Shown here: positions 1 to 64,000 of the stretch, piece by piece
How positions within the stretch are numbered: the stretch's first letter is position 1
How the letters are laid out: every line of letters starts with the position of its first letter
Source: Lachnospiraceae bacterium
Lineage (GTDB): Bacteria > Bacillota > Clostridia > Lachnospirales > Lachnospiraceae
NCBI GenBank assembly: GCA_017394885.1
Contig: JAFPWO010000010.1
Location: 152,010-216,009, forward strand
DNA: 64,000 nt
Direction of reading: 5' to 3'
Notes under the pieces: generated by a model
What the model was told of the DNA's origin: nothing
Database searches by the model: none
Seen by the model: the letters and a program-made list of their open reading frames with translations, nothing else
Made by a program: the position numbers and the translations under genes

Positions 1-401
1 TGCACGGCGTGATCATGCGCTTCCTTCTTGCTCATGCCCTGATGGACCATAAACGGCTCGGAAAGCTGCCTGTCCACGGAGAAGACGGGGTTCAGACTCG
101 TCATGGGTTCCTGGAAGATAACGGAGATCTCGTTGCCGCGGATATGATACATATCCTTCAGCGACAGCTTGGTCAGATCGCCGTAGCCTTCCATCAGGAT
201 CTCGCCGTCCGCGATATAGCCGTTGCCGTCCAGCAGCTGCAGGATACTCATGGCCGAGACGGACTTGCCGGAACCGGATTCCCCCACGATACCGATCGTT
301 TTGCCGGACTCGAGCGTGTACGACACGTCGTTCACGGCCTTGACGATCCCCTTCTTTGTCTTAAAGAAGGTATGAAGATTTTTAACCTCTAATAACGGCA
401 T
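1..401 (-). CDS. Opp/Dpp-type peptide ABC transporter ATP-binding protein (OppD-like), N-terminal part only; gene runs off the left edge
   Basis: Absent from the ORF track because there is no stop in the window. Reverse-strand translation from ATG 401..399 gives MPLLEVKNLHTFFKTKKGIVKAVNDVSYTLESGKTIGIVGESGSGKSVSAMSILQLL... with Walker A GESGSGKS. An SD (taaggagga) lies just upstream. The start is 13 nt after the permease stop. Confidence 0.9.
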   Translation of the reverse strand, partial: MPLLEVKNLHTFFKTKKGIVKAVNDVSYTLESGKTIGIVGESGSGKSVSAMSILQLLDGNGYIADGEILMEGYGDLTKLSLKDMYHIRGNEISVIFQEPMTSLNPVFSVDRQLSEPFMVHQGMSKKEAHDHAV

Positions 402-414
402 CTTTCATTCCTCC

Positions 415-2376
415 TTATTTATCATTCGTAGACTTCGGGTCCATAACGTCGCGGAGCGTATCGCCGATGGTATTGATACACACCGTGGTCAGAACCAGGA
501 TCGCCGAGGTGAAGATCCACTGCCACGGGAAGTTGATCGCGGCAGTCGCATTGGACGCACGGCTTAACATGTTGCCCCAGCTGGGCTGCGGGTAGTTGAC
601 GCCGAAGCCGAGGAAGGACAGCGTTGTTTCTGTCTGCATGGAGGCGGCAAAGCTTAAGGTCATGTTGACCAGAATAACGGAGATGATATTCGGCAGGATG
701 TGCTTGAAGGCGATGCGGCCTTCCTTCACGCCCATGGCCTGTGCAGCCGTTACGTATTCGCTTTCACGGGCGACCAGGATCTGCGCACGGGTGATCCGCG
801 CGAAGCCGGGCCAGCCCAGGATACCGAGGATGACCATGATCATGAACAGTCTTTCACTCGTTGACAGGTTGACCTGCGAAAGCAGCGAGGACATGATCAG
901 CATGAACGGGATCAGCGGGATGGAGCCGAACACTTCGGCTACACGCATGATCACGATATCGACCCAGCCGCCGAAGTAACCGGAGATCAGGCCCAGGGAA
1001 ACGCCGATCAGGATCTCGATGATAACCGCGATCGCGCCGACCGTCATGGTCACGGCGCCGCCGGCGATAACACGCTGCAGGATATCCGCACCGGATTCAT
1101 CCGTTCCGAATACATGGGATTTCAGGCCCCAGGTATCCAGCAGGTTGCCGTTCTCGTCGATCACATAGTTCTGGAAGGCGCCGGCAAAGACTTTGCTCAC
1201 GCCGGAAAGTTCCGTCGGGGCTTCTGCCTGGCGGTAATGGTCCCCGCCGAAGGAATACACATGTCCGTGGTTCGTAAGGCAGGTGAAGTGATACGTCCCG
1301 GCTTCCACGTCGATCACGTATTCCCCTTCCGCAAACTCCGGTACATTGACCACGTCCTTCGGGAAGTCGCCGACCAGACCCATCGTGCCGTCGTCCAGCA
1401 GGATACAGATACTGCTCGAGGTGGCTGTTAAGGAGACGATCTTCCGCTTGTTCAGGAACTGGGTGATCTTCTTGCCTTCGCCGCCGATCTCGGTACGGAC
1501 CGTATTGTAGAGGTTCTTCACGCCGGTCACGATGCTGGACTGCTTCTTATCCAGCGCGACCACGTAGTTCAGGGTAAAGTCCACATCCTGCATGCCCGTG
1601 CGGCTGACAAATTTATCCAGATTCGCGTAGGTCTGCTTGTTGCCCCAGACGTGCAGCGTACCGTCGTCCATCAGCAGGGCGGAGGCCTGATAGCCGGCCG
1701 CCAGCTTCTTGACGTGCGACACGTCGATACCGCCGTCCCGGATCTCTTCCGGCACCGGGATCAGGTTCGGGTTTTCCAGGATCGCATCGGTAACGGCATA
1801 CTGGGCGAAACGGTTGTTGCCCCAGCCGAGGAGCCGGCCGTCTTCCGTAATGACCACCACGTGGTCCACGCCGGCAGCGATATAGGCGATCTTGGTGTTC
1901 TGGATCTCCTCCGGGATGTGGCTGACGTCCAGACCGGTCGCACCCATCTTTGTGGCGCCCCAGATATAGACCTTGCCGTCTTTGCTTAAACCGACGGAGA
2001 AGGAGCCGTAGCTGTCGATCTGCTTGATATTGTTCTTCAGTTCTTTCGGCACCGACATGAGCGTCAGCGTCGGCGGCATATCCTTCTGCGTGACCTCGGT
2101 GTAGGCGTCAAAATACTTTCCCATCAGCTTGGTCTTCGGGATGATGAAGACCAGCAGGAACATAAACAGGACCAGGAAAACAGAAAAGACCGCGAACTTT
2201 CTTTCCAAAAAGCGCTGAAAGATCTGCCGGCCGGGGCTGACGATCAGTTCGGAGTCGTCCGGCTGGCCGCTGGCTTCCTTTGCTTCCTTTTCCCGCATCT
2301 TCTCTTCATACTTCGGACCCATGAACCAGCGCATAAACCAGCGACCGATTTTGTGAAAAACGCTTTCTTTCTTCAT
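415..2376 (-). CDS. OppC/DppC-family ABC permease carrying a ~330-aa RCC1-like beta-propeller insertion in the first extracytoplasmic loop
   Basis: 653-aa ORF with ATG 2376 and an AAAGGAG SD. It has an N-terminal TM helix (FAVFSVFLVLFMFLLVFII). RCC1-type blade motifs follow: GKVYIWGATKMG, IAAGVDHVVVI, GRLLGWGNNRFAQ, GTLHVWGNKQ, VEAGTYHFTCL, GHVYSFGGDHYRQ. The canonical OppC core then begins at HVFGTDESGADILQRV and ends in the multi-TM permease domain. Confidence 0.85.
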   Translation of the reverse strand: MKKESVFHKIGRWFMRWFMGPKYEEKMREKEAKEASGQPDDSELIVSPGRQIFQRFLERKFAVFSVFLVLFMFLLVFIIPKTKLMGKYFDAYTEVTQKDMPPTLTLMSVPKELKNNIKQIDSYGSFSVGLSKDGKVYIWGATKMGATGLDVSHIPEEIQNTKIAYIAAGVDHVVVITEDGRLLGWGNNRFAQYAVTDAILENPNLIPVPEEIRDGGIDVSHVKKLAAGYQASALLMDDGTLHVWGNKQTYANLDKFVSRTGMQDVDFTLNYVVALDKKQSSIVTGVKNLYNTVRTEIGGEGKKITQFLNKRKIVSLTATSSSICILLDDGTMGLVGDFPKDVVNVPEFAEGEYVIDVEAGTYHFTCLTNHGHVYSFGGDHYRQAEAPTELSGVSKVFAGAFQNYVIDENGNLLDTWGLKSHVFGTDESGADILQRVIAGGAVTMTVGAIAVIIEILIGVSLGLISGYFGGWVDIVIMRVAEVFGSIPLIPFMLIMSSLLSQVNLSTSERLFMIMVILGILGWPGFARITRAQILVARESEYVTAAQAMGVKEGRIAFKHILPNIISVILVNMTLSFAASMQTETTLSFLGFGVNYPQPSWGNMLSRASNATAAINFPWQWIFTSAILVLTTVCINTIGDTLRDVMDPKSTNDK

Positions 2377-2391
2377 CGTTTCGATCTCCTT

Positions 2392-3435
2392 TTACTTGCT
2401 GATACGGACACGCGGGTCAACGATCCCGTAGCACAGGTCGATGACCAGGTTGCTGAACAGGGCGATGAACGTATACACCACTTCAAGGAACATGATCAGG
2501 TCGTAGTCAGCCTGCCGCACGGAGTTGTAGAACAGCAGGCCCATGCCCTTGAACCCGAACATGGTCTCCATAATGATACCGCCGGAAATAATGCCGAAGA
2601 AACCGCCGACGATGATCGCGACCATCGGGACCAGGGCGTTTCTCCAGGCATGGGAATAGACCACGACCTTTTCCGTCAGGCCCTTGGCGCGGGCGGTCCG
2701 GATGCAGTCGAGGCTTAATGCGTCGATCATGGAAGCACGGGCGATACGGGTGATGGACGCCAGGCTGGCAAAGACCAGGCAGATACACGGGAGAGCAACG
2801 TGCTTGAGAACATCCCAGACGTTTGCCCACCCGGTATAACTGGTGCCGGGCGTCTTCATGCCGCTGACCGGGAACCAATGCAGGATCGAGCAGAACAGAA
2901 CGATGAACAGTATATAAATAATGAAGTTTGGCGTTGAAAAACCGATAAGAGAGACCAGCTGCGTTCCCTTATCGAAACGACTGCCTTTCTTGACCGCGCA
3001 TTTAATGCCAAGCGGGATCGTCACACCCAAAATCGCTATCTCCGAGATAGCCCCGATGATCATGGTGTTTCGTATGAACGGGCCGATCAGTTCCACGACC
3101 GGCAGGTTATATTCATACGATTTTCCGAAATTTCCTTGCAGGATTCCGTTGACCTTTCCGTCATAAAAAGGATATACGCCCCACCAGCGCAGATACAGGA
3201 TCATCACGTCATCCGTATCCGTGCCGTACAGCCGCTGATATTTCAGGAGCAGTTCCTGCATTTTCGTTTCTCTCTCTTCCGGCGACAGCGTGTTTTTCAG
3301 CTGCTGAAGTTCAGCTTTTGCATCCGTATAGGCACGGTTGGCCGGCATCAGCTGATAGAGACAGAAAAGGAGGAATGTTAAAAGAAGAAAAACTGCTGCC
3401 ATATACAGCAATCTCTTCACGATATATCTTCCCAT
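2392..3435 (-). CDS. OppB/DppB-family ABC transporter permease
   Basis: 347-aa ORF with ATG at 3435. It has an N-terminal TM, a long first loop, and a binding-protein-dependent permease core (RTARAKGLTEKVVVYSHAWRNALVP EAA-type loop). Its stop is 15 nt before the next permease start. Confidence 0.9.
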   Translation of the reverse strand: MGRYIVKRLLYMAAVFLLLTFLLFCLYQLMPANRAYTDAKAELQQLKNTLSPEERETKMQELLLKYQRLYGTDTDDVMILYLRWWGVYPFYDGKVNGILQGNFGKSYEYNLPVVELIGPFIRNTMIIGAISEIAILGVTIPLGIKCAVKKGSRFDKGTQLVSLIGFSTPNFIIYILFIVLFCSILHWFPVSGMKTPGTSYTGWANVWDVLKHVALPCICLVFASLASITRIARASMIDALSLDCIRTARAKGLTEKVVVYSHAWRNALVPMVAIIVGGFFGIISGGIIMETMFGFKGMGLLFYNSVRQADYDLIMFLEVVYTFIALFSNLVIDLCYGIVDPRVRISK

Positions 3436-3524
3436 AATAACCCCTTACCGTACAATTGTTTTGCATTGAATCTTCGGGCCGTCTGCCGGGTCCGGCAGTT
3501 CACGTTCGCGGCCCCTGATAGAGG

Positions 3525-3562
3525 AAAGCCGCACCGGGCACCGAGGCACCCGATGCGGCTTC
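3525..3562 (-). terminator. Intercistronic GC-rich hairpin between the SBP gene and the permease genes (partial terminator or mRNA-stabilising stem-loop)
   Basis: The minus strand reads GAAGCCGCATCGGGTGCC-TCGG-TGCCCGGTGCGGCTTT followed by cctct. The stem is long and near-perfect, but the U-tract is weak. It lies 25 nt after the SBP stop. Confidence 0.5.
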
Positions 3563-3586
3563 CCATGCACTGAGAATATCAGAACA

Positions 3587-5959
3587 TTAGTCGTTCAGCC
3601 AGCAGATGTCCGCATAGTCCTTGATGTAGTACGCGCTGTATTCGTCATACATGGAAGGATCGATGGTCATATTCCAGCTGTAGTCGTAAGCGGCGCTGCT
3701 GAAACCGGTCGCGAAGTTGAATGCGCAGTACATAGGCGTGCCGGCATAGTAGCCGTAAACAGCCTGCTGATACAGTTCATCCAGCATCGGAGCGAAGTCA
3801 CCAAGCTGGTTGTAAACCTTCATGCCGGCAGTTTCGACGTTCGAATTCTCACGGAAGCCGGTCTGCAGCAGGTCGGTAAATTCATTCGGCGTGGTGCCGA
3901 ACCAGTTGATAACTAACGGCATGTAGTAGTCGTCGCCAACCTTGGTGGTGGTGTAAGCGCCATCCATGGACTTGTAGTTGATGATATTGTCGTTGGCCAG
4001 CTCGCCAGGGATCTTCTTGTAGCGGATGCCTTCGGTGTAGTCGTTGCCTTCTGCATCATAGATCCAGCCGCCTTCTTCCAGCACTTCGATCGCGCTGTCG
4101 GCGGAGGTAGCATACGCATCCAGTTCCATACCCTGTTCCATAGCCGCCTTGTACATCCAGCCGCCGGTGTAGTAAGGGCCGTCCACAACACCGCCGTAGC
4201 CGCCGGTGAACTTCTTCGCAAATTCAGGACGGTTCATGCAGTACGCGATAGCGGCACGAACTTCACGGAACTGAACGGGGCCGTAGTCGGCACGGAAGCC
4301 CAGCTTGCCGTAGCCAGCACGGCTGTAGTGGGTGTATACGTACTTGTCGGGAGCTTCTTCAGCAGCCTTCAGCGCGTCATCCGTGGCAGCGCCGCCGGTG
4401 ATGGCAGCGATAACATCCAGGCCGCCCGCCTTGAAGTCTTCCAGCTGAGTAGCATCAACGACCTTGCGGTAGGTGATCTTTTCGATGCTCGGGGTCTTGC
4501 CGTCGAAGTTGCCCTTGAATTCAGGGTTCTTTACGAGAACGGCAGTGTTGTCGGTAGTATCGAAAGATTCGACCATGTAAGGGCCGGTGAAAGGCCACTT
4601 GGTCCAGTTGTCAGCAGAGGTATCCTGCGCAGCGAACTTGATCTGCGCGGCGTGAGTGTAGCTGTCGCCTTCCTTCTCATAGAATTCGTCGGACAGATAT
4701 ACGCCGTTGCCGTCATCCTTGATCTCGATGCCTTCGCCCAGCCACATCTCGCTGTAGTAAGGAGTGAAGCCGGCGTAGGTGATGTCATAGAAGTAAGGAA
4801 TGTAGTCGGCAGGAATGGTTACGGAGAAGGTGTACTCGTCAAGCAGGCGCAGGCCGGCAACTTCCTTCGCTCCTTCTTTGGAGTCCGGGCCGGTGTACTT
4901 CACGAAGTCAGGGCCGCCGACGACGGTCTGCATCTTCAGGGCACGGCCGGAAGCTTCCGCTCCGACAGGGGAGTTCAGAGCCAGGGAGAAGCTCAGGTAA
5001 TCCTTCGCAGTGATCGGTTCGCCGTTGCTGAACTTCAGATCATCATAAATGGTGATCGTGAAGGTCTTGGTGCCGTCTTCGTTGATAACTTCGTCGTGTT
5101 CCTTCACAACGGTGTCATTCCACTGATAGCCGCCTTCCTTGTTGGAAGAAACGGTTTCAAGGCCGTTGACCAGGTCGCCAACGTCGCTGTCGGAAGCGCC
5201 AGGGCTGGACTTGCCGAAGGTCGGATAACGGAACTGGCCGGACAGATCGGTGGAGTTGCCGACGATGATGTCGTTGTCAGCCTTCTCGGAAGTCCATTCG
5301 ATCAGAGCGCTGCAGACATCCCAGTAAGGGTTGGTCGGGAACTCTTCCACGCCCTTGATCTGTGCATTGTACAGATCGTAGTATTCGTTGCTGTACAGCG
5401 GAACTTCGGGCAGCAGGTAGTTCCAACGGGTGATGTAGAGTCTCCACCAGGCAGCGTATACATCCTCGGCAGTCGGATATTCATCCGTGGTGTCGATGTT
5501 GTATACCATAGCCATGGTCAGGAAGTCGAGGCCCAGCTCGTGCAGCGTGCCATCTTCCATCTCGATGTAGGCAAATCCGGTTTCGGGATCTTCCAGAACA
5601 TCGCCGATGGTGATGCCGGCACCGGCTACTTCGTACAGGGACTGATAGTCTTTGCCGTACTCAAGGTTCGCCAGCTTCAGGACTTCGAATTCAGGGTTCT
5701 CGACGGGCTCAGGGAACTCCGGAACATCGGGTTCGGTGGGCTCTTCGGTGGGTTCCTCAGTCGGCTCTTCGGTAGGAGCTTCGGTCGGAGCTTCGGTAGG
5801 AGCTTCGGTCGGAGCTGCAGTCGGCTGTTCGTCAGCTTTCGTGGTATCTGCCTCGGTCGGAGCCTCGGTCGGAGCTGCGGTCGTATTGGTGTTGCCGCCG
5901 CAGGCAGCCAGACTCAGAACCATGGCAAGTGCCAGGAAAAATGCCAGGAACTTTTTCAT
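3587..5959 (-). CDS. Family-5 (peptide/nickel type) extracellular solute-binding lipoprotein, unusually long (790 aa)
   Basis: Signal peptide plus lipobox MKKFLAFFLALAMVLSLAACGG. An APTEAPTEAPTEEPTEEPTE linker follows. The SBP_bac_5-like body includes FTITIYDDLKFSNGEPITAKDYLSF. AAGGAGG SD. It is the first gene of the operon that also contains the two permeases and the ATPase. Confidence 0.9.
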   Translation of the reverse strand: MKKFLAFFLALAMVLSLAACGGNTNTTAAPTEAPTEADTTKADEQPTAAPTEAPTEAPTEAPTEEPTEEPTEEPTEPDVPEFPEPVENPEFEVLKLANLEYGKDYQSLYEVAGAGITIGDVLEDPETGFAYIEMEDGTLHELGLDFLTMAMVYNIDTTDEYPTAEDVYAAWWRLYITRWNYLLPEVPLYSNEYYDLYNAQIKGVEEFPTNPYWDVCSALIEWTSEKADNDIIVGNSTDLSGQFRYPTFGKSSPGASDSDVGDLVNGLETVSSNKEGGYQWNDTVVKEHDEVINEDGTKTFTITIYDDLKFSNGEPITAKDYLSFSLALNSPVGAEASGRALKMQTVVGGPDFVKYTGPDSKEGAKEVAGLRLLDEYTFSVTIPADYIPYFYDITYAGFTPYYSEMWLGEGIEIKDDGNGVYLSDEFYEKEGDSYTHAAQIKFAAQDTSADNWTKWPFTGPYMVESFDTTDNTAVLVKNPEFKGNFDGKTPSIEKITYRKVVDATQLEDFKAGGLDVIAAITGGAATDDALKAAEEAPDKYVYTHYSRAGYGKLGFRADYGPVQFREVRAAIAYCMNRPEFAKKFTGGYGGVVDGPYYTGGWMYKAAMEQGMELDAYATSADSAIEVLEEGGWIYDAEGNDYTEGIRYKKIPGELANDNIINYKSMDGAYTTTKVGDDYYMPLVINWFGTTPNEFTDLLQTGFRENSNVETAGMKVYNQLGDFAPMLDELYQQAVYGYYAGTPMYCAFNFATGFSSAAYDYSWNMTIDPSMYDEYSAYYIKDYADICWLND
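5730..5830 (-). repeat. Imperfect tandem 12-nt repeats encoding the (A/E)PTE linker of the SBP
   Basis: The plus strand shows reiterated ggagcttcggt(c/a) and gg(g/c)tcttcggtgg units. The translation is APTEAPTEAPTEEPTEEPTEEPTE. Confidence 0.7.
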
Positions 5960-6021
5960 AGTTTGTCCTCCTTAATTGATTACATCGGAGTCGCAAGCGA
6001 ACCCGATGTTATTGCCTTGTA

Positions 6022-6050
6022 ATTATAGAATTATGCATAGGCAATGTCAA
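6022..6050 (-). promoter_or_regulatory. Consensus sigma-70/SigA-type promoter for the atypical peptide-transporter operon
   Basis: The minus strand reads TTGACA (6050..6045), a 17-nt spacer, then TATAAT (6027..6022). This lies ~60 nt upstream of the SBP start codon. Confidence 0.7.
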
Positions 6051-6168
6051 GACTTTTTTCTCTTTTCTCGTTTTCTTGACTTTCCGCGGTCTTCGTGTTA
6101 CGAATAATAGGCCGGCCGCGTATTTTTCCCTGCTGCCGGCAGGATATTCCGACCGGGAGGGCGCTGCC

Positions 6169-6627
6169 ATGAAACGCGTTCATTTATATGATTTTTCCGT
6201 GCCGGCCGCCATCTGCGCGCTGTTTGTTTTCCCTTTTATGATCTACTTTTTCCTCTCCTTCTTCCTCTATAACGGAAAGGTGTGGGGACTAATCGCCGCG
6301 GTCCTTGTCCTGGCCGGTTTTATCGCCGTGATCTATACTTTCGTGCTGAAGGCCGCCGTGCTGGATGAGGCCGGCGCCTCGTATAAAACCGTTCATATCC
6401 CGCGGGGGCAGCTGACGGTGGTTTCCGAGTACGACTCCCGCTTCAAGGAGCCCATCTATCTGCTGCGCGATATCACGAAAGACTACCGGGGGCTGGACGA
6501 AAAAGAGCTTGCCGGGGTACAGATCCGCGTGCAGGCCACGCAGGCCAATACCGGCAAGCTCACCGACTATACGGAAAAACCGCTTTCCCCGGCGAAAAAG
6601 CCCCGATACCGTTGGAAAAACAAGTAA
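6169..6627 (+). CDS. Hypothetical membrane protein (two N-terminal TM helices plus a soluble C-terminal domain)
   Basis: The internal ATG at 6169 is preceded by a GGGAGG SD (6155..6160). The upstream part of the 183-aa track ORF has no SD. Hydrophobic segments are AAICALFVFPFMIYFFLSFFLY and LIAAVLVLAGFIAVIYTFVL. Confidence 0.6.
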   Translation: MKRVHLYDFSVPAAICALFVFPFMIYFFLSFFLYNGKVWGLIAAVLVLAGFIAVIYTFVLKAAVLDEAGASYKTVHIPRGQLTVVSEYDSRFKEPIYLLRDITKDYRGLDEKELAGVQIRVQATQANTGKLTDYTEKPLSPAKKPRYRWKNK

Positions 6628-8469
6628 TTAATGCTGTTGCTCCGCCTCGTATTCCAGCACTTTCCGGAACTGTGTTTCGTACAGTTCCCGGTAGGTGCCT
6701 TCTTTTGCGAGCAGTTCCTCGTGCGTGCCCGATTCCGCGATCTTCCCGTCCTTGACCACCATGATCGTATCCGCCTTCAGGATGGTGGAGAGACGGTGCG
6801 CGATCACGATGCTGGTGCGGCCCTCCATCAGGCTTTCGAGCGCGGTCTGGATGGCCACTTCCGAGATGGAGTCCAGCGCGCTCGTCGCTTCATCCAGGAT
6901 CAGGATCTTCGGATCCTTCAAAATAACGCGGGCGATCGAGATGCGCTGCTTTTCGCCGCCGGAAAGCTTTAAGCCCCGGTTGCCGACCACGGTATCGTAG
7001 CCGTCGGGCTGCCGGACGATAAAATCATGGATGGAGGCGGCGCGGCAGGCTTCCTCGATCTCCTCCTGCGTGGCGTCTTCCTTCGCATACAGCAGGTTGT
7101 CGCGGATCGTCCCGTTAAAGAGGTAGGTATCCTGCGTGACCACGCCGATGCAGTCCCGAAGGTATGTGAGGTCGAAGTCCCGCACGTCCACCCCGGCGAT
7201 GGTCACGCGCCCGCCCTGCACGTCGTAGAGCCGCGGGATCAGATTGACCAGCGTGGATTTGCCGGAGCCCGAGGGCCCCACCACCGCAACCATCTGCCCG
7301 CCGGGCACGGTGAAGTTGATATCCTGCAGCAGCGGCTTTTCGGGGATATAGGAAAAGGCCACATGCTCGAAGGCCACATCCCGGAAGGTCACCTCCGGCG
7401 TCCGGCCGTTCTCCGGGGACTTGATGGTGATCTCGCGGTCGAAGTAGTCGAAGATACGGGTGAAAAGCGCCAGCGAGCGGGTAAAATCCACCTGCAGGTT
7501 CAGTAGCGATTCCACCGGCCGGTACAGGCGGTTGACCAGGGTCACCGTAGCCGTAATGGTACCGACGGTCAGTGTCGGATCGAGGTTTTTGATGATGAAC
7601 CAGCCGCCCGCAAAGTAAATGAGCAGCGGGCCGAGCTGTGTGAGCATGCCCATGATGACGCCGAACCAGCGGCCGCTGCGCTGCTCCTTTAAGGAGATCT
7701 GCGTCACTTCTTCATTGACCTTCACGAAGCGCTCGTACTCCTGCTCTTCTCTCGTGAACAGCTTGATCAGCAGCGAGCCGCTTACCGAAAGGTTCTCGTT
7801 GATGAGCTGGTTCATCTCATCGTTTTTGGCCTGGCTTTCCGTGAGGAGCTTATAGCGCGTCTGTCCGACGCTGCGGGTCGGAATAATAAGCAGCGGGATC
7901 ACGACGATGCCCACCAGCGCAAGCTGCCAGCTCATCGCAAAAAGGGCGACGAGGGTGGTCACGACCGTGGCGATATTGCTCACGATATTGGAGAGCGTAC
8001 CGGAGATCACCGAGCTGACGCCGCTGATATCCGTATTCATGCGGGTGATGATATCGCCCTGCTTCTCCGTGGTGAAGAAGACGTGCGGCATGTGCTGCAG
8101 ATGGTCGTACATCTGGTTCTTCATGTCGAAGATGATCCGCTGGCTGATCCAGGCGTTGATGTAGCTTTCCACCACGCCGACGATGCGCGAAAACGTCAGG
8201 GTCACGAAGGCCATGATGAGGAGCTGCACCAGCATCTTCATGTCCCGGCCGGTGATGGCTTCGTCCACGATGCGCCCGGTGATGATGGACGGGAAGAGGC
8301 CGACCACGGCAGAGATCAGGATGGTTAAAAAGACCAGCAGGAACTGCTTCCAGTAGGGCTTTAAATACCCCAGGATACGGACGATAAGTCCCTTGGTCAC
8401 CTTCGGTTTATTCTTCTTTTCTTCCTCGGTCAGAAAGCCCCGAGGTCCCAGCGAATTCGGTCCCGGCAT
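6628..8469 (-). CDS. ABC exporter, fused permease-ATPase half-transporter (MsbA/multidrug type)
   Basis: Six-TM exporter domain, then Walker A GPSGSGKST, signature LSGGEKQR and Walker B ILILDEATSALD. I place the start at ATG 8469 because the promoter at 8504..8532 lies inside the longer track ORF. Confidence 0.9.
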   Translation of the reverse strand: MPGPNSLGPRGFLTEEEKKNKPKVTKGLIVRILGYLKPYWKQFLLVFLTILISAVVGLFPSIITGRIVDEAITGRDMKMLVQLLIMAFVTLTFSRIVGVVESYINAWISQRIIFDMKNQMYDHLQHMPHVFFTTEKQGDIITRMNTDISGVSSVISGTLSNIVSNIATVVTTLVALFAMSWQLALVGIVVIPLLIIPTRSVGQTRYKLLTESQAKNDEMNQLINENLSVSGSLLIKLFTREEQEYERFVKVNEEVTQISLKEQRSGRWFGVIMGMLTQLGPLLIYFAGGWFIIKNLDPTLTVGTITATVTLVNRLYRPVESLLNLQVDFTRSLALFTRIFDYFDREITIKSPENGRTPEVTFRDVAFEHVAFSYIPEKPLLQDINFTVPGGQMVAVVGPSGSGKSTLVNLIPRLYDVQGGRVTIAGVDVRDFDLTYLRDCIGVVTQDTYLFNGTIRDNLLYAKEDATQEEIEEACRAASIHDFIVRQPDGYDTVVGNRGLKLSGGEKQRISIARVILKDPKILILDEATSALDSISEVAIQTALESLMEGRTSIVIAHRLSTILKADTIMVVKDGKIAESGTHEELLAKEGTYRELYETQFRKVLEYEAEQQH

Positions 8470-8503
8470 GGCAGATATCCTTTCTTGCTTGCAGGATAAT
8501 TTA

Positions 8504-8532
8504 ATGATAACAGACGCCGGGGAGGATGACAA
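8504..8532 (-). promoter_or_regulatory. Putative promoter of the ABC exporter gene
   Basis: The minus strand reads TTGTCA (8532..8527), a 17-nt spacer, then TATCAT (8509..8504). Confidence 0.6.
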
Positions 8533-8558
8533 GCGGTTTCAGCAGCTGTATCTTCCGC

Positions 8559-8587
8559 TTGCTTTTTCCTCCTTCTCCTCCTACAAT
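8559..8587 (+). promoter_or_regulatory. Putative promoter of the yitT-TPR-DUF4037 genes
   Basis: TTGCTT (8559..8564), a 17-nt spacer, then TACAAT (8582..8587). It lies 32 nt upstream of the YitT start. Confidence 0.45.
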
Positions 8588-8618
8588 GATCGTATAAACC
8601 TCATCAGGAGCTTCTGCG

Positions 8619-9494
8619 ATGAAAACCGCAAAAAACATTCTCTGGATCATCCTCGGGAATTTCATCTGCGCGCTGGGCGTCGTCTATTTCCTGGTCCCGG
8701 CCGGCCTGATCGCCGGCGGCGCGACCGGTATTTCCCTTGCGCTGCACCAGTATCTCGGCATTCCGACTTCGGTCGGGCTGTGGGGCGTGACCTTCCTGTT
8801 CTTCGGGCTCGGCTTCCTGCTGCTCGGGAAAAAGTTCGCGCTTTCCACCCTGCTCAGCTCCGTCGCCTATCCGCTTTCCTTCAATCTGGTCGAGCTGCTG
8901 GCCGAAAAGACCGGGCTGCCGACGGATGATATCCTCCTGTGCATGATCTTCGCCTCACTGATCGTCGGCATCGGCGTCGGGATCCTGATCCGGGCCGGCG
9001 CGTCCACCGGCGGCAGCGACGTCATCGCCATCGCCTTAAACCGCAGGACGGGGCTCTCCCTCTCCGTCGCCACCTACGCGATCGAGGGCGTGATCCTGCT
9101 GATCCAGTTCCCCTACTCCAAAGCCGAGCAGATCCTGTACGGCATCCTGTATGTGATCCTGTATACGATCATCTTCAACAGGATCATCGTTTTCGGCGCG
9201 GAAATGATCCAGATCAGCATCTACAGCAGCAAATATGAGGAGATCAACCAGGTGATCCTGACCCGCTTCGAGCGCGGCAGCACGCTCTTTCACGTGGAGG
9301 GCGGCTACCGGAGGCAGGAAGGGTATGCGCTGGAGACGGTCATCCCGCGCCGCGCGCTCTTCCATCTGCGCGAGGCCGTGCTGAAGATCGACCCGCAGGC
9401 CTTCATCGTTATCACGCCGGTCGCCGAGGTCAACGGCCGCGGCTTTACGCTCGGCAAGTATTTTGAGGCAGAAGAAGAGAATCCGCATGAATGA
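8619..9494 (+). CDS. YitT-family membrane protein (with C-terminal DUF2179-like domain)
   Basis: MKTAKNILWIILGNFICALGVVYFLVPAGLIAGGATGISL is a typical YitT N-terminus. There are multiple TM segments and a soluble C-terminal domain. CAGGAG SD. Confidence 0.85.
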   Translation: MKTAKNILWIILGNFICALGVVYFLVPAGLIAGGATGISLALHQYLGIPTSVGLWGVTFLFFGLGFLLLGKKFALSTLLSSVAYPLSFNLVELLAEKTGLPTDDILLCMIFASLIVGIGVGILIRAGASTGGSDVIAIALNRRTGLSLSVATYAIEGVILLIQFPYSKAEQILYGILYVILYTIIFNRIIVFGAEMIQISIYSSKYEEINQVILTRFERGSTLFHVEGGYRRQEGYALETVIPRRALFHLREAVLKIDPQAFIVITPVAEVNGRGFTLGKYFEAEEENPHE

Positions 9495-10326
9495 TGAACT
9501 GAAAAAAGAAGATTACGAAGAGCCGCAGTGCCTTCTTAAAATGGACCGCGGGAATCCCGGCGCGCCGCTGCGCACGGTCCCCCTGCCCCGCGTGATCGAA
9601 AAGCTGGACGAGATTTTAAGCCGCGACGACTGGGCCGGTGCCGAGCGACATTTGGATTACTGGCTCGCGGAGGCGCGGGACGGCCGGGACAAGCGCGGCG
9701 AGCTCGCGGTTCAGGGCGAACGCATGGGCCTTTTCCGCAAGCGCGGCCGGGAGGGCGAGGCGATGCAGGCCGTCCGGGAAGCGCTCCGGCTGATCGATGA
9801 ACTGGATATCGCCGACTCCGTCACGGCCGCCACGGCCTACGTCAATATCGCGACGGTCTGCAAGACCTTCGGCCGGTCCGATGAAGCTCTGCCGTATTTT
9901 GAGCGCGCGCTGCCGATCTATGAAGAAACGCTCGGCGCGCACGACGCGCGGCTGGGCGGGCTGTACAACAATATGGCCCTTGCGCTTTCGGATCTCGGGC
10001 AGTATGCGCGGGCCAGAAGCTGCTACGAAAAGGCGCTGGCCGTAATGCAGGGCTGCCCGCAGGGCGAGCTCGAGCAGGCCGTGACGTTCCTCAATCTGGC
10101 GGATCTGGAAGCCGCGGAAAAAGGGACCGAAGAGGCGGACGAGCGCATTCAGGAACTGCTGGATAAGGGCCGCGAAGCCCTTGACACCCCCTCCCTTCCC
10201 CGCAACGGATACTATGCCTACGTCTGCAATGCCTGCGCACCGACCTTCGACTACTACGGGCGCTTTATGGACGCGCAGGAGCTGCGGGAGACCGCGGAGG
10301 AAATATACAGGACCAACAAGGCATGA
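9487..10326 (+). CDS. Tetratricopeptide-repeat protein
   Basis: TPR-like 34-aa periodicity (AYVNIATVCKTFGRSDEALPYFERALPIYEE..., LYNNMALALSDLGQYARARSCYEKALAV). ATG 9487 overlaps the YitT stop by 8 nt. The track ORF starts at an upstream TTG. Confidence 0.8.
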   Translation: MNDELKKEDYEEPQCLLKMDRGNPGAPLRTVPLPRVIEKLDEILSRDDWAGAERHLDYWLAEARDGRDKRGELAVQGERMGLFRKRGREGEAMQAVREALRLIDELDIADSVTAATAYVNIATVCKTFGRSDEALPYFERALPIYEETLGAHDARLGGLYNNMALALSDLGQYARARSCYEKALAVMQGCPQGELEQAVTFLNLADLEAAEKGTEEADERIQELLDKGREALDTPSLPRNGYYAYVCNACAPTFDYYGRFMDAQELRETAEEIYRTNKA

Positions 10327-11261
10327 ACGGACTGGAACTTTCAAGGAAATACTACGAAACCTTCGGCGCGCCGATGTTGCACGAACAATTCCCGGAGTGG
10401 GAAGGCCGCGTGGCCTGCGGGCTCATCGGCAGCGGCTCGGAGTGCTTCGGCTACGATGACGAGATCTCCCGCGACCACGATTTCGAAGCGGGCTTCTGTC
10501 TCTTTATCCCGCCGGAGGACGAAATGGACCGCCCGGCGGCTTTCCGGCTGGAGCGTGCCTACGCGAAGCTCCCGAAGGAATTCGAGGGCGTGCGGCGCGG
10601 CCTGCTCTCCCCGGTCGGCGGAAACCGCCGCGGCGTCATCCGCATCGATGAGTTTTTCACGGAAAAGCTGGGGACGCCGGACGGCGCGCTCTCCGTCAGC
10701 AGCTGGCTCCGTCTCCCGGAATATGCCTTGTTCGAACTCACGCACGGGCAGATCTGGCGGGACGACGCCCGCCTGCTGGCGCCGGTCGACCATCTCCGCA
10801 TCATGCCGGAGGATATCCGCAGAAAGAAGCTGGCCGGCGAGCTCCTCACCGCAGCCCAGGCCGGCCAGTATAACTATCCGCGCTGCATCCGCCGCGGGGA
10901 TACGGCCGCCGCGCAGCTGTGCGCCGCCGAATTCGTGAAAGCCGTGATGCACGCGGTCTTCCTGCTGAACGGGGAGTATCTCCCCTACTATAAGTGGCAG
11001 TTCCGCGCGTTAAAAGACCTGCCGGTCCTGGCTGACCTTGCGGCCCCGTTCGAGTGGCTGCTCGGCAGCGGGAACGAAGGCGCGCTGTCCGAAGAAAAAT
11101 ATACGAAAATCGAAGAGACCGCCGGCCGGCTTATCGAAGCGCTCCAGGATCAGGAGCTCACGAAAGCTGACTGCGGCGATCTCGAAAAACACGCCTATTC
11201 CGTCAACGACGGCATTGCCGATCCTTCCCTCCGCAATGCCAGCATCTTCGCTGCCCTATAA
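10323..11261 (+). CDS. Nucleotidyltransferase-fold protein of the DUF4037 type
   Basis: The N-terminus MNGLELSRKYYETFGAPMLHEQFPEW...GLIGSGSECFGYDDEISRDHDF resembles the pol-beta-type NTase G[GS]x9-13D.D motif and my recollection of DUF4037 proteins. ATGA overlap with the TPR gene stop. Confidence 0.7.
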   Translation: MNGLELSRKYYETFGAPMLHEQFPEWEGRVACGLIGSGSECFGYDDEISRDHDFEAGFCLFIPPEDEMDRPAAFRLERAYAKLPKEFEGVRRGLLSPVGGNRRGVIRIDEFFTEKLGTPDGALSVSSWLRLPEYALFELTHGQIWRDDARLLAPVDHLRIMPEDIRRKKLAGELLTAAQAGQYNYPRCIRRGDTAAAQLCAAEFVKAVMHAVFLLNGEYLPYYKWQFRALKDLPVLADLAAPFEWLLGSGNEGALSEEKYTKIEETAGRLIEALQDQELTKADCGDLEKHAYSVNDGIADPSLRNASIFAAL

Positions 11262-11299
11262 CGCCGTATGCCTGCTGTTTCAGAAAGGGGCTGCTGTCA

Positions 11300-14200
11300 A
11301 TGAAAAAGAACCATTCCATTAATCGCTTTACAGCGCTGCTGCTGGCTTTCGTGCTGTTTCTTACGGCCTGCGGGCCGGAGAAGCCGACAGCCTATACCTC
11401 CCCGGAAAGCGCCGCAGAGACGACTGCGGCGGCGCAGGATCCCACGGAATCTTCCGACTGGCGCACCGAAGCCCGCGGCCTCTCCGACGAGCCGCTGGAA
11501 CTCCCCGAATGGCCGTACCACAGCCCGGCACTGGACTTTTCCCCCGCGGAGGGCATCCGCGTCACGGCCGAAGCCGGATCCCTGTACGATGACACGGAGA
11601 TCACCCTGGCCCCCGTCATGGAAGACAGCGAGCGCCTGATAAAGATCGCCGAAGACTTCGAGGAGTACGGCGAGCCGCTGATCGGGGCCTGGGAGGTCCA
11701 CGCCGGCCTGGAGGAGGATGAGCACCTGCCCGGCGAATATACCGTCTCCATCGACCTTTCCACGCTGGACCTGGACGAATCCCTCTGGCCTGCCGTGCGT
11801 CTCTACCGCCTCACGGACGGCGGGAAACTGAGCGCGTACAATACGAAACTGGAGGGGAGCATCCTCACGTATTCCAGCGATCAGAACAGCATCACCATGG
11901 CCAGTGTCGCCATCTGCGTGGTCGTCAGCCTCGCGCTGGGCCTGCCGCTCTGTTACGGGATCGAGAATGCGAAAGCAAACTGGTATTACTGGGATGGGAC
12001 CGGGGCGTCCTATCATTACGGAACGACGGACTACGGGAATTATACGGTCAAATGGTCCATGAAGGACGTGGATCCGAAGCAGCAGGAAAAGAACGACCGG
12101 ATGCTGGAGATCGCAAAGAAATACATACCGGAGGCTGAAAAAGACTACGAGCAGGAGATAAAAGACCGCGCAGATGAGGGCGTCCTGTACCGCATGTTCA
12201 ATAAAAACAGGTCCGTGGCGGAGTATCTGAAGGACTATCTGGTACGGGACGAGGAATATCAGAAGATCGCCGCCTCCCTGGAAACGCCGGAACTGATCGC
12301 CGCGGTGGCCAAGGCCATCGATCAGGCCTACGCTTACCTGGGCGGCGTGGTCTACGCGCGCATGCCGAAGGATGACCTGACCTTCCGTTTAAAGCGCACG
12401 GACGGCACGGAAGAGGAAGATACCTACGGCAATTCGGTGGCCGCCATGCTCTCCGACAGCTATATCGAGATCAACGTGGACAAGATCATCGGCATTCTGA
12501 AAGGAGACGCCGAGGGGGAAAAAGCCCGCGACAATATGCTCCTCACGGTCACCCACGAGCTCTTCCACATCTGCCAGGAGCGCTATCATTCCCGCTATCT
12601 CACGGACAGCATCCGTTTTGACGAGATGACGGCGGTGTTTCTGGAGGCGGACGCGAAGAAATATTACCAGGAAGAAAAGATCATCAAGACGGATCCGGAG
12701 CTGACCGCCACCAATTACTGGGGGACGCTGCGCCTGCCGATCGACGTCCTCCCCTGGCTCGGCAGTGAGACAGTCGACTCTGAGCGGCACATCGACAGTC
12801 TGGTCATACGGCATCAGGGATACCTTTTATCCGAATTTGCGAGGTATCTCCGGGAGAAAACCGGCATCCAGGCGGACGGTGTCGATATCTATCGCTGCCG
12901 GAGTTATTATACAACGCCGGTGACGTCGAAGCCGCTGATGGCGGCGTTCCACCTGTCCGAAGTGACGTTCGACAAGCTGTTCCGCCAGTTCTGCCTGGAC
13001 CACAAAGCGGATTTTGCCCGCAATTTCCCCGAGGACGAGGCACGGAAAGAGTACAAGATCTATCCCCGGACCCCGCTGCAGAAGGATACAGGCTCGCACG
13101 TGAGTCTTTCCACCGACGGCAGTTATACCGCCGGCATCCGCTGCTTTACCATGTATGAGGAAAAGCCGCTGCCGCTGCTCATGGTCATGGACAAAGACCT
13201 GGCCGCCCAGCATCCGGAAGCAAACCTGGTGCCGGTAGAAAAGTACATATCCACCCGCAGCGGTGCGTATCTGCCCGGGCCGGAAAAATGGGCCGGCTCG
13301 TCCCTGAGCATGCGTATGTTCCTGGAAGTGTACGGCAGGCTGGGCCCGAACACCGGGACCACAGCCGGCTACACGGTATGGCCGATGGACGCCCCGGACG
13401 AGCCGAAGCTCGAATCCGCGGACGGCGCCTTGGCCGTACAGCTGCCGGAGCCCCGCGGCGCCGCCAAAGAGGGCCTGCTGGACGGCGTCATCCTGAAGAT
13501 CGACTCCTCGGACGGCAAAAAGACCGAGAAGGAATACAGCGCGGCCCTGTTCGGGAAGAAGATCACGATCCCCCTGCATGAACTGCTGGAGGATGCGACG
13601 GAGCAGGCGGAGCTCACGGTGAGCTTTGCGGAATTCGTCTACAGCACGAAAGACAAGGCCTGCCCGGGTTGCTGGTCAAAGGAAGTAAAGATCTCCGTCC
13701 GCAGGGAACAGAAAGGCACGTCCTACCAGTACAACTCCACCACCATGGTGAACCTGGCGGGGGAAATGGCACATCCGGCCCTGCGGGACGCACTTGAGCA
13801 TTCCACGCTCTATCTGGGCGAAGACGGGTCCTTTACCATCACCGGGTCCGGACGCGCCGTGCGGGAGCCGGAGGACGAGAACGACACCGTGGAGGGCTCC
13901 GCCGCCGCGGAGTTTACCATCACCGGCACCTGGGACGCAAAAAAAGGCGAGGGGACCGCGGCGATCCGCGGCACCATCACCTATAAAGAAACCTACAACG
14001 GCCTCAGCGAAAAGGAAGAAGTCAACCACGTGACCGACCGCGACGGGAAGCATCTGACGCTGACCACAGTCAGCCGGATCTTCACGAAGGAAGTCACGGA
14101 TTTCAGCTATGCTTTTTCCGGCACCGGCACCGTGAAAGCAGTGAATCAGGATTTGTACAAGGGCATCGACGGCCTGATCCTGCGCCTGAGCAGCGACTGG

Positions 14201-14407
14201 ACCCGGAGCGGCAAAAATGAATTCTGGCGGTGGACCAGCCTCGACCGCACCGGGGATCCCGAAAACGAGGTCCATACCGCGACGGAGCCCTTTCTCGTCA
14301 GGACCGACGATAAGAAAGACCCCTGGGAAGAAGGCTGGGAGATCTGCTGGACCATCGGCAAACAGGACCCCATCCTGCACTTCGGCACCCCGGTCATGGG
14401 CTATTGA
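11300..14407 (+). CDS. Large (1035 aa) lipoprotein with an HExxH motif; putative secreted or anchored metallopeptidase-like protein, function unknown
   Basis: Lipobox MKKNHSINRFTALLLAFVLFLTACG. HELFH is encoded at 12554..12568 in the context LLTVTHELFHICQERYH. AAAGGGG SD. The long ORF has normal coding periodicity. Confidence 0.8.
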   Translation: MKKNHSINRFTALLLAFVLFLTACGPEKPTAYTSPESAAETTAAAQDPTESSDWRTEARGLSDEPLELPEWPYHSPALDFSPAEGIRVTAEAGSLYDDTEITLAPVMEDSERLIKIAEDFEEYGEPLIGAWEVHAGLEEDEHLPGEYTVSIDLSTLDLDESLWPAVRLYRLTDGGKLSAYNTKLEGSILTYSSDQNSITMASVAICVVVSLALGLPLCYGIENAKANWYYWDGTGASYHYGTTDYGNYTVKWSMKDVDPKQQEKNDRMLEIAKKYIPEAEKDYEQEIKDRADEGVLYRMFNKNRSVAEYLKDYLVRDEEYQKIAASLETPELIAAVAKAIDQAYAYLGGVVYARMPKDDLTFRLKRTDGTEEEDTYGNSVAAMLSDSYIEINVDKIIGILKGDAEGEKARDNMLLTVTHELFHICQERYHSRYLTDSIRFDEMTAVFLEADAKKYYQEEKIIKTDPELTATNYWGTLRLPIDVLPWLGSETVDSERHIDSLVIRHQGYLLSEFARYLREKTGIQADGVDIYRCRSYYTTPVTSKPLMAAFHLSEVTFDKLFRQFCLDHKADFARNFPEDEARKEYKIYPRTPLQKDTGSHVSLSTDGSYTAGIRCFTMYEEKPLPLLMVMDKDLAAQHPEANLVPVEKYISTRSGAYLPGPEKWAGSSLSMRMFLEVYGRLGPNTGTTAGYTVWPMDAPDEPKLESADGALAVQLPEPRGAAKEGLLDGVILKIDSSDGKKTEKEYSAALFGKKITIPLHELLEDATEQAELTVSFAEFVYSTKDKACPGCWSKEVKISVRREQKGTSYQYNSTTMVNLAGEMAHPALRDALEHSTLYLGEDGSFTITGSGRAVREPEDENDTVEGSAAAEFTITGTWDAKKGEGTAAIRGTITYKETYNGLSEKEEVNHVTDRDGKHLTLTTVSRIFTKEVTDFSYAFSGTGTVKAVNQDLYKGIDGLILRLSSDWTRSGKNEFWRWTSLDRTGDPENEVHTATEPFLVRTDDKKDPWEEGWEICWTIGKQDPILHFGTPVMGY

Positions 14408-14426
14408 CCCCGGGACCGAAAGGCCC

Positions 14427-15173
14427 TCACGGCAGCCGGGCGGCGATGGCGCGGGCGGTCTGCGCGATCTGCTCTTCCCGGGTGATAGCCGGCTCCCCAT
14501 CTCCTTTCTGCGCGCCGTACGCGCCGAAATACGCATGGCAGCCGCCGTCAATTACGATCTCTCCGGTATCCGCGGGGAGATTCTTTTTATATCCGTTATA
14601 TTTGTCACGGTTCAGGACGCCGTCCTCGCTGCCGTAAATACTCAGGACAGCCAGGCCGCTTTCCGACAGGTCCGCCGCCGAGTACGCGGCCAGCAGCACG
14701 AGGGCGTCAAATCCGTCGGCATGCTTTCCCAGGTACGAGGCCGCCATCGCGCCGCCGAGCGAATGCCCGGCCAGGATCCAGTCCTCAATCTGCGGATACT
14801 CCTCCGGGATACCCGCTGCCCTGCCCATACCCAGCACCGCGAGGTTGAGCGGCATTTTGAGCAGCACGCAGAGGATGCCCTCCTGCGAAAGCGCGGCCAT
14901 GAGCGGGGCATAGGCCGTATACTCCACCTTCCCGCCCGGGTAAAAAATCAGCCCGGCCTGCGGATGATCGGGGATAAAGTTGATCCGGCCGTTCTCCTGC
15001 TCCACCGTCACGCCCGGGATCTCACCCGTAAGCAGTGCCTGCACGGACGGATCGGCGTGATAATAATCTCCCGCATACACGGCGGTCCCGATCACCAGGA
15101 TCAACAGCACCGCGGGCAAGATCCATAAGCCGAGGCGCCGTTTTTTCGGCGCCTCCTGTGCATGATTCTTCAT
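14427..15173 (-). CDS. Membrane-anchored alpha/beta-fold hydrolase
   Basis: N-terminal TM (LGLWILPAVLLILVIGTAVYA). Nucleophile elbow GHSLGG. Convergent with the lipoprotein gene across a 19-nt gap. Confidence 0.8.
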   Translation of the reverse strand: MKNHAQEAPKKRRLGLWILPAVLLILVIGTAVYAGDYYHADPSVQALLTGEIPGVTVEQENGRINFIPDHPQAGLIFYPGGKVEYTAYAPLMAALSQEGILCVLLKMPLNLAVLGMGRAAGIPEEYPQIEDWILAGHSLGGAMAASYLGKHADGFDALVLLAAYSAADLSESGLAVLSIYGSEDGVLNRDKYNGYKKNLPADTGEIVIDGGCHAYFGAYGAQKGDGEPAITREEQIAQTARAIAARLP

Positions 15174-15194
15174 TCTTCTGTCCCCGGATCGTCT

Positions 15195-15848
15195 CTACCG
15201 GCAGCAGAAGACGTACTTCTCGAAGACTTCGCGGGCGGCATCGTCGCCGATCAGCTTTTTGAACTGATCCACGGCCGGGCCGCCGTTGGCAAAGAGCCCG
15301 TCCACGTAGGCTTTCGTCTTCTCCTTCTTGACGGCGGGATCGCAGGACGGCGCCCGGGCGATATTCTCCAGATACGCGTCAAAATAAGCCTTTGTGATCT
15401 CCGTATTTTTTGTTTTCAGGCTCCTGTCGCTGGCGCCGAGCGTGAAATCGTAGCGAATGCTGTCATACCAGTGCGGGCCGGTCTCATAGGGCGGCAGTGA
15501 CTGATATCTGGCCTTCACCCTGCGGTAGATCGCGAGCGACTCCTCGTCGATCGGGCGGATCATCGTGTCGTAAAACTCCTCCAGAAGCGTGCACTTCCCC
15601 ATCGCCTGGATATAGTCCGCGCTGAAGAGCGGCAGATCCTTGTATTCCGCGTTCAGGACCACGCTTTCCATCTTCATCAGGCCGAGCATGGCCTTCATGT
15701 CGATAACCGACAGGTGGCCGAAATTCTTCACTTCATAGGTCGTGATCGTAAAATGCATGCCGCTTTTATCGATCTTCGCATACCGATTGCCGATCACCGG
15801 TTCCAACCCGTACAGGCGCTGGAGCTGGGATAAAAATACTTCCTGCAT
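15195..15848 (-). CDS. Hypothetical protein; possible ferredoxin-dependent bilin reductase (FDBR)-fold homologue (tentative)
   Basis: 217-aa ORF with an AGGAAAGGAAAA SD. By eye, segments parallel cyanobacterial PcyA. These are KDLPLFSADYIQAMG vs YGLPLFGCDIVAGPG, and the C-terminal DQFKKLIGDDAAREVFEKYVF vs [22 protein letters not shown]. The comparison is unverified. Confidence 0.65.
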   Translation of the reverse strand: MQEVFLSQLQRLYGLEPVIGNRYAKIDKSGMHFTITTYEVKNFGHLSVIDMKAMLGLMKMESVVLNAEYKDLPLFSADYIQAMGKCTLLEEFYDTMIRPIDEESLAIYRRVKARYQSLPPYETGPHWYDSIRYDFTLGASDRSLKTKNTEITKAYFDAYLENIARAPSCDPAVKKEKTKAYVDGLFANGGPAVDQFKKLIGDDAAREVFEKYVFCCR

Positions 15849-15947
15849 CGTTTTTCCTTTCCTGCCCTCCCGGACACGCTGCGGGTGTTACGCCGCTTTT
15901 TCTTTTTTGAACATTATTCAAGGCCTTTCTTCCGTGAGGGCTGCTTC

Positions 15948-17138
15948 TCAGTTCTTATACAGCATCGCCAGCCCGCCGTGGGAAGTCTCCCGGTACTTTT
16001 CGTGGAGGTCTTTCCCGGTCTGGTACATGGTCGCCACGACCTCGTCGAAGGAAATTTTCCGCGTCGCGTAGAGAAAGCGCGAAAGATTGACCGCGGTCAT
16101 GGCGCGCATCGCGCCGACCGCGTTGCGCTCGATGCAGGGGATCTGCACCAGCCCGTGCACCGGATCGCAGGTCAGGCCCAGGCTGTGCTCCATGGCGCTT
16201 TCGGCCGCGTATTCGATCTGCGGCGCGCTCAGCTTATAGAGCGCGGCTAGCGCGCCGGCCGCCATGGAGGAAGCGCTCCCGATCTCCGCCTGGCAGCCGC
16301 ATTCCGCGCCGGAGATGCTCGCATTGGTGCGGATCACATTGCCGATCAGCCCGCCCACCGCCAGCGCGTCCACGATCTCCTCTTCCGGAAAGCCCTTATC
16401 GTGCTGCATATAATACAGCAGCGAAGGCAGAACCCCGCAGCTGCCGCAGGTCGGCGCCGTGACAACCACGTTTTCGCAGGCATTTTCCTCGCTGACCGCG
16501 TAGGCGTAGGCCGCGATCTTGCGGTTCATGGTCACGTCCGGCGGCTCATTGTAGCAGCGTTTTTCCAGAAGGCTCTTGGCCCGGCGGGGGAGATTTAAGC
16601 CCCCGGGCAGAATGCCCTCCGCCTGCAGGCCGCGCTCCACGCTCTCCTGCATGGCGGCCCAGATCTTGGTCAGATAGGTCCTGCCGTCCTCGCCCTCCGC
16701 GCGCCAGATGAAGTCCGTGAGGGAGACGTTTTCCAGATAGCAGTCATACAGCATCTCGCCGAAATTCTTCTGCGGATAGGTCTCCGCGTCCTCCGGCGGG
16801 TCGCCCTCGATGCGGATGGAGCCGCCGCCGATGCTGAAGATCCGCAGCTGTCCGATCTTCTCTCCCTCCCGGAAGGCTTCGAAGAGCATCGTATTGGGGT
16901 GCGGGAGATCCGTGGTCTCAAAATCATAATGCAGGCCGCATTCCGGCAGCAACCGGCGGATGGCCTTGCCGGTGCCGTGTCCCTCGCCGGTATGCGCGAG
17001 CGATCCGAACAGCGTGACTTCAAAATGATCCGCCTGCGGGAAACGTTCCCGGCAGCGCTTCGCCGCGCGGAACGGGCCGACGCTGTGTGAGCTGGACGGC
17101 CCCTGCCCGATCCGGTAAACACTTTTAATGCTTCTCAT
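15948..17138 (-). CDS. sdaA: L-serine ammonia-lyase (iron-sulfur dependent L-serine dehydratase), single-chain form
   Basis: MRSIKSVYRIGQGPSSSHSVGPFRAAK matches the serine dehydratase N-terminal motif. The alpha-domain cysteine motif APTCGSCGVLP is present. Strong GGAGGAAGGAG SD. Confidence 0.9.
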   Translation of the reverse strand: MRSIKSVYRIGQGPSSSHSVGPFRAAKRCRERFPQADHFEVTLFGSLAHTGEGHGTGKAIRRLLPECGLHYDFETTDLPHPNTMLFEAFREGEKIGQLRIFSIGGGSIRIEGDPPEDAETYPQKNFGEMLYDCYLENVSLTDFIWRAEGEDGRTYLTKIWAAMQESVERGLQAEGILPGGLNLPRRAKSLLEKRCYNEPPDVTMNRKIAAYAYAVSEENACENVVVTAPTCGSCGVLPSLLYYMQHDKGFPEEEIVDALAVGGLIGNVIRTNASISGAECGCQAEIGSASSMAAGALAALYKLSAPQIEYAAESAMEHSLGLTCDPVHGLVQIPCIERNAVGAMRAMTAVNLSRFLYATRKISFDEVVATMYQTGKDLHEKYRETSHGGLAMLYKN

Positions 17139-17159
17139 CGTCTCTCCTTCCTCCGAAAA

Positions 17160-17210
17160 AAACTATCAAAAACGGATGCCCTTCCTCTGTCGGGGAGGAA
17201 AGACATCCGT
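17160..17210 (-). terminator. Rho-independent terminator after nfnB
   Basis: The minus strand reads ACGGATGTCTTTCCTC-cccgaca-GAGGAAGGGCATCCGT followed by TTTTTGATAGTTTTTTT. Confidence 0.8.
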
Positions 17211-17223
17211 CTGCGTTTTTGGT

Positions 17224-18633
17224 TTATTTTGCCTGCAGGTATTCGTCGATGGCCTTCGCGGCTACCTTGCCGGCGCCCATGGCGGAGATGACCGTCGCGG
17301 CTCCCGTCACGGCGTCGCCGCCGGCGTAGATGGCTTCCCGGGAGGTGAGGCCCTCTTCATTGACGATGATGCCGCCGTGGCTGTTCACTTCCAGGCCTTC
17401 GGTCGTGGACTTGATCAGCGGGTTCGGGCTCGTCCCGATCGCGATGACCACGGTGTCCACATCCAGCACGTACTCGGAGCCGGGGATGGCGACCGGACGG
17501 CGGCGGCCTTTTTCATCCGGCTCGCCCAGTTCCATCCGGATCACCTTCATGCCGACCACGAAGCCGTTCTTCTCATCGCGCGGATTCTCCGGATTGTTGT
17601 ACCCCAGGATCTCCACCGGGTTGCGCAGCAGCTGGAAGTCGATGCCTTCCTCTACGGCGTGCTCCACTTCCTCGCGTCTGGCCGGCAGCTCTTCCATGGA
17701 GCGGCGGTAGACGATATAGACCTTCTCGGCCCCGAGGCGCAGCGCGGTGCGGGCCGCGTCCATCGCGACGTTGCCGCCGCCGACGACTGCCACTTTCCCG
17801 CCCTTCATGATCGGGGTGTCCGGATCGTCGAGATACGCCTTCATCAGGTTGCTGCGAGTCAGGAATTCATTCGCGCTGTACACGCCCTTGAAGGACTCGC
17901 CGGGGATATTCATAAAGTTCGGCAGGCCGGCGCCGGAGCCGATGAACACGGCTTCGTAGCCCATCTCGAACAGCTCGTCGATGGTCAGGGTCTTGCCGAT
18001 GACCACGTTCGTCTGCACGTCCACGCCCAGTTCCTTTAAGGTCTCGACTTCCTTTGCCACGATGGCCTTCGGCAGACGGAACTCGGGGATGCCGTACACC
18101 AGCACGCCGCCGGCGGTGTGCAGGGCTTCAAATACGCTGACCGCATAGCCCTTTTTGGCCAGATCGCCCGCGCAGGTAAGGCCGGAAGGGCCGGAACCCA
18201 CGATAGCCACACGGTGGCCGTTGGCCTCCGGGGCCTTGGCCTTCTCGGTGGCGTTGGCGTTGTGCCAGTCGGCCGCGAAGCGCTCCAGACGGCCGATGCC
18301 GACCGGCTCGAAGCGGATGCCGAGGGTACATTTGGCTTCGCACTGCGTCTCCTGCGGGCACACGCGGCCGCAGACGGCGGGCAGGGAGGAGCTGGTATTG
18401 ATGACCTGGTAGGCGCCTTCGAAATCGCCGGTCTTCATCTTCGCGATGAAATCCGGGATCGCGATATTCACGGGGCAGCCTTCCACACAGGGACGGTTCT
18501 TGCAGTTTAAGCACCGGCTCGCTTCGGCCAGCGCGATCTCCTCGGTATAGCCGAGGGCGACTTCGTTAAAATTGTGGGCACGGACTTCCGGCGCCTGAGA
18601 CGGCATTTCATGCTTCTTCGGATCGATCGCCAT
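17224..18633 (-). CDS. nfnB: NADH-dependent reduced ferredoxin:NADP+ oxidoreductase large subunit (GltD-like, NfnB/SudA type)
   Basis: N-terminal Fe-S cysteine motifs (CLNCKNRPCVEGCPV). Two dinucleotide-binding motifs (VAIVGSGPSGLTCA, VAVVGGGNVAMD). It is paired with a PyrK-like small subunit 4 nt upstream. Confidence 0.85.
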   Translation of the reverse strand: MAIDPKKHEMPSQAPEVRAHNFNEVALGYTEEIALAEASRCLNCKNRPCVEGCPVNIAIPDFIAKMKTGDFEGAYQVINTSSSLPAVCGRVCPQETQCEAKCTLGIRFEPVGIGRLERFAADWHNANATEKAKAPEANGHRVAIVGSGPSGLTCAGDLAKKGYAVSVFEALHTAGGVLVYGIPEFRLPKAIVAKEVETLKELGVDVQTNVVIGKTLTIDELFEMGYEAVFIGSGAGLPNFMNIPGESFKGVYSANEFLTRSNLMKAYLDDPDTPIMKGGKVAVVGGGNVAMDAARTALRLGAEKVYIVYRRSMEELPARREEVEHAVEEGIDFQLLRNPVEILGYNNPENPRDEKNGFVVGMKVIRMELGEPDEKGRRRPVAIPGSEYVLDVDTVVIAIGTSPNPLIKSTTEGLEVNSHGGIIVNEEGLTSREAIYAGGDAVTGAATVISAMGAGKVAAKAIDEYLQAK

Positions 18634-18637
18634 CTTC

Positions 18638-19492
18638 TTAACCCTCCTTCAGCAGATTGCAGTCCTTGGCTCTTTCCAGAGCGTGCTGCTCATAGGGGAT
18701 ATACATCCGGCCGCGGGACATCGCTTCGTCAAAATCGACTTCGTAGCCGTCAAATTCGGGGCCGTCCACACAGGCGAATTTCGTGACTTTCTTCCCGTCC
18801 TGATTCAGGGTCAGGCGGCAGCCGCCGCACATCCCCGTACCGTCGATCATGATCGGGTTCATGGACACGCGCACCGGCACGCCGAACGGCTTGCAGGTAA
18901 GGGTCGTGAACTTCATCATGACGCCAGGGCCAATCGCCAGCACCAGATCGAAGCGCTCGCCGGCCTCCAGCATTTCCTTAAGCGGCACCGTGACGTTGCC
19001 GTGGCGGGCATAGGAGCCGTCGTCCGTCATCACGATGAGCCGGTCCGAACAGGCACGGAATTCATCTTCCAGGATCAGAAGGTCCACGCTGCGGAAGCCG
19101 ATGATGCTCGTGACCTCGGCGCCGAGACGGTGAAATTCCTCCGCCGCGGGCAGCGCGATCGCGCAGCCGACGCCGCCGCCGACGATGCAGATCTTCTTAA
19201 TACCTTCCGTTTCGGTCGGTCTCCCGAGCGGGCCCACAAAGTCCGCCAGATATTCGCCTTCCTCCTTCTCGTTGAGGCGGTAGGTCGTGCCGCCGACGAT
19301 CTGGAAAATGATCTTGACGGTCCCGGCTTCCGGATCGGTCCCGGCTACGGTCAGCGGGATCCGTTCGCCGTCCGCATCCACGCGCAGAATGATAAACTGA
19401 CCGGGTTTCGCCTTCCGGGCCACCAGCGGCGCTTCGATCTGCATCTGCGTCACCGTCGGGTTCAGAGGCTTTTTACTTACGATTTTGTACAT
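18638..19492 (-). CDS. nfnA: NfnA/SudB-type small subunit (PyrK-like FAD/[2Fe-2S] ferredoxin-NADP reductase-like protein)
   Basis: MYKIVSKKPLNPTVTQMQIEAP..., GQFIILR FAD-binding motif, and C-terminal cysteine cluster GTGMCGGCR...CVDGP. ATG 19492 has a GAAGGAG SD. The track ORF begins 13 codons upstream without an SD. Confidence 0.85.
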   Translation of the reverse strand: MYKIVSKKPLNPTVTQMQIEAPLVARKAKPGQFIILRVDADGERIPLTVAGTDPEAGTVKIIFQIVGGTTYRLNEKEEGEYLADFVGPLGRPTETEGIKKICIVGGGVGCAIALPAAEEFHRLGAEVTSIIGFRSVDLLILEDEFRACSDRLIVMTDDGSYARHGNVTVPLKEMLEAGERFDLVLAIGPGVMMKFTTLTCKPFGVPVRVSMNPIMIDGTGMCGGCRLTLNQDGKKVTKFACVDGPEFDGYEVDFDEAMSRGRMYIPYEQHALERAKDCNLLKEG

Positions 19493-19552
19493 TGTCTGCT
19501 CCTTCACAAGTATTTGTTCCTGAGGAATCACTGCGGCCTGGCCGCTGTATGC

Positions 19553-20557
19553 TTACCGGATGCGCTCCGGATAGCCGATCTTCTTCTGGACCTTCCGCAA
19601 GGTCTTGTTCGCGTAGTAGGCGGCCTTTTCGGCGTTGTTTTTGATGATGCCGTCCACGTAGGCCTTTTCCTTCGTGAGCCGCTCGTATTCTGCCTGCAGC
19701 GGGCTGAGCGCGGCGACCACAGCCTCTCCCACCGCTTCTTTAAAGACGCCGTAGCCCTGTCCGTCAAATTCCCGGAGGACCTCGTCCACGGTCTTTCCGG
19801 TCACGGCTCGGTAGATATCGATCAGGTTTTTGATGCCCGGCTGCTCGTCGCGGTAGGCGATCTGCCCCTCGGAATCCGTGACCGCCCGCTTAAACTTGCG
19901 GCGGATGTCATCCGGCTTATCCAGAAGGAAGATGCTCGCGTTCGGGTTTTCGTCGGACTTGCTCATCTTCTTTAACGGATCCTGCAGGCTCATGATGCGC
20001 GCGCCGACCTTGCCCAGATACGGTTCGGGTACGGTAAAAAGGTCGCCGTAGATATTGTTGATGCGGATCGCCAGATCGCGCGTGAGCTCCAGGTGCTGGA
20101 GCTGATCGTTGCCCACCGGCACCACGTCTGACTGAAACAGCAGGATATCCGCGGCCATCAGCACCGGATAGGTAAAGAGGCCCGCGTTGATATTGTCCGC
20201 GTGTTTGGCGGACTTATCCTTAAACTGCGTCATGCGCTGCAGTTCGCCCATATAGGTAAAGCATCCCAGGATCCAGGCCAGCTCCGCGTGCGCGGACACG
20301 TGAGACTGATAATAAATGCAGTTCTTTTCGGGATCGAGCCCGGCTGCGATATAGAGCATGAGCAGGCTCCGGGCCCGCTTTCTCAGCTCCGCCGGATCCT
20401 GGCGCACCGTAATGGAATGCTCGTCCACCACACAGTAAAAACATTCGTATTCTTCGTTCAGGCTGACCCAGTTTTTCAGCGCGCCCAGATAGTTTCCGAG
20501 CGTGATCGTCCCGGTCGCCTGCATGCCGCTGAAGAGCGTTTTCTTTCCGTCAATCAT
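19553..20557 (-). CDS. trpS: Tryptophan--tRNA ligase
   Basis: SGMQATGTITLGNYLGALKNW (HIGH-region equivalent) and KMSKS are present. The 334-aa length is typical. AGGAGG SD. Confidence 0.95.
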   Translation of the reverse strand: MIDGKKTLFSGMQATGTITLGNYLGALKNWVSLNEEYECFYCVVDEHSITVRQDPAELRKRARSLLMLYIAAGLDPEKNCIYYQSHVSAHAELAWILGCFTYMGELQRMTQFKDKSAKHADNINAGLFTYPVLMAADILLFQSDVVPVGNDQLQHLELTRDLAIRINNIYGDLFTVPEPYLGKVGARIMSLQDPLKKMSKSDENPNASIFLLDKPDDIRRKFKRAVTDSEGQIAYRDEQPGIKNLIDIYRAVTGKTVDEVLREFDGQGYGVFKEAVGEAVVAALSPLQAEYERLTKEKAYVDGIIKNNAEKAAYYANKTLRKVQKKIGYPERIR

Positions 20558-20572
20558 TGTCAGCCTCCTAAG

Positions 20573-21298
20573 TTATCCCGCGCCGCCCGCCATTGCCATC
20601 CGGACGTGCAGCAGGATCAGAATATGCAGCGGATAAAAGATGTAGAACAGGTATTTGTTCACACTGCTGCCGCGCTCTCCATTATAGAAAGAAAGCGGAA
20701 TAATTGCAAGCAGTGCAAACAGCTGGATCCGCGGCTGCTGCCACATCAGCGCCATAAGCAGCGCCAGCAGGAAGGGATAATACAGGGAATCCTTAAACAC
20801 TGTCCGCCAGTGGTACATGGCAAAGATCAGGGCGATCCCCTTCCAGCCGTAGTCAAAGTTCAGGTAATGCGCCGCCGCGCCGCACACGATAGCGCCGGCC
20901 AGCCCCAGCAGCGGCCAGGGCGTGTTCTCTCCCTTTTCGCGCGCCTTTTTGTAAATAATGATGCCCAGAAGCCCCGTGCTTAAGGTAAACAGGATGTTCT
21001 GATTCCCGAATTCCAGCCAGGTCCTGTGAAAAAACATATCGTAGGGGATCTCGGAGAGGAAGGCAAAGATCAGCAGCCGCAGCAGATACCGCCAGACATT
21101 GCGGCTGCGCTCGGCGCCTTCCGCGATCAGGAAGGCGTAGATCGGAAAGGCCAGGCGGCCGATCGCGCGCATCGGATACCACCACGGGTTCCGGTAGGGG
21201 ATGAACCCGGCGGCTACATGATCGATCACCATCGTGACGAGGGCAAGGAGTTTCAGCCAGTGCCCGGTCAGTCTTTTTTTCAGGGTGAAGCCTTCCAT
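20573..21298 (-). CDS. traX: TraX-family membrane protein
   Basis: WLKLLALVTMVIDHVA..., GRLAFPIYAFLIAEG and FLSEIPYDMFF are typical TraX motifs. The protein is polytopic. Confidence 0.85.
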   Translation of the reverse strand: MEGFTLKKRLTGHWLKLLALVTMVIDHVAAGFIPYRNPWWYPMRAIGRLAFPIYAFLIAEGAERSRNVWRYLLRLLIFAFLSEIPYDMFFHRTWLEFGNQNILFTLSTGLLGIIIYKKAREKGENTPWPLLGLAGAIVCGAAAHYLNFDYGWKGIALIFAMYHWRTVFKDSLYYPFLLALLMALMWQQPRIQLFALLAIIPLSFYNGERGSSVNKYLFYIFYPLHILILLHVRMAMAGGAG

Positions 21299-21354
21299 CG
21301 TTGTTCCTCTGCCGTCTACTATACCCGATTCCGCTTAAAAAGAAAAGGCTTCCG

Positions 21355-21398
21355 GTTAAAAAAATAAGGTGACAATGGGGCAAAGCCCCACTGTCACC
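21355..21398 (-). terminator. Rho-independent terminator after the OppA-like SBP gene
   Basis: The minus strand reads GGTGACAGTGGGGCTTTGCCCCATTGTCACC followed by TTATTTTTTT. Confidence 0.85.
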
Positions 21399-21430
21399 TC
21401 GTGATGAGACCCGACTATCGGTTCAGCGCC

Positions 21431-23236
21431 TTAGCGGCCGAACTGGCAGTCGTTGTTGCCGGAGACGGTGGTCCACATCTCAAGCATGTTGATCGGGTCG
21501 TTGAAGTCAGCGATCCAGCCTTCACGGGCAAAGTCGAAGTTGCCGGCCTTGCGCTCTTCCAGGAATACGTTCCATTCCTGCTGCTGAATGTTCAGCTCGA
21601 TGCCGACGGCCTTCAGATCCTGCTGAATGGATTCAGCGATCTTGATGTGGCCGGAGGTCGGGTTGGTCAGGTAGGTCAGCTGGATCGGGGTGGAAGCGCT
21701 CAGCATGCCGTCTTCGCCGAATTCGAAGCCGGCCGCTTTCAGCAGGGTGCGGGCCTTCTCAACGGTCTCTTCATACTTGTCGTTGATCGCCTTGACGTCA
21801 AAGTAGCCGTCTTCCGCTTTCTCCTTGAAGATGCCGCCGTTGCCGTCCGCCATGCCCAGCGGGATGAAGGAGTTCGCAGCGACCTGGCCGGTCTGGCCGA
21901 TGTTCTCGCAGATGTAGTCACGGTCGATCAGGATCGTGAAAGCTTCACGCATGCAGGCAGCCTGTTCCGGGGTCTTGCCTTCGAAGATCGCGCTCTTCGC
22001 GTTGAAGGCCACATAGTAGGTGCCCAGCTCGTCTACGATATGGAACTCGGGGTTGTTCAGCAGGGACTTCACTTCATCGGTCGGAACGGAGTCCGCGAAA
22101 TCCAGGTCGCCCGCATTGTACGCGGCATAGATGGCGGTATCGTCGGAGGACAGCATGTATTCCAGCTTCTCCACGGTTACGTTGTCGGCATCATACCAGT
22201 ACGGGTTCTTCTCGTAGGTCATGGAGGTGTCGTGGCTCCAGCCGGTGCAGACATACGCGCCGTTGGACACGAAGCCGGCATCCTGGCACCAGCCGCCCGG
22301 AGAGGTCTTCCAGTCGGCATAGCCTTCCACCGCAGACTGCTTGACCGGGTAGAAGGTCGGGAACGCCATCAGGTCTTCCATGTAAGCGCAGGGAGCATTC
22401 AGCTCGAAAACGAAGGTGGTCGCATCCGGAGCGGAAACAGCCAGATCGTTCGGGAAGCCCTTGATGTTGTCGAACATGTACGCATAGTCCGCGCCGGTGT
22501 CATCCGAAGCGGCCCGCTTCCAGGAGTAGACGAAATCGTCGGCCGTCAGATCGGAGCCGTCGGACCACTTCAGGCCGGACTTTAACGTCACGGTGTAGGT
22601 CAGGCCGTCTTCGCTTACGGTGTAGCTTTCCGCACAGGCAGGAACCGGAACGCCTTCGGCATTGTAGGTGTACAGGCCGGAGAAGGAGTTCGCCGCCAGG
22701 CAGGCGCCGTCAACGGAGCTGTTCAGGGCAGGATCCAGATAATCCGGCTCGCTGGACAGGTTCAGGCGCAGGGTGTCGGAACCGTTCGACAGCTTGGTGT
22801 ACATGAAGAACTTGGTGGCGTACGGGTTCGAATAGATCCCTTCCACGTAATCCTTCTGCAGATAGATATCGTTGTAATAGTAGATCGGGATGACGCAGTT
22901 GGTCGCCATCAGGATATCTTCTGCCTGATGCATCAGTTCGGTCCGCTTGGTAAAGTCGGTCTCTGCCTTGATCTGCGCGATCAGTTCGTCATACGTCGAC
23001 CAGGCGCCGATCGGGTCGATGAACGCATCGCTGACCAGGCTGGCCGCGTCATCGCCCTTGGGAGCTTCGGTTTCTTCCTGTGCTTTGGTGGTATCTTCGG
23101 CCTTGGTGTCCGGAGCCTGGGTCTCAGACTCTTTCGGAGCCTCTGTCGGCGCCGCGGTCGTTCCGGACGATCCGCCGCAGCCGGCCAGCGCGAATACCAT
23201 GATTGCTGCAAGAAGAAGTGCTAAAAATTTCTTCAT
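21431..23236 (-). CDS. oppA: Family-5 oligopeptide-binding lipoprotein (OppA-like)
   Basis: Lipobox MKKFLALLLAAIMVFALAGCGG, an acidic linker, then an SBP_bac_5 body. It is the last gene of the oppBCDF-A run. Confidence 0.85.
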   Translation of the reverse strand: MKKFLALLLAAIMVFALAGCGGSSGTTAAPTEAPKESETQAPDTKAEDTTKAQEETEAPKGDDAASLVSDAFIDPIGAWSTYDELIAQIKAETDFTKRTELMHQAEDILMATNCVIPIYYYNDIYLQKDYVEGIYSNPYATKFFMYTKLSNGSDTLRLNLSSEPDYLDPALNSSVDGACLAANSFSGLYTYNAEGVPVPACAESYTVSEDGLTYTVTLKSGLKWSDGSDLTADDFVYSWKRAASDDTGADYAYMFDNIKGFPNDLAVSAPDATTFVFELNAPCAYMEDLMAFPTFYPVKQSAVEGYADWKTSPGGWCQDAGFVSNGAYVCTGWSHDTSMTYEKNPYWYDADNVTVEKLEYMLSSDDTAIYAAYNAGDLDFADSVPTDEVKSLLNNPEFHIVDELGTYYVAFNAKSAIFEGKTPEQAACMREAFTILIDRDYICENIGQTGQVAANSFIPLGMADGNGGIFKEKAEDGYFDVKAINDKYEETVEKARTLLKAAGFEFGEDGMLSASTPIQLTYLTNPTSGHIKIAESIQQDLKAVGIELNIQQQEWNVFLEERKAGNFDFAREGWIADFNDPINMLEMWTTVSGNNDCQFGR

Positions 23237-23293
23237 TCCATTTTCCCTCCTTTGATGGATTGATATACAGAACCTTTTCAGGTTGCTGACTGT

Positions 23294-24253
23294 TTATTTG
23301 ACCCAGCAGGCGACTTCATGGCCGCCGCCGCGGTCGGTAAGCGTCGGGCATTCCTCCGCGCACTGCTCCGTCGCGTAGCGGCAGCGGGTCCGGAACGGGC
23401 AGCCGCTCGGCCGCTTTAACGGGCTGGGCACGTCGCCCTCCAGAATGATGCGCTTGCGGGCCCTTGTCACGTCGGGATCGGGGATCGGCACGGCGGACAG
23501 GAGCGACTCCGTATACGGATGGATCGGATGCCCGTTCAGCTCGTCCGCGTCCGCGATCTCCACGATCTTGCCCAGATACATGACCGCGATGCGCTTGCTG
23601 ATGTGGTGCACGACCAGCAGGTCGTGGGCGATGAACAGGTAAGCGACGCCCAGCTTGTCCTGCAGCTCTTCAAACATGTTGATGACCTGCGCCTGGATGG
23701 ATACGTCCAGCGCGGAGACCGGCTCGTCGCAGACGATGAACTCCGGCCGCACGGCCAGGGCGCGGGCGATCCCGATACGCTGGCGCTGCCCGCCGGAAAA
23801 CTCGTGCGCATAGCGGGTCGCGTGTTCCGCGTTCAGGCCGACGATCTCCATCAGCTCCAGGATCCTCTCCCGCCGTTCCTTCCGGTTCGCGCAGAGCTTG
23901 TGCACATCCAGCGGCTCGCCGATGATATCCTCGACCGTCATGCGCGGGTCCAGCGAAGAGTACGGGTCCTGGAACACCATCTGCATCTTTTTTCGCATGC
24001 GGGTGATATTGGAATCCGTGATCAGCTCGCCGTCAAAGATCACTTCTCCGCCGGTCGGCTTGTACAGCCGCAGGATCGAACGGCCGGCTGTCGTCTTGCC
24101 GCAGCCGGATTCGCCCACGAGGCCCAGCGTCTCTCCCTTCCCGATCGTGAAGGAAATATCGTCGACCGCCTTTAAGGGAATGGTCTTGACAAAGCCGACC
24201 TTCACCGGGAAATACTGCTTGAGGTTCCTTACTTCAACCAGAGTTTCACTCAT
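23294..24253 (-). CDS. oppF: Oligopeptide ABC transporter ATP-binding protein (OppF-like)
   Basis: Walker A GESGCGKTT, signature FSGGQRQR, Walker B FIVCDEPVSALD, and a C-terminal oligopeptide-transporter cysteine motif (GCPFRTRC...C). Confidence 0.9.
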   Translation of the reverse strand: MSETLVEVRNLKQYFPVKVGFVKTIPLKAVDDISFTIGKGETLGLVGESGCGKTTAGRSILRLYKPTGGEVIFDGELITDSNITRMRKKMQMVFQDPYSSLDPRMTVEDIIGEPLDVHKLCANRKERRERILELMEIVGLNAEHATRYAHEFSGGQRQRIGIARALAVRPEFIVCDEPVSALDVSIQAQVINMFEELQDKLGVAYLFIAHDLLVVHHISKRIAVMYLGKIVEIADADELNGHPIHPYTESLLSAVPIPDPDVTRARKRIILEGDVPSPLKRPSGCPFRTRCRYATEQCAEECPTLTDRGGGHEVACWVK

Positions 24254-25244
24254 TTCGGGACACCTCCTCGTATGCCGCTTTGATATTCATCCAGCAGGCT
24301 GCCTTATGATCCTCGTTGATCACGATCTCTTCCGGCACTTCCTGCAGGCAGATCTTCATGGCGGCGTCGCACCGGGGGCAGAACGCGCAGCCCTTCGGCA
24401 GGTTCAGCATATTGATGGGCGTGCCTTCGATGGGGATGAGCCGCTCCTTCATGTTGTTCACATTCGGGATCGAGCGCAGCAGGCCCTTGGTGTATTCATG
24501 CTTCGGGTTGTAGAAGATCTCCCGGGCGGTGCCGCGTTCGCAGATGCGGCCGCCGTACATGACCACGATGTTGTCGCACATATCGGCAATGACGCCGAGG
24601 TCGTGGGTCACCAGGATGACGGCCATGCCCATCTTCTTCTGCAGCGACTGGATCAGTTCCAGGATCTGCGCCTGGATCGTCACGTCCAGGGCCGTGGTCG
24701 GCTCGTCCGCGATCAGGATATCCGGTTCGCAGGCGAGGGCCATCGCGATCATGACACGCTGCCGCATGCCGCCGGAATGCTCGAAGGGGTACTGTTTCAT
24801 CCGCTTCTCGGGCTCGTTGATGCCCACGGCTTCCAGCAGCTCGATGACCCGGGCGTCCGCTTCGGCGCCGCGGCGGTTCGTGTGCAGCACCACGGCTTCC
24901 TTTAACTGGCTGCCGATGGTGAAGACCGGGTTGAGGCTCGTCATAGGATCCTGGAAGATGATGGAGCAGTTCTTCCCGCGGAAGCTCTGCATCTTCTTTT
25001 CGCTCCAGGTCGTCAGATCCTCTCCCTTGAACAGGATCTTTCCTTCGGTGATCCGGCCGGTATCGGCCAGGATCTGCATAATGGAATAGGCGGTGACCGA
25101 TTTCCCGGAGCCGGACTCGCCGACGATCCCGAGGATCTCGCCCGGATTCAGCTGGAAGCTGACCCCGTTGACGGCCTGCACTTCGCCGTTATCGGTAAAG
25201 AATGAGGTGTGCAGATTCTGCACATTCAGCAATGTTTCACTCAT
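24246..25244 (-). CDS. oppD: Oligopeptide ABC transporter ATP-binding protein (OppD-like)
   Basis: Walker A GESGSGKS, signature HSGGMRQR, Walker B ILIADEPTTALD. I prefer ATG 25244 (GAGGTGA SD; MSETLLNVQNLHTSF parallels the other OppD) over the GTG at 25253. Confidence 0.9.
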   Translation of the reverse strand: MSETLLNVQNLHTSFFTDNGEVQAVNGVSFQLNPGEILGIVGESGSGKSVTAYSIMQILADTGRITEGKILFKGEDLTTWSEKKMQSFRGKNCSIIFQDPMTSLNPVFTIGSQLKEAVVLHTNRRGAEADARVIELLEAVGINEPEKRMKQYPFEHSGGMRQRVMIAMALACEPDILIADEPTTALDVTIQAQILELIQSLQKKMGMAVILVTHDLGVIADMCDNIVVMYGGRICERGTAREIFYNPKHEYTKGLLRSIPNVNNMKERLIPIEGTPINMLNLPKGCAFCPRCDAAMKICLQEVPEEIVINEDHKAACWMNIKAAYEEVSRNE

Positions 25245-25249
25245 GGCGG

Positions 25250-26332
25250 TCACCTCTTCAGCTTCGGATCGAAGGCGTCGCGCAGACCGTCGCCCAGAAG
25301 GTTCAGGCTCAGAACGATGAGGCAGATCATCACAGCCGGGAAGACCAGCTTATACGGATAACTCTGCAGGCCTTCGCGCGCCGCGTTGGCCAGCGATCCG
25401 AGCGAGGGCATGGGCGCCTTGACGCCGATGCCGACGAAGCTTAAAAAGCTTTCGGTAAAGATGGCGGACGGGATCTGCAGGGCCGTCGAAATAATGATGA
25501 CCGACAGGCAGTTCGGCAGGATATGCTTGCGGATGATCCGGCCGGGCTTCGCGCCGATCGAGCGCGCCGCCAGGATGTATTCGTTTTCCTTGATGGAAAG
25601 GATCTGTCCGCGGATGAGCCGCGCCATGCCGACCCAGTACAAAAGGCCGAAGACGATAAACAGGCTGACCATACTGGTCCCGAGCCGGGCCAGGAATGTG
25701 CCGCTCGGGAACTGCAGGGTCTCCTGCAGGACCACGGAGAGGAGGATGATCATCAGCATGTCCGGAAGGGAATATATGATATCCACGATCCGCATCATGA
25801 TCAGGTCGACCTTGCCCCCCAGATACCCCGATATACTGCCGTACAGCATCCCGATGATCAGTACGATGATCGCGGCGAAAAGCCCGATAAAGAAGGAGAC
25901 CCGGGTGCCGTATACGACACGGATAAAGTAGTCACGGCACATTTCATCGGTTCCGAAAATGTGCGGGAAGCGCGTGCCGCCGTTTTCAATATACTTTTGT
26001 TCCAGCTCGCTGTAGGTAAACGGAGCCAGGTTTTTCGCGCCTTTGTCGCGCCGTCCCTCTACGGAAAGGATCTCCTCGTATTTATACGGGACGACCATCG
26101 GCGCAAAGATAATCACCAGCAGGATCAGGCAGATAAAAATGATGCTCATCACGGCCAGCGGATTCCGGAAGAGCTTTCGCATGCCGTCCTTGAAGAAAGT
26201 GGTGCTTTCTCCCATAACGTCCTGCTGCCGCTTTTCCTCCTCGGTGGCCGGCGCGAAGGATTCCTGGGAAAACTTGCTCAGATCGATCTGGAGACTGAGC
26301 GGATTCTTTTTGAAGGAAGGTTCTTTATCCAT
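25250..26332 (-). CDS. oppC: Oligopeptide ABC transporter permease (OppC-like), normal short outer loop
   Basis: TM1, then a ~50-aa loop, then HIFGTDEMCRDYFIRV and the permease core. GAGGTGA SD. Confidence 0.9.
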   Translation of the reverse strand: MDKEPSFKKNPLSLQIDLSKFSQESFAPATEEEKRQQDVMGESTTFFKDGMRKLFRNPLAVMSIIFICLILLVIIFAPMVVPYKYEEILSVEGRRDKGAKNLAPFTYSELEQKYIENGGTRFPHIFGTDEMCRDYFIRVVYGTRVSFFIGLFAAIIVLIIGMLYGSISGYLGGKVDLIMMRIVDIIYSLPDMLMIILLSVVLQETLQFPSGTFLARLGTSMVSLFIVFGLLYWVGMARLIRGQILSIKENEYILAARSIGAKPGRIIRKHILPNCLSVIIISTALQIPSAIFTESFLSFVGIGVKAPMPSLGSLANAAREGLQSYPYKLVFPAVMICLIVLSLNLLGDGLRDAFDPKLKR

Positions 26333-26344
26333 ACTTCACCTCGC

Positions 26345-27256
26345 TCAGTCAAACTGGATCCGGGGATCCACCAGCTTGTACAACAGGTCGCAGACCAGGT
26401 TGGCGATGACCACCAGGGTCGCCAGGAAGATGGTCGTGGCCATGATCATGGTATAGTCGCGGTTCGTGATGGCCGTCACGAATTTGCTGCCGAGCCCGCC
26501 GATCGTAAAGATCGTCTCAATGACCATGGAGCCGGTAATGATATAGGCGATCTGCGGACCCGCGTAGGTAATGACCGGGATCAGCGAATTCCGCAGCGCA
26601 TGCTTGAAGATCATGAGGAACTTGGATACGCCCTTGGCGCGCGCGGTCCGGATATAGTCCTGGCTGAGCGCGTCCAGCATGCTGGTCTTGGACAGACGCG
26701 TGATGTAGGCCGTAGGATAGGCCGCCAGCGCAATGACCGGCAGCAGATAGTTGATCTTGTTGGCACTCCAGACCTGGATGATCGGGAACTTGATGCAGAA
26801 CAGCAGCAAAAGGAGCGTCGCCAGAATAAAGCTGGGCACTGCGGTAAACAGTGTCGAGAAGAAAACGATGAGACGGTCCGGAAGCTTGTTGCGCATCAGC
26901 GCGGCCGTGCTGCCGAAAACCGTGCCCAGAAGCAAAGCGACCGCCATGGCCAGAAGGCCGAGCCGGGCGGAGATCGGGAAGGATTCCCCGATGATGGCCG
27001 AGATCTCCCGGCCGTTCTTTAAGGACACGCCTAAATACCCGTGCAGGAAGTTGTCCATGTACAGAATGAACTGCTGCCAGAGCGGTTTGTCCAGATTATA
27101 ACGGGCGTTCAGGGCGGCGATCGTTGCTTCGCTTAGCGCCTTTTCCTTGTTGAACGGGCCGCCGGGAATGGCGTGCATCAGGAAAAAGGTGATAAGGCAG
27201 ATAATGAAAACCGTCAGAACGGCGAGAAAAAGGCGTTTGATGACGTACTTGATCAC
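26345..27256 (-). CDS. oppB: Oligopeptide ABC transporter permease (OppB-like)
   Basis: MIKYVIKRLFLAVLTVFIICLITFFLMH is a typical OppB N-terminus. IRTARAKGVSKFLMIFKHALRNSLIP loop. GTG start at 27256 behind GGAAGGAGAAG. Confidence 0.9.
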   Translation of the reverse strand: MIKYVIKRLFLAVLTVFIICLITFFLMHAIPGGPFNKEKALSEATIAALNARYNLDKPLWQQFILYMDNFLHGYLGVSLKNGREISAIIGESFPISARLGLLAMAVALLLGTVFGSTAALMRNKLPDRLIVFFSTLFTAVPSFILATLLLLLFCIKFPIIQVWSANKINYLLPVIALAAYPTAYITRLSKTSMLDALSQDYIRTARAKGVSKFLMIFKHALRNSLIPVITYAGPQIAYIITGSMVIETIFTIGGLGSKFVTAITNRDYTMIMATTIFLATLVVIANLVCDLLYKLVDPRIQFD

Positions 27257-27339
27257 CGCAGCTTCTCCTTCCTGTTCCGGCCTGCGGGCAGAGCCTTATT
27301 GCCGCAGGGTGTTCAGGTTCCGTGAACCTGATTTTGTTG

Positions 27340-27368
27340 ATTATACTGTCCTCCTAAACAGAAGTCAA
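27340..27368 (-). promoter_or_regulatory. Putative promoter of the oppBCDFA operon
   Basis: The minus strand reads TTGACT (27368..27363), a 17-nt spacer, then TATAAT (27345..27340). The leader is ~75 nt and contains two small hairpins. Confidence 0.65.
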
Positions 27369-27409
27369 CACGGAATATATTTTTTCTGATTATATTTGCA
27401 TATTCCGTG
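27369..27409. promoter_or_regulatory. 10-bp perfect inverted repeat flanking an AT-rich 21-nt core, abutting the -35 box (candidate operator)
   Basis: CACGGAATAT (27369..27378) pairs with ATATTCCGTG (27400..27409). The intervening sequence is attttttctgattatatttgc. Confidence 0.4.
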
Positions 27410-27421
27410 ATATTTGCCGAA

Positions 27422-27443
27422 TTATACGGTCCGGACCGTATAA
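27422..27443. promoter_or_regulatory. 22-bp perfect palindrome (candidate dimeric regulator site)
   Basis: TTATACGGTCC|GGACCGTATAA. No U-tract on either strand, so it is not a canonical terminator. Confidence 0.4.
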
Positions 27444-27582
27444 ACAAGAAGAGCCGTGCCTTTCACCGCAACCGCCTCCGATCCGTTTTGACTTAAATAA
27501 TACAATTCAGCGTCCATCTGTTTATTTCTGTCTCTGTTTTAGCATATTCGAAAGGAGAAATCAACCGGTTTTCTTACCAGGG

Positions 27583-27616
27583 AAAAGGAGGGACAGCCCC
27601 GGGGCCGTCCCTCCTT
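27583..27616 (-). terminator. Probable terminator after the yjbQ-like gene
   Basis: The minus strand reads AAGGAGGGACGGCCCCGGGGCTGTCCCTCCTTTTCC, a 10-bp GC-rich stem with a short T run. Confidence 0.6.
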
Positions 27617-27652
27617 TATCCGGCGGCAGCGCACCGCCGCCGCACATTTTTC

Positions 27653-28084
27653 TTATTCTCCCATGACCTCGATGTAGTATCTGCGCCGCAGCAGCCCGTC
27701 AAATTCCGCAAAATATATATCCTGCGCGTGGCCGAGGACCAGCTTTCCGTCGATGACGGGAAAGATGCAGTGATTGCCCGCGATCAGGGACTTTAAATGC
27801 CCCGGGGAATTGCCGGCGCAGGTCCCGTAGGAGGGCAGCATGTGCGTGTGAACGTAGGGATAATCCTGCGGCACCAGCCGCTCCAGCATGATCTCGATGT
27901 CCTTTTCCACGCAGGGCAGCCCTTCATTCACGATGATCCCCGTCGTCGTGTGCTGCGTAATAACGATGCAGATGCCGTTTTTGATCCCGCTTTCGGCGAC
28001 GGCGTTTCTTACCTCGTCGCTGATCACGATGAGCTCGAATTCCTTCGACGATTCGAGGTGCTTTTCAAAGAGCTTAACGTCCAC
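27653..28084 (-). CDS. YjbQ/UPF0047-family protein (secondary thiamine-phosphate synthase family)
   Basis: CIVITQHTTTGIIVNE...HMLPS...SPGHLKSLIAGN motifs are typical of YjbQ. GTG start behind AAAGGAGG. It overlaps the upstream gene by 11 nt. Confidence 0.85.
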   Translation of the reverse strand: MDVKLFEKHLESSKEFELIVISDEVRNAVAESGIKNGICIVITQHTTTGIIVNEGLPCVEKDIEIMLERLVPQDYPYVHTHMLPSYGTCAGNSPGHLKSLIAGNHCIFPVIDGKLVLGHAQDIYFAEFDGLLRRRYYIEVMGE

Positions 28085-28937
28085 TCACGGCCTCCTTTCC
28101 CAGGAAGCGTTCGGCATTTTGGCCGAGCACCGCGTCCAGTACATCCTTTCGCAGCGGAAGATCCTTCAGGCCCTTCATCGAACGGACCTGGCGCCAGCGC
28201 GGCATATTCGAGCCGTACATGACCTTGTCCGCAAAGGAATTCTGCAGCCAGTCGATATCCATGCTGACACTGAAAAGCTGCTTAAACCACTTGGTCGGGC
28301 TGTCCATATAGACAGTCGCGGTATCCGCATACACATTGGGATATTTCATTAACAGCATAATCGTCTCTTCCCACCAGGGCCAGCCCATGTGGGTCAGGCA
28401 GAAGCGCACGCCGGGGAAGTTGATGAAGGCGTCCTCAAAGAGAATGGGCTCGGCATATCGGGAGGGAGTATCCGGCTTCCAGCTGTAGCCCGCGTGGAGG
28501 ATGACCGGCTTTTCGCACTCGCTGCAGATCTGGAACAGGGCCTGGACCCTCTCATCTTCCACGTTCAGCCGGGTCCGGGAGAGGTTCAGATGAAGGCCGA
28601 AAAGGCCGAGTTCCTCAAAAGCCCGCTTCAGTTCCTGCGGGGCATCCTCTTTCCTCGGGTCGGCGCCGGCAAAGCCGATATAGCGTCCGGGAGCCGCGTC
28701 CATCACGGTCCGGATCTCATCGTTGGAGACCAGGGGCATCGCGCTGTCCGCGGAATAATCCTCGCCCAGGATCACGGTCTTGTCGACCCCTGCGTCGTCC
28801 ATCAGCGTGAGCGCAAAGCGCAGCGGCATCTTCGAGGACTTGAAGACCCCGAACTGCTGCTTGCGGAAGAAAAGCTTCTCATCGGTGTCGTTGATCACAT
28901 CCAGCAGGACCGGATGCATATGCATATCAATAATCAT
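28074..28937 (-). CDS. Amidohydrolase-2 / TIM-barrel metal-dependent hydrolase family protein
   Basis: MIIDMHMHPV metal-binding start, later HAGYSW and CLTHMGWPW motifs. 287 aa. Confidence 0.8.
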   Translation of the reverse strand: MIIDMHMHPVLLDVINDTDEKLFFRKQQFGVFKSSKMPLRFALTLMDDAGVDKTVILGEDYSADSAMPLVSNDEIRTVMDAAPGRYIGFAGADPRKEDAPQELKRAFEELGLFGLHLNLSRTRLNVEDERVQALFQICSECEKPVILHAGYSWKPDTPSRYAEPILFEDAFINFPGVRFCLTHMGWPWWEETIMLLMKYPNVYADTATVYMDSPTKWFKQLFSVSMDIDWLQNSFADKVMYGSNMPRWRQVRSMKGLKDLPLRKDVLDAVLGQNAERFLGKEAVSGR

Positions 28938-28952
28938 GCCGCACCGCTCTCC

Positions 28953-29768
28953 TTACTCCAGATACGGCTTCCAGGTCTGGATCACCGCGGCCGAACGCGC
29001 CGCGCCGCTCTGGATGCATTCGGGGATCGGCGCGCCGTCCAGATAGCGCGCAATGAATCCGGCGAAGAAGGAATCGCCCGCGCCGACGGTGTTGACCAGG
29101 TTCGTTACCGGAACGATGCCGCCCCGGGTAAACTCTTTCCCGTCATAGACGAGGGAGCCTTTTTCCCCGAAGGTCGCGATCAGGAGCTTTGCCCCGAGCG
29201 CCGTCCCGCGTTTCAGGAACCCCACCGCGCCTTCTTCATCGTCCTCGAAGGAGGCGAGCCCGCATTCGATATACGGAAGCACCTTGTCGGTATCCGGATG
29301 GATGAGCGACTTCTTGGAAAAGTCAAAGAAGATCTTCGTCCCCGCCGCGTGGATCTGCGGCAGCCGTTCGATCAGATGCCCGGTGAAATCGGTGTGCATG
29401 CAGTCGCAGCTGCATAAAAACTCCACCGCCTCATCGGAAAACTCATAGTTTTCGAAGATCCCGCGCTCCACATGATTGTGGAAGCGGTCTCCGTTTTTGA
29501 GAAGGATCTCATAGGTCGTCGTCGCGCCACCCGGGACAATATCGAGATACTTCATGTCGAAGTTTCTCTTCTCAAATTCCCGGACGGCCCATTTGCCCAG
29601 TTCGTCGTCCGATATCGCCGCCACCACAGACGGTTCGATATCGCCGCGCATGTCGATCAGATTGAACAGTACGTCCACTCCGTTGCCTGTGACATAGCTC
29701 CGGCTTGTGCCCTCAAACTGAGGATACCAGTCTATGCACATGAACCCCGCCGCAGCAAATTTAATCAT
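28953..29768 (-). CDS. PfkB-family kinase resembling fructoselysine 6-kinase (FrlD-like)
   Basis: AAGFMCIDWYPQ, LPQIHAAGTKIFFDFSKK and NTVGAGDSFFAGFI parallel remembered E. coli FrlD segments (IGDNCVDIYPQ, FPQLHAAGKLTAFDFSDK, DTMGAGDSFIAGFL). Confidence 0.75.
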   Translation of the reverse strand: MIKFAAAGFMCIDWYPQFEGTSRSYVTGNGVDVLFNLIDMRGDIEPSVVAAISDDELGKWAVREFEKRNFDMKYLDIVPGGATTTYEILLKNGDRFHNHVERGIFENYEFSDEAVEFLCSCDCMHTDFTGHLIERLPQIHAAGTKIFFDFSKKSLIHPDTDKVLPYIECGLASFEDDEEGAVGFLKRGTALGAKLLIATFGEKGSLVYDGKEFTRGGIVPVTNLVNTVGAGDSFFAGFIARYLDGAPIPECIQSGAARSAAVIQTWKPYLE

Positions 29769-29838
29769 GTGGGACCTCCTTTTCTTAGCGAAAACCCGCT
29801 TTTATAACTGCGTTCCTTTTGTTCCTTTTGCGGTCGGA

Positions 29839-30918
29839 TCAGGCTTGCGGCGCCTGTTCCTCCCCGGTCTGCGCGTTCTTTTTGCGGCGTCCGATCCCTC
29901 TTCTTCCGATAACGGGCGTGTGGGTCGCCGCCGCGGTCTTTTCTCTTTTCAGCTTTTTTCTTTCTTTCTCTTTTTCGAGCTTCTTGTGGCGCCGCTCCTT
30001 GACCGCGGCCTTCCTGCTCTGCAGATCTTCCACGTCGGCTTCCGTGGCCGGCTTGATCGTCTTGACGATATAGATCTCGTCGCCCTGGGCCTTGCGGATC
30101 CGGATCTTCCCCTTCACGTATCCGTGCCGCGGGCACTGCACCAGGGCATAGTACATATTGCCGCCGGAGCCGGCAAACCATTTGATCCGCGGGATGACCG
30201 GGAGGTTGCAGCGGTTGCAGCCGATCGCCGTCACGGTCTTATCCTTTAACGCGGTCTCCTTATCCGGATACGACATGGAAACGTACTTGCTGTAGGTCTT
30301 GAAATCCAGATAGATCTCTTCCTCTTTGGACTCCGGCAGATGATAATAGTCGACCGACTTATACTCCTGGACCGACTTGAAGTTCATGTTCTGCATGATC
30401 TTTGCGGTATACCAGGCGTCGTCAAAGGCGGCGTGGAAACGGCGCGTCTGGGCGATGCCCATGGCCTCCACAGCCTCCTGCAGGGCCGGTCTCTTCTTTC
30501 CGTCCAGATTCTCCAGGCTGTAGAGCTTCTGCAGATCATAGTAGAGCAGCGGCTTCGGGAACCGGTACTGGATATGATAATAGTCCAGATTCCGCTGCAG
30601 CTCGAACAGGTCGGACGGCCCCCAGCTGACAAAGATATAATCCTCGCCGCACCATTCCAGAAAGCTTCGCGCCACCGGGCTGAAGGTGCGGGACTGGCGC
30701 AGCGCTTCCATATCCATATGCACGACCGCCTGGGTGTGGCGGTTCATGGTGCGGTAGACCAGCGGTTTGATGGTCTCGTGGAACTCCCCGATGATCCGGC
30801 GTCTGGCATTCAGCTTCAGCGCGCCGATCTCGAGGATCTCAAAGGGGATCTTCGGGTTCTCCCGGTAGCGTCCGCCCGGCGACTGGTTCCATTCCAGGTC
30901 AAATACAATATAATTCAT
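29839..30918 (-). CDS. DEDDh 3'-5' exonuclease (KapD/ERI-1-like) with Cys/His ribbon and Lys/Glu-rich tail
   Basis: MNYIVFDLEWNQ (Exo I), WGPSDL (Exo II), HAAFDDAWY (Exo III, DEDDh). Downstream CNRCN...CPRHG. C-terminal KKLEKEKERKKLKREK. Confidence 0.8.
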   Translation of the reverse strand: MNYIVFDLEWNQSPGGRYRENPKIPFEILEIGALKLNARRRIIGEFHETIKPLVYRTMNRHTQAVVHMDMEALRQSRTFSPVARSFLEWCGEDYIFVSWGPSDLFELQRNLDYYHIQYRFPKPLLYYDLQKLYSLENLDGKKRPALQEAVEAMGIAQTRRFHAAFDDAWYTAKIMQNMNFKSVQEYKSVDYYHLPESKEEEIYLDFKTYSKYVSMSYPDKETALKDKTVTAIGCNRCNLPVIPRIKWFAGSGGNMYYALVQCPRHGYVKGKIRIRKAQGDEIYIVKTIKPATEADVEDLQSRKAAVKERRHKKLEKEKERKKLKREKTAAATHTPVIGRRGIGRRKKNAQTGEEQAPQA

Positions 30919-30971
30919 ACGGTTTATTCTGTTCTCTTTCCGTAAATCGTTTCTTATTTCATCGGCCGCCG

Positions 30972-31826
30972 TCAGTTTCCGGCGGCTTTCTGTGCGGCCA
31001 GCGCCACATGGCGCAGCAGGACCGCCGTGGTGATCCGTCCGACGCCGCCCGGCACCGGGGTGATCGCCGCGGCTTTTTTCTCGGCTTCTTCAAAGGCAAC
31101 GTCGCCGCAGAGGCGCCCGTCCTCCGAGCGGTGGATGCCCACGTCGATCACGACCTGCCCTTCGCCGAGCATTTCGCCTTTCAGCGCTTCCTGGCGCCCC
31201 ATCGCGGCAATCACGATATCCGCCGCCCGGGTATGCGCCGCCAGATCCGCGGTCTTCGAGTGACAGACCGTGACCGTGGCATTTTCCGAAAGCAATAACA
31301 TGGCAAGCGGTTTTCCGACCACGAGGGAGCGGCCGATCACCGTCGCGTTTTTCCCTTCCAGCGGGATCTTGTAGTAATGCAGCAGCTCCATCACGGCCTG
31401 CGGCGTGGCCGGCGGAAAGCCGAGCGCTTTTCCGCTGTAGACACCGGCCATGGAAAGATCCGCCGCGCAGTCCATATCCTTTTCCGGCGCGATGGCATTG
31501 CGCAGCGCCGCATCGTTTAACGAACGGGGGAGCGGCTCAAAAAGCAGGATCCCGTGCACCGCCGGATCTTCCGACAAGCGGCGCAGCGCTTCTTCCGCCT
31601 CCGCCTGGGAGACCGTCTCCGGCAGCGCGGTCAGGCCGACTTCGATCCCCGCGGTCTCACACCCCTTGCGGATCCCGCGCTCATAGCTGACGGAGGCCGG
31701 CTGCTCTCCGATGCGGACCAGGGCCAGCCGGGGGCTGATCCCTTTCTCTTTTAGGCAGCCGACCATCTCCGCGGTCTGCGCCTGCAGCGCCTGCGCCACC
31801 GGCGCTCCGTTTAAAATATGTTCCAT
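30972..31826 (-). CDS. folD: Bifunctional methylenetetrahydrofolate dehydrogenase/methenyl-THF cyclohydrolase
   Basis: The length and the VGRSLVVGKPLAMLL, VTVCHSKT and TPVPGGVG motifs are typical FolD. Confidence 0.95.
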   Translation of the reverse strand: MEHILNGAPVAQALQAQTAEMVGCLKEKGISPRLALVRIGEQPASVSYERGIRKGCETAGIEVGLTALPETVSQAEAEEALRRLSEDPAVHGILLFEPLPRSLNDAALRNAIAPEKDMDCAADLSMAGVYSGKALGFPPATPQAVMELLHYYKIPLEGKNATVIGRSLVVGKPLAMLLLSENATVTVCHSKTADLAAHTRAADIVIAAMGRQEALKGEMLGEGQVVIDVGIHRSEDGRLCGDVAFEEAEKKAAAITPVPGGVGRITTAVLLRHVALAAQKAAGN

Positions 31827-31883
31827 GCCTTTCCTCTCCCGGCCCTCATCCGGCCGCCTTCCCCTCCTCCGGGGATGGGCTGC

Positions 31884-33554
31884 TTAAAACAGGCCGCTGA
31901 TCACGCCGTTTTCATCCACATCGATCTTTTCCGCAGCCGGGACGCGGGGCAGGCCCGGCATGGTCATGATATCGCCGGTCAGCACCACCACGAAGCCGGC
32001 GCCGGCCGAGATCCGCGCCTTTCTGACCGTGATGCGGAAATCCTTCGGCGCGCCGAGCTTTTTGGCGTCATCCGAGAAGGAGTATTGGGTCTTGGCCATG
32101 CAGACCGGGCAGCTTCCGTAGCCGAGGGCTTCGAGCTTTTCCAATTCGGCCCGGGCGGCCGGCAGGAAATCCACGCCGTCGGCGTGATAGATCCGTGTCG
32201 CCACCGCTTCGATCTTTTCCTTTAAAGGCAGATCGGATTCGTAGCTGAACCGGAACTGCGAAGGCGTATCGCAGAGGCGGACCACCTCTTTTGCCAGCGC
32301 TTCGCCGCCCTCTCCGCCTTTGGCCCAGACTTCGCTCAGGACGACGTTGACGCCGAGCGCGCGGCACTTTTCTTCCACGAGCGCCAGTTCCGCTTCGGTA
32401 TCGTCCGGGAAGCGGTTGATCGCCACGACGGCCGGCAGCCCGTAGACTTTGGTGATGTTTTCCACGTGCTGCAGCAGGTTCGGAAGGCCGGCCTCCAGCG
32501 CGCCAAGATCTTCATTCTTCAGTTCGGCGAGCGGCTTGCCGCCGTGGAGCTTTAAGGCCCGCACCGTCGCGACAATGACGACCGCCGAGGGGGTAAGGCC
32601 CGCCATGCGGCACTTGATATCCAGGAATTTTTCCGCGCCGAGATCCGCGCCGAAGCCGGCTTCCGTCACGGCGTAATCACCCAGCTTTAAGGCCATCCGC
32701 GTCGCGGTGACCGAATTGCACCCGTGGGCGATATTCGCGAACGGGCCGCCGTGCACGAAGGCCGGCGTGTGCTCTAAGGTCTGCACCAGGTTGGGCTTTA
32801 AGGCATCCTTTAAGAGCGCCGCCATCGCGCCCTGCGCCTTCAGATCGCCGGCCGTGACCGGTTTGTCCTGATAGGTGTAGCCGACCACGATGCTGGCCAG
32901 CCGCTTCTTTAAATCCGGAATATCCGAAGCCAGGCAGAGGATCGCCATGATCTCGGAAGCCACCGTGATATCGAAGCCGTCCTCGCGTGGGACGCCGTTG
33001 GCCTTGCCGCCCAGCCCGATCACGATATTGCGCAGCGCGCGGTCATTCATATCCACCGCCCGCTTCCAGGTGATCTTCCGCGGGTCGATGCCGAGGCTGT
33101 TCCCCTGCTGCATATGATTATCCAGCATGGCCGCCAGCAGATTGTTCGCCGCGCCGATCGCGTGGAAATCGCCGGTGAAGTGCAGGTTGATGTCCTCCAT
33201 CGGCACGACCTGCGCGTAGCCGCCGCCGGCCGCGCCGCCCTTGATGCCGAATACCGGCCCGAGGGAAGGCTCCCGGAGCGCTACGACAACATTTTTGCCG
33301 ATGCGCTTCAGGCCGTCCGCCAGCCCGATCGTGGTGGTGGTCTTCCCCTCGCCGGCCGGCGTCGGGGTGATGGCGGTCACTAAGATCAGCTTCCCGTCGG
33401 GCCTGTCCGCGCGGTCCCGCAGCAGGCGGTAATCCACCTTGGCCTTGTACGGCCCGTACTGTTCCAGATAGCTTTCGTCGATGCCGGCGGTCTTCGCCAC
33501 TTCGGTGATCAGGCTCTTCGTATTGGCCTGCGCAATTTCGATATCACTCTTCAT
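31884..33554 (-). CDS. fhs: Formate--tetrahydrofolate ligase
   Basis: MKSDIEIAQ..., [16 protein letters not shown]-loop, 556 aa. It lies immediately upstream of folD. Confidence 0.95.
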
Positions 33555-33679
33555 GCCACGTTTTCTCCTGCTACAAATTGTGGTATTTTCGCGGCGTTTT
33601 GCAACATTTTGCCGCGGTCCGTCTCCCCTCTTTTAAATCGGGTATAATTTACTTATTCATTCAGGAAAGGAGGCTGCCC

Positions 33680-34009
33680 GTGCTTGCAGAACGTTTACTG
33701 GCGCTTCGCACTGCGCGCGACGTGACGCAGGATGATGTTGCCGCTGCCGTCCACGTTACCCGCTCTGCCTATCAGACGTATGAAAAGGGATCCCGCCGTC
33801 CCAGCCTGGAAACGCTGATCCTGCTGTCCCGCTATTTTCGTGTCACCACGGACTATCTGCTGGGTCTGAGCGAAAGTCCGGCTCCGCCTCCGGAACTGGA
33901 TCCCCGGGCCATCGAGCTCATCCACTGCTATCAGGCAGCCGACCCCCGGGGACAGGATACCATCTATCACCTGGCACTGCAGGAAAGCCTGCGCTTCGGT
34001 GATCACTGA
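33680..34009 (+). CDS. XRE-family helix-turn-helix transcriptional regulator
   Basis: GTG 33680 sits behind GGAAAGGAGG. LAERLLALRTARDVTQDDVAAAVHVTRSAYQTYEKGSRRPSLETLILLSRYFRVTTDYLLG is a canonical HTH_3 domain. A TATAAT box lies at 33643..33648. Confidence 0.75.
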   Translation: MLAERLLALRTARDVTQDDVAAAVHVTRSAYQTYEKGSRRPSLETLILLSRYFRVTTDYLLGLSESPAPPPELDPRAIELIHCYQAADPRGQDTIYHLALQESLRFGDH

Positions 34010-35141
34010 TCAGATTTCTTCTTCCGCTGTCTTCTTCGACAGCGCTTTCCATTTCAGAAAACCACTGATGAAACGGTCAATATCTCCGTCGAGAACGGCG
34101 CCGGTATTGCCCGTTTCCACCTGTGTGCGCAGATCCTTCACCATCGTATAGGGCTGCAGCACATAGGAGCGGATCTGGGAGCCGAAATTGTTGTCCATGA
34201 CAACCCCGCGGATATCCGCCACCTTGTCCAGATTGGCCTGCTGCTTCAGGACCAGCAGCTTGGCTTTTAACATCTGCATCGCCTTGTCTTTATTCTGATA
34301 CTGGGAGCGCTCGTTCTGGCACTGCACCACGATCCCGGTCGGGAAATGGGTGATGCGGATGGCCGAGGAGGTCTTGTTGACCTTCTGGCCGCCGGCGCCG
34401 CTCGAACGGAAAACGTCGATGCGGATGTCGTCGTCCGGGATCTCGATATCCAGATCTTCCTCGATATCCGGCATGACGTCGCAGGAAACGAAGGAGGTCT
34501 CGCGTTTGCCCGCCGCGTTGAACGGGGAGATGCGCACCAGGCGGTGGACGCCGTGCTCGGACTTCATCAGCCCGTAGGCATTGAAGCCGTTGACCTGGAA
34601 GGTCACGGATTTGATGCCGGCTTCGTCGCCCTCCTGCATATCCAGCAGCTCGACCGTGAAGCCCTTCTTGGCCGCCCAGCGCGTGTACATGCGGTAAAGC
34701 ATGGAGCACCAGTCGCAGCTTTCCGTGCCGCCCGCGCCGGCGCGCAGGGTCACGATCGCATTATCCACGTCGAACTCGCCGGAGAGCAGCGTGCTCATGC
34801 GCAGCGTCTCCAGCTCTTCCGTGAAGGAATCCAGCATCTCCCGGATCTCCGGGACGATGGCCGGGTCATCCTCTTCATAGCCCATCTCGATCATGACTTC
34901 GATATCGTCATACTGCCACTGCAGGTCTTCCAGATGCGCCACCGTATCTTTTAGATTTTTAACTTCTGTCGTGATTTTGGCAGCCTTTTCCGGGTTGTTC
35001 CAGAAGGACGGCTCCTCCATCATCTTTTCCAGTTCTACGATCCGATTCGCTTTGCCGGCGAGGTCAAAGTGAATCCCTCACTTCCATTAACGGTTCTTTT
35101 TGTGCGGCTAAAACGCTCTTGAACTGATCCAGTTCAACCAT
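34010..35141 (-). CDS. prfB: Peptide chain release factor 2, expressed via programmed +1 ribosomal frameshift
   Basis: Frame 0, 35141..35067, encodes MVELDQFKSVLAAQKEPLMEVRDSL and then meets an in-frame TGA within CTT TGA C. The +1 frame continues DLAGKANRIVELEKMMEEPSFWNN... into the 337-aa track ORF. That ORF carries the SPF (ISPFNAAG) and GGQ (SSGAGGQKVNKT) motifs. Confidence 0.9.
35064..35069 (-). other. RF2 autoregulatory +1 frameshift site (CUU UGA C)
   Basis: The minus strand reads AGG GAT TCA CTT TGA CCT. CTT is at 35069..35067 and TGA at 35066..35064. Confidence 0.85.
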
Positions 35142-35180
35142 TAACTTCACCCACTTTCATCGTTAGTTTTTTTATCGAAA

Positions 35181-37745
35181 TTATACTTTTCTCCCGTGGC
35201 ACTGTTTGTATTTCTTCCCGCTGCCGCAGGGGCAGGGGTCGTTCGGGTAGATCTTCACGTCGCTGCGGCGCACCGGGGCCTTGGTCACCGTATCGTCGCG
35301 GTTCGTGCCCATCGCTTTGGCGACCTGCTCGCGCTCCACTTTCTGCTCCTGGCGGATATGCATCAGCGCGCGGACGGTATCCTCCTGGATGCCGGCCGTC
35401 ATGGCCTCGAACATCTCAAAGCCCTGCATCTTGTATTCCACGACCGGATCTTTCTGGCCGTAGGCCTGCAGGCCGATGCCCTGCCGGAGCTGTTCCATAT
35501 CATCGATATGGTTCATCCAGCGGCGGTCCACGCTTCTGAGAAGCACCACGCGTTCGATCTCACGCATCTTTTCGGCGTCGCCGACCTGCGCTTCCTTCTC
35601 CTCGTAGAGCCGTACAGCTTCTTCCTTCACATACTGCTTTAAGTCGGCCTTGCTCTTTCCCTCGGCCAGCGCCGGTGTGATCGGCGCCATCGGCACGATC
35701 GGCAACAGGGTCTGATTGAGTTCCGCCAGATCCCACTCATCCGAGTGCACATCTTCTCCGATGCACATATCCACGGCGCTGTCGCAGGTATCGGCGATCA
35801 TCTTCATGATCACGCTGCGCATGTTCTCGCCGTCCAGAACGCGGCGTCTCTCCGCGTAGATGATCTCGCGCTGCTCGTTCTTGACCCGGTCGTATTCCAG
35901 GAGGCTCTTCCGGATGCCGAAGTTGTTGCCTTCAATACGCTGCTGCGCTTTCTCGATCGCGGAGGAGAGCATCTTGTGCTCGATCGGCTCGTTGTCCGGA
36001 ACGTTTAACGAATTGAACAGGTTCAGCATGCGCTCGCCGCCGAAGAGACGCATCAGATCGTCCTCCAGCGAAATGTAGAAGCGCGATTCGCCGGGGTCGC
36101 CCTGCCGGCCGGCACGGCCGCGCAGCTGATTGTCGATACGTCTGGATTCGTGCCGCTCGGTGCCGATGATCTTGAGGCCGCCCACGGCCCGGGACTCGTC
36201 GTCCAGCTTGATATCGGTACCACGGCCGGCCATGTTGGTCGCGATGGTGACCGCCCCGTGCACACCGGCTTCGGCGATGATCTCCGCTTCCATTTCATGA
36301 TAGCGGGCGTTTAACACGTTCAGCTTGATGCCTTTCTTGCGCAGCATCGCGGCGATCTCTTCGGAAGCGTCGATGGTCACGGTGCCGACCAGCACGGGCT
36401 GGCCCTTGGCGTGGGCCTCGGTGACGGCCTCCACGATCGCGTGGAGCTTCTCCCGCTTGGTCTTGTAGACCGCGTCGTTTAAGTCTTTTCTCTGCACCGG
36501 GACGTTGGTCGGGATCTCGATGACGTCCATGCCGTAGATGTCGCGGAATTCCTTTTCCTCGGTCATCGCGGTACCGGTCATGCCGGCCTTCTTTTCGAAC
36601 TTGTTGAAGAAGTTCTGGAAGGTGATGGTCGCCAGGGTCTTCGATTCGCGCTTGACCTTCACGTGTTCCTTGGCTTCGATCGCCTGATGCAGGCCGTCCG
36701 AATAGCGGCGGCCCGGCAGCACGCGGCCGGTGAATTCATCCACGATGAAGACCTCGTTGTCCTTCACCATGTAGTCCTTGTCGCGGTGCATCAGGTTGTG
36801 CGCGCGCAGCGCGAGGATGATGTTGTGCTGGATCTCCTGATTCTCCAGATCCGCCAGGTTGTCGATCTGGAAGAACTCTTCCACCTTCTGGACGCCCTGC
36901 GCGGTCAGGTGGACCTGCTTTTCCTTCTCGTTGACGATGAAGTCGCCGGTCTCCTGCTCTTCTTCCTTCATCAGGATGTCCATCTTGGACAGTTCCTTCG
37001 CCTCGCCGCGCTTTAAGCGCTGGGCCAGATAGTCGCAGGTCTCGTAAAGCTTCGTCGATTTGCCGCTCTGGCCGGAAATGATAAGCGGGGTCCGGGCTTC
37101 GTCGATGAGGATCGAGTCCACTTCGTCGACGATCGCGTAGTGGAGCTTGCGGAGCACGAGCTGCTCCTTGTAGATGACCATGTTGTCACGCAGATAGTCG
37201 AAACCCAGCTCGTTGTTGGTGACGTAGGTGATATCGCAGCCGTAGGCTTTCTGGCGCTCTTCCGGGGTCATGCTGTTTAAGACGCAGCCGACGGTCAGTC
37301 CCAGGTATTCATGGATCTGGCCCATCCACTCCGCGTCACGCTTGGCCAGGTAGTCGTTGACCGTGACCACCTGCACGCCTTCGCCGTCCAGCGCGTTGAG
37401 GTAGGAGGGGAGCGTCGCGACCAGGGTCTTGCCTTCGCCGGTCTTCATTTCCGCGATGCGGCCCTGATGCAGGATGATGCCGCCGATCAGCTGTACCGGA
37501 TAGTGCTCCAGGCCGATCGTGCGGCGCGCGCTTTCGCGCACCATCGCATACGCTTCAACGAGCAGATCGTCCAGCGTCTCGCCGTTTTTGAGCCGCTCCT
37601 TGAATTCCAGGGTCTTGGCACGCATCTCCTCCTGGCTCATGGCCTGCATCTGCGGCCGCAGATCCTCGATCTGCCTGACCAGGGGCATGATGCGCTTTAA
37701 TTCCCGCTCACTGTAAGATCCGAAAACTTTTGTGATAATGCTCAT
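35181..37745 (-). CDS. secA: Preprotein translocase ATPase SecA
   Basis: 854 aa. [10 protein letters not shown] Walker [21 protein letters not shown]-terminal zinc motif [14 protein letters not shown]. Confidence 0.97.
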
Positions 37746-37806
37746 GTTGTTATCCTTATAAAATCTCTGTCATAACGTGCGAAACACCGCCCGTTCAGGA
37801 TGACCT

Positions 37807-39789
37807 CTACCGTATCTCCGCGCCGGCGCCGACTTCCCGCTCCGGGCTCATAAGGGAAAGCTTGCCTTCCGCGTCCTCGGCGGAGAGCAGCATCCCCTCC
37901 GATACCAGGCCGGCCAGCTTCGCCGGCTTTAAGTTGACAATGGCCATGACGTTCTTGCCGACCATTTCTTCGGCTTTGTACCAGTGCTTGATGCCCGAGA
38001 TGATCTGCCGCTTCTCGCCGCCGAAATCGATCTCAAAACGCAGAAGCTTTTTGGACTTCGGGACCTCTTCGCAGACCAGGACCCGGCCCACCCGGAACTC
38101 GAGTTTGGCAAAGTCGTCATAGTCCACGAGTTCTTTATGTTCGATCGGGGCTGCTTCCTCTTTCTTTTCTTCCGCGGCCGGCGTTTCTTCCTTCGGCGCC
38201 GGAAAGAGCTCTTCCACCTTCTTCATGACGGCTGCCGGGTCCAGCCGGGCAAACAGCTGCTCCGGCGTTTCCGTCACTTTCGTCTCCGGAGTCAGGCCGA
38301 AGCGGTCCATATCTCCGAAGGCGCGGCAGGCCGTTCCCAGCTGGACAAAGATCTTCTCTGCCGTATCGGGCAGGAACGGCGCGAGCAGGGAAGCCCCGAT
38401 CGTAATGCTCTCGATCAGGTTGTACAGCACCGTGCGCAGGCGGTCCTGCCGACTTTCCTCCTTGGCCAGGACCCAGGGCATCGTTTCATCGATATACTTA
38501 TTGCAGCGCTTGAACAGATTGAAGATCTCCGTCAGCGCATCCGCCACGCGGAGCTCGTCCATGAGCTTTTCGCACTTTTCGGGGATAGCCAGCACCGCCG
38601 CCTTCAGATCCTCGTCCACGGCTTCGGCCGCGCCGACATCGCGCACTTCGCCGCCGAAATACTTGTTGCTCATCGCCACGGTCCGGTTGACCAGGTTGCC
38701 GAGGGTATTGGCCAGATCCGAATTGATCCGCTCCACCATCAGCTCCCAGGTGATCACGCCGTCGTTTTCGAAGGGCATCTCATGCAGCACGAAATAGCGC
38801 ACCGCATCCAGCCCGAAGAAATCGATCAGCGTGTCCGCATAGAGCACATTCCCCTTGGATTTGCTCATCTTGCCGTCGCCCTGCAGCAGCCAGGGATGGC
38901 CGAAGACCTGCTTCGGGAGCGGCTCGCCGAGGGCCATCAGGAAGATCGGCCAGTAAAGCGTATGGAAGCGGATGATGTCCTTGCCGATGACGTGCACATC
39001 CGCGGGCCACAGCTTCTTATACTGCTCCGTGCTTTCGCCGCCGCAGTGATAGCCGATGCCGGTGATATAGTTCGTCAGCGCGTCCAGCCACACGTACACC
39101 ACATGCTTCGGATCAAAGTCCACCGGGATGCCCCACTTGAAGGACGTACGGGAAACGCACAGGTCCTGCAGGCCGGGCTTCAGGAAATTGTTGACCATCT
39201 CGTTCTTGCGGGAGACGGGCTGGATGAACTCCGGATGCGTTTCGATATGCGCCATCAGCCGGTCCGCATATTTGCTCATGCGGAAGAAGTAAGCCTCCTC
39301 GGAGGCCTTCACCACCGGCCGGCCGCAGTCGGGGCAGAGCTTCACACCGTCCTTATCCACGACCTGGCTTTCCGTAAAGAAGGATTCGTCGGGCACGCAG
39401 TACCAGCCCTCGTAGCTGCCTTTATAGATATCGCCCTGTTCCCAGAGCTTTTTGAAAATCTTCTGGACCTCCGCCTCGTGATAATCGTCGGTCGTGCGGA
39501 TGAATTTGTCATAGGAGATGTTCAGGCTGTCCCAGATGCTCCGGATCAGTCCCGCGGTCTCGTCCACAAAGGTCTTCGGGTCCTTCCCGGCGGCCTTCGC
39601 CTTCTCCTCGATCTTCTGGCCGTGCTCATCGGTCCCCGTCTGGAAAAAGACGTCGTAGCCCTGCGCACGGCGGAAACGGACGATCGCGTCGCTTAATACG
39701 ATCTCATAGCAGTTTCCGATATGCGGTTTTCCGGAAGCGTAGGCGATGGCCGTCGTCAGATAGTACGGTTTTTTGTCATAGGTCTTCAT
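37807..39789 (-). CDS. metG: Methionine--tRNA ligase with C-terminal tRNA-binding (Trbp111/EMAP-like) domain
   Basis: YASGKPHIGN (HIGH region), KMSKSKGN, zinc knuckle CPDCG, and a C-terminal KLEFRVGRVLVCEEVPKSKKLL OB-fold domain. Confidence 0.97.
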   Translation of the reverse strand: MKTYDKKPYYLTTAIAYASGKPHIGNCYEIVLSDAIVRFRRAQGYDVFFQTGTDEHGQKIEEKAKAAGKDPKTFVDETAGLIRSIWDSLNISYDKFIRTTDDYHEAEVQKIFKKLWEQGDIYKGSYEGWYCVPDESFFTESQVVDKDGVKLCPDCGRPVVKASEEAYFFRMSKYADRLMAHIETHPEFIQPVSRKNEMVNNFLKPGLQDLCVSRTSFKWGIPVDFDPKHVVYVWLDALTNYITGIGYHCGGESTEQYKKLWPADVHVIGKDIIRFHTLYWPIFLMALGEPLPKQVFGHPWLLQGDGKMSKSKGNVLYADTLIDFFGLDAVRYFVLHEMPFENDGVITWELMVERINSDLANTLGNLVNRTVAMSNKYFGGEVRDVGAAEAVDEDLKAAVLAIPEKCEKLMDELRVADALTEIFNLFKRCNKYIDETMPWVLAKEESRQDRLRTVLYNLIESITIGASLLAPFLPDTAEKIFVQLGTACRAFGDMDRFGLTPETKVTETPEQLFARLDPAAVMKKVEELFPAPKEETPAAEEKKEEAAPIEHKELVDYDDFAKLEFRVGRVLVCEEVPKSKKLLRFEIDFGGEKRQIISGIKHWYKAEEMVGKNVMAIVNLKPAKLAGLVSEGMLLSAEDAEGKLSLMSPEREVGAGAEIR

Positions 39790-39862
39790 TGGCTTCTCCT
39801 TTTCGGCTCCGGCAGATGAGCCGGGCGCCGTATTTTAAGCCGAAAGAGCTTTCCGAAGCACG

Positions 39863-39915
39863 CAAAGAAAGCCCGTTTCAGGCACTATCTGTAAAATGAT
39901 AGCACAGAAACGGGC
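39863..39915 (-). terminator. Rho-independent terminator after lpd
   Basis: The minus strand reads GCCCGTTTC-(27-nt loop with its own inner pairing)-GAAACGGGC followed by TTTCTTTG. Confidence 0.75.
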
Positions 39916-39948
39916 AGATAGCAAGAACAAACACGGCCGGATGCGGCT

Positions 39949-41319
39949 TCAAATTCTGAAAACGGCTTCCCGCAGCACTTCTCCGACGGTCGGGTGCGGA
40001 AAGACGATGCGTTCCATCCGCCCGGCCGTAAGCTCCAGATCGATCATCATGACGGCACTCACGATGATCTCCGACGCGTACGGGCCGATGATATGGCAGC
40101 CCAGGACCTTTCTCGTCCCTTCCTCCACGACCAGCTTCAGGAAGCCTTCGCCGCGCTCGGTCTCGGCCAGGTACCGGCCGGAAAAGCGCAGCGGAAGTTT
40201 GATCTCCCGCACCGAAAGCCCTTTGCTCTCCGCGCTTTCCTTCGTCTCGCCCACCGAAGCCACTTCCGGGTCCGTATAGATGACCGCGGGCACGGTCTCA
40301 TAGCGGACCGGATCATCGATCCCGAGGATATGATGGACGGCCGCCTCCGCTTCCCGGTAAGCCGTATGGGCCAGCATCAGCTTCCCGTTGCAGTCGCCCA
40401 CGGCGTAGACGCCGGGCACACTGGTTTCCAGATATTCGTTCACGGCGATCGCCCGGCGGTTCATCTCGATCCCCAGATTCTCCAGCCCGAGGCCGCCGGT
40501 CGCCGGCGCGCGCCCCACCGAAAGCAGTACCCGGTCGCAGGCGATCTCCCTCTGCTCTCCGGCTTCCTCGAAAAGCACGGAATGACCGGTGATCTCCAGC
40601 ACCCGGCAGCCGAGCTTAAAGACCATGCCCCGCTTTTTGTATTCCTTCATCAGAAGATCGCAGATTTCCTTATCGGTCGTGCCGGCGATCTTCGGCAGCA
40701 TTTCAATGACGGTCACATGGCTGCCCACGGAGGCGTAGTAGCAGGCCATCTCGAGCCCGATCACCCCGCCGCCGATCACGACGAGCTCCTGCGGCAGCGT
40801 TTCGGACTGCAGGATCTCCCGGCTCGTCACCACAAAGCCGCTCTCCAGCCCTTCCTTTATGCCCGGAAGCGGCGGGATAGCGGTCTCGGAGCCGGCGGCC
40901 AGGATCAGCTTGCTGCAGAGGATCTCCTCGTCCCCGGCCCCGATCAGGAAGCGTCCGTCCTGCCGGCCGCGGATCACGCCCCTTTCGCGGATGATCGGGA
41001 CGCTTAAATTTTTCATCGTATATTCCACGCCGGCCACCAGCGTCTTCACCACTTTGGCCTTGCGCTTCATGACCCTGGCGTGGTCAAAGCTGACCGCTTC
41101 CGCATGAACGCCGAAGGCTTCGCTCTCCGAAGCATGCCGGTAGAGCTTGGCCGAATACAGCAGGGTCTTGGTCGGGACGCAGCCTTCGTTAAGGCAGGTG
41201 CCGCCCATCGCTTTTTCTTCGATCACGACCGCGGAAAGACCGCCTTCCGCCGCCCGCTCCGCCGCCATATAGCCGCCCGGGCCGCCGCCGATCACCGCAA
41301 CATCAAATTCTCTCGCCAT
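39949..41319 (-). CDS. lpdA: Dihydrolipoyl dehydrogenase (E3-type flavoprotein disulfide reductase)
   Basis: VAVIGGGPGGY FAD motif. Redox-active disulfide GGTCLNEGCVPTK. Second dinucleotide fold VVIGGGVIGLE. C-terminal HPTVGE. ATG 41319 sits behind AGGAGAAG. Confidence 0.9.
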   Translation of the reverse strand: MAREFDVAVIGGGPGGYMAAERAAEGGLSAVVIEEKAMGGTCLNEGCVPTKTLLYSAKLYRHASESEAFGVHAEAVSFDHARVMKRKAKVVKTLVAGVEYTMKNLSVPIIRERGVIRGRQDGRFLIGAGDEEILCSKLILAAGSETAIPPLPGIKEGLESGFVVTSREILQSETLPQELVVIGGGVIGLEMACYYASVGSHVTVIEMLPKIAGTTDKEICDLLMKEYKKRGMVFKLGCRVLEITGHSVLFEEAGEQREIACDRVLLSVGRAPATGGLGLENLGIEMNRRAIAVNEYLETSVPGVYAVGDCNGKLMLAHTAYREAEAAVHHILGIDDPVRYETVPAVIYTDPEVASVGETKESAESKGLSVREIKLPLRFSGRYLAETERGEGFLKLVVEEGTRKVLGCHIIGPYASEIIVSAVMMIDLELTAGRMERIVFPHPTVGEVLREAVFRI

Positions 41320-41446
41320 TGATTCTTCTCCTGATTTATCCAAAATTCGCAGCGGCGATGCCCCGCGCCGCCCCGGAAAGTCCCGCGGACAGCACAGGGG
41401 CGGATGATCCCATCCGCCCGCAAAAAGCTTCTATCCAGCTTCCGTA

Positions 41447-42955
41447 TTATTCGCTGTCGGTCTCCGACTCCGCTTCGTTTTCCGATTCCGTCACAAAATC
41501 GATCGTGAACTCCGTCTCCTCCAGAATATCGTCCGCGAAGAGATCGTTGTCATCATACGCGCGGAGCGTAAAGTGCAGAGTCTCGATCCGTTCCTTTCCG
41601 CTTTCCGTATAGACCTCGTTGTTCACGGACAGATTCCTGACGCTCCGTCTGCCTGCCGGGACCACATTGCCCCACCAGGCGGTCATTTCCTGGCCGTTGG
41701 CTTCCACGTTGTCAAACACGAAGAACAGCTCCACCTCCGATTTATTTTCGAAGTAAACCGTCGCGGTGTGATATCCCCAGGAATCCTCCTCCTCATCCAC
41801 GAAGATGATCGTCATCTGGTCGTTGTCGATGATCACCTTCTCGTTCTCCGATTCAGGGCGGTCCGGAACGACCACCTCTTCCGGCTTTTTGCCGGTCGGA
41901 TACAGCGCGAAGCGTTCCTCAAACAGATCCTCGTAGTTTCTGGCGCTGTACACCTTCAGCAGGAAGGAGATCTCATCGAAGGATTCGATATGGCAGCGTT
42001 CCAGCTGGGTATCCGTGAAGCTGATGGTATCGATCGCCTTCTTTCCGGCCGCGACCACCCTGCCCCATACCGGGTCGTTGGCGTAGCCGTTCACACAGGT
42101 CTCGTCCCAGGAGAAGCTGAGCGACTTGTCGGTCTTGTTTTCCAGGAAGACCTTGTAGCTCTTGCCGTACCAGCCTTCTTCGGCTTCGGGGAAGAAGATA
42201 AAGCTGATCTTGTCATTGTCCACCACGACGATCTCGTCCTCGCTCTCGGGACGGTCCGGGACCTTTATATCTTCCGCGCTCAGGCCGGTCGGATAGCAGG
42301 TCACGATCTCGCTCAGGAGCGGATCCTCGTAATAGTCCTCGTCATTCTGGATGATCAGCAGGAAGGAGAGTTCTTCCGGCTCCTCAATGCCGCAGCTGTC
42401 CAGTTCATCCTGATAGACAGCATAGGTTCCTTCCAGGGTCCCGCCTTTATCCGCGGTCTCGTACACGATCTGGGAAGTCATATAGCCGTTGATGTTCACG
42501 TCGTACCAGGTCAGGCGCAGATCGTAATCCGCCTTGTTTTCCAGCAGGAAATGAATCTGGTATTCCTGGCCGGACCATCCTTCCGCGGCCTCCATCTCCG
42601 TGATCACAAAGCGATATTCCTCCGCCTTGCGGGACAGGATCCCCTCTTCGGGTTCTTCCGTCTCCGGCTGTGTCTCCGTGGTTTCTTCCGTCGGCTCCTC
42701 CTTGGTCGCCTCCGTAGGTTCTTCGGTCGGCGCTTCCGTGGATTCCTCCGCCGGATCGCTGCTTTCGCTTTCCTGCGGCGCCTCGGTGGTCTCCGCCGGC
42801 GCGCTTGTATCCGGGGCCGCCGTCTCCGGGGCCTGGGTCGCAGCTTCTCCTGTGGTCGTCTCTTCCTGGGTAGCCGGGCTGTTTCCGCAGCCGGCCAGCA
42901 GAGCCGCCGTCAGGATCAGGGACAGCAGCAGGCACCCTGCTTTTCTGAATTTCAT
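41447..42955 (-). CDS. Lipoprotein with acidic linker and three tandem ~130-aa repeats, function unknown
   Basis: Lipobox MKFRKAGCLLLSLILTAALLAGCG. The repeats share the pattern ...EGW.G..Y.....ENK.D..L...W.....NGY... and each ends YPTG...VPDRPESE.E..V.DND. Strong GGAAGGAGGA SD. Confidence 0.8.
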   Translation of the reverse strand: MKFRKAGCLLLSLILTAALLAGCGNSPATQEETTTGEAATQAPETAAPDTSAPAETTEAPQESESSDPAEESTEAPTEEPTEATKEEPTEETTETQPETEEPEEGILSRKAEEYRFVITEMEAAEGWSGQEYQIHFLLENKADYDLRLTWYDVNINGYMTSQIVYETADKGGTLEGTYAVYQDELDSCGIEEPEELSFLLIIQNDEDYYEDPLLSEIVTCYPTGLSAEDIKVPDRPESEDEIVVVDNDKISFIFFPEAEEGWYGKSYKVFLENKTDKSLSFSWDETCVNGYANDPVWGRVVAAGKKAIDTISFTDTQLERCHIESFDEISFLLKVYSARNYEDLFEERFALYPTGKKPEEVVVPDRPESENEKVIIDNDQMTIIFVDEEEDSWGYHTATVYFENKSEVELFFVFDNVEANGQEMTAWWGNVVPAGRRSVRNLSVNNEVYTESGKERIETLHFTLRAYDDNDLFADDILEETEFTIDFVTESENEAESETDSE

Positions 42956-43002
42956 ACGATCCTCCTTCCTCGCTTCATCCTTCCCGAACAGCCGGCACGG
43001 CT

Positions 43003-43656
43003 TTATCCGCGCAGTTTTGCCTGCGGACAGCGTTCGATGATATACCGTCTCACAAAATCGTAATCCGTGCCGCCGATATAGACCTGGTTTTTATTAAAAG
43101 GTTCATTGACCTTGATAAGCTTCATCCAGCGGGACGCCCTGATGCTTTTTACCCGGCTGAATTCACTGTACATGCTGCTGCGGCTCGCCGAATTCAGGCC
43201 GATGCCGACCGTGGCCAGGCTTCCGCCCGCCAGGCCTGCCAGCACGGTGAGCGCGCCTAAGGCCTCGGCTTTCTTCACCTGCCTGGGCAGCTGCGTATGG
43301 CGCACGCCCTGCTCATCCATCTCGAAAAGCACGCAGTATTTCCCGCCCATGATCAGGGCATAGATGTAATAGCCCAGCGTGCAGAGGGCCAGGAAGGCCA
43401 GCATAAACTGCAGATGGAAGGCCGCGTTGCTTTTGAAGCCTTCCCACCAGTAGTCGCGGGCGTTCATGTTCAGCAGGTTGGACAGGACCCACTCTCCCGC
43501 GCCGATCAGGAGAAAGATCTTCCAGATCACAAAAAGGACGGCCGGGTTGGTATACAGATTCAGTTCATGGACCCAGCGGTAAACACCGTCGGTCCCCTTC
43601 AGGAGCTCATCCTCCCCGGGGGCGGACGCCTGCACGGGGGCTGTTTGCGTATTCAT
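43003..43656 (-). CDS. Hypothetical polytopic membrane protein
   Basis: ATG 43656 sits behind AAAGGAG. There are four or more hydrophobic helices (AVLFVIWKIFLLIGAGEWVL, FMLAFLALCTLGYYIYALIM, ALTVLAGLAGGSLATVGIGL). Confidence 0.65.
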   Translation of the reverse strand: MNTQTAPVQASAPGEDELLKGTDGVYRWVHELNLYTNPAVLFVIWKIFLLIGAGEWVLSNLLNMNARDYWWEGFKSNAAFHLQFMLAFLALCTLGYYIYALIMGGKYCVLFEMDEQGVRHTQLPRQVKKAEALGALTVLAGLAGGSLATVGIGLNSASRSSMYSEFSRVKSIRASRWMKLIKVNEPFNKNQVYIGGTDYDFVRRYIIERCPQAKLRG

Positions 43657-43696
43657 TTCCTGTCTCCTTTCCCGCCGGGAGCGCATATTTAGAGTA

Positions 43697-44467
43697 TTAT
43701 ACCGTTTCTTCGGGAAAATTACAAGTACGGAAGATTTTGCTGACCAGAATACTGAGCTGATACAGCAGGATCATCGGGACCGCGACCAGGATCTGCGAGA
43801 ACACGTCCGGGGGCGTAATGACCGCCGCGAGGAAAAAGATGAAAACGACGGCAAACGGCCGGGCTTTTTTCAGCATCCGCGGGTTCAGTACGCCGAAGCG
43901 GGACAGCAGCGCGCTGACCAGCGGCATCTCGAAAATAAAGCCGAAGATCGTGAAGATCAGCAGGACGAAGCTCAGATAGTTTTCCACGCTGATCTGCGCC
44001 GCGAATATCGTATCGTCGCTGAGCCGGATCAGGAAATTCAGCATGAAGGGGATCGTGACCGTATACGCGAAAAACGCGCCGCCGGCAAAAAAGAACAGGC
44101 CGGCGATCAGAACGACCCGGAGGATCCGGCTTTCCCGGCCGGTCAGCCCGGGCCGGGCAAAGGCGTAGATCTCATACAGGATCAGGGGCAGGCTCAGGAG
44201 AAAACCGGCCAGCGCCGCCACTTTAAACTGCTGCAGCAGCAGTTCCTGCGGCGCAAGATACACGAAGCGGTAGCCGTATTTCAGCCCCATGTCGGTAAAG
44301 ACGGCGATCAGTTTTTCCGACTGCGTGAGGGCCGCCGCCGTCAGCAGGAAAAACACCGCCGCGGCCACCAGGATGCGCCGGCGCAGTTCCGTCAGGTGGC
44401 CCGTGAGGGGCATATCCCCGCCGGTCCCGCCTGTTTCTGTTTTTGACGCCTTATTCTTCCTCTGCAT
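43697..44467 (-). CDS. tatC: Twin-arginine translocase subunit TatC
   Basis: MPLTGHLTELRRRILV plus six TM segments are typical of TatC. The start is uncertain: ATG 44467 overlaps the tatA end, and the alternative is ATG 44413. The first 52 codons of the track ORF overlap tatA in another frame and are rejected. Confidence 0.85.
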   Translation of the reverse strand: MQRKNKASKTETGGTGGDMPLTGHLTELRRRILVAAAVFFLLTAAALTQSEKLIAVFTDMGLKYGYRFVYLAPQELLLQQFKVAALAGFLLSLPLILYEIYAFARPGLTGRESRILRVVLIAGLFFFAGGAFFAYTVTIPFMLNFLIRLSDDTIFAAQISVENYLSFVLLIFTIFGFIFEMPLVSALLSRFGVLNPRMLKKARPFAVVFIFFLAAVITPPDVFSQILVAVPMILLYQLSILVSKIFRTCNFPEETV

Positions 44468-44648
44468 GATCTGCCGGCGCTTCTTCCGCTTTCCCGTCCG
44501 CTTCCGCCTGATCTTCCTCTTCCAGGCCTTCCTTAAACTTCCGGGAAGCTTTTCCGAACAGTTTGGCCAGCTTCGGGATCTGGGTCGGGCCCAGTACCAG
44601 AAGGGCAACCACGACGATCGCAATGATCTCTACGGTTCCGAGTCGCAT
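44451..44648 (-). CDS. tatA: Twin-arginine translocase subunit TatA/E (copy 2)
   Basis: MRLGTVEIIAIVVVALLVLGPTQIPKLAKLFGKASRKFKEG is the canonical TatA TM helix, hinge Gly-Pro and amphipathic helix, followed by an acidic tail. GAAGGAGGAAA SD. Confidence 0.85.
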   Translation of the reverse strand: MRLGTVEIIAIVVVALLVLGPTQIPKLAKLFGKASRKFKEGLEEEDQAEADGKAEEAPADHAEEE

Positions 44649-44884
44649 ACGTTTCCTCCTTCGGGCTTATCTTCCTGCGCCGCTTTTTCCGGCGGCGATT
44701 TCATCTCATCGTGAAAGGGTTCCATGACGTTATCCAGAATATCCTGCTTGACCTCCCCGCTGGCCCGGCGGAAGGACCGCAGGGCTTCTCCGAGCTTTCC
44801 GGCAGCCGAAGGAAGCTTCTCCGGGCCGATCACGACCAGCGCGACGATCAGGATCACCACGATCTCCCAAAATCCGAGTCTCAA
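44630..44884 (-). CDS. tatA: Twin-arginine translocase subunit TatA/E (copy 1), TTG start
   Basis: (M)RLGFWEIVVILIVALVVIGPEKLPSAAGKLGEALRSFRRA parallels copy 2. TTG 44884 lies 6 nt after AAAGGAGGAAG. The longer track ORF upstream has no SD. Confidence 0.75.
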   Translation of the reverse strand: MRLGFWEIVVILIVALVVIGPEKLPSAAGKLGEALRSFRRASGEVKQDILDNVMEPFHDEMKSPPEKAAQEDKPEGGNVCDSEP

Positions 44885-44948
44885 GCGCTTCCTCCTTTCT
44901 TTTTCTCCGCATTTCCCGCCAAGCCCCCGCTGCGCAGCGGTTTCCGTC

Positions 44949-44977
44949 ATCATAGCAGAAAGCAAAAGCCTCCGCAA
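44949..44977 (-). promoter_or_regulatory. Possible internal promoter ahead of tatA-tatA-tatC
   Basis: The minus strand reads TTGCGG (44977..44972), a 17-nt spacer, then TATGAT (44954..44949), in the 105-nt ispD-tatA gap. Confidence 0.35.
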
Positions 44978-44989
44978 CCGGCAGGCGCG

Positions 44990-45673
44990 TCAGCCGCGGG
45001 GCAGATCCTCCGGCGTGGTGATCTTTCTGTTGCCGCCGCTTCCGGGGACGAGCCTCACCCGGTATCCGGCCGCTTCCAGAAGGCTTGCGTCGTCCGTCGC
45101 CGAAAGGCCCTCCGCCTTTTCATAGGCGGAAAGCAGCGCTTCCCGGCGCGCCCCCTGCGGGGTCTGGACCAGCCAGGTCCGGGAGCGGTCCGTGGTGGAC
45201 AGGACATAGCCGTCTTCATCGCAGATCTTTACGGTGTCCCTGCTTTTTACGGCAACGGCGGCCCCGTCCGCGTGATCGAGCGCCGCAAGGCACGCGTCCG
45301 CCATCTCCGCCTTGACAAAGGGGCGCGCGGCGTCGTGGATCAGGACAAATTCTTCCGTGCACAAAAGCAGGGCGCGGTATACGGATTCCTGCCGGGTCGC
45401 CCCGCCCTTTGTGAGGGCAACCGGCGGCAGGGGCGTCTCTTTCTTGTCCCGGCAGAGATCCTCCGCCTGACGGACGATCTCCTCCAGCGCCGCCTGGTCT
45501 TCTTCCCGGCAGGCGATCACGATCTGCCGGATGGTCGGATGCAGCAGGAACACTTCCAGGCTGTGCTGCACCACCGCTTTGCCGTGAAGCGGCAGCAGGA
45601 TCTTGTTTACTTCGCCGCCGAAGCGCGTTCCGCTTCCGCCGGCGGCCAATATCAGGGAACAGGACTTCATCAT
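44990..45673 (-). CDS. ispD: 2-C-methyl-D-erythritol 4-phosphate cytidylyltransferase
   Basis: MMKSCSLILAAGGSGTRFGGEVNKILLPL is a typical IspD N-terminus. ATG 45673 overlaps the ispE stop (ATGA). Confidence 0.9.
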   Translation of the reverse strand: MMKSCSLILAAGGSGTRFGGEVNKILLPLHGKAVVQHSLEVFLLHPTIRQIVIACREEDQAALEEIVRQAEDLCRDKKETPLPPVALTKGGATRQESVYRALLLCTEEFVLIHDAARPFVKAEMADACLAALDHADGAAVAVKSRDTVKICDEDGYVLSTTDRSRTWLVQTPQGARREALLSAYEKAEGLSATDDASLLEAAGYRVRLVPGSGGNRKITTPEDLPRG

Positions 45674-46554
45674 GCTTCCTCTTCTTTCGCGGGCGGGACA
45701 AGGCCCTCGCACGGATAGAGCGCCCATCCGCTTTCCCCGCGGGAGAGCGCCGCAAGCGCCGCATCCCGCGCCGCCTCCGTCTCAAACAGGCCGAAGACCG
45801 CCGAACCAGAGCCGGTCAGGAGCGAGCCGGCCGCGCCGGCATCCATCAGTTCTTTTTTGATCTGCCGGATCGGCCCCGCCGCTTCTGCCGGCAGGACGTC
45901 CTCAAAATCATTATGCATGGCTTCCGCGACGCCGCGGATATCGCCTTTTTCCAGCGCGGCCAGCAGCGCATCCGTTTCCGGAAGGCGGCAGGGCCGGCGG
46001 AGATCTCCGAACTTTTCATCCCAGGCCCGGTACATGGCCGGGGTGGACAGGCTGAGCGCCGGCTTTATGATCAGAAGGGGCAGCGCTTTCCCGCAGGGAA
46101 CCGGGATCAGCTCGGTCCCGGTATCCAGCCCGCGCGCCGGCCCGTCACATAGCAGTGCCGGCACATCCGCGCCGAGCTTTGCCGCGATCCGCAGGACCGT
46201 CTCTTTCGTGAGCGCCCCGCCGGACAGATGCTGCCCCAGCCGCAGGAGGGCGGCCGCGTCGGCGCTGCCGCCGCCCAGCCCGGCCTGCGAGGGGATCTTC
46301 TTATCCAGATAAACCGCCTGCGGCGGCAGTTCTCCGCATTCCTCCAGCTTCCGCCAGGCCCGGCAGACCAGATTATTGTCGTTTTCCAGAGCCGGATCGG
46401 AGCAGCGAAATGAAAAGCATCCGGCCGGCTCCGCTACCAGAGTATCAAAAAGAGAAACCGGCAGGAAGACCGTGTCCAGCGTGTGGTACCCGTTTTCCTT
46501 CCGGCCCGTGATGTGCAGGCACAGATTGACTTTCGCGTGGGGATAAAGGATCAT
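45670..46554 (-). CDS. ispE: 4-diphosphocytidyl-2-C-methyl-D-erythritol kinase
   Basis: MILYPHAKVNLCLHITGRKENGYH, with the GHMP kinase motif PSQAGLGGGSADAAA. ATG 46554 overlaps the ispF stop (ATGA). The 72-codon upstream extension of the track ORF overlaps ispF and is rejected. Confidence 0.9.
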   Translation of the reverse strand: MILYPHAKVNLCLHITGRKENGYHTLDTVFLPVSLFDTLVAEPAGCFSFRCSDPALENDNNLVCRAWRKLEECGELPPQAVYLDKKIPSQAGLGGGSADAAALLRLGQHLSGGALTKETVLRIAAKLGADVPALLCDGPARGLDTGTELIPVPCGKALPLLIIKPALSLSTPAMYRAWDEKFGDLRRPCRLPETDALLAALEKGDIRGVAEAMHNDFEDVLPAEAAGPIRQIKKELMDAGAAGSLLTGSGSAVFGLFETEAARDAALAALSRGESGWALYPCEGLVPPAKEEEA

Positions 46555-47045
46555 ACCGCCCCTTCCGCGATCTCTGCCGTGACCAGGCAAAAAACGCTGA
46601 TGCCAAGCCCCCGGCCGAAATCGGTAAGCCCCTCTCCGGTCGTGGCTGTGAGCCCGATATGCGCGGGCTCTGTATCCAGAAGCGCCGCCAGCGACGCTTT
46701 GATTTCTTCCGTCCGCGGCGCGATCTTCGGCCGGGCCGCCTCGATGCTGACCGACAGATGCCGTACGCATCCGCCCATGGCCTTAAGGTCCTTCATGGCC
46801 TCGGCCAGATACAGCCGGCTGTCCGTGCCCCCCGCCCGGCAGACCGCGTCCGCCGCCGCGCCGAGGATGTTCCGCCCGGTCACCCCGGAGAGGGCATTGG
46901 TCACCGCATGGAGGATCACGTCGCCGTCGCTGTTGGCCAGAAGGCCGCAGGGCTCCTCCGGGAATAATACGCCGCCCAGAATAAGCGGCTTCCCCGGCGT
47001 CTCCTCAAAACGGTGGCTGTCCTGCCCGATCGCGGCACAGATCAT
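46551..47045 (-). CDS. ispF: 2-C-methyl-D-erythritol 2,4-cyclodiphosphate synthase
   Basis: IGQDSHRF...SDGDVILHAVTNAL are the IspF zinc and substrate motifs. 164 aa. Confidence 0.93.
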   Translation of the reverse strand: MICAAIGQDSHRFEETPGKPLILGGVLFPEEPCGLLANSDGDVILHAVTNALSGVTGRNILGAAADAVCRAGGTDSRLYLAEAMKDLKAMGGCVRHLSVSIEAARPKIAPRTEEIKASLAALLDTEPAHIGLTATTGEGLTDFGRGLGISVFCLVTAEIAEGAV

Positions 47046-47063
47046 AAGTATCTCCCGGCCCCT

Positions 47064-47879
47064 TTACAGGGCATTCTTTCTGTATTCTTCCTTCCAGCGG
47101 TATAAAAGCTCAAGGTAGGCCTCGCCCCGCTCATCGGAGGGCTTATCCTGCAGGGCGGCCGCTTCCAGTGCCTTGCCTTCATAGATGGCCAGCTGGCGGC
47201 GCTTCTCCAGGTTGCTCTTAAACTGCTCCAGCCGCTCGGGCGTGAGCGCGTCCAGGATTTCTTCCGGAAGCGCTTCCTTCCCCATCAGCTGATCCAGCAG
47301 GTAGATCTTCTCCGGCAGCATCGGGTCCCGGTTTAAGCGGTAGGCATTCACGAGGCACTGCTCCGCCTCTTCATAATGCGCGAGCTCCGCATAGCAGGCG
47401 CCGGCACTCGTCCAGATCCGGCCGGCCAGCGCGCGGTCAGCGGGCTCCGGCCCCTCCGCGCCTAAAATCTGATTGTAGATCCGCAGCGCACTGTAATACT
47501 GCCCGCCTTTATACAGATAGTCGCCCTTGGTCTTTAAGCGCTGCCCCGGAGAAGACCGCGCGATCTTCTCCAGCTGGGAGCGGAAGGCAAAGAGCTCCGA
47601 ACTGTTGTAATAATGCAGCTCCTGCTGCAGGACGTATAAGATCTCATACAGGCCGCTGCCCTGTTCCTTCATGCGGCGCACGCGCTCCGAAAGCTTCGTC
47701 TGGCCGAGCTGGTCCAGGAAATCAAAGAGCCGCTCGTCGGGGAAACTCTCCTCGATCAGCAGGACGTGATGATTGATAAAATAGCTCAGTTCCTCTCCGG
47801 TATGCAGATGGATGCCCAGCTCCGGGACATAATACGGATGCATCACCGGTTTTGACTGACTGACGATCAGATTGCCCAT
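47064..47879 (-). CDS. TPR-like helical-repeat protein, function unknown (third gene of the giant/Hsp70-like module)
   Basis: GDYLYKGGQYYSALRIYNQIL and AGACYAELAHYEEAEQCLVNAYRL are TPR-like. ATG 47879 lies ~8 nt after GGAGGTG. The track start (GTG 47888) sits inside that SD. Confidence 0.7.
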   Translation of the reverse strand: MGNLIVSQSKPVMHPYYVPELGIHLHTGEELSYFINHHVLLIEESFPDERLFDFLDQLGQTKLSERVRRMKEQGSGLYEILYVLQQELHYYNSSELFAFRSQLEKIARSSPGQRLKTKGDYLYKGGQYYSALRIYNQILGAEGPEPADRALAGRIWTSAGACYAELAHYEEAEQCLVNAYRLNRDPMLPEKIYLLDQLMGKEALPEEILDALTPERLEQFKSNLEKRRQLAIYEGKALEAAALQDKPSDERGEAYLELLYRWKEEYRKNAL

Positions 47880-47895
47880 CCCGTGCACCTCCGCA

Positions 47896-49161
47896 TTACG
47901 ATATCAGGAAATCCCGGCGGATCACCATCCCGCTCGCGGGGAAGAGTTCGCCGAAGCCTTTGTCCACCACCCGTACCGTGACGTGGTTCTCCGAGGAGAA
48001 GGACACGATCACTTCGATCCGGGTCGTCTTGTTGGGTCTGGCCGGCAGCTCCGCGAGGGAAATGCTGATGGTCTCCACCCGCTGCGTGGCGAAGGGCGTG
48101 ATCATCAGCTCCAGCGTATGCACGTCGTCCAGAATGAATTCCGCCGAGGACTTGGCCTCGTACCAGTTGCTGCCCGCGGCCGCCATTACGAACTGCTCGT
48201 TCTTGCCGTCGTGCACCGCGTACAGGCTGATCGTGGAGGCGAGGCGCCCCTCGCAGATACAGATATACGGATAGGCCGAAGCCGGCAGGGTGTTGTCGTA
48301 CGCCACCAGCGCCGCGCCGTCCGCGAACAGATTCTGCCCCGAGAAGACCCGGCGCTTATTGCAGAGCTTTTTGATGAATTCCGGCGCCCAGGCCACGTCC
48401 GAAAAGCCCTCGCCGGTCAGATACACCGAGGAGATCAGCTTTTTCGCGAGCAGCCGGTCCGCGCAGGAGCTTAAGATCGAGTCCGCCATGCGCTCGCCCA
48501 TGGGCTTCTCCAGAAGGTCCAGATCGAAGGCTTCATCCAGCGGCTCGCGCCTTGCCTCGAGGACCTGCGGCTTGCGGCCCCGGATCGCCCGGAACTCGAA
48601 GAAGTCCAGGCCGTTGTCGGTGAGGTCGAAACCCACCACCATATTGGTCCAGCGCTCCTTGGGCTGGCTCGCCACATAGTAGGAAAAGCATTCGGTATGG
48701 CTTAGGAAGCGCACCGTCCCGCGCGGCAGATCGCACAGATCGCAGGCTTCAGTCAGCCGGTCCAGAAGCTCCGGCGTGAGCTCCTTTAAGCCGATCGCCA
48801 GAGAGGCTACTTCCTCCGCGGCATAGCGCACGCGGGGGAGCGTCAGCAGCTGGTCGATATAATGCGCCAGCAGCTGCACGGCGCTGTACTGCACGCCTTC
48901 GATGGTCGCGCTGCCGTTTTTGCGCAGGAGCTTGACCAGCTTATCCACCATGGTGCCCTCGCCCATTAAGGCGCGTCGGTAGGCCTCGGAGCCGATCAGC
49001 CAGCGGTCCTGCCCGCGCAGCTTGCAGAGCACGGTCGGGATCATGCCGGTGGTCTCATTGTCCCCGATCATGACGGCCTGCGGCCCCTTCGCCTCAGGAG
49101 AATAGACGCTGACCTGGCTGTAGGAATCGCACAGATCTATTCCCAGTATTAATTTATCCAA
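47896..49161 (-). CDS. Hsp70/actin-fold protein with degenerate nucleotide-binding motifs plus a beta-rich C-terminal domain; function unknown
   Basis: TTG start at 49161 lies 6 nt after AAAGGAGGAG. By eye it is collinear with the DnaK NBD. LILGIDLCDSYSQVSV matches IIGIDLGTTNSCVAV. MVVGFDLTDNGLDFFEF matches AVYDLGGGTFDISII. VYLTGEGFSDVAWAPEF matches ILVGGQTRMPMVQKKV. NLFADGAALVAY matches NPDEAVAIGAAV. Confidence 0.8.
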   Translation of the reverse strand: MDKLILGIDLCDSYSQVSVYSPEAKGPQAVMIGDNETTGMIPTVLCKLRGQDRWLIGSEAYRRALMGEGTMVDKLVKLLRKNGSATIEGVQYSAVQLLAHYIDQLLTLPRVRYAAEEVASLAIGLKELTPELLDRLTEACDLCDLPRGTVRFLSHTECFSYYVASQPKERWTNMVVGFDLTDNGLDFFEFRAIRGRKPQVLEARREPLDEAFDLDLLEKPMGERMADSILSSCADRLLAKKLISSVYLTGEGFSDVAWAPEFIKKLCNKRRVFSGQNLFADGAALVAYDNTLPASAYPYICICEGRLASTISLYAVHDGKNEQFVMAAAGSNWYEAKSSAEFILDDVHTLELMITPFATQRVETISISLAELPARPNKTTRIEVIVSFSSENHVTVRVVDKGFGELFPASGMVIRRDFLIS

Positions 49162-49219
49162 GCCGGTCTCCTCCTTTCCCGAAGATTTGGCAGCCGCGCT
49201 GCGGGGTTTATCGATTCCG

Positions 49220-52200
49220 TCAGTTGACGGAGAAATATTCTTTGAGCAGGACGTCTTCCCGTCCGAATTCCGTGACCGCTTCCTGCCAGGAGGGATCCGT
49301 CCCGTCCCCGGCCTGCGCGATCAGGCGGTTTAAGCGCGCGAAGCGGTGATTGCCTTCGTGCGTCTCGCCGCGGCCTTCCACGCGGCCTTCTTCCAGCAGA
49401 AGCGGGGCCCCGTCCTGCACCGTTTCGATGCGGTACTCCAGCACCTCGTCGGCAAAAAGCAGCACGGTCTTGACGCAGATGCCGCGGTAAACGTCCGGTA
49501 TCTCGCTCCAGGTATAGTCTTCCTCCGCCTCCTGCGGCAGGATCTGAAGGCCGATCCGGATCTTCCGGCGGGCCGGGTCGCGGTATTCCAGGAAGACCTT
49601 GTCCGCGATCTCGGCCGGCACCCGGATAAAGCGCGCCAGCTTCTTCTCGAAGGAAAACAGCAGGCCCTGATCGTAGAGCTGCTGCAGGAGGGAAGAGGCC
49701 AGCTGCTTTTCTTCCTCCGTGAGGCTCTCCTTCTCGGCGTAATGCTTCGTTAAGGCCAGGCGGCCGATCAGCGGCAGCGCTTCCGTCTTCTTATCCGCTT
49801 CCGCCCAGTTTTTCAGATAGGTGAAGAGGTTCTCCGGCACCGCTTCCCCCGCGGTAAAATACTGCTCGCTCATCACCATGGCGTAGGCGTGCAGGAGGGT
49901 GCGGTCCGGGGCCTTTGACTCCTTAAGGTACAGCCGGACCACCTCATCCAGCCGCTTCGTCCAGCCGGTAAAGAGCATCTGTCCGAGCAGGCGCTCCGGC
50001 AGGTCCAGATAGAGCGTGCCGCTCTCCAGGGTGCGGTCCAGAAGGGTCAGCATCTCCGCCGTCCCGTTATTGTAATACTTGCAGAGGTAGGTCAGCGTGA
50101 TCTCATTCCAGGAGCCCTGGCGGTAGAGCGAAAGCGTAACGCCAAAGAGATCCCGCTCGTAGGCATAGCTGCGCTTGCGGATCTGGCGGCCTAAAAGCCG
50201 CAGCAGAAGCTCCGGCGAAAAGTTCCGGTACCCGAAGCGGAAGACCATCTCCACGGCGGCCTCGTCCTCCTCGCGGAGCATGAAGTTCTCCGCCAGCAGG
50301 CGCCCGGCCTTGGCGTCCAGGAACGGGCTGTCCTTTAAGGCCTTAAGGAGCGCCGCGCTTTCCACGCCGCTTAAGTCCCTGCGCTTTACCAGGCTTAAGA
50401 TCAGTTTCTCGCGGTAGATATCCGACAGCTCTTCCCACAGCGGATAGCGGCGGATCAGCTCCCGGGCCTCAGCCTCGCTTAAGGTCCCGTTCATGCCGCC
50501 CCGGCACAGTTCCAGCCGGAAAGGCAGGCTCTCCGGGCAGAGCTTCCTGCACGGATCGTGCAGGGACTGGGCCGTCTTCATAAAGCGCTTCCGGCGGAAA
50601 ACGGTCTGCGCATAGCGGTTGCCCTCGCGGTCGATAAAGACCAGCCGGCAGTTCCGCGTATAGACCGGGACATAAGCCTTCCCGCGGCGGACAGGATAGA
50701 GATAATCATCCTTCAGTTCCCCGTAGAGCAGCATCACCCGCTCGATGCGGCTGTTGGAAAACTCCAGCTCCACGGTATAGATCAGCTCGGAGAGGATCGC
50801 GGCAGTCTTTTCATCCAGCACGTCCGGGATGAACATCCGCTCGTAGAATTCGGCCATGCCGTCTTCCACCGAGCCCTGCAGGAGCTGCTCGAGGGCAAAG
50901 CTGCGCAGCTGCCGCTCATACAGTCTGTACAGCGGATCCTCCGGCTGATAGTGGCGCAGCAGATAGTGATACAGGTTCAGCCGCGCCTGCGCCAGCTGCG
51001 GGCTGTTGTAGGTATAGTAAAGCTCCACCATGCGCGGGATCTCGCCGCCATAATCTGCGGGCAGGGTCGCCAGATAGTATTCATACAGTTCGGTGAGGCG
51101 AACGTCCTCTTCGATGCCCTTCTCATACAGGCTGTGGCAGCGGGGCAGGGCCTCGCCGAAACGCATGACTACGCCCAGCAGGGCCGTCAGCGTCTCTTCC
51201 GAGGGCTGCGCCTGATACAGATACCGCAGCAGCCGCTCGTTTCCCTCGTGATAGAATTTCTGCCGCGGGACGAGCTCAGTGACTTTGCGGAGCAGCTCCT
51301 CATGGAAGCACCCGTAGCGGACGCCCGGGATCAGGATGCTGCGCTCGAAGGAGCTGACCTCGGTCAAAAGCTCCGGATACCGGTCCAGCAGATCGATCGC
51401 CTCGATCCGCAGAAGGAGCGGGAGCGGTCCCCGGGCAAAGTGCTCGCGGATCTTGTTCAGGGATTTTTCGGGCTGCTCGGCCCACTCGCTGTCTGCGCGG
51501 ATGAGCAGCGGCAGGATCTCCGGCTTATCCCACTCCTTCTCCTTTAAACGGTACAGAAGGCGCAGGAAGCCGTCGGAGAGGCGGTTGCCCTTTTCTCTCT
51601 CCTCTTCCAGATATAAGAACCACAGATAGGAAGTCACGTCCTCGGTGCGGTTTCGCTGCACGGTGGCCCGGATCTGCTCCAGTACTTCTTTTTCCGCATC
51701 CCGCCGGCCCAGCTGCCGCAGGATCTCCGCCCGCAGGATCTTCCGGGGGATATCCGGGGCCTTCAGGCTGTCGCAGGCGTCCAGATATTTCATGACCTGC
51801 ACCTCGATCCCCCGCGGCTTTTCCTTCGCGGCATAGAGCGTCAGCATGCTCTTGGCCAGCTGCAGATCGTTCCGGCGGTACTGTTTCAGTTTCCGCTGCT
51901 CCGGGTCCGGCTCGCGCTCCGGGACCACAGTCAGGCTGACCGTGACTTCATCGCGGCCGGTATTGACGGTAAGGCTGCCGAAGTTTTTGCCGGCATGCAG
52001 CTTTTCGGGGTCGAAATACAGGGGGATGCGCAGCTCGTCGCCGCTGAAATCCAGCCCCGTCCAGCGCTCCTTCGGGAGCCGGATGAAGCTGTTCTCCGCA
52101 CGAACCGTAAAGACCGTATAGCCGCTCCCCTCGCGGCGGATCACCAGTTCGCCGCCGTCGGAAGGCGCGCGCAGCGCGTAATGCTGCGGCTCCGCGTCCA

Positions 52201-52804
52201 CCTTGAGGACAACGGCTTCCTTCGCGCCGGCCGCCACCAAAAACTCCTCCAGCCCCAGCCGGGGATCCGGAGAATTCTTTAAGGCGGGATATAAGGCGCG
52301 CAGGGAATCGTCTTTGAAGAAGGGAAGCTGCAGGAACTGCTCGGACTGGAACAGCCGGAAGACTTTTTCCGGGGCCGCCGCGGCCAGCTCGCCCAGCTCT
52401 TTTACGGTCGTGGGGGCGTCGTCCTGCAGGAGGATCGGCCGGCACACGGAAAAATGATACGGAAGATAAACTTCGCCCGCATTGGTCACCAGCGCGAACT
52501 GCCCCACCAGCTCCACACTGTCCTGGATCTGGTCCGCCCGTACGCGGTATTCCACGGTGGCATTCGCCCCGGCGAAGGAGTTCTGCGCGATCTCGATGCG
52601 TTCGTCATCGGGATAGGCCAGGCCGCGGAACGGCACGCCGTTGTCACTGATGAGCGTGATCTCCCCGCGGAAAATCTGCCCGCAGAGAACCGTCTCGTCC
52701 ACAGGCGAGGTCACGATCCGAATGCGCGGCAGTTTGGCGTCCATCACGCCTTTGGCAAGCTGTGTGATCTTCTTCCGCAAGGCAGCTCCTTCACTTTCGG
52801 GCAT
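49220..52804 (-). CDS. 1194-aa uncharacterised protein: beta-rich N-terminal third, long alpha-helical repeat body, beta-rich C-terminus
   Basis: Uninterrupted 3.6-kb ORF with normal codon periodicity. No catalytic motif recognised and no signal peptide. ATG 52804 lies 13 nt after the rarA stop and has no clear SD, so it is possibly translationally coupled. Confidence 0.8.
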   Translation of the reverse strand: MPESEGAALRKKITQLAKGVMDAKLPRIRIVTSPVDETVLCGQIFRGEITLISDNGVPFRGLAYPDDERIEIAQNSFAGANATVEYRVRADQIQDSVELVGQFALVTNAGEVYLPYHFSVCRPILLQDDAPTTVKELGELAAAAPEKVFRLFQSEQFLQLPFFKDDSLRALYPALKNSPDPRLGLEEFLVAAGAKEAVVLKVDAEPQHYALRAPSDGGELVIRREGSGYTVFTVRAENSFIRLPKERWTGLDFSGDELRIPLYFDPEKLHAGKNFGSLTVNTGRDEVTVSLTVVPEREPDPEQRKLKQYRRNDLQLAKSMLTLYAAKEKPRGIEVQVMKYLDACDSLKAPDIPRKILRAEILRQLGRRDAEKEVLEQIRATVQRNRTEDVTSYLWFLYLEEEREKGNRLSDGFLRLLYRLKEKEWDKPEILPLLIRADSEWAEQPEKSLNKIREHFARGPLPLLLRIEAIDLLDRYPELLTEVSSFERSILIPGVRYGCFHEELLRKVTELVPRQKFYHEGNERLLRYLYQAQPSEETLTALLGVVMRFGEALPRCHSLYEKGIEEDVRLTELYEYYLATLPADYGGEIPRMVELYYTYNSPQLAQARLNLYHYLLRHYQPEDPLYRLYERQLRSFALEQLLQGSVEDGMAEFYERMFIPDVLDEKTAAILSELIYTVELEFSNSRIERVMLLYGELKDDYLYPVRRGKAYVPVYTRNCRLVFIDREGNRYAQTVFRRKRFMKTAQSLHDPCRKLCPESLPFRLELCRGGMNGTLSEAEARELIRRYPLWEELSDIYREKLILSLVKRRDLSGVESAALLKALKDSPFLDAKAGRLLAENFMLREEDEAAVEMVFRFGYRNFSPELLLRLLGRQIRKRSYAYERDLFGVTLSLYRQGSWNEITLTYLCKYYNNGTAEMLTLLDRTLESGTLYLDLPERLLGQMLFTGWTKRLDEVVRLYLKESKAPDRTLLHAYAMVMSEQYFTAGEAVPENLFTYLKNWAEADKKTEALPLIGRLALTKHYAEKESLTEEEKQLASSLLQQLYDQGLLFSFEKKLARFIRVPAEIADKVFLEYRDPARRKIRIGLQILPQEAEEDYTWSEIPDVYRGICVKTVLLFADEVLEYRIETVQDGAPLLLEEGRVEGRGETHEGNHRFARLNRLIAQAGDGTDPSWQEAVTEFGREDVLLKEYFSVN

Positions 52805-52817
52805 ATTCTGTTATATT

Positions 52818-54140
52818 TTACATCAAACGGCTCAAAAACTCCATATATTTTTTTATTTCTTTTTCGTAGCCGTTATCCCCCGGTTCGAAGAACTTCGTCC
52901 CCACCAGCTCGTCGGGCAGATACTGCTGCTTCACGAAATGCCCCGGGTAATCGTGGGCGTATTTATAGCCGGTTCGTTCCTCGGTATCCCCGGCGGTTTC
53001 CACATAGATGTTCTTAAGATGCGGCGGGACCGTCTTCATCTCGGTCTTTTTCACCGCCGCCAGGGCCTTGTCGATAGCCAGATACGCCGCGTTGCTCTTC
53101 GGCGCCGTGGCCACATAGACCGCCGCCATGGCCAGCGGGATCCGCCCCTCCGGCATGCCGACCCGTTCCACGGTTTCCGAAGCCGCGATCGCGACCTGCA
53201 GGGCCCGCGGATCCGCCATGCCCACGTCCTCCGCCGCGCAGATCATAATGCGCCGCGCGATGAACTTGGGATCTTCTCCGGCATAGAGCATCCGTGCCAG
53301 ATAATAGACCGCCGCGTCCGGATCCGACCCCCGCATGCTCTTGATGAAGGCGGAGATCACGTCGTAGTGGTTGTCCCCGGTCTTGTCGTACCGGACGTTG
53401 CGGCGCTGGATGCACTCCTCCGCGACCGCCGTCGTGATGCGGATCTTCCCGTCCGGGCCCGGCTCCGTGGTGAGCACGGCCAGCTCCACCGCGTTGATGG
53501 CGCGGCGCGCGTCGCCCCCGGCGATATCCGCCAGAAACGTCACCGCCTCTTCCTCGATCTCGGCACTGTACATGCCCATGCCCTTCTCGCCGTCATACAC
53601 GGCCCGGCGGATCAGGACCTCGATATCCGCGGCCGAAAGGGGCTTTAACTCAAAGATATTCGAGCGGGACAGCAGGGCTTTGTTGACCTCGAAATAGGGG
53701 TTTTCCGTGGTCGCGCCGATCAGGATCACCGTCCCGTCCTCCACAAAGGGAAGCAGATAGTCCTGCTGCGCCTTGTTGAAGCGGTGGATCTCATCGATAA
53801 AGAGGATGGTCTTCTTCCCGTAGGCCGCGCGGTTGTTTTTCGCTTCCGCCACGACTTCTTCCATGTCTTTTTTGCCGGAGGTGGTGGCGTTGAGCTGCTT
53901 GAACTCCGCCTTCGTGGTCGCGGCGATCACCTTGGCCAGGGTCGTTTTCCCCGTGCCGGGCGGGCCGAAAAAGATGAGGGAGGAGAGCTTGTCCGCGCGG
54001 ATCGCCCGGGTAAGGAGCTTGCCCTCGCCGAGGATATGCTGCTGCCCAACGACCTCTTCCAGCGTGGTCGGACGGAGCCTCGCCGCCAGCGGCCCCTCCT
54101 TCTCCAGAGACTTCTCATTCATATATTCAAACAGATCCAT
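52818..54140 (-). CDS. rarA: Replication-associated recombination protein A (RarA/MgsA AAA+ ATPase)
   Basis: MDLFEYMNEKSLEKEGPLAARLRPTTLEEVVGQQHILGEGKLL, Walker A GPPGTGKTT, Walker B ILFIDEIHRFNK. ATG 54140 sits behind AGGAAAGG. The upstream 61 codons of the track ORF run through an intergenic repeat and are rejected. Confidence 0.9.
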   Translation of the reverse strand: MDLFEYMNEKSLEKEGPLAARLRPTTLEEVVGQQHILGEGKLLTRAIRADKLSSLIFFGPPGTGKTTLAKVIAATTKAEFKQLNATTSGKKDMEEVVAEAKNNRAAYGKKTILFIDEIHRFNKAQQDYLLPFVEDGTVILIGATTENPYFEVNKALLSRSNIFELKPLSAADIEVLIRRAVYDGEKGMGMYSAEIEEEAVTFLADIAGGDARRAINAVELAVLTTEPGPDGKIRITTAVAEECIQRRNVRYDKTGDNHYDVISAFIKSMRGSDPDAAVYYLARMLYAGEDPKFIARRIMICAAEDVGMADPRALQVAIAASETVERVGMPEGRIPLAMAAVYVATAPKSNAAYLAIDKALAAVKKTEMKTVPPHLKNIYVETAGDTEERTGYKYAHDYPGHFVKQQYLPDELVGTKFFEPGDNGYEKEIKKYMEFLSRLM

Positions 54141-54152
54141 AACGATGCCTTT

Positions 54153-54193
54153 CCTGTCATCCTGAGCGAGCGCAGCGAGCCGAAGGATCCCAT
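54153..54193 (+). repeat. Short dispersed intergenic repeat, copy 1
   Basis: cctgtcatcctgagcgagcgcagcgagccgaaggatcccat. A 40-nt core is identical to copy 3 and differs from copy 2 at one position. Confidence 0.85.
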
Positions 54194-54330
54194 ACGATAC
54201 CGGTGACCGGAAGGGGCTTCCTCGCCAAATCTTTCTTTCCGCTTCCGGCCGGAACGAAAACTTTCTCGCCTCCGCTTCGAAGTCGGCTCGAAAGTATTGT
54301 TCGGCCGTCCGCTCGTTTATCATGCTTTGT

Positions 54331-54359
54331 ATTATAACAAAAAGACGCGGCAGCTACAA
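54331..54359 (-). promoter_or_regulatory. Putative rarA promoter overlapping the upstream terminator
   Basis: The minus strand reads TTGTAG (54359..54354), a 17-nt spacer, then TATAAT (54336..54331). This implies a ~180-nt leader containing repeat copy 1. Confidence 0.45.
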
Positions 54360-54369
54360 GCCGCCGCGT
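54337..54369 (-). terminator. Rho-independent terminator ending the DUF1294...lipoprotein gene run
   Basis: The minus strand reads ACGCGGCGGC-ttgta-GCTGCCGCGT followed by CTTTTTGTT. Confidence 0.8.
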
Positions 54370-54394
54370 TCATCATCCCGCCCTGATTTTCTCT

Positions 54395-54703
54395 CTATGA
54401 TTCCTCCAGCACGGCCAGCACCGCGTCATAATCAACGCGGTACGGATACCGGATCAGCATGGACAGCCCGCTCATATAATAGGACCGGCTGACGCTCTGA
54501 AGGAGCGCGCCGGAGCGCTGTTCAAAAAAAAGTGCGCCGTCCGGAGTGATCAGGTACATCCTCGCCGCCGAAAGCGGATCCCCCTCCGGTCGGGATTCGG
54601 TCAGCAGCACAAAGTGAATCGTCTCGTCGCCGAAAGATCCTTCCTCCCGGAACGTGAGCAGTCCCGCCCGCGGATCACTTCCCGTCAGGCTTTTCCGAAT
54701 CAT
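54395..54703 (-). CDS. Hypothetical 102-aa protein
   Basis: ATG 54703 overlaps the upstream lipoprotein gene end by 29 nt. No motif recognised. Confidence 0.55.
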   Translation of the reverse strand: MIRKSLTGSDPRAGLLTFREEGSFGDETIHFVLLTESRPEGDPLSAARMYLITPDGALFFEQRSGALLQSVSRSYYMSGLSMLIRYPYRVDYDAVLAVLEES

Positions 54704-55589
54704 AGACCGCGACGAATCTCTCCAGTGCTTCCCCGCTCAGGCAGACCGTTTTCCCATGGCAGGCCGCCGCCACCCCGGTGATGGCCGGATAGCCGTCATG
54801 GAAAGCGATATCCGAAACATCCGTACCGCCGTGAGCATAACGAAAGGCTTCTGCCGCCAGATGAAGGGAGACGATCTCGGGCACCGGTTCTGCCGAGATC
54901 TCCGTGTATGCGGGCTCCGCCAGCGCACCGCTTCCGAAAGCGCGGAGCACATATCCGTTTCCGAGGACGCCGTAGCGCTCAAAGCTTTCATCTTCCTTTT
55001 TCAGTGTTATTTCAAGATCCGGGATCGCGGCAGCATTTTCGTCATCTTTTTCAAGGCTGACATAAGCAAGGCCGTCCGTCTGGGCCAGAATGTAGGAGAA
55101 ATCCTCCGGGACTGCTACATTTCCGCTCCGCAGGCTCATGGCAGGATCGGAAGTATTATGCAGGAAAAGCGTAAGGCTCTGCCCTTTATAACGGTACGCA
55201 TCCTCCCGGTCTTCGTCATACTCCGGGACCGGATAAGCCGGGTAAACATAGAAACCGCCGAATGTCGTCCCGTCTTCCTGCAGGCTCGACATGACGATCG
55301 TCCCGGGTGCAGCGCCTTTCTCACGGAATGCCGCTTCTTCGACCGGCTCGCCTTCCACCGGCTCGGGGAGGGTGTCCGGGAAAATGGTCTGTGCTTCTGT
55401 CAGGGGAGGCGTTTCCGGTGCAGAAGGGGCGGCGGCCTTCGTTTCCGCAGCCGTATCTGCCGGCGCCGCTGTTGTCGTTTCTGCAGGAGAAGGTGTTTCC
55501 GCAGAAGGAGAAGAAGCCCCGCAGGAGCAAAGGCCTGCGGAACACAAAACAAGTATGACAGAGAGGAAAAGCAACAGACTCTTCTTCAT
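54675..55589 (-). CDS. Hypothetical lipoprotein with Ala/Pro/Thr/Glu linker
   Basis: Lipobox MKKSLLLFLSVILVLCSAGLCSCG. Linker AETPSPAETTTAAPADTAAETKAAAPSAPETPP. GGAGAGGAG SD. Confidence 0.75.
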   Translation of the reverse strand: MKKSLLLFLSVILVLCSAGLCSCGASSPSAETPSPAETTTAAPADTAAETKAAAPSAPETPPLTEAQTIFPDTLPEPVEGEPVEEAAFREKGAAPGTIVMSSLQEDGTTFGGFYVYPAYPVPEYDEDREDAYRYKGQSLTLFLHNTSDPAMSLRSGNVAVPEDFSYILAQTDGLAYVSLEKDDENAAAIPDLEITLKKEDESFERYGVLGNGYVLRAFGSGALAEPAYTEISAEPVPEIVSLHLAAEAFRYAHGGTDVSDIAFHDGYPAITGVAAACHGKTVCLSGEALERFVAVYDSEKPDGK

Positions 55590-55660
55590 CGTTCACTCCT
55601 CTCCGAAGGTACAGGGGCTTTTTATCAGTTCAGTCCACCTCTCAAAATGCCAAGAAAGCC

Positions 55661-56170
55661 TTATATTATGCCACATTCTTTGCGTACTCGTTCGCACAGT
55701 TCCTCAACGCTCTTGTCCTCTGTCGAAATATGGATACCGGGCAGGGCCGATGAGCCTTCCCGGGAGAGGTCGATATTCTCCATGCACCAGCAGCCCTCCT
55801 CTTCGCCCCGGGCCAGGATCCGCTCATGCACGGTCTCATAAGAGGCTTCCAGGATCACGAGTTTTGTTTGAATTCCCGCGCGCCGCAGCCTCCGGATGAT
55901 GCGCATCGATTCCTTCCGCACCAGTGTCATGGGAACGAGGATGTCTTTGCGGAAGTTTTCGTGGATGTCTTTCAGAAGCCGGAAGCAGAACTCGCCCCAC
56001 AGCGGATAGTCCTCGAAAATAAAGCCGTACGGACAGTCCGGATAGTTTTCCCGGACAGCGTTGCCGACTTCTTCCGCGTCGAAGATCAGGGCGTCCGCCA
56101 TCCGGGCCGCCAAAGCCTTCGCCAGCGTCGATTTTCCGACCCCGTAGGGGCCGCTCAGCCAAATGATCAC
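55661..56170 (-). CDS. P-loop ATP-binding protein resembling TmrB (tunicamycin-resistance protein family)
   Basis: (M)IIWLSGPYGVGKSTLA, YPLWGEFCFRLL and ILVPMTLV parallel remembered B. subtilis TmrB segments (MIIWINGAFGSGKTQTA, YPLWRAFNYSLL, LIVPMTIV). GTG start. Confidence 0.7.
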   Translation of the reverse strand: MIIWLSGPYGVGKSTLAKALAARMADALIFDAEEVGNAVRENYPDCPYGFIFEDYPLWGEFCFRLLKDIHENFRKDILVPMTLVRKESMRIIRRLRRAGIQTKLVILEASYETVHERILARGEEEGCWCMENIDLSREGSSALPGIHISTEDKSVEELCERVRKECGII

Positions 56171-56216
56171 AGGGAATACCTCCGTATCGGAAACTTTTGC
56201 GGCGACGCCCTGGCCG

Positions 56217-56666
56217 CTACAGGATCGGCTGCAGGCGGGCGGGGGCGCTTCCCTCCGCGGGGAGCTCGCCGATGATCATGCGGAACCATTCGGGATCCTC
56301 ATCGTCCAGGGTAAAGCACAGCACGTCTCCCTTTTTCACCGCGGGAAATATACTCTCCGGGATCGTCCAGTCAAACTCTTCTTCCTGTTTCTTTTCCAGC
56401 TCCGCAAAGAGTTTCTGGTCCAGGATCACGCTGTGCTGCGGGCGGCTCAGCCAGAGCACCGGCTCGCCTTCCCTGCGCAGCCGGATGTGCTTGATCTGCG
56501 AGCGGTAAAACAGCCAGCCGTCGATTTCCAGCGCTTCTTCGTTCTCCCCGAATTCATGCTGGCAGTAAGACGCGCTGTCATGCCGGGCTTCTCCGTCAAA
56601 GATCTTCCAGTCCGGACCGACGATCCGGACGTCTTTATTATCGTATTGGTAGAGCTTTCTGCTCAC
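56217..56666 (-). CDS. Hypothetical 149-aa protein translationally coupled to lplA
   Basis: The GTG start overlaps the lplA stop (GTGA). A GAGGAGGA SD lies 6 nt upstream inside the lplA 3' end. No motif recognised. Confidence 0.65.
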   Translation of the reverse strand: MSRKLYQYDNKDVRIVGPDWKIFDGEARHDSASYCQHEFGENEEALEIDGWLFYRSQIKHIRLRREGEPVLWLSRPQHSVILDQKLFAELEKKQEEEFDWTIPESIFPAVKKGDVLCFTLDDEDPEWFRMIIGELPAEGSAPARLQPIL

Positions 56667-57670
56667 GGCATATCCTCCTCTTCTCCGGCCAGCAGGCGGA
56701 TCAAGTCTTCCCGCTCCAGGCCGTGAAAATATTCGGAAACCCGGATCTCCTTCAGGGCTTCTTCCAGATCCCCGCGGAGCAGGCGGCAGCCGGCCAGCCG
56801 GCTTACAAGCGCGTCCGGCTCCGTAAAACTGAAGAAATCTCCGGTAAAACGGATCGCCCGGATGCGGTCATGCTCTGTTTCGATATGGGCTTCGATCAGC
56901 CCGCAGCCGGGGAAGCGCCGGCGTCTTTGCAGGCTCCCCGCCGGGGACTGCCCCCAGTTCCAGTCCGGGTCCCGGTAACGCGCCGCCAGCCGGAAAATAA
57001 CCTCTTCCGCCTCCGGACAAAGCGTGATCTCCCGCCCCGGATTTTCCCGCAGGATCTGCTCTTTCAGCGCCGCGCGGAATTCCGGAAGCGTCACCGGCTG
57101 CGTAAGGTGCCCCTTCACCGTGGTGATGCGGCTGCGCACCGAGCGGACGCCCTTGCCCGCGATCTTGGACGGATCCACCCGCAGGACCTGCTCCACCTTC
57201 TCCGCATCCGCCTCGAAAAGGATGGTCCCGTGATGCATCACGCGGCCCTCCTTTACGTACTGGGCGTTGCCGGAGAATTTCGCGCCGCCGATCGTGATAT
57301 CGTTCCGTCCGTTCATCTCGGCCGTGATCCCGAAGCGCGCCAGCGTCCGCACGACCGCGCCGCAGAAGCGCGCAAAGTCCAGCTCCCGGGAATCGCCGGC
57401 GTCCGTGATAAAGGTATAATTCAGGTTCCCGAGGTCATGATAGACCGCGCCGCCGCCGGAGAGACGCCGCACCACCTGCACTCCGTGCGCCTGCACATAG
57501 GCCTCGTTGATCTCCGCCCGGGTATTCTGATGCCGCCCGATGATGACCGCGTTTTCATTCTGCCAGAGCATGGCATAGGCGCGGTCCCGGGGCAGTTCGT
57601 CAAACACATACTGCTCCGCGGCCAGATTCCAGGCCGGGTCCGTGGTATACAGATCCAGAAAGTCCAGCAT
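56663..57670 (-). CDS. lplA: Lipoate--protein ligase
   Basis: LWQNENAVIIGRHQN...RRLSGGGAVYHDLGNLNYTFI...GGAKFSGNAQ are typical LplA catalytic-domain motifs, and a C-terminal accessory domain is present. AAGGAG SD. Confidence 0.9.
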   Translation of the reverse strand: MLDFLDLYTTDPAWNLAAEQYVFDELPRDRAYAMLWQNENAVIIGRHQNTRAEINEAYVQAHGVQVVRRLSGGGAVYHDLGNLNYTFITDAGDSRELDFARFCGAVVRTLARFGITAEMNGRNDITIGGAKFSGNAQYVKEGRVMHHGTILFEADAEKVEQVLRVDPSKIAGKGVRSVRSRITTVKGHLTQPVTLPEFRAALKEQILRENPGREITLCPEAEEVIFRLAARYRDPDWNWGQSPAGSLQRRRRFPGCGLIEAHIETEHDRIRAIRFTGDFFSFTEPDALVSRLAGCRLLRGDLEEALKEIRVSEYFHGLEREDLIRLLAGEEEDMP

Positions 57671-57679
57671 GTTTGCTCC

Positions 57680-60415
57680 TTATTCGGTCCGAAGCGCCGC
57701 CACCGGATCGCGCCTGGCCGCCGCGCGCGCCGGAATGATGCCGCCGATCAGGGTCAGCACCGTGCTGAGCAGGATCAGGAAGAGGGCATGCTCCGGCCGG
57801 ATAAAAGCCTTCACGTCCGCCGCGCCGGTCAGCGAGCGGATCACCATATTGCCGGGGATCAGGATGAGCTCGGAGATGCCGATGCCCATCAGCCCGGCCG
57901 TAAAGCCGATGATGAGCGTCTCCGCGTTGAAGACCTGGGACACGTTCCGTTTGGAGGCGCCGAGCGCGCGCAGCACGCCGATCTCCTTCGTCCGCTCCAG
58001 CACCGAGATATAGGTGATGATCCCGATCATGATGGAGCTGACCACGAGCGAGACCGCGACAAAGGCGATCAGCACGCCGGAGATCACGTTGATGATGGTG
58101 GTTACCGAATTCATCAGGAGCCCCACGTAGTCCGTGTAGGTGATCTGGTCCTTTTCTTCCACCCCGTTGTTGTATTCTTCGATGGCCTTCGCCACCCCGT
58201 CCTTATCTTCGAAGGAATCGCAGTAAAGATCGATCCCTGAAGGTGCGTCCGGGCTGACCCAGCCGAAATCACTCATGTTTTCATCGTAGGTGCCGGTCGA
58301 AATATAGGCGTCGTAGATCCCCACCAGCGTCTCTTCCGTGATGGTGGTCCCGAGGGCCGCGTCCAGACCGGCGGCAAGCTCCGCCTCCGACATCTGCGAC
58401 AGCTGCGCCAGCATCTCCGGCTGGTCCGCATAGAGCGGCCGCATCAGGGAAAGATACATCGCGGCTTTTTCGGAGGTGTTGAGGCCCTGCAGATAGACGC
58501 GGGCGTCCTCTGCCTTGGCGGCGTCATTGTCCGGGGCAAAGCGCAGGCCGTTCAGGACGCTGGTATCCGGAGAGGCCTTCTGCGCCTTGACAACGGCGCT
58601 TTCCTCCGTGTGGCGGATGATCTCATTGGTCAGCAGCTGGGTATAGCCGAGCGGGCCCGTAAGCAGCGAGCTCATGGACTCCTCACTGCTGCGCACAACG
58701 CCCACGATCTTCAATTTATAGGCCTTGTCCAGCGCTTTTTCCAGGGCATCCGCGTCGTCCCCGATATACCGGAACAGGCCGTCTTTCGTCTCTTCATACT
58801 GATCGCAGGCCGGAAGCAGGTAGTATTCCCGCTCCGCCGCGGCCTCATAGCTCCACGAATGGTCTTCGGCCTTCACTTCTTCGCCCTTGTCCAGCTTTTC
58901 CAGCATGTCCAGATACTCGGCCGAGGGCAGAAAGCCCAGCTGATACAGAATATTCAGCGAGATCTCGTTGCTGGTGTCCAGAATCAGGATCAGCTCGTCC
59001 GCCTTCTCCGGCCAGCGCCCATAGAGCAGGTCATAGTTTTCCTTCACTGCCGCGTTGACCAGCCCCGTGTCCTTATCCGGCAGCATCTCCGAAAAGTGCG
59101 CGCTGCCGCCGCCCCCGTAGAAGGAGCTCATGCTGCTGCGCATGGCGGAGGAGCCGCCCATACGGTTCCGGCCGCCGATCTTCACGCCGTCCGTGTTGAT
59201 AAACACGTTCTCGGTGTCGTAGGTATAAACGCCGAATTTCACGTCGTAGCTGTAGATCACGCCATTCTCCCCCAGATATTCATGGATGGAAGAATCCGGT
59301 TCATCCAGATAGTGCTTGAAATCCGTCAGATTGTTCTCCGTCAGGCTGTTGGTGATACTCGAGCGCATCTCCACCCAGAGGTTGTTCGCGTAGATCTGAT
59401 CCCGCTCATGCGTCAGTTCTTCCGTGCCGCCGCGCCGCTCCTCCGCCGCGCTGATGAGGCCGGACAGGTCGATGGTCGTGGCCTGGATACTGATGGGATA
59501 CGAGGTCATGGTATCCCGCTGGATATCTTTGATATACTGGTCCGCCCCGGTCGAAAGCGAGAGGATGAGGGCGATCCCGATGATCCCGATGGAGCCCGCG
59601 AAGGCGGTGAGCAGCGTACGGCCGAGCTTGGTGCGCAGGTTGCTGAAGGAAAGGGCGAGCGAGGTCCCCCAGGACATGGAAGCCTTGCCGGTCTTGGCCG
59701 CGGCGGCGCCGGGGATTGCAAGCGACCGCTCCCCGTCATGGCAGGGATCGCTGTCCCCGATGATGCGGCCGTCTTTTAAGCGGATGATGCGCGTCGCGTA
59801 GTTTTCCGCAAGCTCCGGATTGTGCGTCACCATGACCACCAGGCGGTTGCGGGCGACCTCTTTTAAAAGCTCCATGATCTGGAGGCTGGTCACGGAATCC
59901 AGCGCGCCGGTGGGCTCATCGGCCAGCAGGATATCCGGATCGCCCACGAGCGCGCGGGCGATGGCCACGCGCTGCATCTGGCCGCCGGCGAGCTGGTTCG
60001 GGCGTTTTTTGATCTGATCGCCCAGGCCGACCTCCTCGAGCGCCGCGATGGCGCGGCGGCGCCGTTCCTTCCGGGAGATCCCGCCGATCGTCAGCGCGAG
60101 CTCCACATTGGACAGCACGCTCTGGTGGCCGATCAGGTTGTAACTCTGGAAAACAAAGCCGATGGTGTGGTTGCGGTAGGTGTCCCAGTCGCGGTCCTTA
60201 TACTGCTTCGTGGACGTCCCGTTGATGATCAGATCGCCGGAATCGTAGCGGTCCAGCCCGCCGATCACGTTGAGCAGTGTGGTCTTGCCGGAGCCGCTCG
60301 GGCCCAGCACCGCCACGAATTCATTGTCCCGCAGATCCAGCGTCACGTCGTCCAGTGCGGTCTGCACCAGCTCACCGGTCCGGTAGGTCTTGCTTATATG
60401 ATCGATATGCAGCAT
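57680..60415 (-). CDS. MacB-architecture fused ABC ATPase-FtsX permease with a ~500-aa extracytoplasmic domain
   Basis: N-terminal ATPase (GPSGSGKTT, LAGGQMQRVAIARAL, ILLADEPTGALD). TM1 lies near residue 265, followed by a long soluble region. The C-terminal FtsX-type three-TM bundle includes ERTKEIGVLRALGASKRNV. Confidence 0.9.
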   Translation of the reverse strand: MLHIDHISKTYRTGELVQTALDDVTLDLRDNEFVAVLGPSGSGKTTLLNVIGGLDRYDSGDLIINGTSTKQYKDRDWDTYRNHTIGFVFQSYNLIGHQSVLSNVELALTIGGISRKERRRRAIAALEEVGLGDQIKKRPNQLAGGQMQRVAIARALVGDPDILLADEPTGALDSVTSLQIMELLKEVARNRLVVMVTHNPELAENYATRIIRLKDGRIIGDSDPCHDGERSLAIPGAAAAKTGKASMSWGTSLALSFSNLRTKLGRTLLTAFAGSIGIIGIALILSLSTGADQYIKDIQRDTMTSYPISIQATTIDLSGLISAAEERRGGTEELTHERDQIYANNLWVEMRSSITNSLTENNLTDFKHYLDEPDSSIHEYLGENGVIYSYDVKFGVYTYDTENVFINTDGVKIGGRNRMGGSSAMRSSMSSFYGGGGSAHFSEMLPDKDTGLVNAAVKENYDLLYGRWPEKADELILILDTSNEISLNILYQLGFLPSAEYLDMLEKLDKGEEVKAEDHSWSYEAAAEREYYLLPACDQYEETKDGLFRYIGDDADALEKALDKAYKLKIVGVVRSSEESMSSLLTGPLGYTQLLTNEIIRHTEESAVVKAQKASPDTSVLNGLRFAPDNDAAKAEDARVYLQGLNTSEKAAMYLSLMRPLYADQPEMLAQLSQMSEAELAAGLDAALGTTITEETLVGIYDAYISTGTYDENMSDFGWVSPDAPSGIDLYCDSFEDKDGVAKAIEEYNNGVEEKDQITYTDYVGLLMNSVTTIINVISGVLIAFVAVSLVVSSIMIGIITYISVLERTKEIGVLRALGASKRNVSQVFNAETLIIGFTAGLMGIGISELILIPGNMVIRSLTGAADVKAFIRPEHALFLILLSTVLTLIGGIIPARAAARRDPVAALRTE

Positions 60416-60437
60416 GTTTTTTCCTTTCCGGGTGATC

Positions 60438-60737
60438 CTATTTCACGAGGAACGAAGGCGGATCCAGCAGGATCCAGGCGATCAGTCCCGCCTGCAGCAG
60501 CATAAAAAGCGGGAAGAAAAGGCGGAAATACCAGTGTTTCGTCTTATGGCGGAAAAAGAGCATTCCGAGCGTTCCGCCCAGGCCGCCGAAAAGAGCAGCG
60601 GCCAGGAACAGGGTCTTTTCGGGGATGCGCCACTTCCCCTTCTTCGCGCGGCCTTTATCGATCCCCATCAGGCTAAAGGCCAGCAGGTTCATGGAGACGA
60701 TCCCGATACATCCTATGATTTGCCATGTGCTCAGCAT
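60438..60737 (-). CDS. DUF1294-family small membrane protein
   Basis: GIDKGRAKKGKWRIPEKTLFLAAALFGGLGGTLGMLFFRHKTKHWYF is the characteristic DUF1294 core. ATG 60737 sits behind AAGGAG. Confidence 0.8.
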   Translation of the reverse strand: MLSTWQIIGCIGIVSMNLLAFSLMGIDKGRAKKGKWRIPEKTLFLAAALFGGLGGTLGMLFFRHKTKHWYFRLFFPLFMLLQAGLIAWILLDPPSFLVK

Positions 60738-60797
60738 GTTTTCTCCTTTTTGCGCACCGGGCGGGATAATGCTTTCCGCCGGCGCCTGTCTTTCGAA

Positions 60798-60826
60798 ATT
60801 ATAACGATTTCCGCCCGGTAACGCAA
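60798..60826 (-). promoter_or_regulatory. Putative promoter of the DUF1294/ABC/lplA gene run
   Basis: The minus strand reads TTGCGT (60826..60821), a 17-nt spacer, then TATAAT (60803..60798). Confidence 0.5.
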
Positions 60827-60833
60827 GGCCGGG

Positions 60834-60861
60834 TAGCAATCTTCACGATTTATGGTATATT
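60834..60861 (+). promoter_or_regulatory. Putative proC promoter
   Basis: TAGCAA (60834..60839), a 16-nt spacer ending TGG, then TATATT (60856..60861), which is extended -10-like. Confidence 0.45.
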
Positions 60862-60872
60862 GAGGGCAGATC

Positions 60873-60908
60873 GTCATCCTGAGCGAGCACAGCGAGCCGA
60901 AGGATCCC
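60873..60908 (+). repeat. Short dispersed intergenic repeat, copy 2 (in the proC leader)
   Basis: gtcatcctgagcgagcAcagcgagccgaaggatccc. One mismatch relative to copies 1 and 3. Confidence 0.85.
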
Positions 60909-60931
60909 TTAGGAAGAAAGAAGACAAGATT

Positions 60932-61711
60932 ATGAAACTCGGTTTTATCGGAATGGGAAATATGGCCCAGGCGCTGACCGCCGGCTGGATGGAAAGCGGC
61001 GCGCTTGCGGCCGGAGAGATCGGGGCCTACGCCCCGCATCAGGACAAACTTCAGAAAAACGCGGAACGGCTGGGCTTTGTGCCCTTCGCCTCCGCGCGGG
61101 AACTGGTCCGGGCGGCTGAGATCGTGATCTTCGCCTGCAAGCCGTATCAGATCGAAGACGTGCTTGCGGATATCGGGCCGCTGCTTGACGGAAAAGCGCT
61201 GATCTCCATCGCCCTCGGCTGGGACTACGAACGCTGGCAGGCGGCGCTTCGCGGCGCCGCGCGGGTGCAGTTTGTCATGCCGAACACCCCCGCGCAGGTG
61301 CGGGAAGGCATCTTCCTCTTTGAGGAGATCCACTCACTGACGGAAGAGGAGGAAGCCTTTGCCCGGTCTCTGTTTTCCGCGCTCGGGAAAGTGATCGCGC
61401 TGCCCTCCCGGCTGATGGAGATCGGCGGCACGGTCAGCGGCTGCGGCCCCGCCTTTGCGGACATGATCATGGAAGCCTTCGCGGACGCCGGCGTCAAATA
61501 CGGCCTGCCCCGCGCGCTGGCCTATGAACTCGTCAGCCAGATGCTGCTCGGCAGCGCAAAACTGCAGCGGGATACGAAAACGCACCCCGCTGTACTGAAG
61601 GACGCGGTCTGTTCGCCCGGCGGAAGTACCATCCGCGGGGTGGCCGCCCTGGAAGAATACGGCCTCCGGGCTGCCTGTCTGGCCGCGATCGACGCCGTGA
61701 TGGAGAAATAA
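60932..61711 (+). CDS. proC: Pyrroline-5-carboxylate reductase
   Basis: MKLGFIGMGNMAQAL Rossmann start and C-terminal CSPGGSTIRGV motif. ATG 60932. The track ORF begins upstream, inside the repeat. Confidence 0.93.
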   Translation: MKLGFIGMGNMAQALTAGWMESGALAAGEIGAYAPHQDKLQKNAERLGFVPFASARELVRAAEIVIFACKPYQIEDVLADIGPLLDGKALISIALGWDYERWQAALRGAARVQFVMPNTPAQVREGIFLFEEIHSLTEEEEAFARSLFSALGKVIALPSRLMEIGGTVSGCGPAFADMIMEAFADAGVKYGLPRALAYELVSQMLLGSAKLQRDTKTHPAVLKDAVCSPGGSTIRGVAALEEYGLRAACLAAIDAVMEK

Positions 61712-61715
61712 AGCA

Positions 61716-62363
61716 CTATTCCAGCAGCCACCGTTCCCCGTCGGGGGCACTGATGAGGCTCCCCGGAAGACGCCGGAGCACTTCCCCGTCCGGATAGCGT
61801 CGGATCACAGTCTCCTCGCGGTAATCCGGGTCTTCAAACCACTCAGAAAAGAGGAGGCAGTCCCCGTCGCGGCTATCCAGCGATTCGGCCGGAGCGATGG
61901 GGAAATCGCCCTTCTCCGGCCAGACGACCTGGAACGTGTTTTCATGGCCCTGGCGCGTGAGGCACAGCGGCGCCGTCGTGAGGAATAGGTTGTAGCAGTC
62001 TTTGACCGACTGAAGCGGCAGGGAGGCGGCCGTCTCCAGGCTTGCTTCTTCCGCCGTCCAGCGGAGGATCACGATCTCCTCCTTCGAAAAATCTACCAGC
62101 AGGATATAGATCCCGCCCTCCCAGAAGGCCGGCCGGCCCAGATACTGGCCGGCCTTTGCTTTGACCGGTTCAAAGACCGTTCCTTCCGGGAAGCGCAGAA
62201 AGACCAGCCGGTTGCGGCTGATCCTGTGCTTTTCCTGCCAGAGCTCTTCCGCCTCATAGAGATCGCCGGAGGTGTAATCCATCCCCCAGCACCAGCCCGG
62301 CAGGCCGTCCAGCTCCGTGATATAGTGGATCCCGCCGAGTTTGATTTTCTTTAATTCCTTCAT
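61716..62363 (-). CDS. Hypothetical 215-aa protein
   Basis: Clean ORF with an ATG start, convergent with proC across a 4-nt gap. No motif recognised. Confidence 0.6.
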   Translation of the reverse strand: MKELKKIKLGGIHYITELDGLPGWCWGMDYTSGDLYEAEELWQEKHRISRNRLVFLRFPEGTVFEPVKAKAGQYLGRPAFWEGGIYILLVDFSKEEIVILRWTAEEASLETAASLPLQSVKDCYNLFLTTAPLCLTRQGHENTFQVVWPEKGDFPIAPAESLDSRDGDCLLFSEWFEDPDYREETVIRRYPDGEVLRRLPGSLISAPDGERWLLE

Positions 62364-62419
62364 ACGTATTCCCTGTCAATAAACCTATTATATCATCCTG
62401 CGCGCAGCGAGTCCTTTCT

Positions 62420-62459
62420 CTGTCATCCTGAGCGAGCGCAGCGAGCCGAAGGATCCCAT
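62420..62459 (+). repeat. Short dispersed intergenic repeat, copy 3 (preceded by a degenerate half-copy at ~62390..62415)
   Basis: ctgtcatcctgagcgagcgcagcgagccgaaggatcccat. The upstream atcatcctgcgcgcagcgagtcc looks like a decayed partial copy. Confidence 0.85.
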
Positions 62460-62502
62460 CGTTTCCGGCCCCGGGACAGTTCGGGGGCAGGCTCCGACTG
62501 TC

Positions 62503-63312
62503 TTACGGCTCTTCCAGAAACGCAAAGACGCGTTTGTTAAAGTCTTTCGCTTCCTCGTAGGCCCCGTGCCCGAGGCCCGGGTACAGATAAAGCCGGCTGC
62601 CGGGGATGCCTTCCTGCAGCTCCCGGGATGCCTGCGCGCCGACGATCTTATCCTCTTCGCCGCCGATGATCAGCGTGGGGCAGCCGATCTTTCCGATCGC
62701 CTCCCCCGCGTCAAAGTCCAGGATCGCCCGCGCGTTGGCTAAAAAGCGGTCATAGCTTTTCGGCTTTCCCACAAAACCGATCACGGGGTAGCTCATCCGG
62801 AACTGCCTGAGGAAACGCTCGGAGTAGCTCTTCTCGGCCGTGTCGATCATCAGCTTCCGGTGTTCGCGCCGTCCGGCCAGTTCGATCCAGGTAAGGATGT
62901 TGTCCCGGATCAGGGGGTTCGCAGACGGCGCCGTCACCGCGAGGACCAGTTTCTCCACCCGCTCCGGATAATTTGCCGCGAGGAACTGCGCGATCATCCC
63001 GCCCTGCGAGACGCCCAGAACCGACGTCTTTTCGATCCCGAGCTTTTGCAAAGCCTGTGCCTGATCGGCCGCCATCTCCCGGATGGAGATCCCCTCCGGC
63101 AGGTCGCTGCGGCGGCTGAACATATATATGGTATAACTCTTACAATAACGCCTGTACGGGCCGGCCAGCATCAGGGCCTTGCCCTTCACCGTGGCCAGTC
63201 CGTCCGAAAGCCCGGGCAGAATGATCAGATTCTTCGGACCGCTCCCGAAGGAAACATAGTCCATATCGGACGGCCCGATGGCCACCCTTCCGTTTTTCGC
63301 ATTCCAGAGCAT
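62503..63312 (-). CDS. Alpha/beta-fold hydrolase
   Basis: ILPGLSDGL, nucleophile elbow GVSQGG, C-terminal GLGHGAYEE. ATG 63312 sits behind GGGGAGGA. The track ORF extension upstream lacks an SD. Confidence 0.8.
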   Translation of the reverse strand: MLWNAKNGRVAIGPSDMDYVSFGSGPKNLIILPGLSDGLATVKGKALMLAGPYRRYCKSYTIYMFSRRSDLPEGISIREMAADQAQALQKLGIEKTSVLGVSQGGMIAQFLAANYPERVEKLVLAVTAPSANPLIRDNILTWIELAGRREHRKLMIDTAEKSYSERFLRQFRMSYPVIGFVGKPKSYDRFLANARAILDFDAGEAIGKIGCPTLIIGGEEDKIVGAQASRELQEGIPGSRLYLYPGLGHGAYEEAKDFNKRVFAFLEEP

Positions 63313-63429
63313 AACGATCCTCCCCGAAATCATATCTGCCGCCCGCTGCCCGGAGATAGCGGGCCCATGGCGCGGCAAAGCATCTCCGCCGCAAACATAA
63401 TACAAAACCTCCGAAAAGACAAATACATC

Positions 63430-63458
63430 TTGCCATTTTCGCCTTATTATGGCATAAT
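63430..63458 (+). promoter_or_regulatory. Putative promoter of the antitoxin/toxin locus, followed by a short direct repeat
   Basis: TTGCCA (63430..63435), a 17-nt spacer, then CATAAT (63453..63458). The GCATAATC/CCATAATC direct repeat overlaps the -10 box and the start region. Confidence 0.6.
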
Positions 63459-63483
63459 CAGGCCATAATCGGAGGATAATTCA

Positions 63484-63744
63484 ATGCCAAAAATCATTCC
63501 TATCAAAGAGCTGAAAGATACCGCCCGCATCTCGGAACTGTGTCATGTGGCGGAGGAGCCCATCTATATCACTAAAAACGGATACGGCGACATGGTGATC
63601 ATGAGCATTGACCTGTTTGAAAAAATACAGGCTCAGCAGAATCTAATCTATGGGATCGACGCATCGGAAAAACAGATTCGCGAGGGAAAGACGAAAGACG
63701 CTGTCTCTGCCTTAACTGCGCTGAGGGATAAATATGATCTATAA
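63484..63744 (+). CDS. Type II antitoxin, Phd/YefM-like
   Basis: MPKIIPIKELKDTARISELCHVAEEPIYITKNGYGDMVIMSIDLFEKI is a typical Phd/YefM N-terminal fold. GGAGGA SD. It overlaps the downstream toxin remnant by 11 nt. Confidence 0.8.
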   Translation: MPKIIPIKELKDTARISELCHVAEEPIYITKNGYGDMVIMSIDLFEKIQAQQNLIYGIDASEKQIREGKTKDAVSALTALRDKYDL

Positions 63745-63932
63745 GCTGGTCATTTCCGAACGGGCCGACGTACAGACAATGCAATGAAGCTTTTCTGGCA
63801 GACAGAGGCTACAGAAACGCGATATTGTCATCGATGCGCTACCGGGTCGTTTTCCGTGTTGAACGCGATATCGTCTATATTGTAGGTGTATTTCACACCC
63901 TGGAGAATTATACAGATAAAGTTACAGAGTAA
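63734..63932 (+). pseudogene. RelE/ParE-family toxin remnant (internal deletion plus frameshift)
   Basis: The frame from ATG 63734 gives MIYKLVISERADVQTMQ and then a stop. A different frame from ~63771 gives YRQCNEAFLADRGYRNAILSSMRYRVVFRVERDIVYIVGVFHTLENYTDKVTE and then a stop. These match the N- and C-terminal ends of RelE/ParE toxins, and the central ~40 codons are missing. Confidence 0.6.
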
Positions 63933-63940
63933 AACAGGCA

Positions 63941-63967
63941 GCGGCGCGGCAGAGCCCGCCGCTTTTT
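63941..63967 (+). terminator. Rho-independent terminator after the TA locus
   Basis: GCGGCG-cggcagagcc-CGCCGC followed by TTTTT. Confidence 0.7.
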
Positions 63968-64000
63968 ACGCCCACTCGAAGTTCTCTTTGCCTGCGGCGA

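Follow-up and report, generated by a model that had tools for sequence, protein, structure and literature searches.

The locus described here raises the question of what an RCC1-like beta-propeller does inside a permease subunit of a peptide-type ABC importer. Opp-family importers are well known from textbooks, and their known outer parts are short loops and a free or tethered substrate-binding protein (SBP). We know of no description of a whole beta-propeller inside a permease of this family. The preliminary description of the locus, made from the sequence alone, had also known of no characterised importer with this architecture, and a literature search for an OppC-propeller architecture found nothing relevant.

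The operon and its gene products

The window, by which we mean the whole stretch of 64,000 nucleotides that was analysed, holds at positions 1..6050 of the minus strand the first part, promoter included, of an ABC importer operon of the Opp/Dpp family from an uncultured Clostridia bacterium. The NCBI label of the matching MAG is 'Lachnospiraceae bacterium'. From the promoter onwards come the tethered lipoprotein SBP, the hairpin, OppB, OppC and OppD, followed past the window edge by OppF and a small transmembrane (TM) protein; the operon leaves the window at its start, inside OppD. The features are the following, all on the minus strand:

6022..6050, minus strand: sigma-70-type promoter, TTGACA-17 nt-TATAAT, matching the consensus at 12 of 12 positions
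5967..5973, minus strand: ribosome-binding site AAGGAGG, read directly, seven bases upstream of the SBP ATG
3587..5959, minus strand: SBP lipoprotein of 790 aa, family 5 / cluster C, OppA-like and circularly permuted (PF00496, AF2, Foldseek)
5900..5959, minus strand: SBP signal peptide with lipobox L-A-A-C (Cys20), from the sequence and lipoprotein-type N-terminal NCBIfam matches
5708..5890, minus strand: Pro/Thr/Glu-rich tether of the SBP, residues ~24-84 (PT repeat PF04886, E 7e-6)
5285..5530, minus strand: SBP residues 144-225, permutation junction (BLASTP)
3523..3564, minus strand: GC-rich hairpin of 19 bp directly 3' of the SBP stop codon (RNA fold)
2392..3435, minus strand: OppB-type permease, 347 aa (BPD_transp_1, E 8e-32)
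415..2376, minus strand: OppC-type permease with the propeller insert, 653 aa (Pfam, NCBIfam, homologues, AF2, Foldseek)
2140..2196, minus strand: OppC TM1, residues 61-79 (hydropathy and charge count; matches TM1 of E. coli OppC)
1117..2070, minus strand: seven-bladed RCC1-like beta-propeller predicted in OppC, residues ~103-420 (Pfam, AF2, Foldseek)
418..1116, minus strand: OppC core with the GTD motif, TM2-TM6 and the EAA coupling loop (phmmer, Foldseek)
1..401, minus strand: OppD (ATPase), first ~133 codons, cut by the window edge (frame translation MPLLEVKNLHTFF...GESGSGKS)

The ORF positions of OppC, OppB and the SBP agree with those in the preliminary description, and the promoter, called perfect there, is indeed so. 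The fold of the segment 3430-3595 on the minus strand has a z-score of -3.9, which was equalled by 0 of 200 shuffles, and it is without a clear U-tract; the hairpin may act as a partial terminator or as an mRNA stabiliser, lifting the level of the SBP above that of the permease. No riboswitch or leader RNA was matched in Rfam across the whole window.

The part of the operon past the edge was read from a metagenome contig with the same locus (L055), where OppC is 100% identical and OppD is complete with 338 aa. On that contig both ATPase genes match PF00005 and oligo_HPY (PF08352), the first 133 codons of OppD lying within the window, and OppD and OppF carry the cysteine motif C-x5-C-x6-C-x17-C. 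OppF of this locus has a coiled-coil-like insert of ~190 aa, and in most loci, distant ones included, OppF is followed by a small one-TM protein (~60 aa) with the motif LEK(N/G/H)D..AM.

In many respects this is an ordinary importer. It shares with the canonical OppABCDF/DppABCDF systems (E. coli 8z21 and 8z1y; M. tuberculosis OppABCD 8j5q) the five-subunit layout, a cluster C SBP, six TMs in each of OppB and OppC, the EAA coupling loop, the GTD motif after the first outer loop and the oligo_HPY tails, and its cysteines match the 4Fe-4S ligands of DppD/F. It differs from them in having a ~320-aa propeller in place of an OppC loop of ~25-50 aa, the OppF insert, the extra small TM protein, and an SBP of ~630-840 aa that is circularly permuted in the clade of the window. 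We regard this identity and architecture of the importer as close to certain.

The substrate is probably oligopeptides, as the family and the neighbouring genes suggest. The SBP is closest to the OppA proteins of L. lactis, M. tuberculosis and B. subtilis. In the human-gut lineage the operon has an M3 peptidase and an S8 cell-envelope protease with an SLH protein as neighbours, in other lineages it is flanked by M48 and M32 peptidases, and elsewhere by trypsin/PDZ and S41 types; a predicted amidohydrolase-type peptidase and a beta-lactamase-family serine hydrolase, assigned from ORF reading alone, also flank it. The recurrence of peptidase genes beside the operon favours a peptide substrate.

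A propeller in the TM1-TM2 loop of OppC

Apart from the insert, OppC resembles known permeases of its type. BPD_transp_1 (PF00528) matches residues 458-648 (E 2e-32), and OppC_N (PF12911) matches residues 47-80 with 23.8 bits, just under the cutoff of 23.9; among five full-length homologues four pass that cutoff at 30-41 bits, and the fifth (P0263) scores 23.7. The best NCBIfam models are Opp4C for OppC and Opp4B for OppB (E 1e-63), both below their equivalog cutoffs. By phmmer, residues 420-649 align with E. coli OppC 81-301 (E 6e-46) and TM1 with residues 19-59, and the core is matched in Foldseek by the solved OppC/DppC chains 8z21_B and 8j5q_C. The GTD motif is invariant across the aligned OppC-propeller homologues.

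The preliminary description had used the OppC of the second Opp system in the window (25250..26332) as an internal control, and the comparison holds: TM1 spans residues 59-77 and GTD lies at 127 in the control, against 61-79 and 424 in the propeller-bearing OppC, with six hydrophobic segments in each. The placement of the insert between TM1 and TM2 was likewise confirmed, as it falls between residues ~59 and 81 of E. coli OppC, that is, in the periplasmic TM1-TM2 loop. The N-terminal tail contains 14 Lys+Arg by charge count, which fits a cytoplasmic end, and within this tail before TM1 the motif RWFxRxFxG is conserved (columns R12, W13, R16 and G20). A stand-alone homologue (P0315), consisting of a Lys-rich tail, one TM and the same propeller, agrees with an outward topology. 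As the TM1-TM2 loop would be extracytoplasmic, the propeller would stand outside the membrane, next to the site at which the SBP covers OppB and OppC. From homology and topology together we consider it very probable that the propeller faces outward.

The six motifs quoted as RCC1-type blades (GKVYIWG, IAAGVDHVVVI, GRLLGWGNNRFAQ, GTLHVWGNKQ, VEAGTYHFTCL and GHVYSFGGDHYRQ) are all present in the translation, and the Pfam scan proposed together with them gave strong RCC1 matches in the insert, far above chance. RCC1_2 (PF13540) matches OppC in four stretches (E 1.8e-29; 101 bits, cutoff 22) and RCC1 (PF00415) at E 1.6e-10 (41.8 bits, cutoff 21.7); the whole-domain RLD model PF25390 gives E 5e-33, but its 115 bits stay under the cutoff of 150. 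At least five blades had been claimed, which stands as a lower bound, but the AF2 model gives seven: with pLDDT ~90 over the insert, seven strand triplets start at residues 117, 163, 222, 262, 313, 354 and 395. By this model the insert is a complete, closed seven-bladed RCC1-like propeller.

Foldseek ranked the Streptomyces protein BLIP-II (PDB 1jtd, 3qi0) as the best structural match of the insert (TM 0.77, 21% identity), further matches being UVR8, HERC2, RPGR, RCC1 and the ectodomain of ACR4, with E-values from 1e-14 to 1e-11 for BLIP-II, UVR8, HERC2, RPGR and RCC1. BLIP-II is, like the modelled insert, a seven-bladed RCC1-like propeller with short blades. The blades of the insert are shorter than those of eukaryotic RLDs. 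BLIP-II itself is a free, soluble secreted protein that binds class A beta-lactamases, and in ACR4 the 'CRINKLY' ectodomain is a propeller displayed outside the cell on a membrane protein. Eukaryotic RCC1, UVR8, the HERC2 RLDs and ACR4 share the repeat family and the seven-bladed fold with the insert, which differs from the eukaryotic domains in being without a Ran or chromatin context; guanine-nucleotide exchange or a role at chromatin would not be expected of a bacterial domain outside the cytoplasm.

Distribution of the fusion and its binding protein

A survey of RCC1-OppC fusions, which the preliminary description had proposed, found them to be widespread and not unique to this genome. Homologues number in the hundreds (618-728 aa) and come from Clostridia and Bacilli of the rumen, rabbit gut and human gut; both domains are present in all 120 homologues listed and in at least five further full-length representatives of 50%-identity clusters. 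A human-gut cluster holds 1,811 near-identical sequences. Eighty-six loci with the fusion were fetched, and the operon order is identical wherever the locus is long enough, the module in each sufficiently complete locus being SBP, OppB, OppC-propeller, OppD and OppF with its large insert. A search with OppF for long-OppF operons that are without a propeller gave at least 120 matches, and those listed were all of one close clade at 73-100% identity.

This distribution bears on whether the ORF is real. That the OppC ORF arose by misassembly, or is a two-gene fusion in decay, is next to impossible: the exact 653-aa protein is listed on 11 contigs, the longest 425 kb, and was read on 13, 484 collection blocks contain the human-gut version, and the fusion is retained down to 35% identity with the reading frame intact and seven blades. 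One database relative is indeed a chimera, but nothing in this ORF points to one. The protein in question (P0253: OppC_N, propeller and three SLH domains) follows the human-gut OppC to about residue 332 and then an unrelated SLH protein, and its contig is 2.4 kb at 2x coverage, so it was judged an assembly chimera and rejected as evidence for an outside location of the propeller.

The SBP was correctly described as ~200 aa longer than the ordinary OppA-like protein (790 against 601 aa). Its PTE linker is present as claimed but is not peculiar to it, as the ordinary SBP has a similar signal peptide and linker (53% identity over 62 aa). PF00496 matches residues 294-639 (E 1e-32), and the AF2 model (pLDDT 80.7) matches L. 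lactis OppA, M. tuberculosis OppA and NikA in Foldseek. When compared by BLASTP with the SBP of another locus of the family (L004), residues 144-225 align with 558-632 (E 5e-14) and residues 230-781 with 31-555 (E 1.6e-111), and the nearest solved SBP by sequence (PDB 9p48) shows the same swap of order against the window SBP. The SBP is thus a circular permutant of the OppA fold, in which the canonically C-terminal segment is N-terminal, and its length comes mainly from this permutation together with an added N-terminal sub-domain. Homologues of the SBP total 1,777, the best 120 of them having 730-803 aa. A link between the permutation and the propeller was considered and rejected, because distant propeller-OppC loci have unpermuted, canonical SBPs of 632-705 aa. 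Co-occurrence of the fusion with a long SBP, which was also to be surveyed, is consistent: each surveyed family member pairs the propeller with an SBP of 632-837 aa.

Possible roles of the propeller

The role that we favour, as a tentative reading that we would hold to be possible but short of probable, is that of an outer docking platform for the SBP, similar to the P2 loop of MalF. MalF P2 of the MalFGK2-MalE system is a folded extracytoplasmic domain in the permease of a type I importer that contacts the SBP during the cycle; it is Ig-like, has ~180 aa, and is located between TM3 and TM4 of a different permease family. The likeness to the propeller is a functional analogy and not homology. 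In the E. coli DppABCDF complex the SBP sits as a cap over the two permeases, DppF is the partner of DppC, and the periplasmic TM1-TM2 region of DppB forms a scoop motif entering the SBP cleft (PMC12136057). Docking is favoured here because the propeller occupies the corresponding loop of OppC, with the other insert in its partner OppF, and because every family member has an unusually large SBP (632-837 aa). The propeller could dock this tethered and very large SBP on the half of the transporter formed by OppC and OppF, orient it or retain it there, and complement the scoop motif of OppB, much as the MalF P2 loop holds MalE. The OppF coiled-coil insert and the small TM protein may belong to this specialised half-transporter too and be inherited together with it. 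Where the propeller stands with respect to the docking surface is deduced here from topology only. A distance-matrix (mirror-tree) comparison of 22 non-redundant loci found all components to correlate and did not single out the SBP (partial r of 0.56 for propeller-SBP, 0.63 for propeller-OppB and 0.45 for TMD-SBP). Furthermore, the occurrence of the same propeller type without a permease (P0315) suggests a binding function of its own and not docking alone. That the permutation of the SBP does not track the propeller, and that the conserved propeller residues point to no site, also counts against docking.

Such a function could be substrate capture, which we find somewhat doubtful: the propeller would bind extracellular peptides, proteins or another polymer, concentrate them at the mouth of the transporter and hand them to the SBP or the cavity. 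The stand-alone, membrane-anchored homologue speaks for it, being 40% identical over the whole insert and found on three independent contigs, as does the translational coupling of its gene to an M18 aminopeptidase gene. The S8 protease adjoining the operon in the human-gut lineage points the same way, and so do the top-scoring insert matches among representatives, which are giant multi-RCC1 proteins; in gut Oscillospiraceae, proteins of that type are reported to be extracellular (bioRxiv 10.1101/2023.11.21.568195). The propeller is also the fastest-evolving component (mean p-distance 0.42), ahead of all other parts, which an environment-facing binder fits at least as well as a docking surface does. 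However, the complete SBP, the normal capture device, is always present, and no candidate site was found in the propeller, whose conserved residues are those of the generic RCC1 structural motif alone (GxxH/Q, DG, WG) with no conserved pocket residues beyond it. We know of no case of a bacterial RCC1-like propeller binding peptides. The best structural match, BLIP-II, a secreted bacterial propeller that binds an envelope enzyme, would suggest a partner in the envelope, with the propeller anchoring or positioning the transporter via a cell-envelope protease, a penicillin-binding/BlaR-type protein or the wall; the SLH protein and S8 protease downstream in the human-gut lineage and a BlaI/BlaR1-like pair downstream in the genome of the window are consistent with this. 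Such anchoring is nevertheless unlikely, as the neighbours vary by lineage and none is conserved with the operon, the rank of BLIP-II may reflect its short blades and the apparently few solved secreted bacterial propellers, and the sole protein joining the propeller to SLH domains is the chimera P0253. The BlaI/BlaR1 neighbours were rejected as a functional clue because other lineages do not conserve them.

Less likely again is a transceptor, in which the propeller, the OppC tail, the OppF coiled coil and the small TM protein would form a sensing or regulated half, and binding outside would gate the ATPase or signal inward. It is true that the two inserts are in subunits that pair with each other, OppC and OppF, that in most loci OppF is followed by the small TM protein with its motif, and that the tail motif of OppC is conserved, but no conserved regulator gene is found nearby and inserts in the nucleotide-binding domain (NBD) are also present in Mycoplasma, where we know of no sensing role for them. 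In the Mycoplasma Opp system (JCVI-syn MMSYN1_0167 and 0168) both OppF and OppD have large NBD inserts, and OppF of the window's family matches these models over its full length; the Mycoplasma OppC model NF043080 has 307 positions, which leaves no room for a propeller.

Other importers have an additional extracytoplasmic domain joined covalently to the permease: in OpuA and GlnPQ the SBP domain itself is fused to it. The importer studied here shares such a covalent domain but keeps a separate SBP, the fused domain being the propeller. To our knowledge MalF P2 is the sole well-studied accessory domain of this kind, and the propeller, the OppF insert, the small membrane protein and the permuted SBP together would extend the repertoire of accessory domains in importers. 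The SBP provides a natural case of circular permutation of the OppA fold, and bacterial RCC1-like propellers gain a concrete, testable context. It is conceivable, although improbable, that the family is an unrecognised sub-class of Opp importers ('propeller-Opp'), with this locus as its founding example, in which the OppC-OppF half has acquired a propeller outside, a coiled coil inside and a small TM partner, and the propeller is a second, SBP-independent receptor that captures large peptides, proteins or a partner such as a cell-envelope protease and gates transport; if true, type I ABC importers would have a way of delivering substrate or of regulation that is not known for them. The module is frequent among Clostridia of the rumen and gut and often has peptidases and a cell-envelope protease as neighbours, so it may serve abundant but poorly studied gut anaerobes as a major route for acquiring peptides.

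RCC1-type repeats within an OppC permease

The start of the window carries an Opp operon on the minus strand, with the following genes and signals:

6050..6022 (-): promoter TTGACA-17-TATAAT, upstream of the SBP gene, 12/12 consensus matches
seven bases ahead of the SBP ATG (-): AAGGAGG
3587..5959 (-): substrate-binding lipoprotein (SBP), complete ORF, 790 aa
5272..5530 (-): permutation junction, SBP residues near 144-230, from the BLASTP order swap
3523..3564 (-): GC-rich hairpin of 19 bp, immediately 3' of the SBP stop codon, without a clear U-tract
2392..3435 (-): OppB, complete ORF, 347 aa
415..2376 (-): OppC (OppC1), complete ORF, 653 aa
from 401, exiting at the window start (-): OppD, partial, translation MPLLEVKNLHTFF...GESGSGKS

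The ORFs for SBP, OppB and OppC lie exactly where the preliminary description had placed them, and its perfect consensus promoter was recovered at every one of the twelve positions. It had also proposed at least five RCC1-type blades in the outer loop of OppC1. In Pfam, residues 47-80 fall just short of the OppC_N cutoff (PF12911; 23.8 bits against 23.9) and residues 458-648 match BPD_transp_1 (E 2e-32), and between them lie four stretches of RCC1_2 (E 1.8e-29), together with matches to RCC1 (E 1.6e-10) and to the RCC1-like-domain model PF25390 (E 5e-33, 115 bits, below the cutoff of 150). A borderline OppC_N score was also seen in one homologue (P0263, 23.7 bits), while the other four of five full-length homologues tested pass clearly. 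An AlphaFold2 model built from 41 family sequences has a mean pLDDT of 79.8, about 90 across residues 110-420, and contains seven long-strand triplets (starting at residues 117, 163, 222, 262, 313, 354 and 395), so that the model has seven blades. With Foldseek against the PDB, the membrane part matched OppC of E. coli (8z21_B) and M. tuberculosis (8j5q_C) and DppC, and the insert matched BLIP-II (TM 0.77), UVR8, HERC2 RLDs, RPGR, RCC1 and the ACR4 ectodomain. The system was found to be an Opp/Dpp-type importer with RCC1-type repeats, and on the modelled fold the predicted propeller is real.

In phmmer searches against solved structures, residues 420-649 align to E. coli OppC 81-301 (E 6e-46) and the TM1 region (46-82) aligns weakly to 19-59; thus the insert takes the place of a stretch of about 20 residues between TM1 and the GTD motif, in agreement with the outward-facing insert first proposed. 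The ordinary OppC of the second Opp system in the window (OppC2, 25250..26332) served as the internal control: TM1 is at 59-77 and GTD at 127, as opposed to 61-79 and 424 in OppC1. Both proteins have six hydrophobic segments, and the N-terminal tail of OppC1 contains 14 Lys+Arg. The E. coli DppABCDF structure has six TMs per permease, with the SBP covering both in the periplasm (PMC12136057). As the insert is in the TM1-TM2 loop of a homologue of solved OppC and DppABCDF permeases, the propeller should be extracytoplasmic and near the SBP docking surface. The cytoplasmic N-terminal tail carries, ahead of the usual OppC_N region, a conserved RWFxRxFxG motif (2317..2343(-), residues 12-20), with R12, W13, R16 and G20 nearly invariant among propeller-bearing OppC proteins.

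The fusion is a widespread family and not an assembly chimera, which settles a doubt raised at the outset. An identical 653-aa OppC is listed on 11 contigs, the longest 425 kb, 13 contigs having been read, and the 120 best database homologues (647-664 aa, 69-84% identity) have both domain types in 120/120; these come from MAGs of Lachnospiraceae, Clostridia or Firmicutes and are labelled just 'ABC transporter permease subunit'. With the insert alone as query, a search of 1.84 billion representatives clustered at 50% identity added full-length fusions that are 36-55% identical (P0241, P0263, P0284, P0290 and P0367), each confirmed by Pfam. Six fusion loci were found in species-representative genomes, including a Eubacteriales MAG, Clostridiales UBA7285 and a Bacilli MAG at 35-39% identity. 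A metagenome scan with the insert alignment detected at least 423 relatives, and 80 loci were retrieved, their source assemblies being rumen, rabbit and human gut. Clustering at 90% identity places the human-gut version (646 aa) in a group of 1,811 sequences, and 484 blocks of the collection contain it unchanged. One relative, P0253 (OppC_N, propeller and three SLH domains; 175..1929 of contig L141), was rejected as an assembly chimera of the human-gut OppC and an SLH protein; its source is a 2.4-kb contig with 2x coverage.

The binding lipoprotein and the rest of the operon

By its alignment order, the window SBP is an OppA fold in circularly permuted form. Its residues 230-781 align to residues 31-555 of the SBP from a distant fusion locus, L004 (E 1.6e-111), and its residues 144-225 to 558-632 (E 5e-14), in swapped order (BLASTP); the RWN.LLPEVPLYSN.YY piece, C-terminal in canonical OppA-type SBPs, is here near the N-terminus. 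PDB 9p48 ('peptide-binding protein OppA'), the closest relative with a solved structure, gives the same swap. The fold modelled by AlphaFold2 (pLDDT 80.7) comes closest to OppA of L. lactis and M. tuberculosis, to NikA, and to OppA/AppA of B. subtilis, with TM-scores of only 0.4-0.5, as expected of a permuted, hinged protein. Every locus with an OppC at least 48% identical to that of the window has the permuted order (about 55 loci), and the canonical order occurs in four distant loci (OppC 35-42% identity, SBPs of 632-705 aa); the permutation is a later event within one clade. Among 1,777 database relatives of the SBP, the best 120 are permuted, 730-803 aa long and named 'hypothetical protein' by NCBI.

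Propeller-bearing systems always have a large SBP. The additional residues are accounted for by a PTE tether, the displaced C-terminal piece, an N-terminal sub-domain (residues 85-143, about 60 aa, folded) and small insertions. Of the oversized SBP with a long PTE linker that had been described, the 790 aa and the linker stand, and the ordinary SBP (21431..23236) has the same type of linker. The two are 53% identical across their first ~62 aa (5774..5959 and 23051..23236, both minus strand), that is, signal peptide and PTE-type tether, and BLAST between them detected no relation in the mature domains. Long tethers are characteristic of this organism rather than of the propeller system.

Hairpins 3' of oppA-type genes usually hold the SBP level above that of the permeases. 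The hairpin found here (z = -3.9 for the surrounding 166 nt; 0/200 shuffles fold equally well) probably sets the SBP:permease ratio, as a partial terminator or by stabilising the mRNA. No Rfam family matched anywhere in the window.

A metagenome contig with the window's locus (L055, OppC 100% identical) shows the complete operon: SBP (790 aa), OppB (347), OppC (653), OppD (338), OppF (534) and a protein of 63 aa with a single TM at its C-terminus. In a scripted survey the gene order was the same in the fetched fusion loci wherever the contig was long enough. Features beyond the permeases, including those of distant loci L004, L006 and L059, are:

L055 12958..14562 (the window's locus beyond the window start), L004 12594..14165, L006 12893..15043: long OppF
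L055 14571..14762, L059 11810..12007, L004 14162..14371, L006 15003..15224: small TM protein
L055 11976..14562, window 23294..25253 (-): ATPases with the Cys motif

OppD is always about 330-345 aa, and OppF is long in every complete locus (497-716 aa; 319 aa in the ordinary OppF of the window). The Glu/Lys/Ala/Leu-rich, coiled-coil-like insert, about 194 aa against the ordinary OppF (residues ~81-274), sits after the Walker A region and ranges from ~190 to ~380 aa. Models of Mycoplasma OppD/OppF, whose nucleotide-binding domains are likewise enlarged, match the long OppF. All four ATPases of both Opp systems have C-x5-C-x6-C-x17-C in the C-terminal domain, spaced as in the reported 4Fe-4S ligands of E. 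coli DppD/DppF (PMC12136057). Since DppC partners DppF in E. coli DppABCDF (PMC12136057), the outer propeller and the inner coiled coil would share one half of the transporter.

In most fusion loci OppF is followed by a 52-104-aa protein with a polar head, a motif near LEK(N/G/H)D..AM and one C-terminal TM, kept even in L004, L006 and L059. The script gave 'none' for it in 22 loci; tblastn recovered a match in 16 of these, with 15 or more located where expected. No NCBIfam model matched this protein, and the gene tables give it no Pfam family.

An ordinary Opp operon directly adjoins the propeller-Opp operon in several genomes (contig L001, 361..4455; the locus of relative P0103); in the window the two are 15 kb apart. 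This co-occurrence suggests that the two systems are not redundant. The window also holds a 1,035-aa ORF (11300..14407(+)) without a Pfam match at E <= 1e-4, called as a gene also in contig L055 of the same genome.

Role of the propeller and candidate substrate

Compared to every characterised ABC importer found, the propeller inside a permease loop is peculiar to this system, which further differs in the ATPase insert, the small TM partner and, in the window's clade, the permuted SBP. Database labels of the genes are generic. A full-text literature search found no paper on such an architecture, in line with the original remark that no characterised importer was known to have it. The preliminary account is supported, and can be sharpened to seven blades, a permuted SBP and a larger module.

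In E. coli DppB, the TM1-TM2 region forms a 'scoop motif' reaching into the cleft of the SBP (PMC12136057), and the propeller occupies the OppC counterpart of this SBP-contacting loop. On steric grounds alone, a propeller of ~45 Angstrom beside a docked SBP of ~700 aa should touch it. Position and steric argument together favour a docking or retention device for the SBP, like MalF-P2. We tentatively place SBP docking ahead of other roles. Mirror-tree partial correlations did not single out the SBP as the partner of the propeller. The propeller is the fastest-evolving component, with a mean p-distance of 0.42 (OppC core 0.28; SBP, OppB and OppF 0.35; OppD 0.19).

The propeller could instead capture substrate itself, which we regard as rather less probable, or bind an envelope partner, which seems unlikely; least likely of all is that the system acts as a transceptor. 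A protein on three independent contigs (P0315; L142 989..2581, also L143 and L144) has a propeller 40% identical and no permease, being composed of a Pro/Ala-rich tail, a Lys-rich stretch, one TM and the propeller. Its 5' end overlaps the 3' end of an M18 aminopeptidase gene, to which it is translationally coupled, and a 145-aa protein without a Pfam match follows. Its make-up supports an outside location of the propeller and hints that a propeller may bind something by itself. The top-scoring matches of the insert among the 50%-identity representatives are giant multi-RCC1 proteins, and proteins of this type have been reported as extracellular in gut Oscillospiraceae (bioRxiv 10.1101/2023.11.21.568195).

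The nearest relatives of the window SBP bind peptides. Membership in the family 5 type points to a peptide, nickel or opine type substrate. The neighbourhoods of propeller-Opp loci are not conserved, and peptidases recur in them: M48 upstream and an ordinary Opp operon and then M32 downstream at the P0103 locus; trypsin/PDZ protease and S41 at L059; and at L004, by eye from translations, two putative enzymes, an M20-like peptidase of amidohydrolase type and a serine hydrolase of the beta-lactamase family with SxxK. Directly downstream of the operon in L055 (14901..18358) are a BlaI-like repressor (Penicillinase_R) and a 1,029-aa M56 BlaR1-like protein, a pair not conserved in other lineages; the other window neighbours are uninformative on substrate. 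From the SBP relatives and the recurring peptidases, oligopeptides are a somewhat likely substrate. In the abundant human-gut lineage (L147), a PepF-like M3 peptidase lies directly upstream of the operon on one side (4232..5929), and an SLH protein and a 1,852-aa S8/PA/Big_2 cell-envelope-type protease lie downstream on the other (16975..21941), together laid out as a complete proteolytic system.

Follow-up and report, generated by a model that had tools for sequence, protein, structure and literature searches.

Three neighbouring genes of a Lachnospiraceae gut bacterium encode a reduced and probably non-cycling derivative of the Hsp70 chaperone, a small TPR protein that is fused to it in some species, and a predicted scaffold protein of about 1,200 residues. 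The trio retains its gene order in 79 of 80 Lachnospiraceae genome loci and again in much more distant relatives whose flanking genes differ. The families are catalogued as domains of unknown function, and full-text searches for DUF5716, DUF5717 and the Pfam accessions PF18980, PF18983 and PF18984, as well as for Hsp70-like proteins in Lachnospiraceae and for non-canonical bacterial Hsp70s combined with TPR proteins, found no functional study. Our best reading is a housekeeping cytoplasmic scaffold or holdase complex built on a conformationally locked pseudo-Hsp70, but its client and its function are inferred.

Gene organization and family assignment

The locus lies in a stretch of 64,000 nucleotides of contig JAFPWO010000010.1 (assembly GCA_017394885.1), referred to as the window in the following. 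A preliminary description made from the sequence alone had noted three consecutive minus-strand genes, separated by 58 and 16 nt, for a giant protein, a catalytically degenerate Hsp70-fold protein and a TPR protein, and this observation holds. All three reading frames and both gaps were confirmed, with one correction at the start of the giant, where TTG 52780 is more probable than the ATG at 52804 assumed initially, which has no SD sequence. Public gene calls and the N-termini of the family ('MRKKI..') agree with the TTG. For the TPR gene, a GTG start that would yield 274 aa is less likely than the ATG listed in Table 1. The supposition that homologues are known only as clostridial domains of unknown function was also right, as all Pfam matches of the giant and of the 421-aa protein lie well above the gathering thresholds, with 306.9 bits for DUF5716_C (cut-off 34.7), and 584 and 215 bits for DUF5717_N and DUF5717 (cut-off 25). 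None of the three proteins contains a transmembrane or signal-like hydrophobic segment, and the GC content of the module matches its surroundings. As described initially, rarA lies upstream and ispF-ispE-ispD downstream. Terminator-like hits inside the module are weak and no more frequent than in shuffled sequence, with 16 found against 12.6 +/- 4.3 expected.

Table 1. Features of the locus, all on the minus strand. Residue numbers of the giant refer to the 1194-aa frame that starts at ATG 52804.
Position	Feature	Size or residues	Observations
49220..52780	Giant scaffold gene (DUF5717_N + DUF5717)	1186 aa from TTG 52780 (1194 aa from ATG 52804)	SD GAAGGAG; Pfam E 6e-175 and 2e-63; public gene calls give 1186 aa; AF2 pLDDT 85.3
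52442..52723	Giant, Ig-like beta-sandwich 1 (predicted)	28-121	AF2 strands; Foldseek hits to ASH/MSP-type Ig domains of ciliary central-pair proteins, the CEP192 SPD-2 domain, titin Ig and P. gingivalis 2qsv
52232..52405	Giant, helical insert between the Ig domains (predicted)	134-191	AF2 helices; best-conserved motif of the protein, EEFLVxxGxK; invariant E186 E187 F188 L189 K195; not a J domain
51920..52210	Giant, Ig-like beta-sandwich 2 (predicted)	199-295	AF2 and Foldseek; missing, together with the first solenoid half, in short variants of 849-891 aa
50780..51904	Giant, TPR/HAT-like alpha-solenoid, first part (predicted)	301-675	AF2 helix pairs; Foldseek hits to Ski3, Ctr9, XAB2/Syf1-type, Naa15, IFT-A and PPR10; no sequence-level TPR hit
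50585..50776	Giant, small beta domain inserted in the solenoid (predicted)	677-740	AF2 strands
49601..50569	Giant, alpha-solenoid, second part (predicted)	746-1068	AF2 and Foldseek
49235..49597	Giant, C-terminal beta-sandwich plus two terminal helices (predicted)	1070-1143 and 1154-1190	AF2
47896..49161	Hsp70-derived protein (DUF5716), TTG start	421 aa	SD AGGAGG; Pfam DUF5716_C E 1.5e-91; AF2 pLDDT 91.2, pTM 0.88; Foldseek DnaK E 1e-20
48277..49161	Hsp70-like nucleotide-binding domain	1-295	IA, IB and IIA present, IIB reduced to about one helix; DLCDSYS in place of DLGTTNS and FDLTDNG in place of YDLGGGT; collinear with DnaK 1-388 with about 80 residues of IIB aligned to gaps
47899..48276	Hydrophobic interdomain linker and SBD-beta sandwich	296-421	Linker YICIC, equivalent to DnaK VLLLD; no helical lid; near-invariant motifs PxRPxKTTR and DxGFG
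47064..47879	TPR partner protein, ATG start	271 aa	SD GGAGGTG; highly conserved N-domain (res 1-105, 47565-47879), TPR repeats (res ~107-187, 47319-47561), C-terminal helices
52818..54140	rarA (MgsA-type AAA+), directly upstream	440 aa	Pfam MgsA_C E 5e-71; probably the first gene of the same transcript in this genome; context, not shown to be part of the system
54345..54369	Strong terminator-like hairpin upstream of rarA		11 bp stem, 8 GC pairs, T-run; probably ends the preceding transcription unit

The 421-aa protein is an Hsp70 derivative with a degenerate nucleotide site

The preliminary description had aligned the 421-aa protein by eye with the whole DnaK nucleotide-binding domain (NBD) and had likened its tail to an Hsp70 substrate-binding sandwich (SBD-beta). 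Both proposals are strongly confirmed. In a Foldseek search of the PDB with the AlphaFold2 (AF2) model the top 50 hits are all Hsp70s, down to E 1.1e-20. The model has SBD-beta docked on the NBD, and it fits better to docked states of the ATP or 'stimulating' type (7krv/7kru, TMq 0.65-0.67, rmsd 7 Å) than to undocked ADP states (4ani/2v7y/5obu, rmsd 20-22 Å). On the sequence level the relation is remote. A single-sequence phmmer search against the PDB returned nothing relevant, a profile of 40 sequences reached DnaK only at E 0.05, with DnaK-like SBD motifs present, and hhalign of that profile covered only residues 3-126. A profile of 141 sequences was required to align residues 2-420 collinearly with residues 1-514 of DnaK, at E 4e-4. 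There is no Pfam HSP70 hit at E<=0.1, and the NCBIfam DnaK model yields 13.2 bits against a cut-off of 822. A tblastn search with E. coli DnaK, whose sequence was verified against PDB chains, found no canonical dnaK in the window or in the first 80 loci.

We further analyzed the nucleotide site over 140 representatives at <=50% identity. As had been claimed initially, the glycine and threonine residues of the phosphate-1 and phosphate-2 motifs are lost. Position 11 is C/S/G/N/T, positions 12-13 are mostly D/N/E, and the GGG of phosphate-2 is absent. The equivalent of the catalytic K70 is a lysine in only 35/140 representatives, although the clade studied here retains it as K74. In contrast to the initial claim, the adenosine motif is not fully lost, as G250 (DnaK G341) is invariant and G252 nearly so. 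Note that the residue equivalences are based on profile alignment and secondary-structure register rather than on a superposition of coordinates. With this reservation, D9 (DnaK D8) is 85% conserved and D179 (DnaK D194) is D or E in 90%, and of the canonical site only these two residues and G250 are retained across the family. An invariant H155-x-E157 sits at the helix that carries the catalytic glutamate in Hsp70s, but in the alignment E171 itself falls opposite L153/S154. The NBD is as conserved as SBD-beta. Nucleotide binding is not excluded. The chain ends after the last beta strand, and an alpha-helical lid is absent.

The TPR partner and its fusions

TPR character of the 271-aa protein was sub-threshold with Pfam on the single sequence, but clear with a family profile, where the best natural PDB matches are the TPR domains of eukaryotic co-chaperones. 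In at least four lineages this protein is fused to the C-terminus of the Hsp70-like protein. Four representatives of 708-727 aa and further members of two of their clusters, 10 full-length fused proteins in total, all carry both complete modules joined by a linker of roughly 10-25 aa, and the two proteins therefore very probably act as a complex. We also considered whether the TPR protein might be the detached lid of the Hsp70, but no sequence similarity to DnaK 502-638 was found.

The giant as a predicted scaffold

The preliminary description had proposed a beta-rich N-terminal part, a helical-repeat middle and a beta-rich C-terminus for the giant. This layout is borne out by the AF2 model, although the beta regions are Ig-like sandwiches and not a beta-solenoid. 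The protein is a predicted non-enzymatic scaffold made only of interaction modules, namely two Ig/ASH-like sandwiches, about 700 residues of TPR-like alpha-solenoid and two further beta domains, and no effector domain is present. A search for sequence relatives among solved structures gave none at E<=1. The helical insert with its 'SPD' loop, seen in close relatives, raised the possibility of a hidden J domain. However, the loop is not conserved in distant members, and hhalign of residues 122-200 against the E. coli DnaJ J domain gave a probability of 0.2%. No Pfam HSP70, DnaJ or GrpE hit was obtained in the trio.

Conservation and genomic context

The family is large, with at least 1,599 clusters at 50% identity, 607 of them at E<=1e-30, and on present evidence its taxonomic breadth is resolved only for Lachnospiraceae and 'Clostridiales'. 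The order giant, Hsp70-like, TPR in 79/80 loci contrasts with the flanks. The gene rarA is adjacent (<=400 nt) in 34/58 loci and within 6 kb in 49/58, including three divergent orientations. It is also immediately upstream in a very distant relative of 31% GC (locus L086 of our collection) and upstream in L091, but it is absent from the neighbourhood in the distant relatives L088, L089 and L090, and separated by unrelated genes in Fusibacillus. The adjacency of rarA and the isp genes, taken initially as an argument for a core function, is lineage-specific synteny, and the invariant unit is the trio. In L077-L080, L085-L087, L090 and L091 the TPR gene is directly followed by a gene for a conserved protein of ~390-404 aa with coiled coils and two TM helices. 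This fourth gene is absent from L001-L076, L088 and L089, and an HMM search found no homologue in the window.

The reading as a core cellular function rather than a mobile or defence island is supported. PADLOC gave no hit for any of the three proteins, no PHROG match was found, and no copies were detected on plasmids or in IMG/VR viral contigs. Five GenBank 'Bacteriophage sp.' records contain homologues, but these are UNVERIFIED faecal contigs, and the one inspected (L091) shows the bacterial chromosomal synteny of rarA, giant, Hsp70-like, TPR and the fourth gene.

Functional interpretation

The interpretation given in the preliminary description was supported, apart from the corrections mentioned above and below. 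It had named in advance the outcomes that would contradict it, and none was observed: structure and profile searches place the 421-aa protein firmly in the Hsp70 family, the three genes co-occur in related genomes, and no published function was found.

We propose, with a probability of roughly 0.45, that the trio encodes a soluble cytoplasmic housekeeping complex built around a degenerate Hsp70 paralogue. Our analysis establishes the derivation of the 421-aa protein from Hsp70, with NBD, hydrophobic linker and SBD-beta collinear with DnaK residues 1 to about 502, its loss of subdomain IIB, lid, both glycine-rich phosphate loops and, across the family, the catalytic lysine, the acidic phosphate-1 loop, the docked arrangement in the model, the fusions, the composition of the giant and the linkage of the three genes. 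What we infer from this is that the Hsp70-like subunit does not run a canonical ATP/J-protein/GrpE cycle, but acts as a conformationally fixed peptide-binding or adaptor module, as Ssz1 does in the yeast ribosome-associated complex (RAC). In this view it would be held by the small TPR protein on the giant solenoid platform, which would present or assemble one or more cytoplasmic clients, and in some lineages the complex would work at the membrane through the fourth protein. The physical association of the giant with the other two proteins rests only on operon linkage, and 'holdase/assembly platform' denotes a class of function rather than a demonstrated activity.

A bolder and still tentative reading is that of a previously unrecognised class of bacterial Hsp70-derived machine, in which a nucleotide-independent or differently liganded, permanently docked NBD/SBD-beta module is wired to a dedicated TPR adaptor and a 135-kDa Ig/TPR platform. 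It would perform a core, constitutive task, such as assembly or quality control of a specific complex, in one of the most abundant families of gut bacteria, as an independently evolved prokaryotic counterpart of eukaryotic fixed Hsp70 complexes such as RAC. Hsp70s are among the best-studied proteins, yet bacterial Hsp70 biology is essentially DnaK, HscA and HscC working with J-proteins. If the trio proves to form a stable complex, it would show that bacteria also turned Hsp70 into a fixed structural or adaptor subunit, as eukaryotes did with Ssz1 and Hsp110, and it would assign a first function to DUF5716 and DUF5717, conserved single-copy genes of Lachnospiraceae, dominant human and ruminant gut commensals. 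The natural fusions and the high-confidence models make the question directly testable.

Among the alternatives, an active, specialised Hsp70 machine survives best, although we consider it unlikely. Here the 421-aa protein would still bind and hydrolyse a nucleotide through a remodelled site, with the giant and/or the TPR protein replacing the J-protein and the exchange factor. The retained residues D9, D179, G250, H155/E157 and, in this clade, K74 are in line with this possibility, as are the conservation of the NBD and of the hydrophobic linker that couples ATPase and substrate binding in Hsp70s. However, both phosphate loops are replaced, with acidic residues in phosphate-1, a lysine at the K70 site is kept in only 25% of representatives, subdomain IIB, which forms one wall of the adenosine pocket and the GrpE site, is deleted, and no J-domain signal was found.

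Less likely still is a membrane-proximal or developmental scaffold, for example for the envelope, division or sporulation, in which the Hsp70-like and TPR subunits would tether the giant to the membrane coiled-coil partner. The fourth gene and the all-interaction-domain architecture of the giant would fit, but that gene is missing from the window and from many loci, the three core proteins lack membrane segments, and no sporulation or division genes are consistently nearby. Similarly doubtful is a role as an accessory of RarA (MgsA) in replication-fork or recombination processes, with the scaffold recruiting or regulating the AAA+ protein. The 13-37-nt gap without a terminator and the frequent adjacency speak for it, but rarA is missing from other distant neighbourhoods and evolves far more slowly, with a median identity of 70% against 50%, 35% and 29% for the trio. 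RarA is near-universal in bacteria while the trio is not, and inherited gene order explains the adjacency. An anti-phage or inter-genomic conflict system with an Hsp70-like sensor and TPR scaffolds is very unlikely, for although large TPR proteins and degenerate NTPases are common in defence systems, the searches described above were negative, no effector domain is present, the trio keeps a fixed position among housekeeping genes in the loci examined, and its divergence increases together with that of rarA across the loci.

Comparison with known systems

For the giant, Foldseek aligns 800-970 columns of the solenoid with large TPR/HAT-type scaffold subunits (Ski3, Ctr9, XAB2/Syf1, Naa15 and IFT-A TPR subunits; E 4e-5 to 2e-4) and the N-terminal ~300 residues with ASH/MSP-type Ig domains of Hydin-like central-pair proteins and the CEP192 SPD-2 domain (E 1e-6 to 1e-4). 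TM-scores are low (0.07-0.14), as expected for flexible repeat proteins, and the succession of Ig, helical insert, Ig, solenoid, beta domain, solenoid and beta domain matched no single solved chain end to end among the PDB hits.

The profile of the TPR protein matches the eukaryotic Hsp70/Hsp90 TPR co-chaperones (CHIP E 5e-7, Sti1 1e-5, FKBP51 1.5e-5, and also Tah1, RPAP3 and Tom70), and the protein is genetically, and sometimes covalently, coupled to an Hsp70-fold protein. The resemblance to a eukaryotic chaperone/co-chaperone pair pointed out initially is nevertheless an analogy only. As mapped by eye, the carboxylate clamp is not intact, with K116-x-K-G-D120 where Hop has K-x-K-G-N, D120 being near-invariant, a variable second-repeat Asn and no third-repeat Arg. 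The Hsp70-like protein ends in ..RRDFLIS rather than EEVD, and the conserved non-TPR N-domain of 105 aa has no detectable relatives.

With DnaK and canonical Hsp70s (PF00012) the 421-aa protein shares fold and domain order, an actin-like NBD (IA, IB, IIA), a hydrophobic linker and an 8-stranded SBD-beta sandwich, and recognisable ancestral signatures, GIDL at the N-terminus and LPxRPxxxxRIEV...V.DxGxG against IPPAPRGxPQIEV...AKDKxTG in DnaK. It differs in the missing subdomain IIB and lid, in phosphate-1 (C-D-D/S-Y-S in place of G-T-T-N-S) and phosphate-2 (T-D/E-x-G in place of G-G-G-T), in the catalytic lysine that is not conserved across the family, and in the lack of a J-protein or GrpE partner in the operon.

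The atypical Hsp70s Ssz1 of yeast RAC and Hsp110/Sse1, which act as stable subunits or exchange factors rather than cycling chaperones, are both structural neighbours (6sr6_C E 7e-18, 2qxl_B E 8e-17). Ssz1 keeps IIB and binds ATP, and its partner Zuo1 has a J domain, while the partners here are a TPR protein and an Ig-plus-solenoid giant, without evidence of ribosome association, and the resemblance is one of functional analogy, not orthology. However, Ssz1 likewise has a truncated SBD and serves as a constitutive partner in a fixed complex, and this is the working model that we propose for the DUF5716 protein.

Genomic organization of the locus

The window is about 59% G+C and shows no compositional break at the locus, where three ORFs are found on the minus strand. 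As read from the gene junctions, the gene for the 421-aa protein starts with a TTG located 8 nt behind the sequence AGGAGG, and the TPR gene starts with an ATG behind GGAGGTG. The gene for the giant protein has no Shine-Dalgarno sequence in front of the ATG of its longest ORF, while a TTG eight codons further downstream is preceded by GAAGGAG. As public gene calls and the consensus N-terminus of the family agree with the latter, the product is probably a protein of 1186 rather than 1194 aa. The observation made in the preliminary description, that three genes follow each other here with gaps of 58 and 16 nt, held. An identical protein (P0001 in our set of homologs) is annotated in a Lachnospiraceae MAG.

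The rarA gene is located upstream (MgsA_C, E 5e-71), and ispF, ispE, ispD, two copies of tatA and tatC are found downstream. The two tandem tatA-like genes and tatC directly follow ispD, so that a Tat export system resides within an otherwise isoprenoid and housekeeping gene string. Terminator-like hairpins inside the module are weak and no more numerous than in shuffled sequence (16 against 12.6 +/- 4.3), but a strong hairpin with an 11-bp stem, 8 GC pairs and a T-run lies upstream of rarA, between this gene and a small ORF. In this genome the transcript therefore probably starts at rarA, with the hairpin marking the start of a transcription unit of rarA, the trio and ispFED. Elsewhere in the window, a predicted lipoprotein with a signal peptide with Cys and a very acidic sequence has no Pfam hit on record, but contains at least two internal repeats, the '..VPDRPESE(D/N)E..V(V/I)DND..' blocks.

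Features of the locus and of related loci (L numbers denote loci in our own numbering)
Feature	Location	Strand	Remarks
Giant protein gene, longest ORF	window 49220..52804	-	ATG 52804, 1194 aa; probable start TTG 52780, 1186 aa
Hsp70-like protein gene	window 47896..49161	-	TTG 49161, 421 aa
TPR protein gene, ORF	window 47064..47888	-	start ATG 47879, 271 aa
Terminator-like hairpin	window 54345-54369	-	upstream of rarA
Small ORF	window 54395-54703		
Two tatA-like genes and tatC	window ~43700-45000	-	directly downstream of ispD
Predicted lipoprotein gene	window 41447-42955	-	502 aa
Fourth gene	L086:9971-11185		coiled coils, two TM helices
Fourth gene	L090:11083-12249		coiled coils, two TM helices
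Fourth gene	L079:~12107-13297		coiled coils, two TM helices
Fourth gene	L091:~11080-12174		coiled coils, two TM helices
Shortened giant protein gene	L088:6259-8934		
Shortened giant protein gene	L089:3560-6109		

Family assignment and predicted structures

Pfam assigns the giant protein to DUF5717_N plus DUF5717 and the 421-aa protein to DUF5716_C, while the TPR protein yields only sub-threshold TPR hits. In NCBIfam the only signal is a 13-bit echo of DnaK. An AlphaFold2 (AF2) model of the 421-aa protein based on 40 homologs was confident, with a pLDDT of 91.2 and a pTM of 0.88, and its 50 best structural neighbors in the PDB are all Hsp70s (DnaK, BiP, Hsc70, mortalin, Ssz1, Sse1 and Ssb), at E values down to 1e-20. 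This match spans both the nucleotide-binding domain (NBD) and the beta-sandwich of the substrate-binding domain (SBD-beta), and the docked states (7krv/7kru: rmsd about 7 A, TMq 0.65-0.67) fit much better than the undocked ADP states (rmsd 20-22 A). The preliminary interpretation of this protein as a degenerate member of the Hsp70 fold within a core cellular module is supported.

A family profile built from 141 sequences aligns collinearly with E. coli DnaK, residues 2-420 to 1-514, with the DnaK sequence verified against PDB chains. In this alignment, G7-I-D9-L corresponds to G6-I-D8-L of DnaK, C11-D-S-Y-S replaces G10-T-T-N-S, K74 falls on K70, F-D179-L-T-D-N-G replaces Y-D194-L-G-G-G-T, and T-G250-E-G-F replaces V-G341-G-Q-T. 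About 80 residues of subdomain IIB align to gaps, the linker V-L-L-L-D is replaced by Y-I-C-I-C, and SBD-beta runs to the point where the lid of DnaK would begin. The motifs LPARPNKTTRIEV and VVDKGFG mirror IPPAPRGxPQIEV and AKDKxTG of DnaK.

Over 140 representatives of 50%-identity clusters, D9 is an aspartate in 85% and D179 is D or E in 90%, while G250 is invariant. Positions 12-13 of the phosphate-1 loop are mostly acidic, and the site of K70 is a lysine in only 35/140 representatives. E157 is 78% conserved, although its register relative to E171 of DnaK is unresolved, as E171 aligns to L153/S154, one helical turn earlier. The most invariant elements of the family are G250-x-G-F, P373-x-R375-P..T-R381 and D400-x-G-F-G. 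Among close homologs, five cysteines (C11, C46, C233, C267 and C303) are invariant or nearly so, one of them in the former phosphate-1 loop and one in the interdomain linker, but across the wider family C11 and C303 are only the plurality residue.

The AF2 model of the giant protein has a pLDDT of 85.3 and a pTM of 0.56. In the 1194-aa frame, the predicted layout is an N-terminal helix, an Ig-like sandwich (28-121), a helical insert (134-191) with the invariant motif EEFLVxxGxK, a second Ig-like sandwich (199-295), an alpha-solenoid (301-675), a small beta domain (677-740), a further stretch of alpha-solenoid (746-1068), a beta-sandwich (1070-1143) and two terminal helices. As evidenced by Foldseek, the N-terminal 300 residues match ASH/MSP-type Ig domains, namely those of ciliary central-pair proteins, the CEP192 SPD-2 domain, titin Ig pairs and P. 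gingivalis 2qsv, while the solenoid matches Ski3, Ctr9, XAB2-type proteins, Naa15, IFT-A and PPR10. No catalytic domain, no sequence-level relative in the PDB and no J domain were found.

The small protein consists of a very conserved N-domain of 105 residues with no detectable relatives, followed by TPR repeats (about residues 107-187) whose best natural PDB matches are the Hsp70/Hsp90-binding TPRs of CHIP, Sti1/Hop, FKBP51, Tah1, RPAP3 and Tom70. Note that in spite of this similarity the carboxylate clamp is not intact, and that the Hsp70-like protein has no EEVD tail. None of the three proteins has a hydrophobic segment compatible with a TM helix or a signal peptide.

Conservation and linkage of the three genes

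A pattern scan of one genome per species yielded 122 confirmed relatives, and the best 80 loci are all Lachnospiraceae or unnamed Clostridiales, including Cuneatibacter, Hominifimenecus, Fusibacillus, Lientehia, Paralachnospira, Lachnotalea, Fimimorpha, Ventrimonas and Butyrivibrio. As determined by tblastn, the order giant, Hsp70-like, TPR is found on one strand in 79/80 loci, the two exceptions being contig ends. Median identities to the proteins of the window are 50% for the Hsp70-like protein, 35% for the TPR protein and 29% for the giant, against 70% for RarA. The flanks however vary: rarA is adjacent in 34/58 loci and within 6 kb in 49/58, ispF follows in 32/72, and in Fusibacillus the neighbors are an HD protein and shikimate kinase.

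An exhaustive profile search of 1.8 billion representatives for the wider family found 1,599 clusters at E<=1e-3, of which 607 score E<=1e-30, and nearly all of them are 400-450 aa in length. Four representatives of 708-727 aa are fusions of the Hsp70-like and the TPR protein in gene order, as supported by hhalign (probability 99.1%, E 4e-19) and blastp (2e-17). Two of their clusters contain several further full-length fused members, and ten fused proteins carry both complete modules with a linker of roughly 10-25 residues. This is classical Rosetta-stone evidence that the two proteins act together.

Distant relatives retain the module with other flanks. In one such locus, L086, the gene order is rarA, giant, fusion, a 404-aa protein and valS. 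In two others, L088 and L089, it is a short giant (891 or 849 aa) that lacks the second Ig domain and the first half of the solenoid, an Hsp70-like protein (500 or 470 aa), a TPR protein (261 aa) and valS, and in a further one, L090, it is giant, Hsp70-like (415 aa), TPR (269 aa) and a 388-aa protein. Among the relatives with the shortened giant and the longer Hsp70-like protein (L088 and L089, with the protein entries P0367 and P0278), P0367 shows an acidic, Glu-rich insert of low complexity of ~70 aa between subdomain IB and the return to IA.

The protein of 388-404 aa represents a fourth conserved gene in the more divergent lineages. It has coiled coils, two central TM helices and no Pfam family above threshold, and its gene directly follows the TPR gene in L077-L080, L085-L087, L090 and L091. 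It is absent from the window and from L001-L076, L088 and L089.

Absence from mobile elements and defense systems

Comparisons with PADLOC and PHROGs gave no meaningful hit, and searches of plasmids and of IMG/VR gave none. Five GenBank records labelled 'UNVERIFIED: Bacteriophage sp.' did match (MT835486.1, MT835988.1, MT835719.1, MT837190.1 and MT837634.1), but these are contigs from human faecal viromes that carry the bacterial module. The one that was inspected, MT835486.1 (L091), has rarA upstream, then giant, Hsp70-like, TPR and the fourth gene, so that at least this record is a fragment of a bacterial chromosome rather than a phage.

Possible mode of action

Our analysis establishes that the 421-aa protein is derived from Hsp70, with a docked arrangement of NBD and SBD-beta predicted at high confidence, that it has lost subdomain IIB, the lid and the glycine loops, that it is fused to its TPR partner in some lineages, that the giant as modelled is an all-scaffold protein, and that the operon is conserved as a unit. 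All that goes further is inference, and we put it forward only tentatively. In this view the Hsp70-like protein no longer cycles like DnaK, but would serve as a fixed peptide-binding or adaptor subunit on the precedent of Ssz1. It would be bound to the TPR protein and mounted on the platform of the giant, which in turn would recruit one or more unidentified clients, and in some lineages this would occur at the membrane through the fourth protein.

Nevertheless, nucleotide binding cannot be excluded, as D9, D179, G250, the K74 of this clade, H155/E157 and the hydrophobic linker are all retained. An active, remodelled ATPase is therefore the main alternative to the proposed model. A functional tie to RarA is possible, but is better explained by inherited gene order.

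Comparison with known systems

No paper in the library searched mentions these families functionally, and the trio represents a well-supported, widely conserved and experimentally tractable system that is as yet uncharacterized. By its predicted fold the 421-aa protein is an Hsp70, but it fails the defining functional features of that family, namely the nucleotide motifs, subdomain IIB, the lid and the curated score thresholds. The TPR partner resembles the TPRs of Hsp70/Hsp90 co-chaperones but lacks their clamp, and the giant protein resembles eukaryotic TPR scaffolds and ASH-domain proteins only at the level of the fold.
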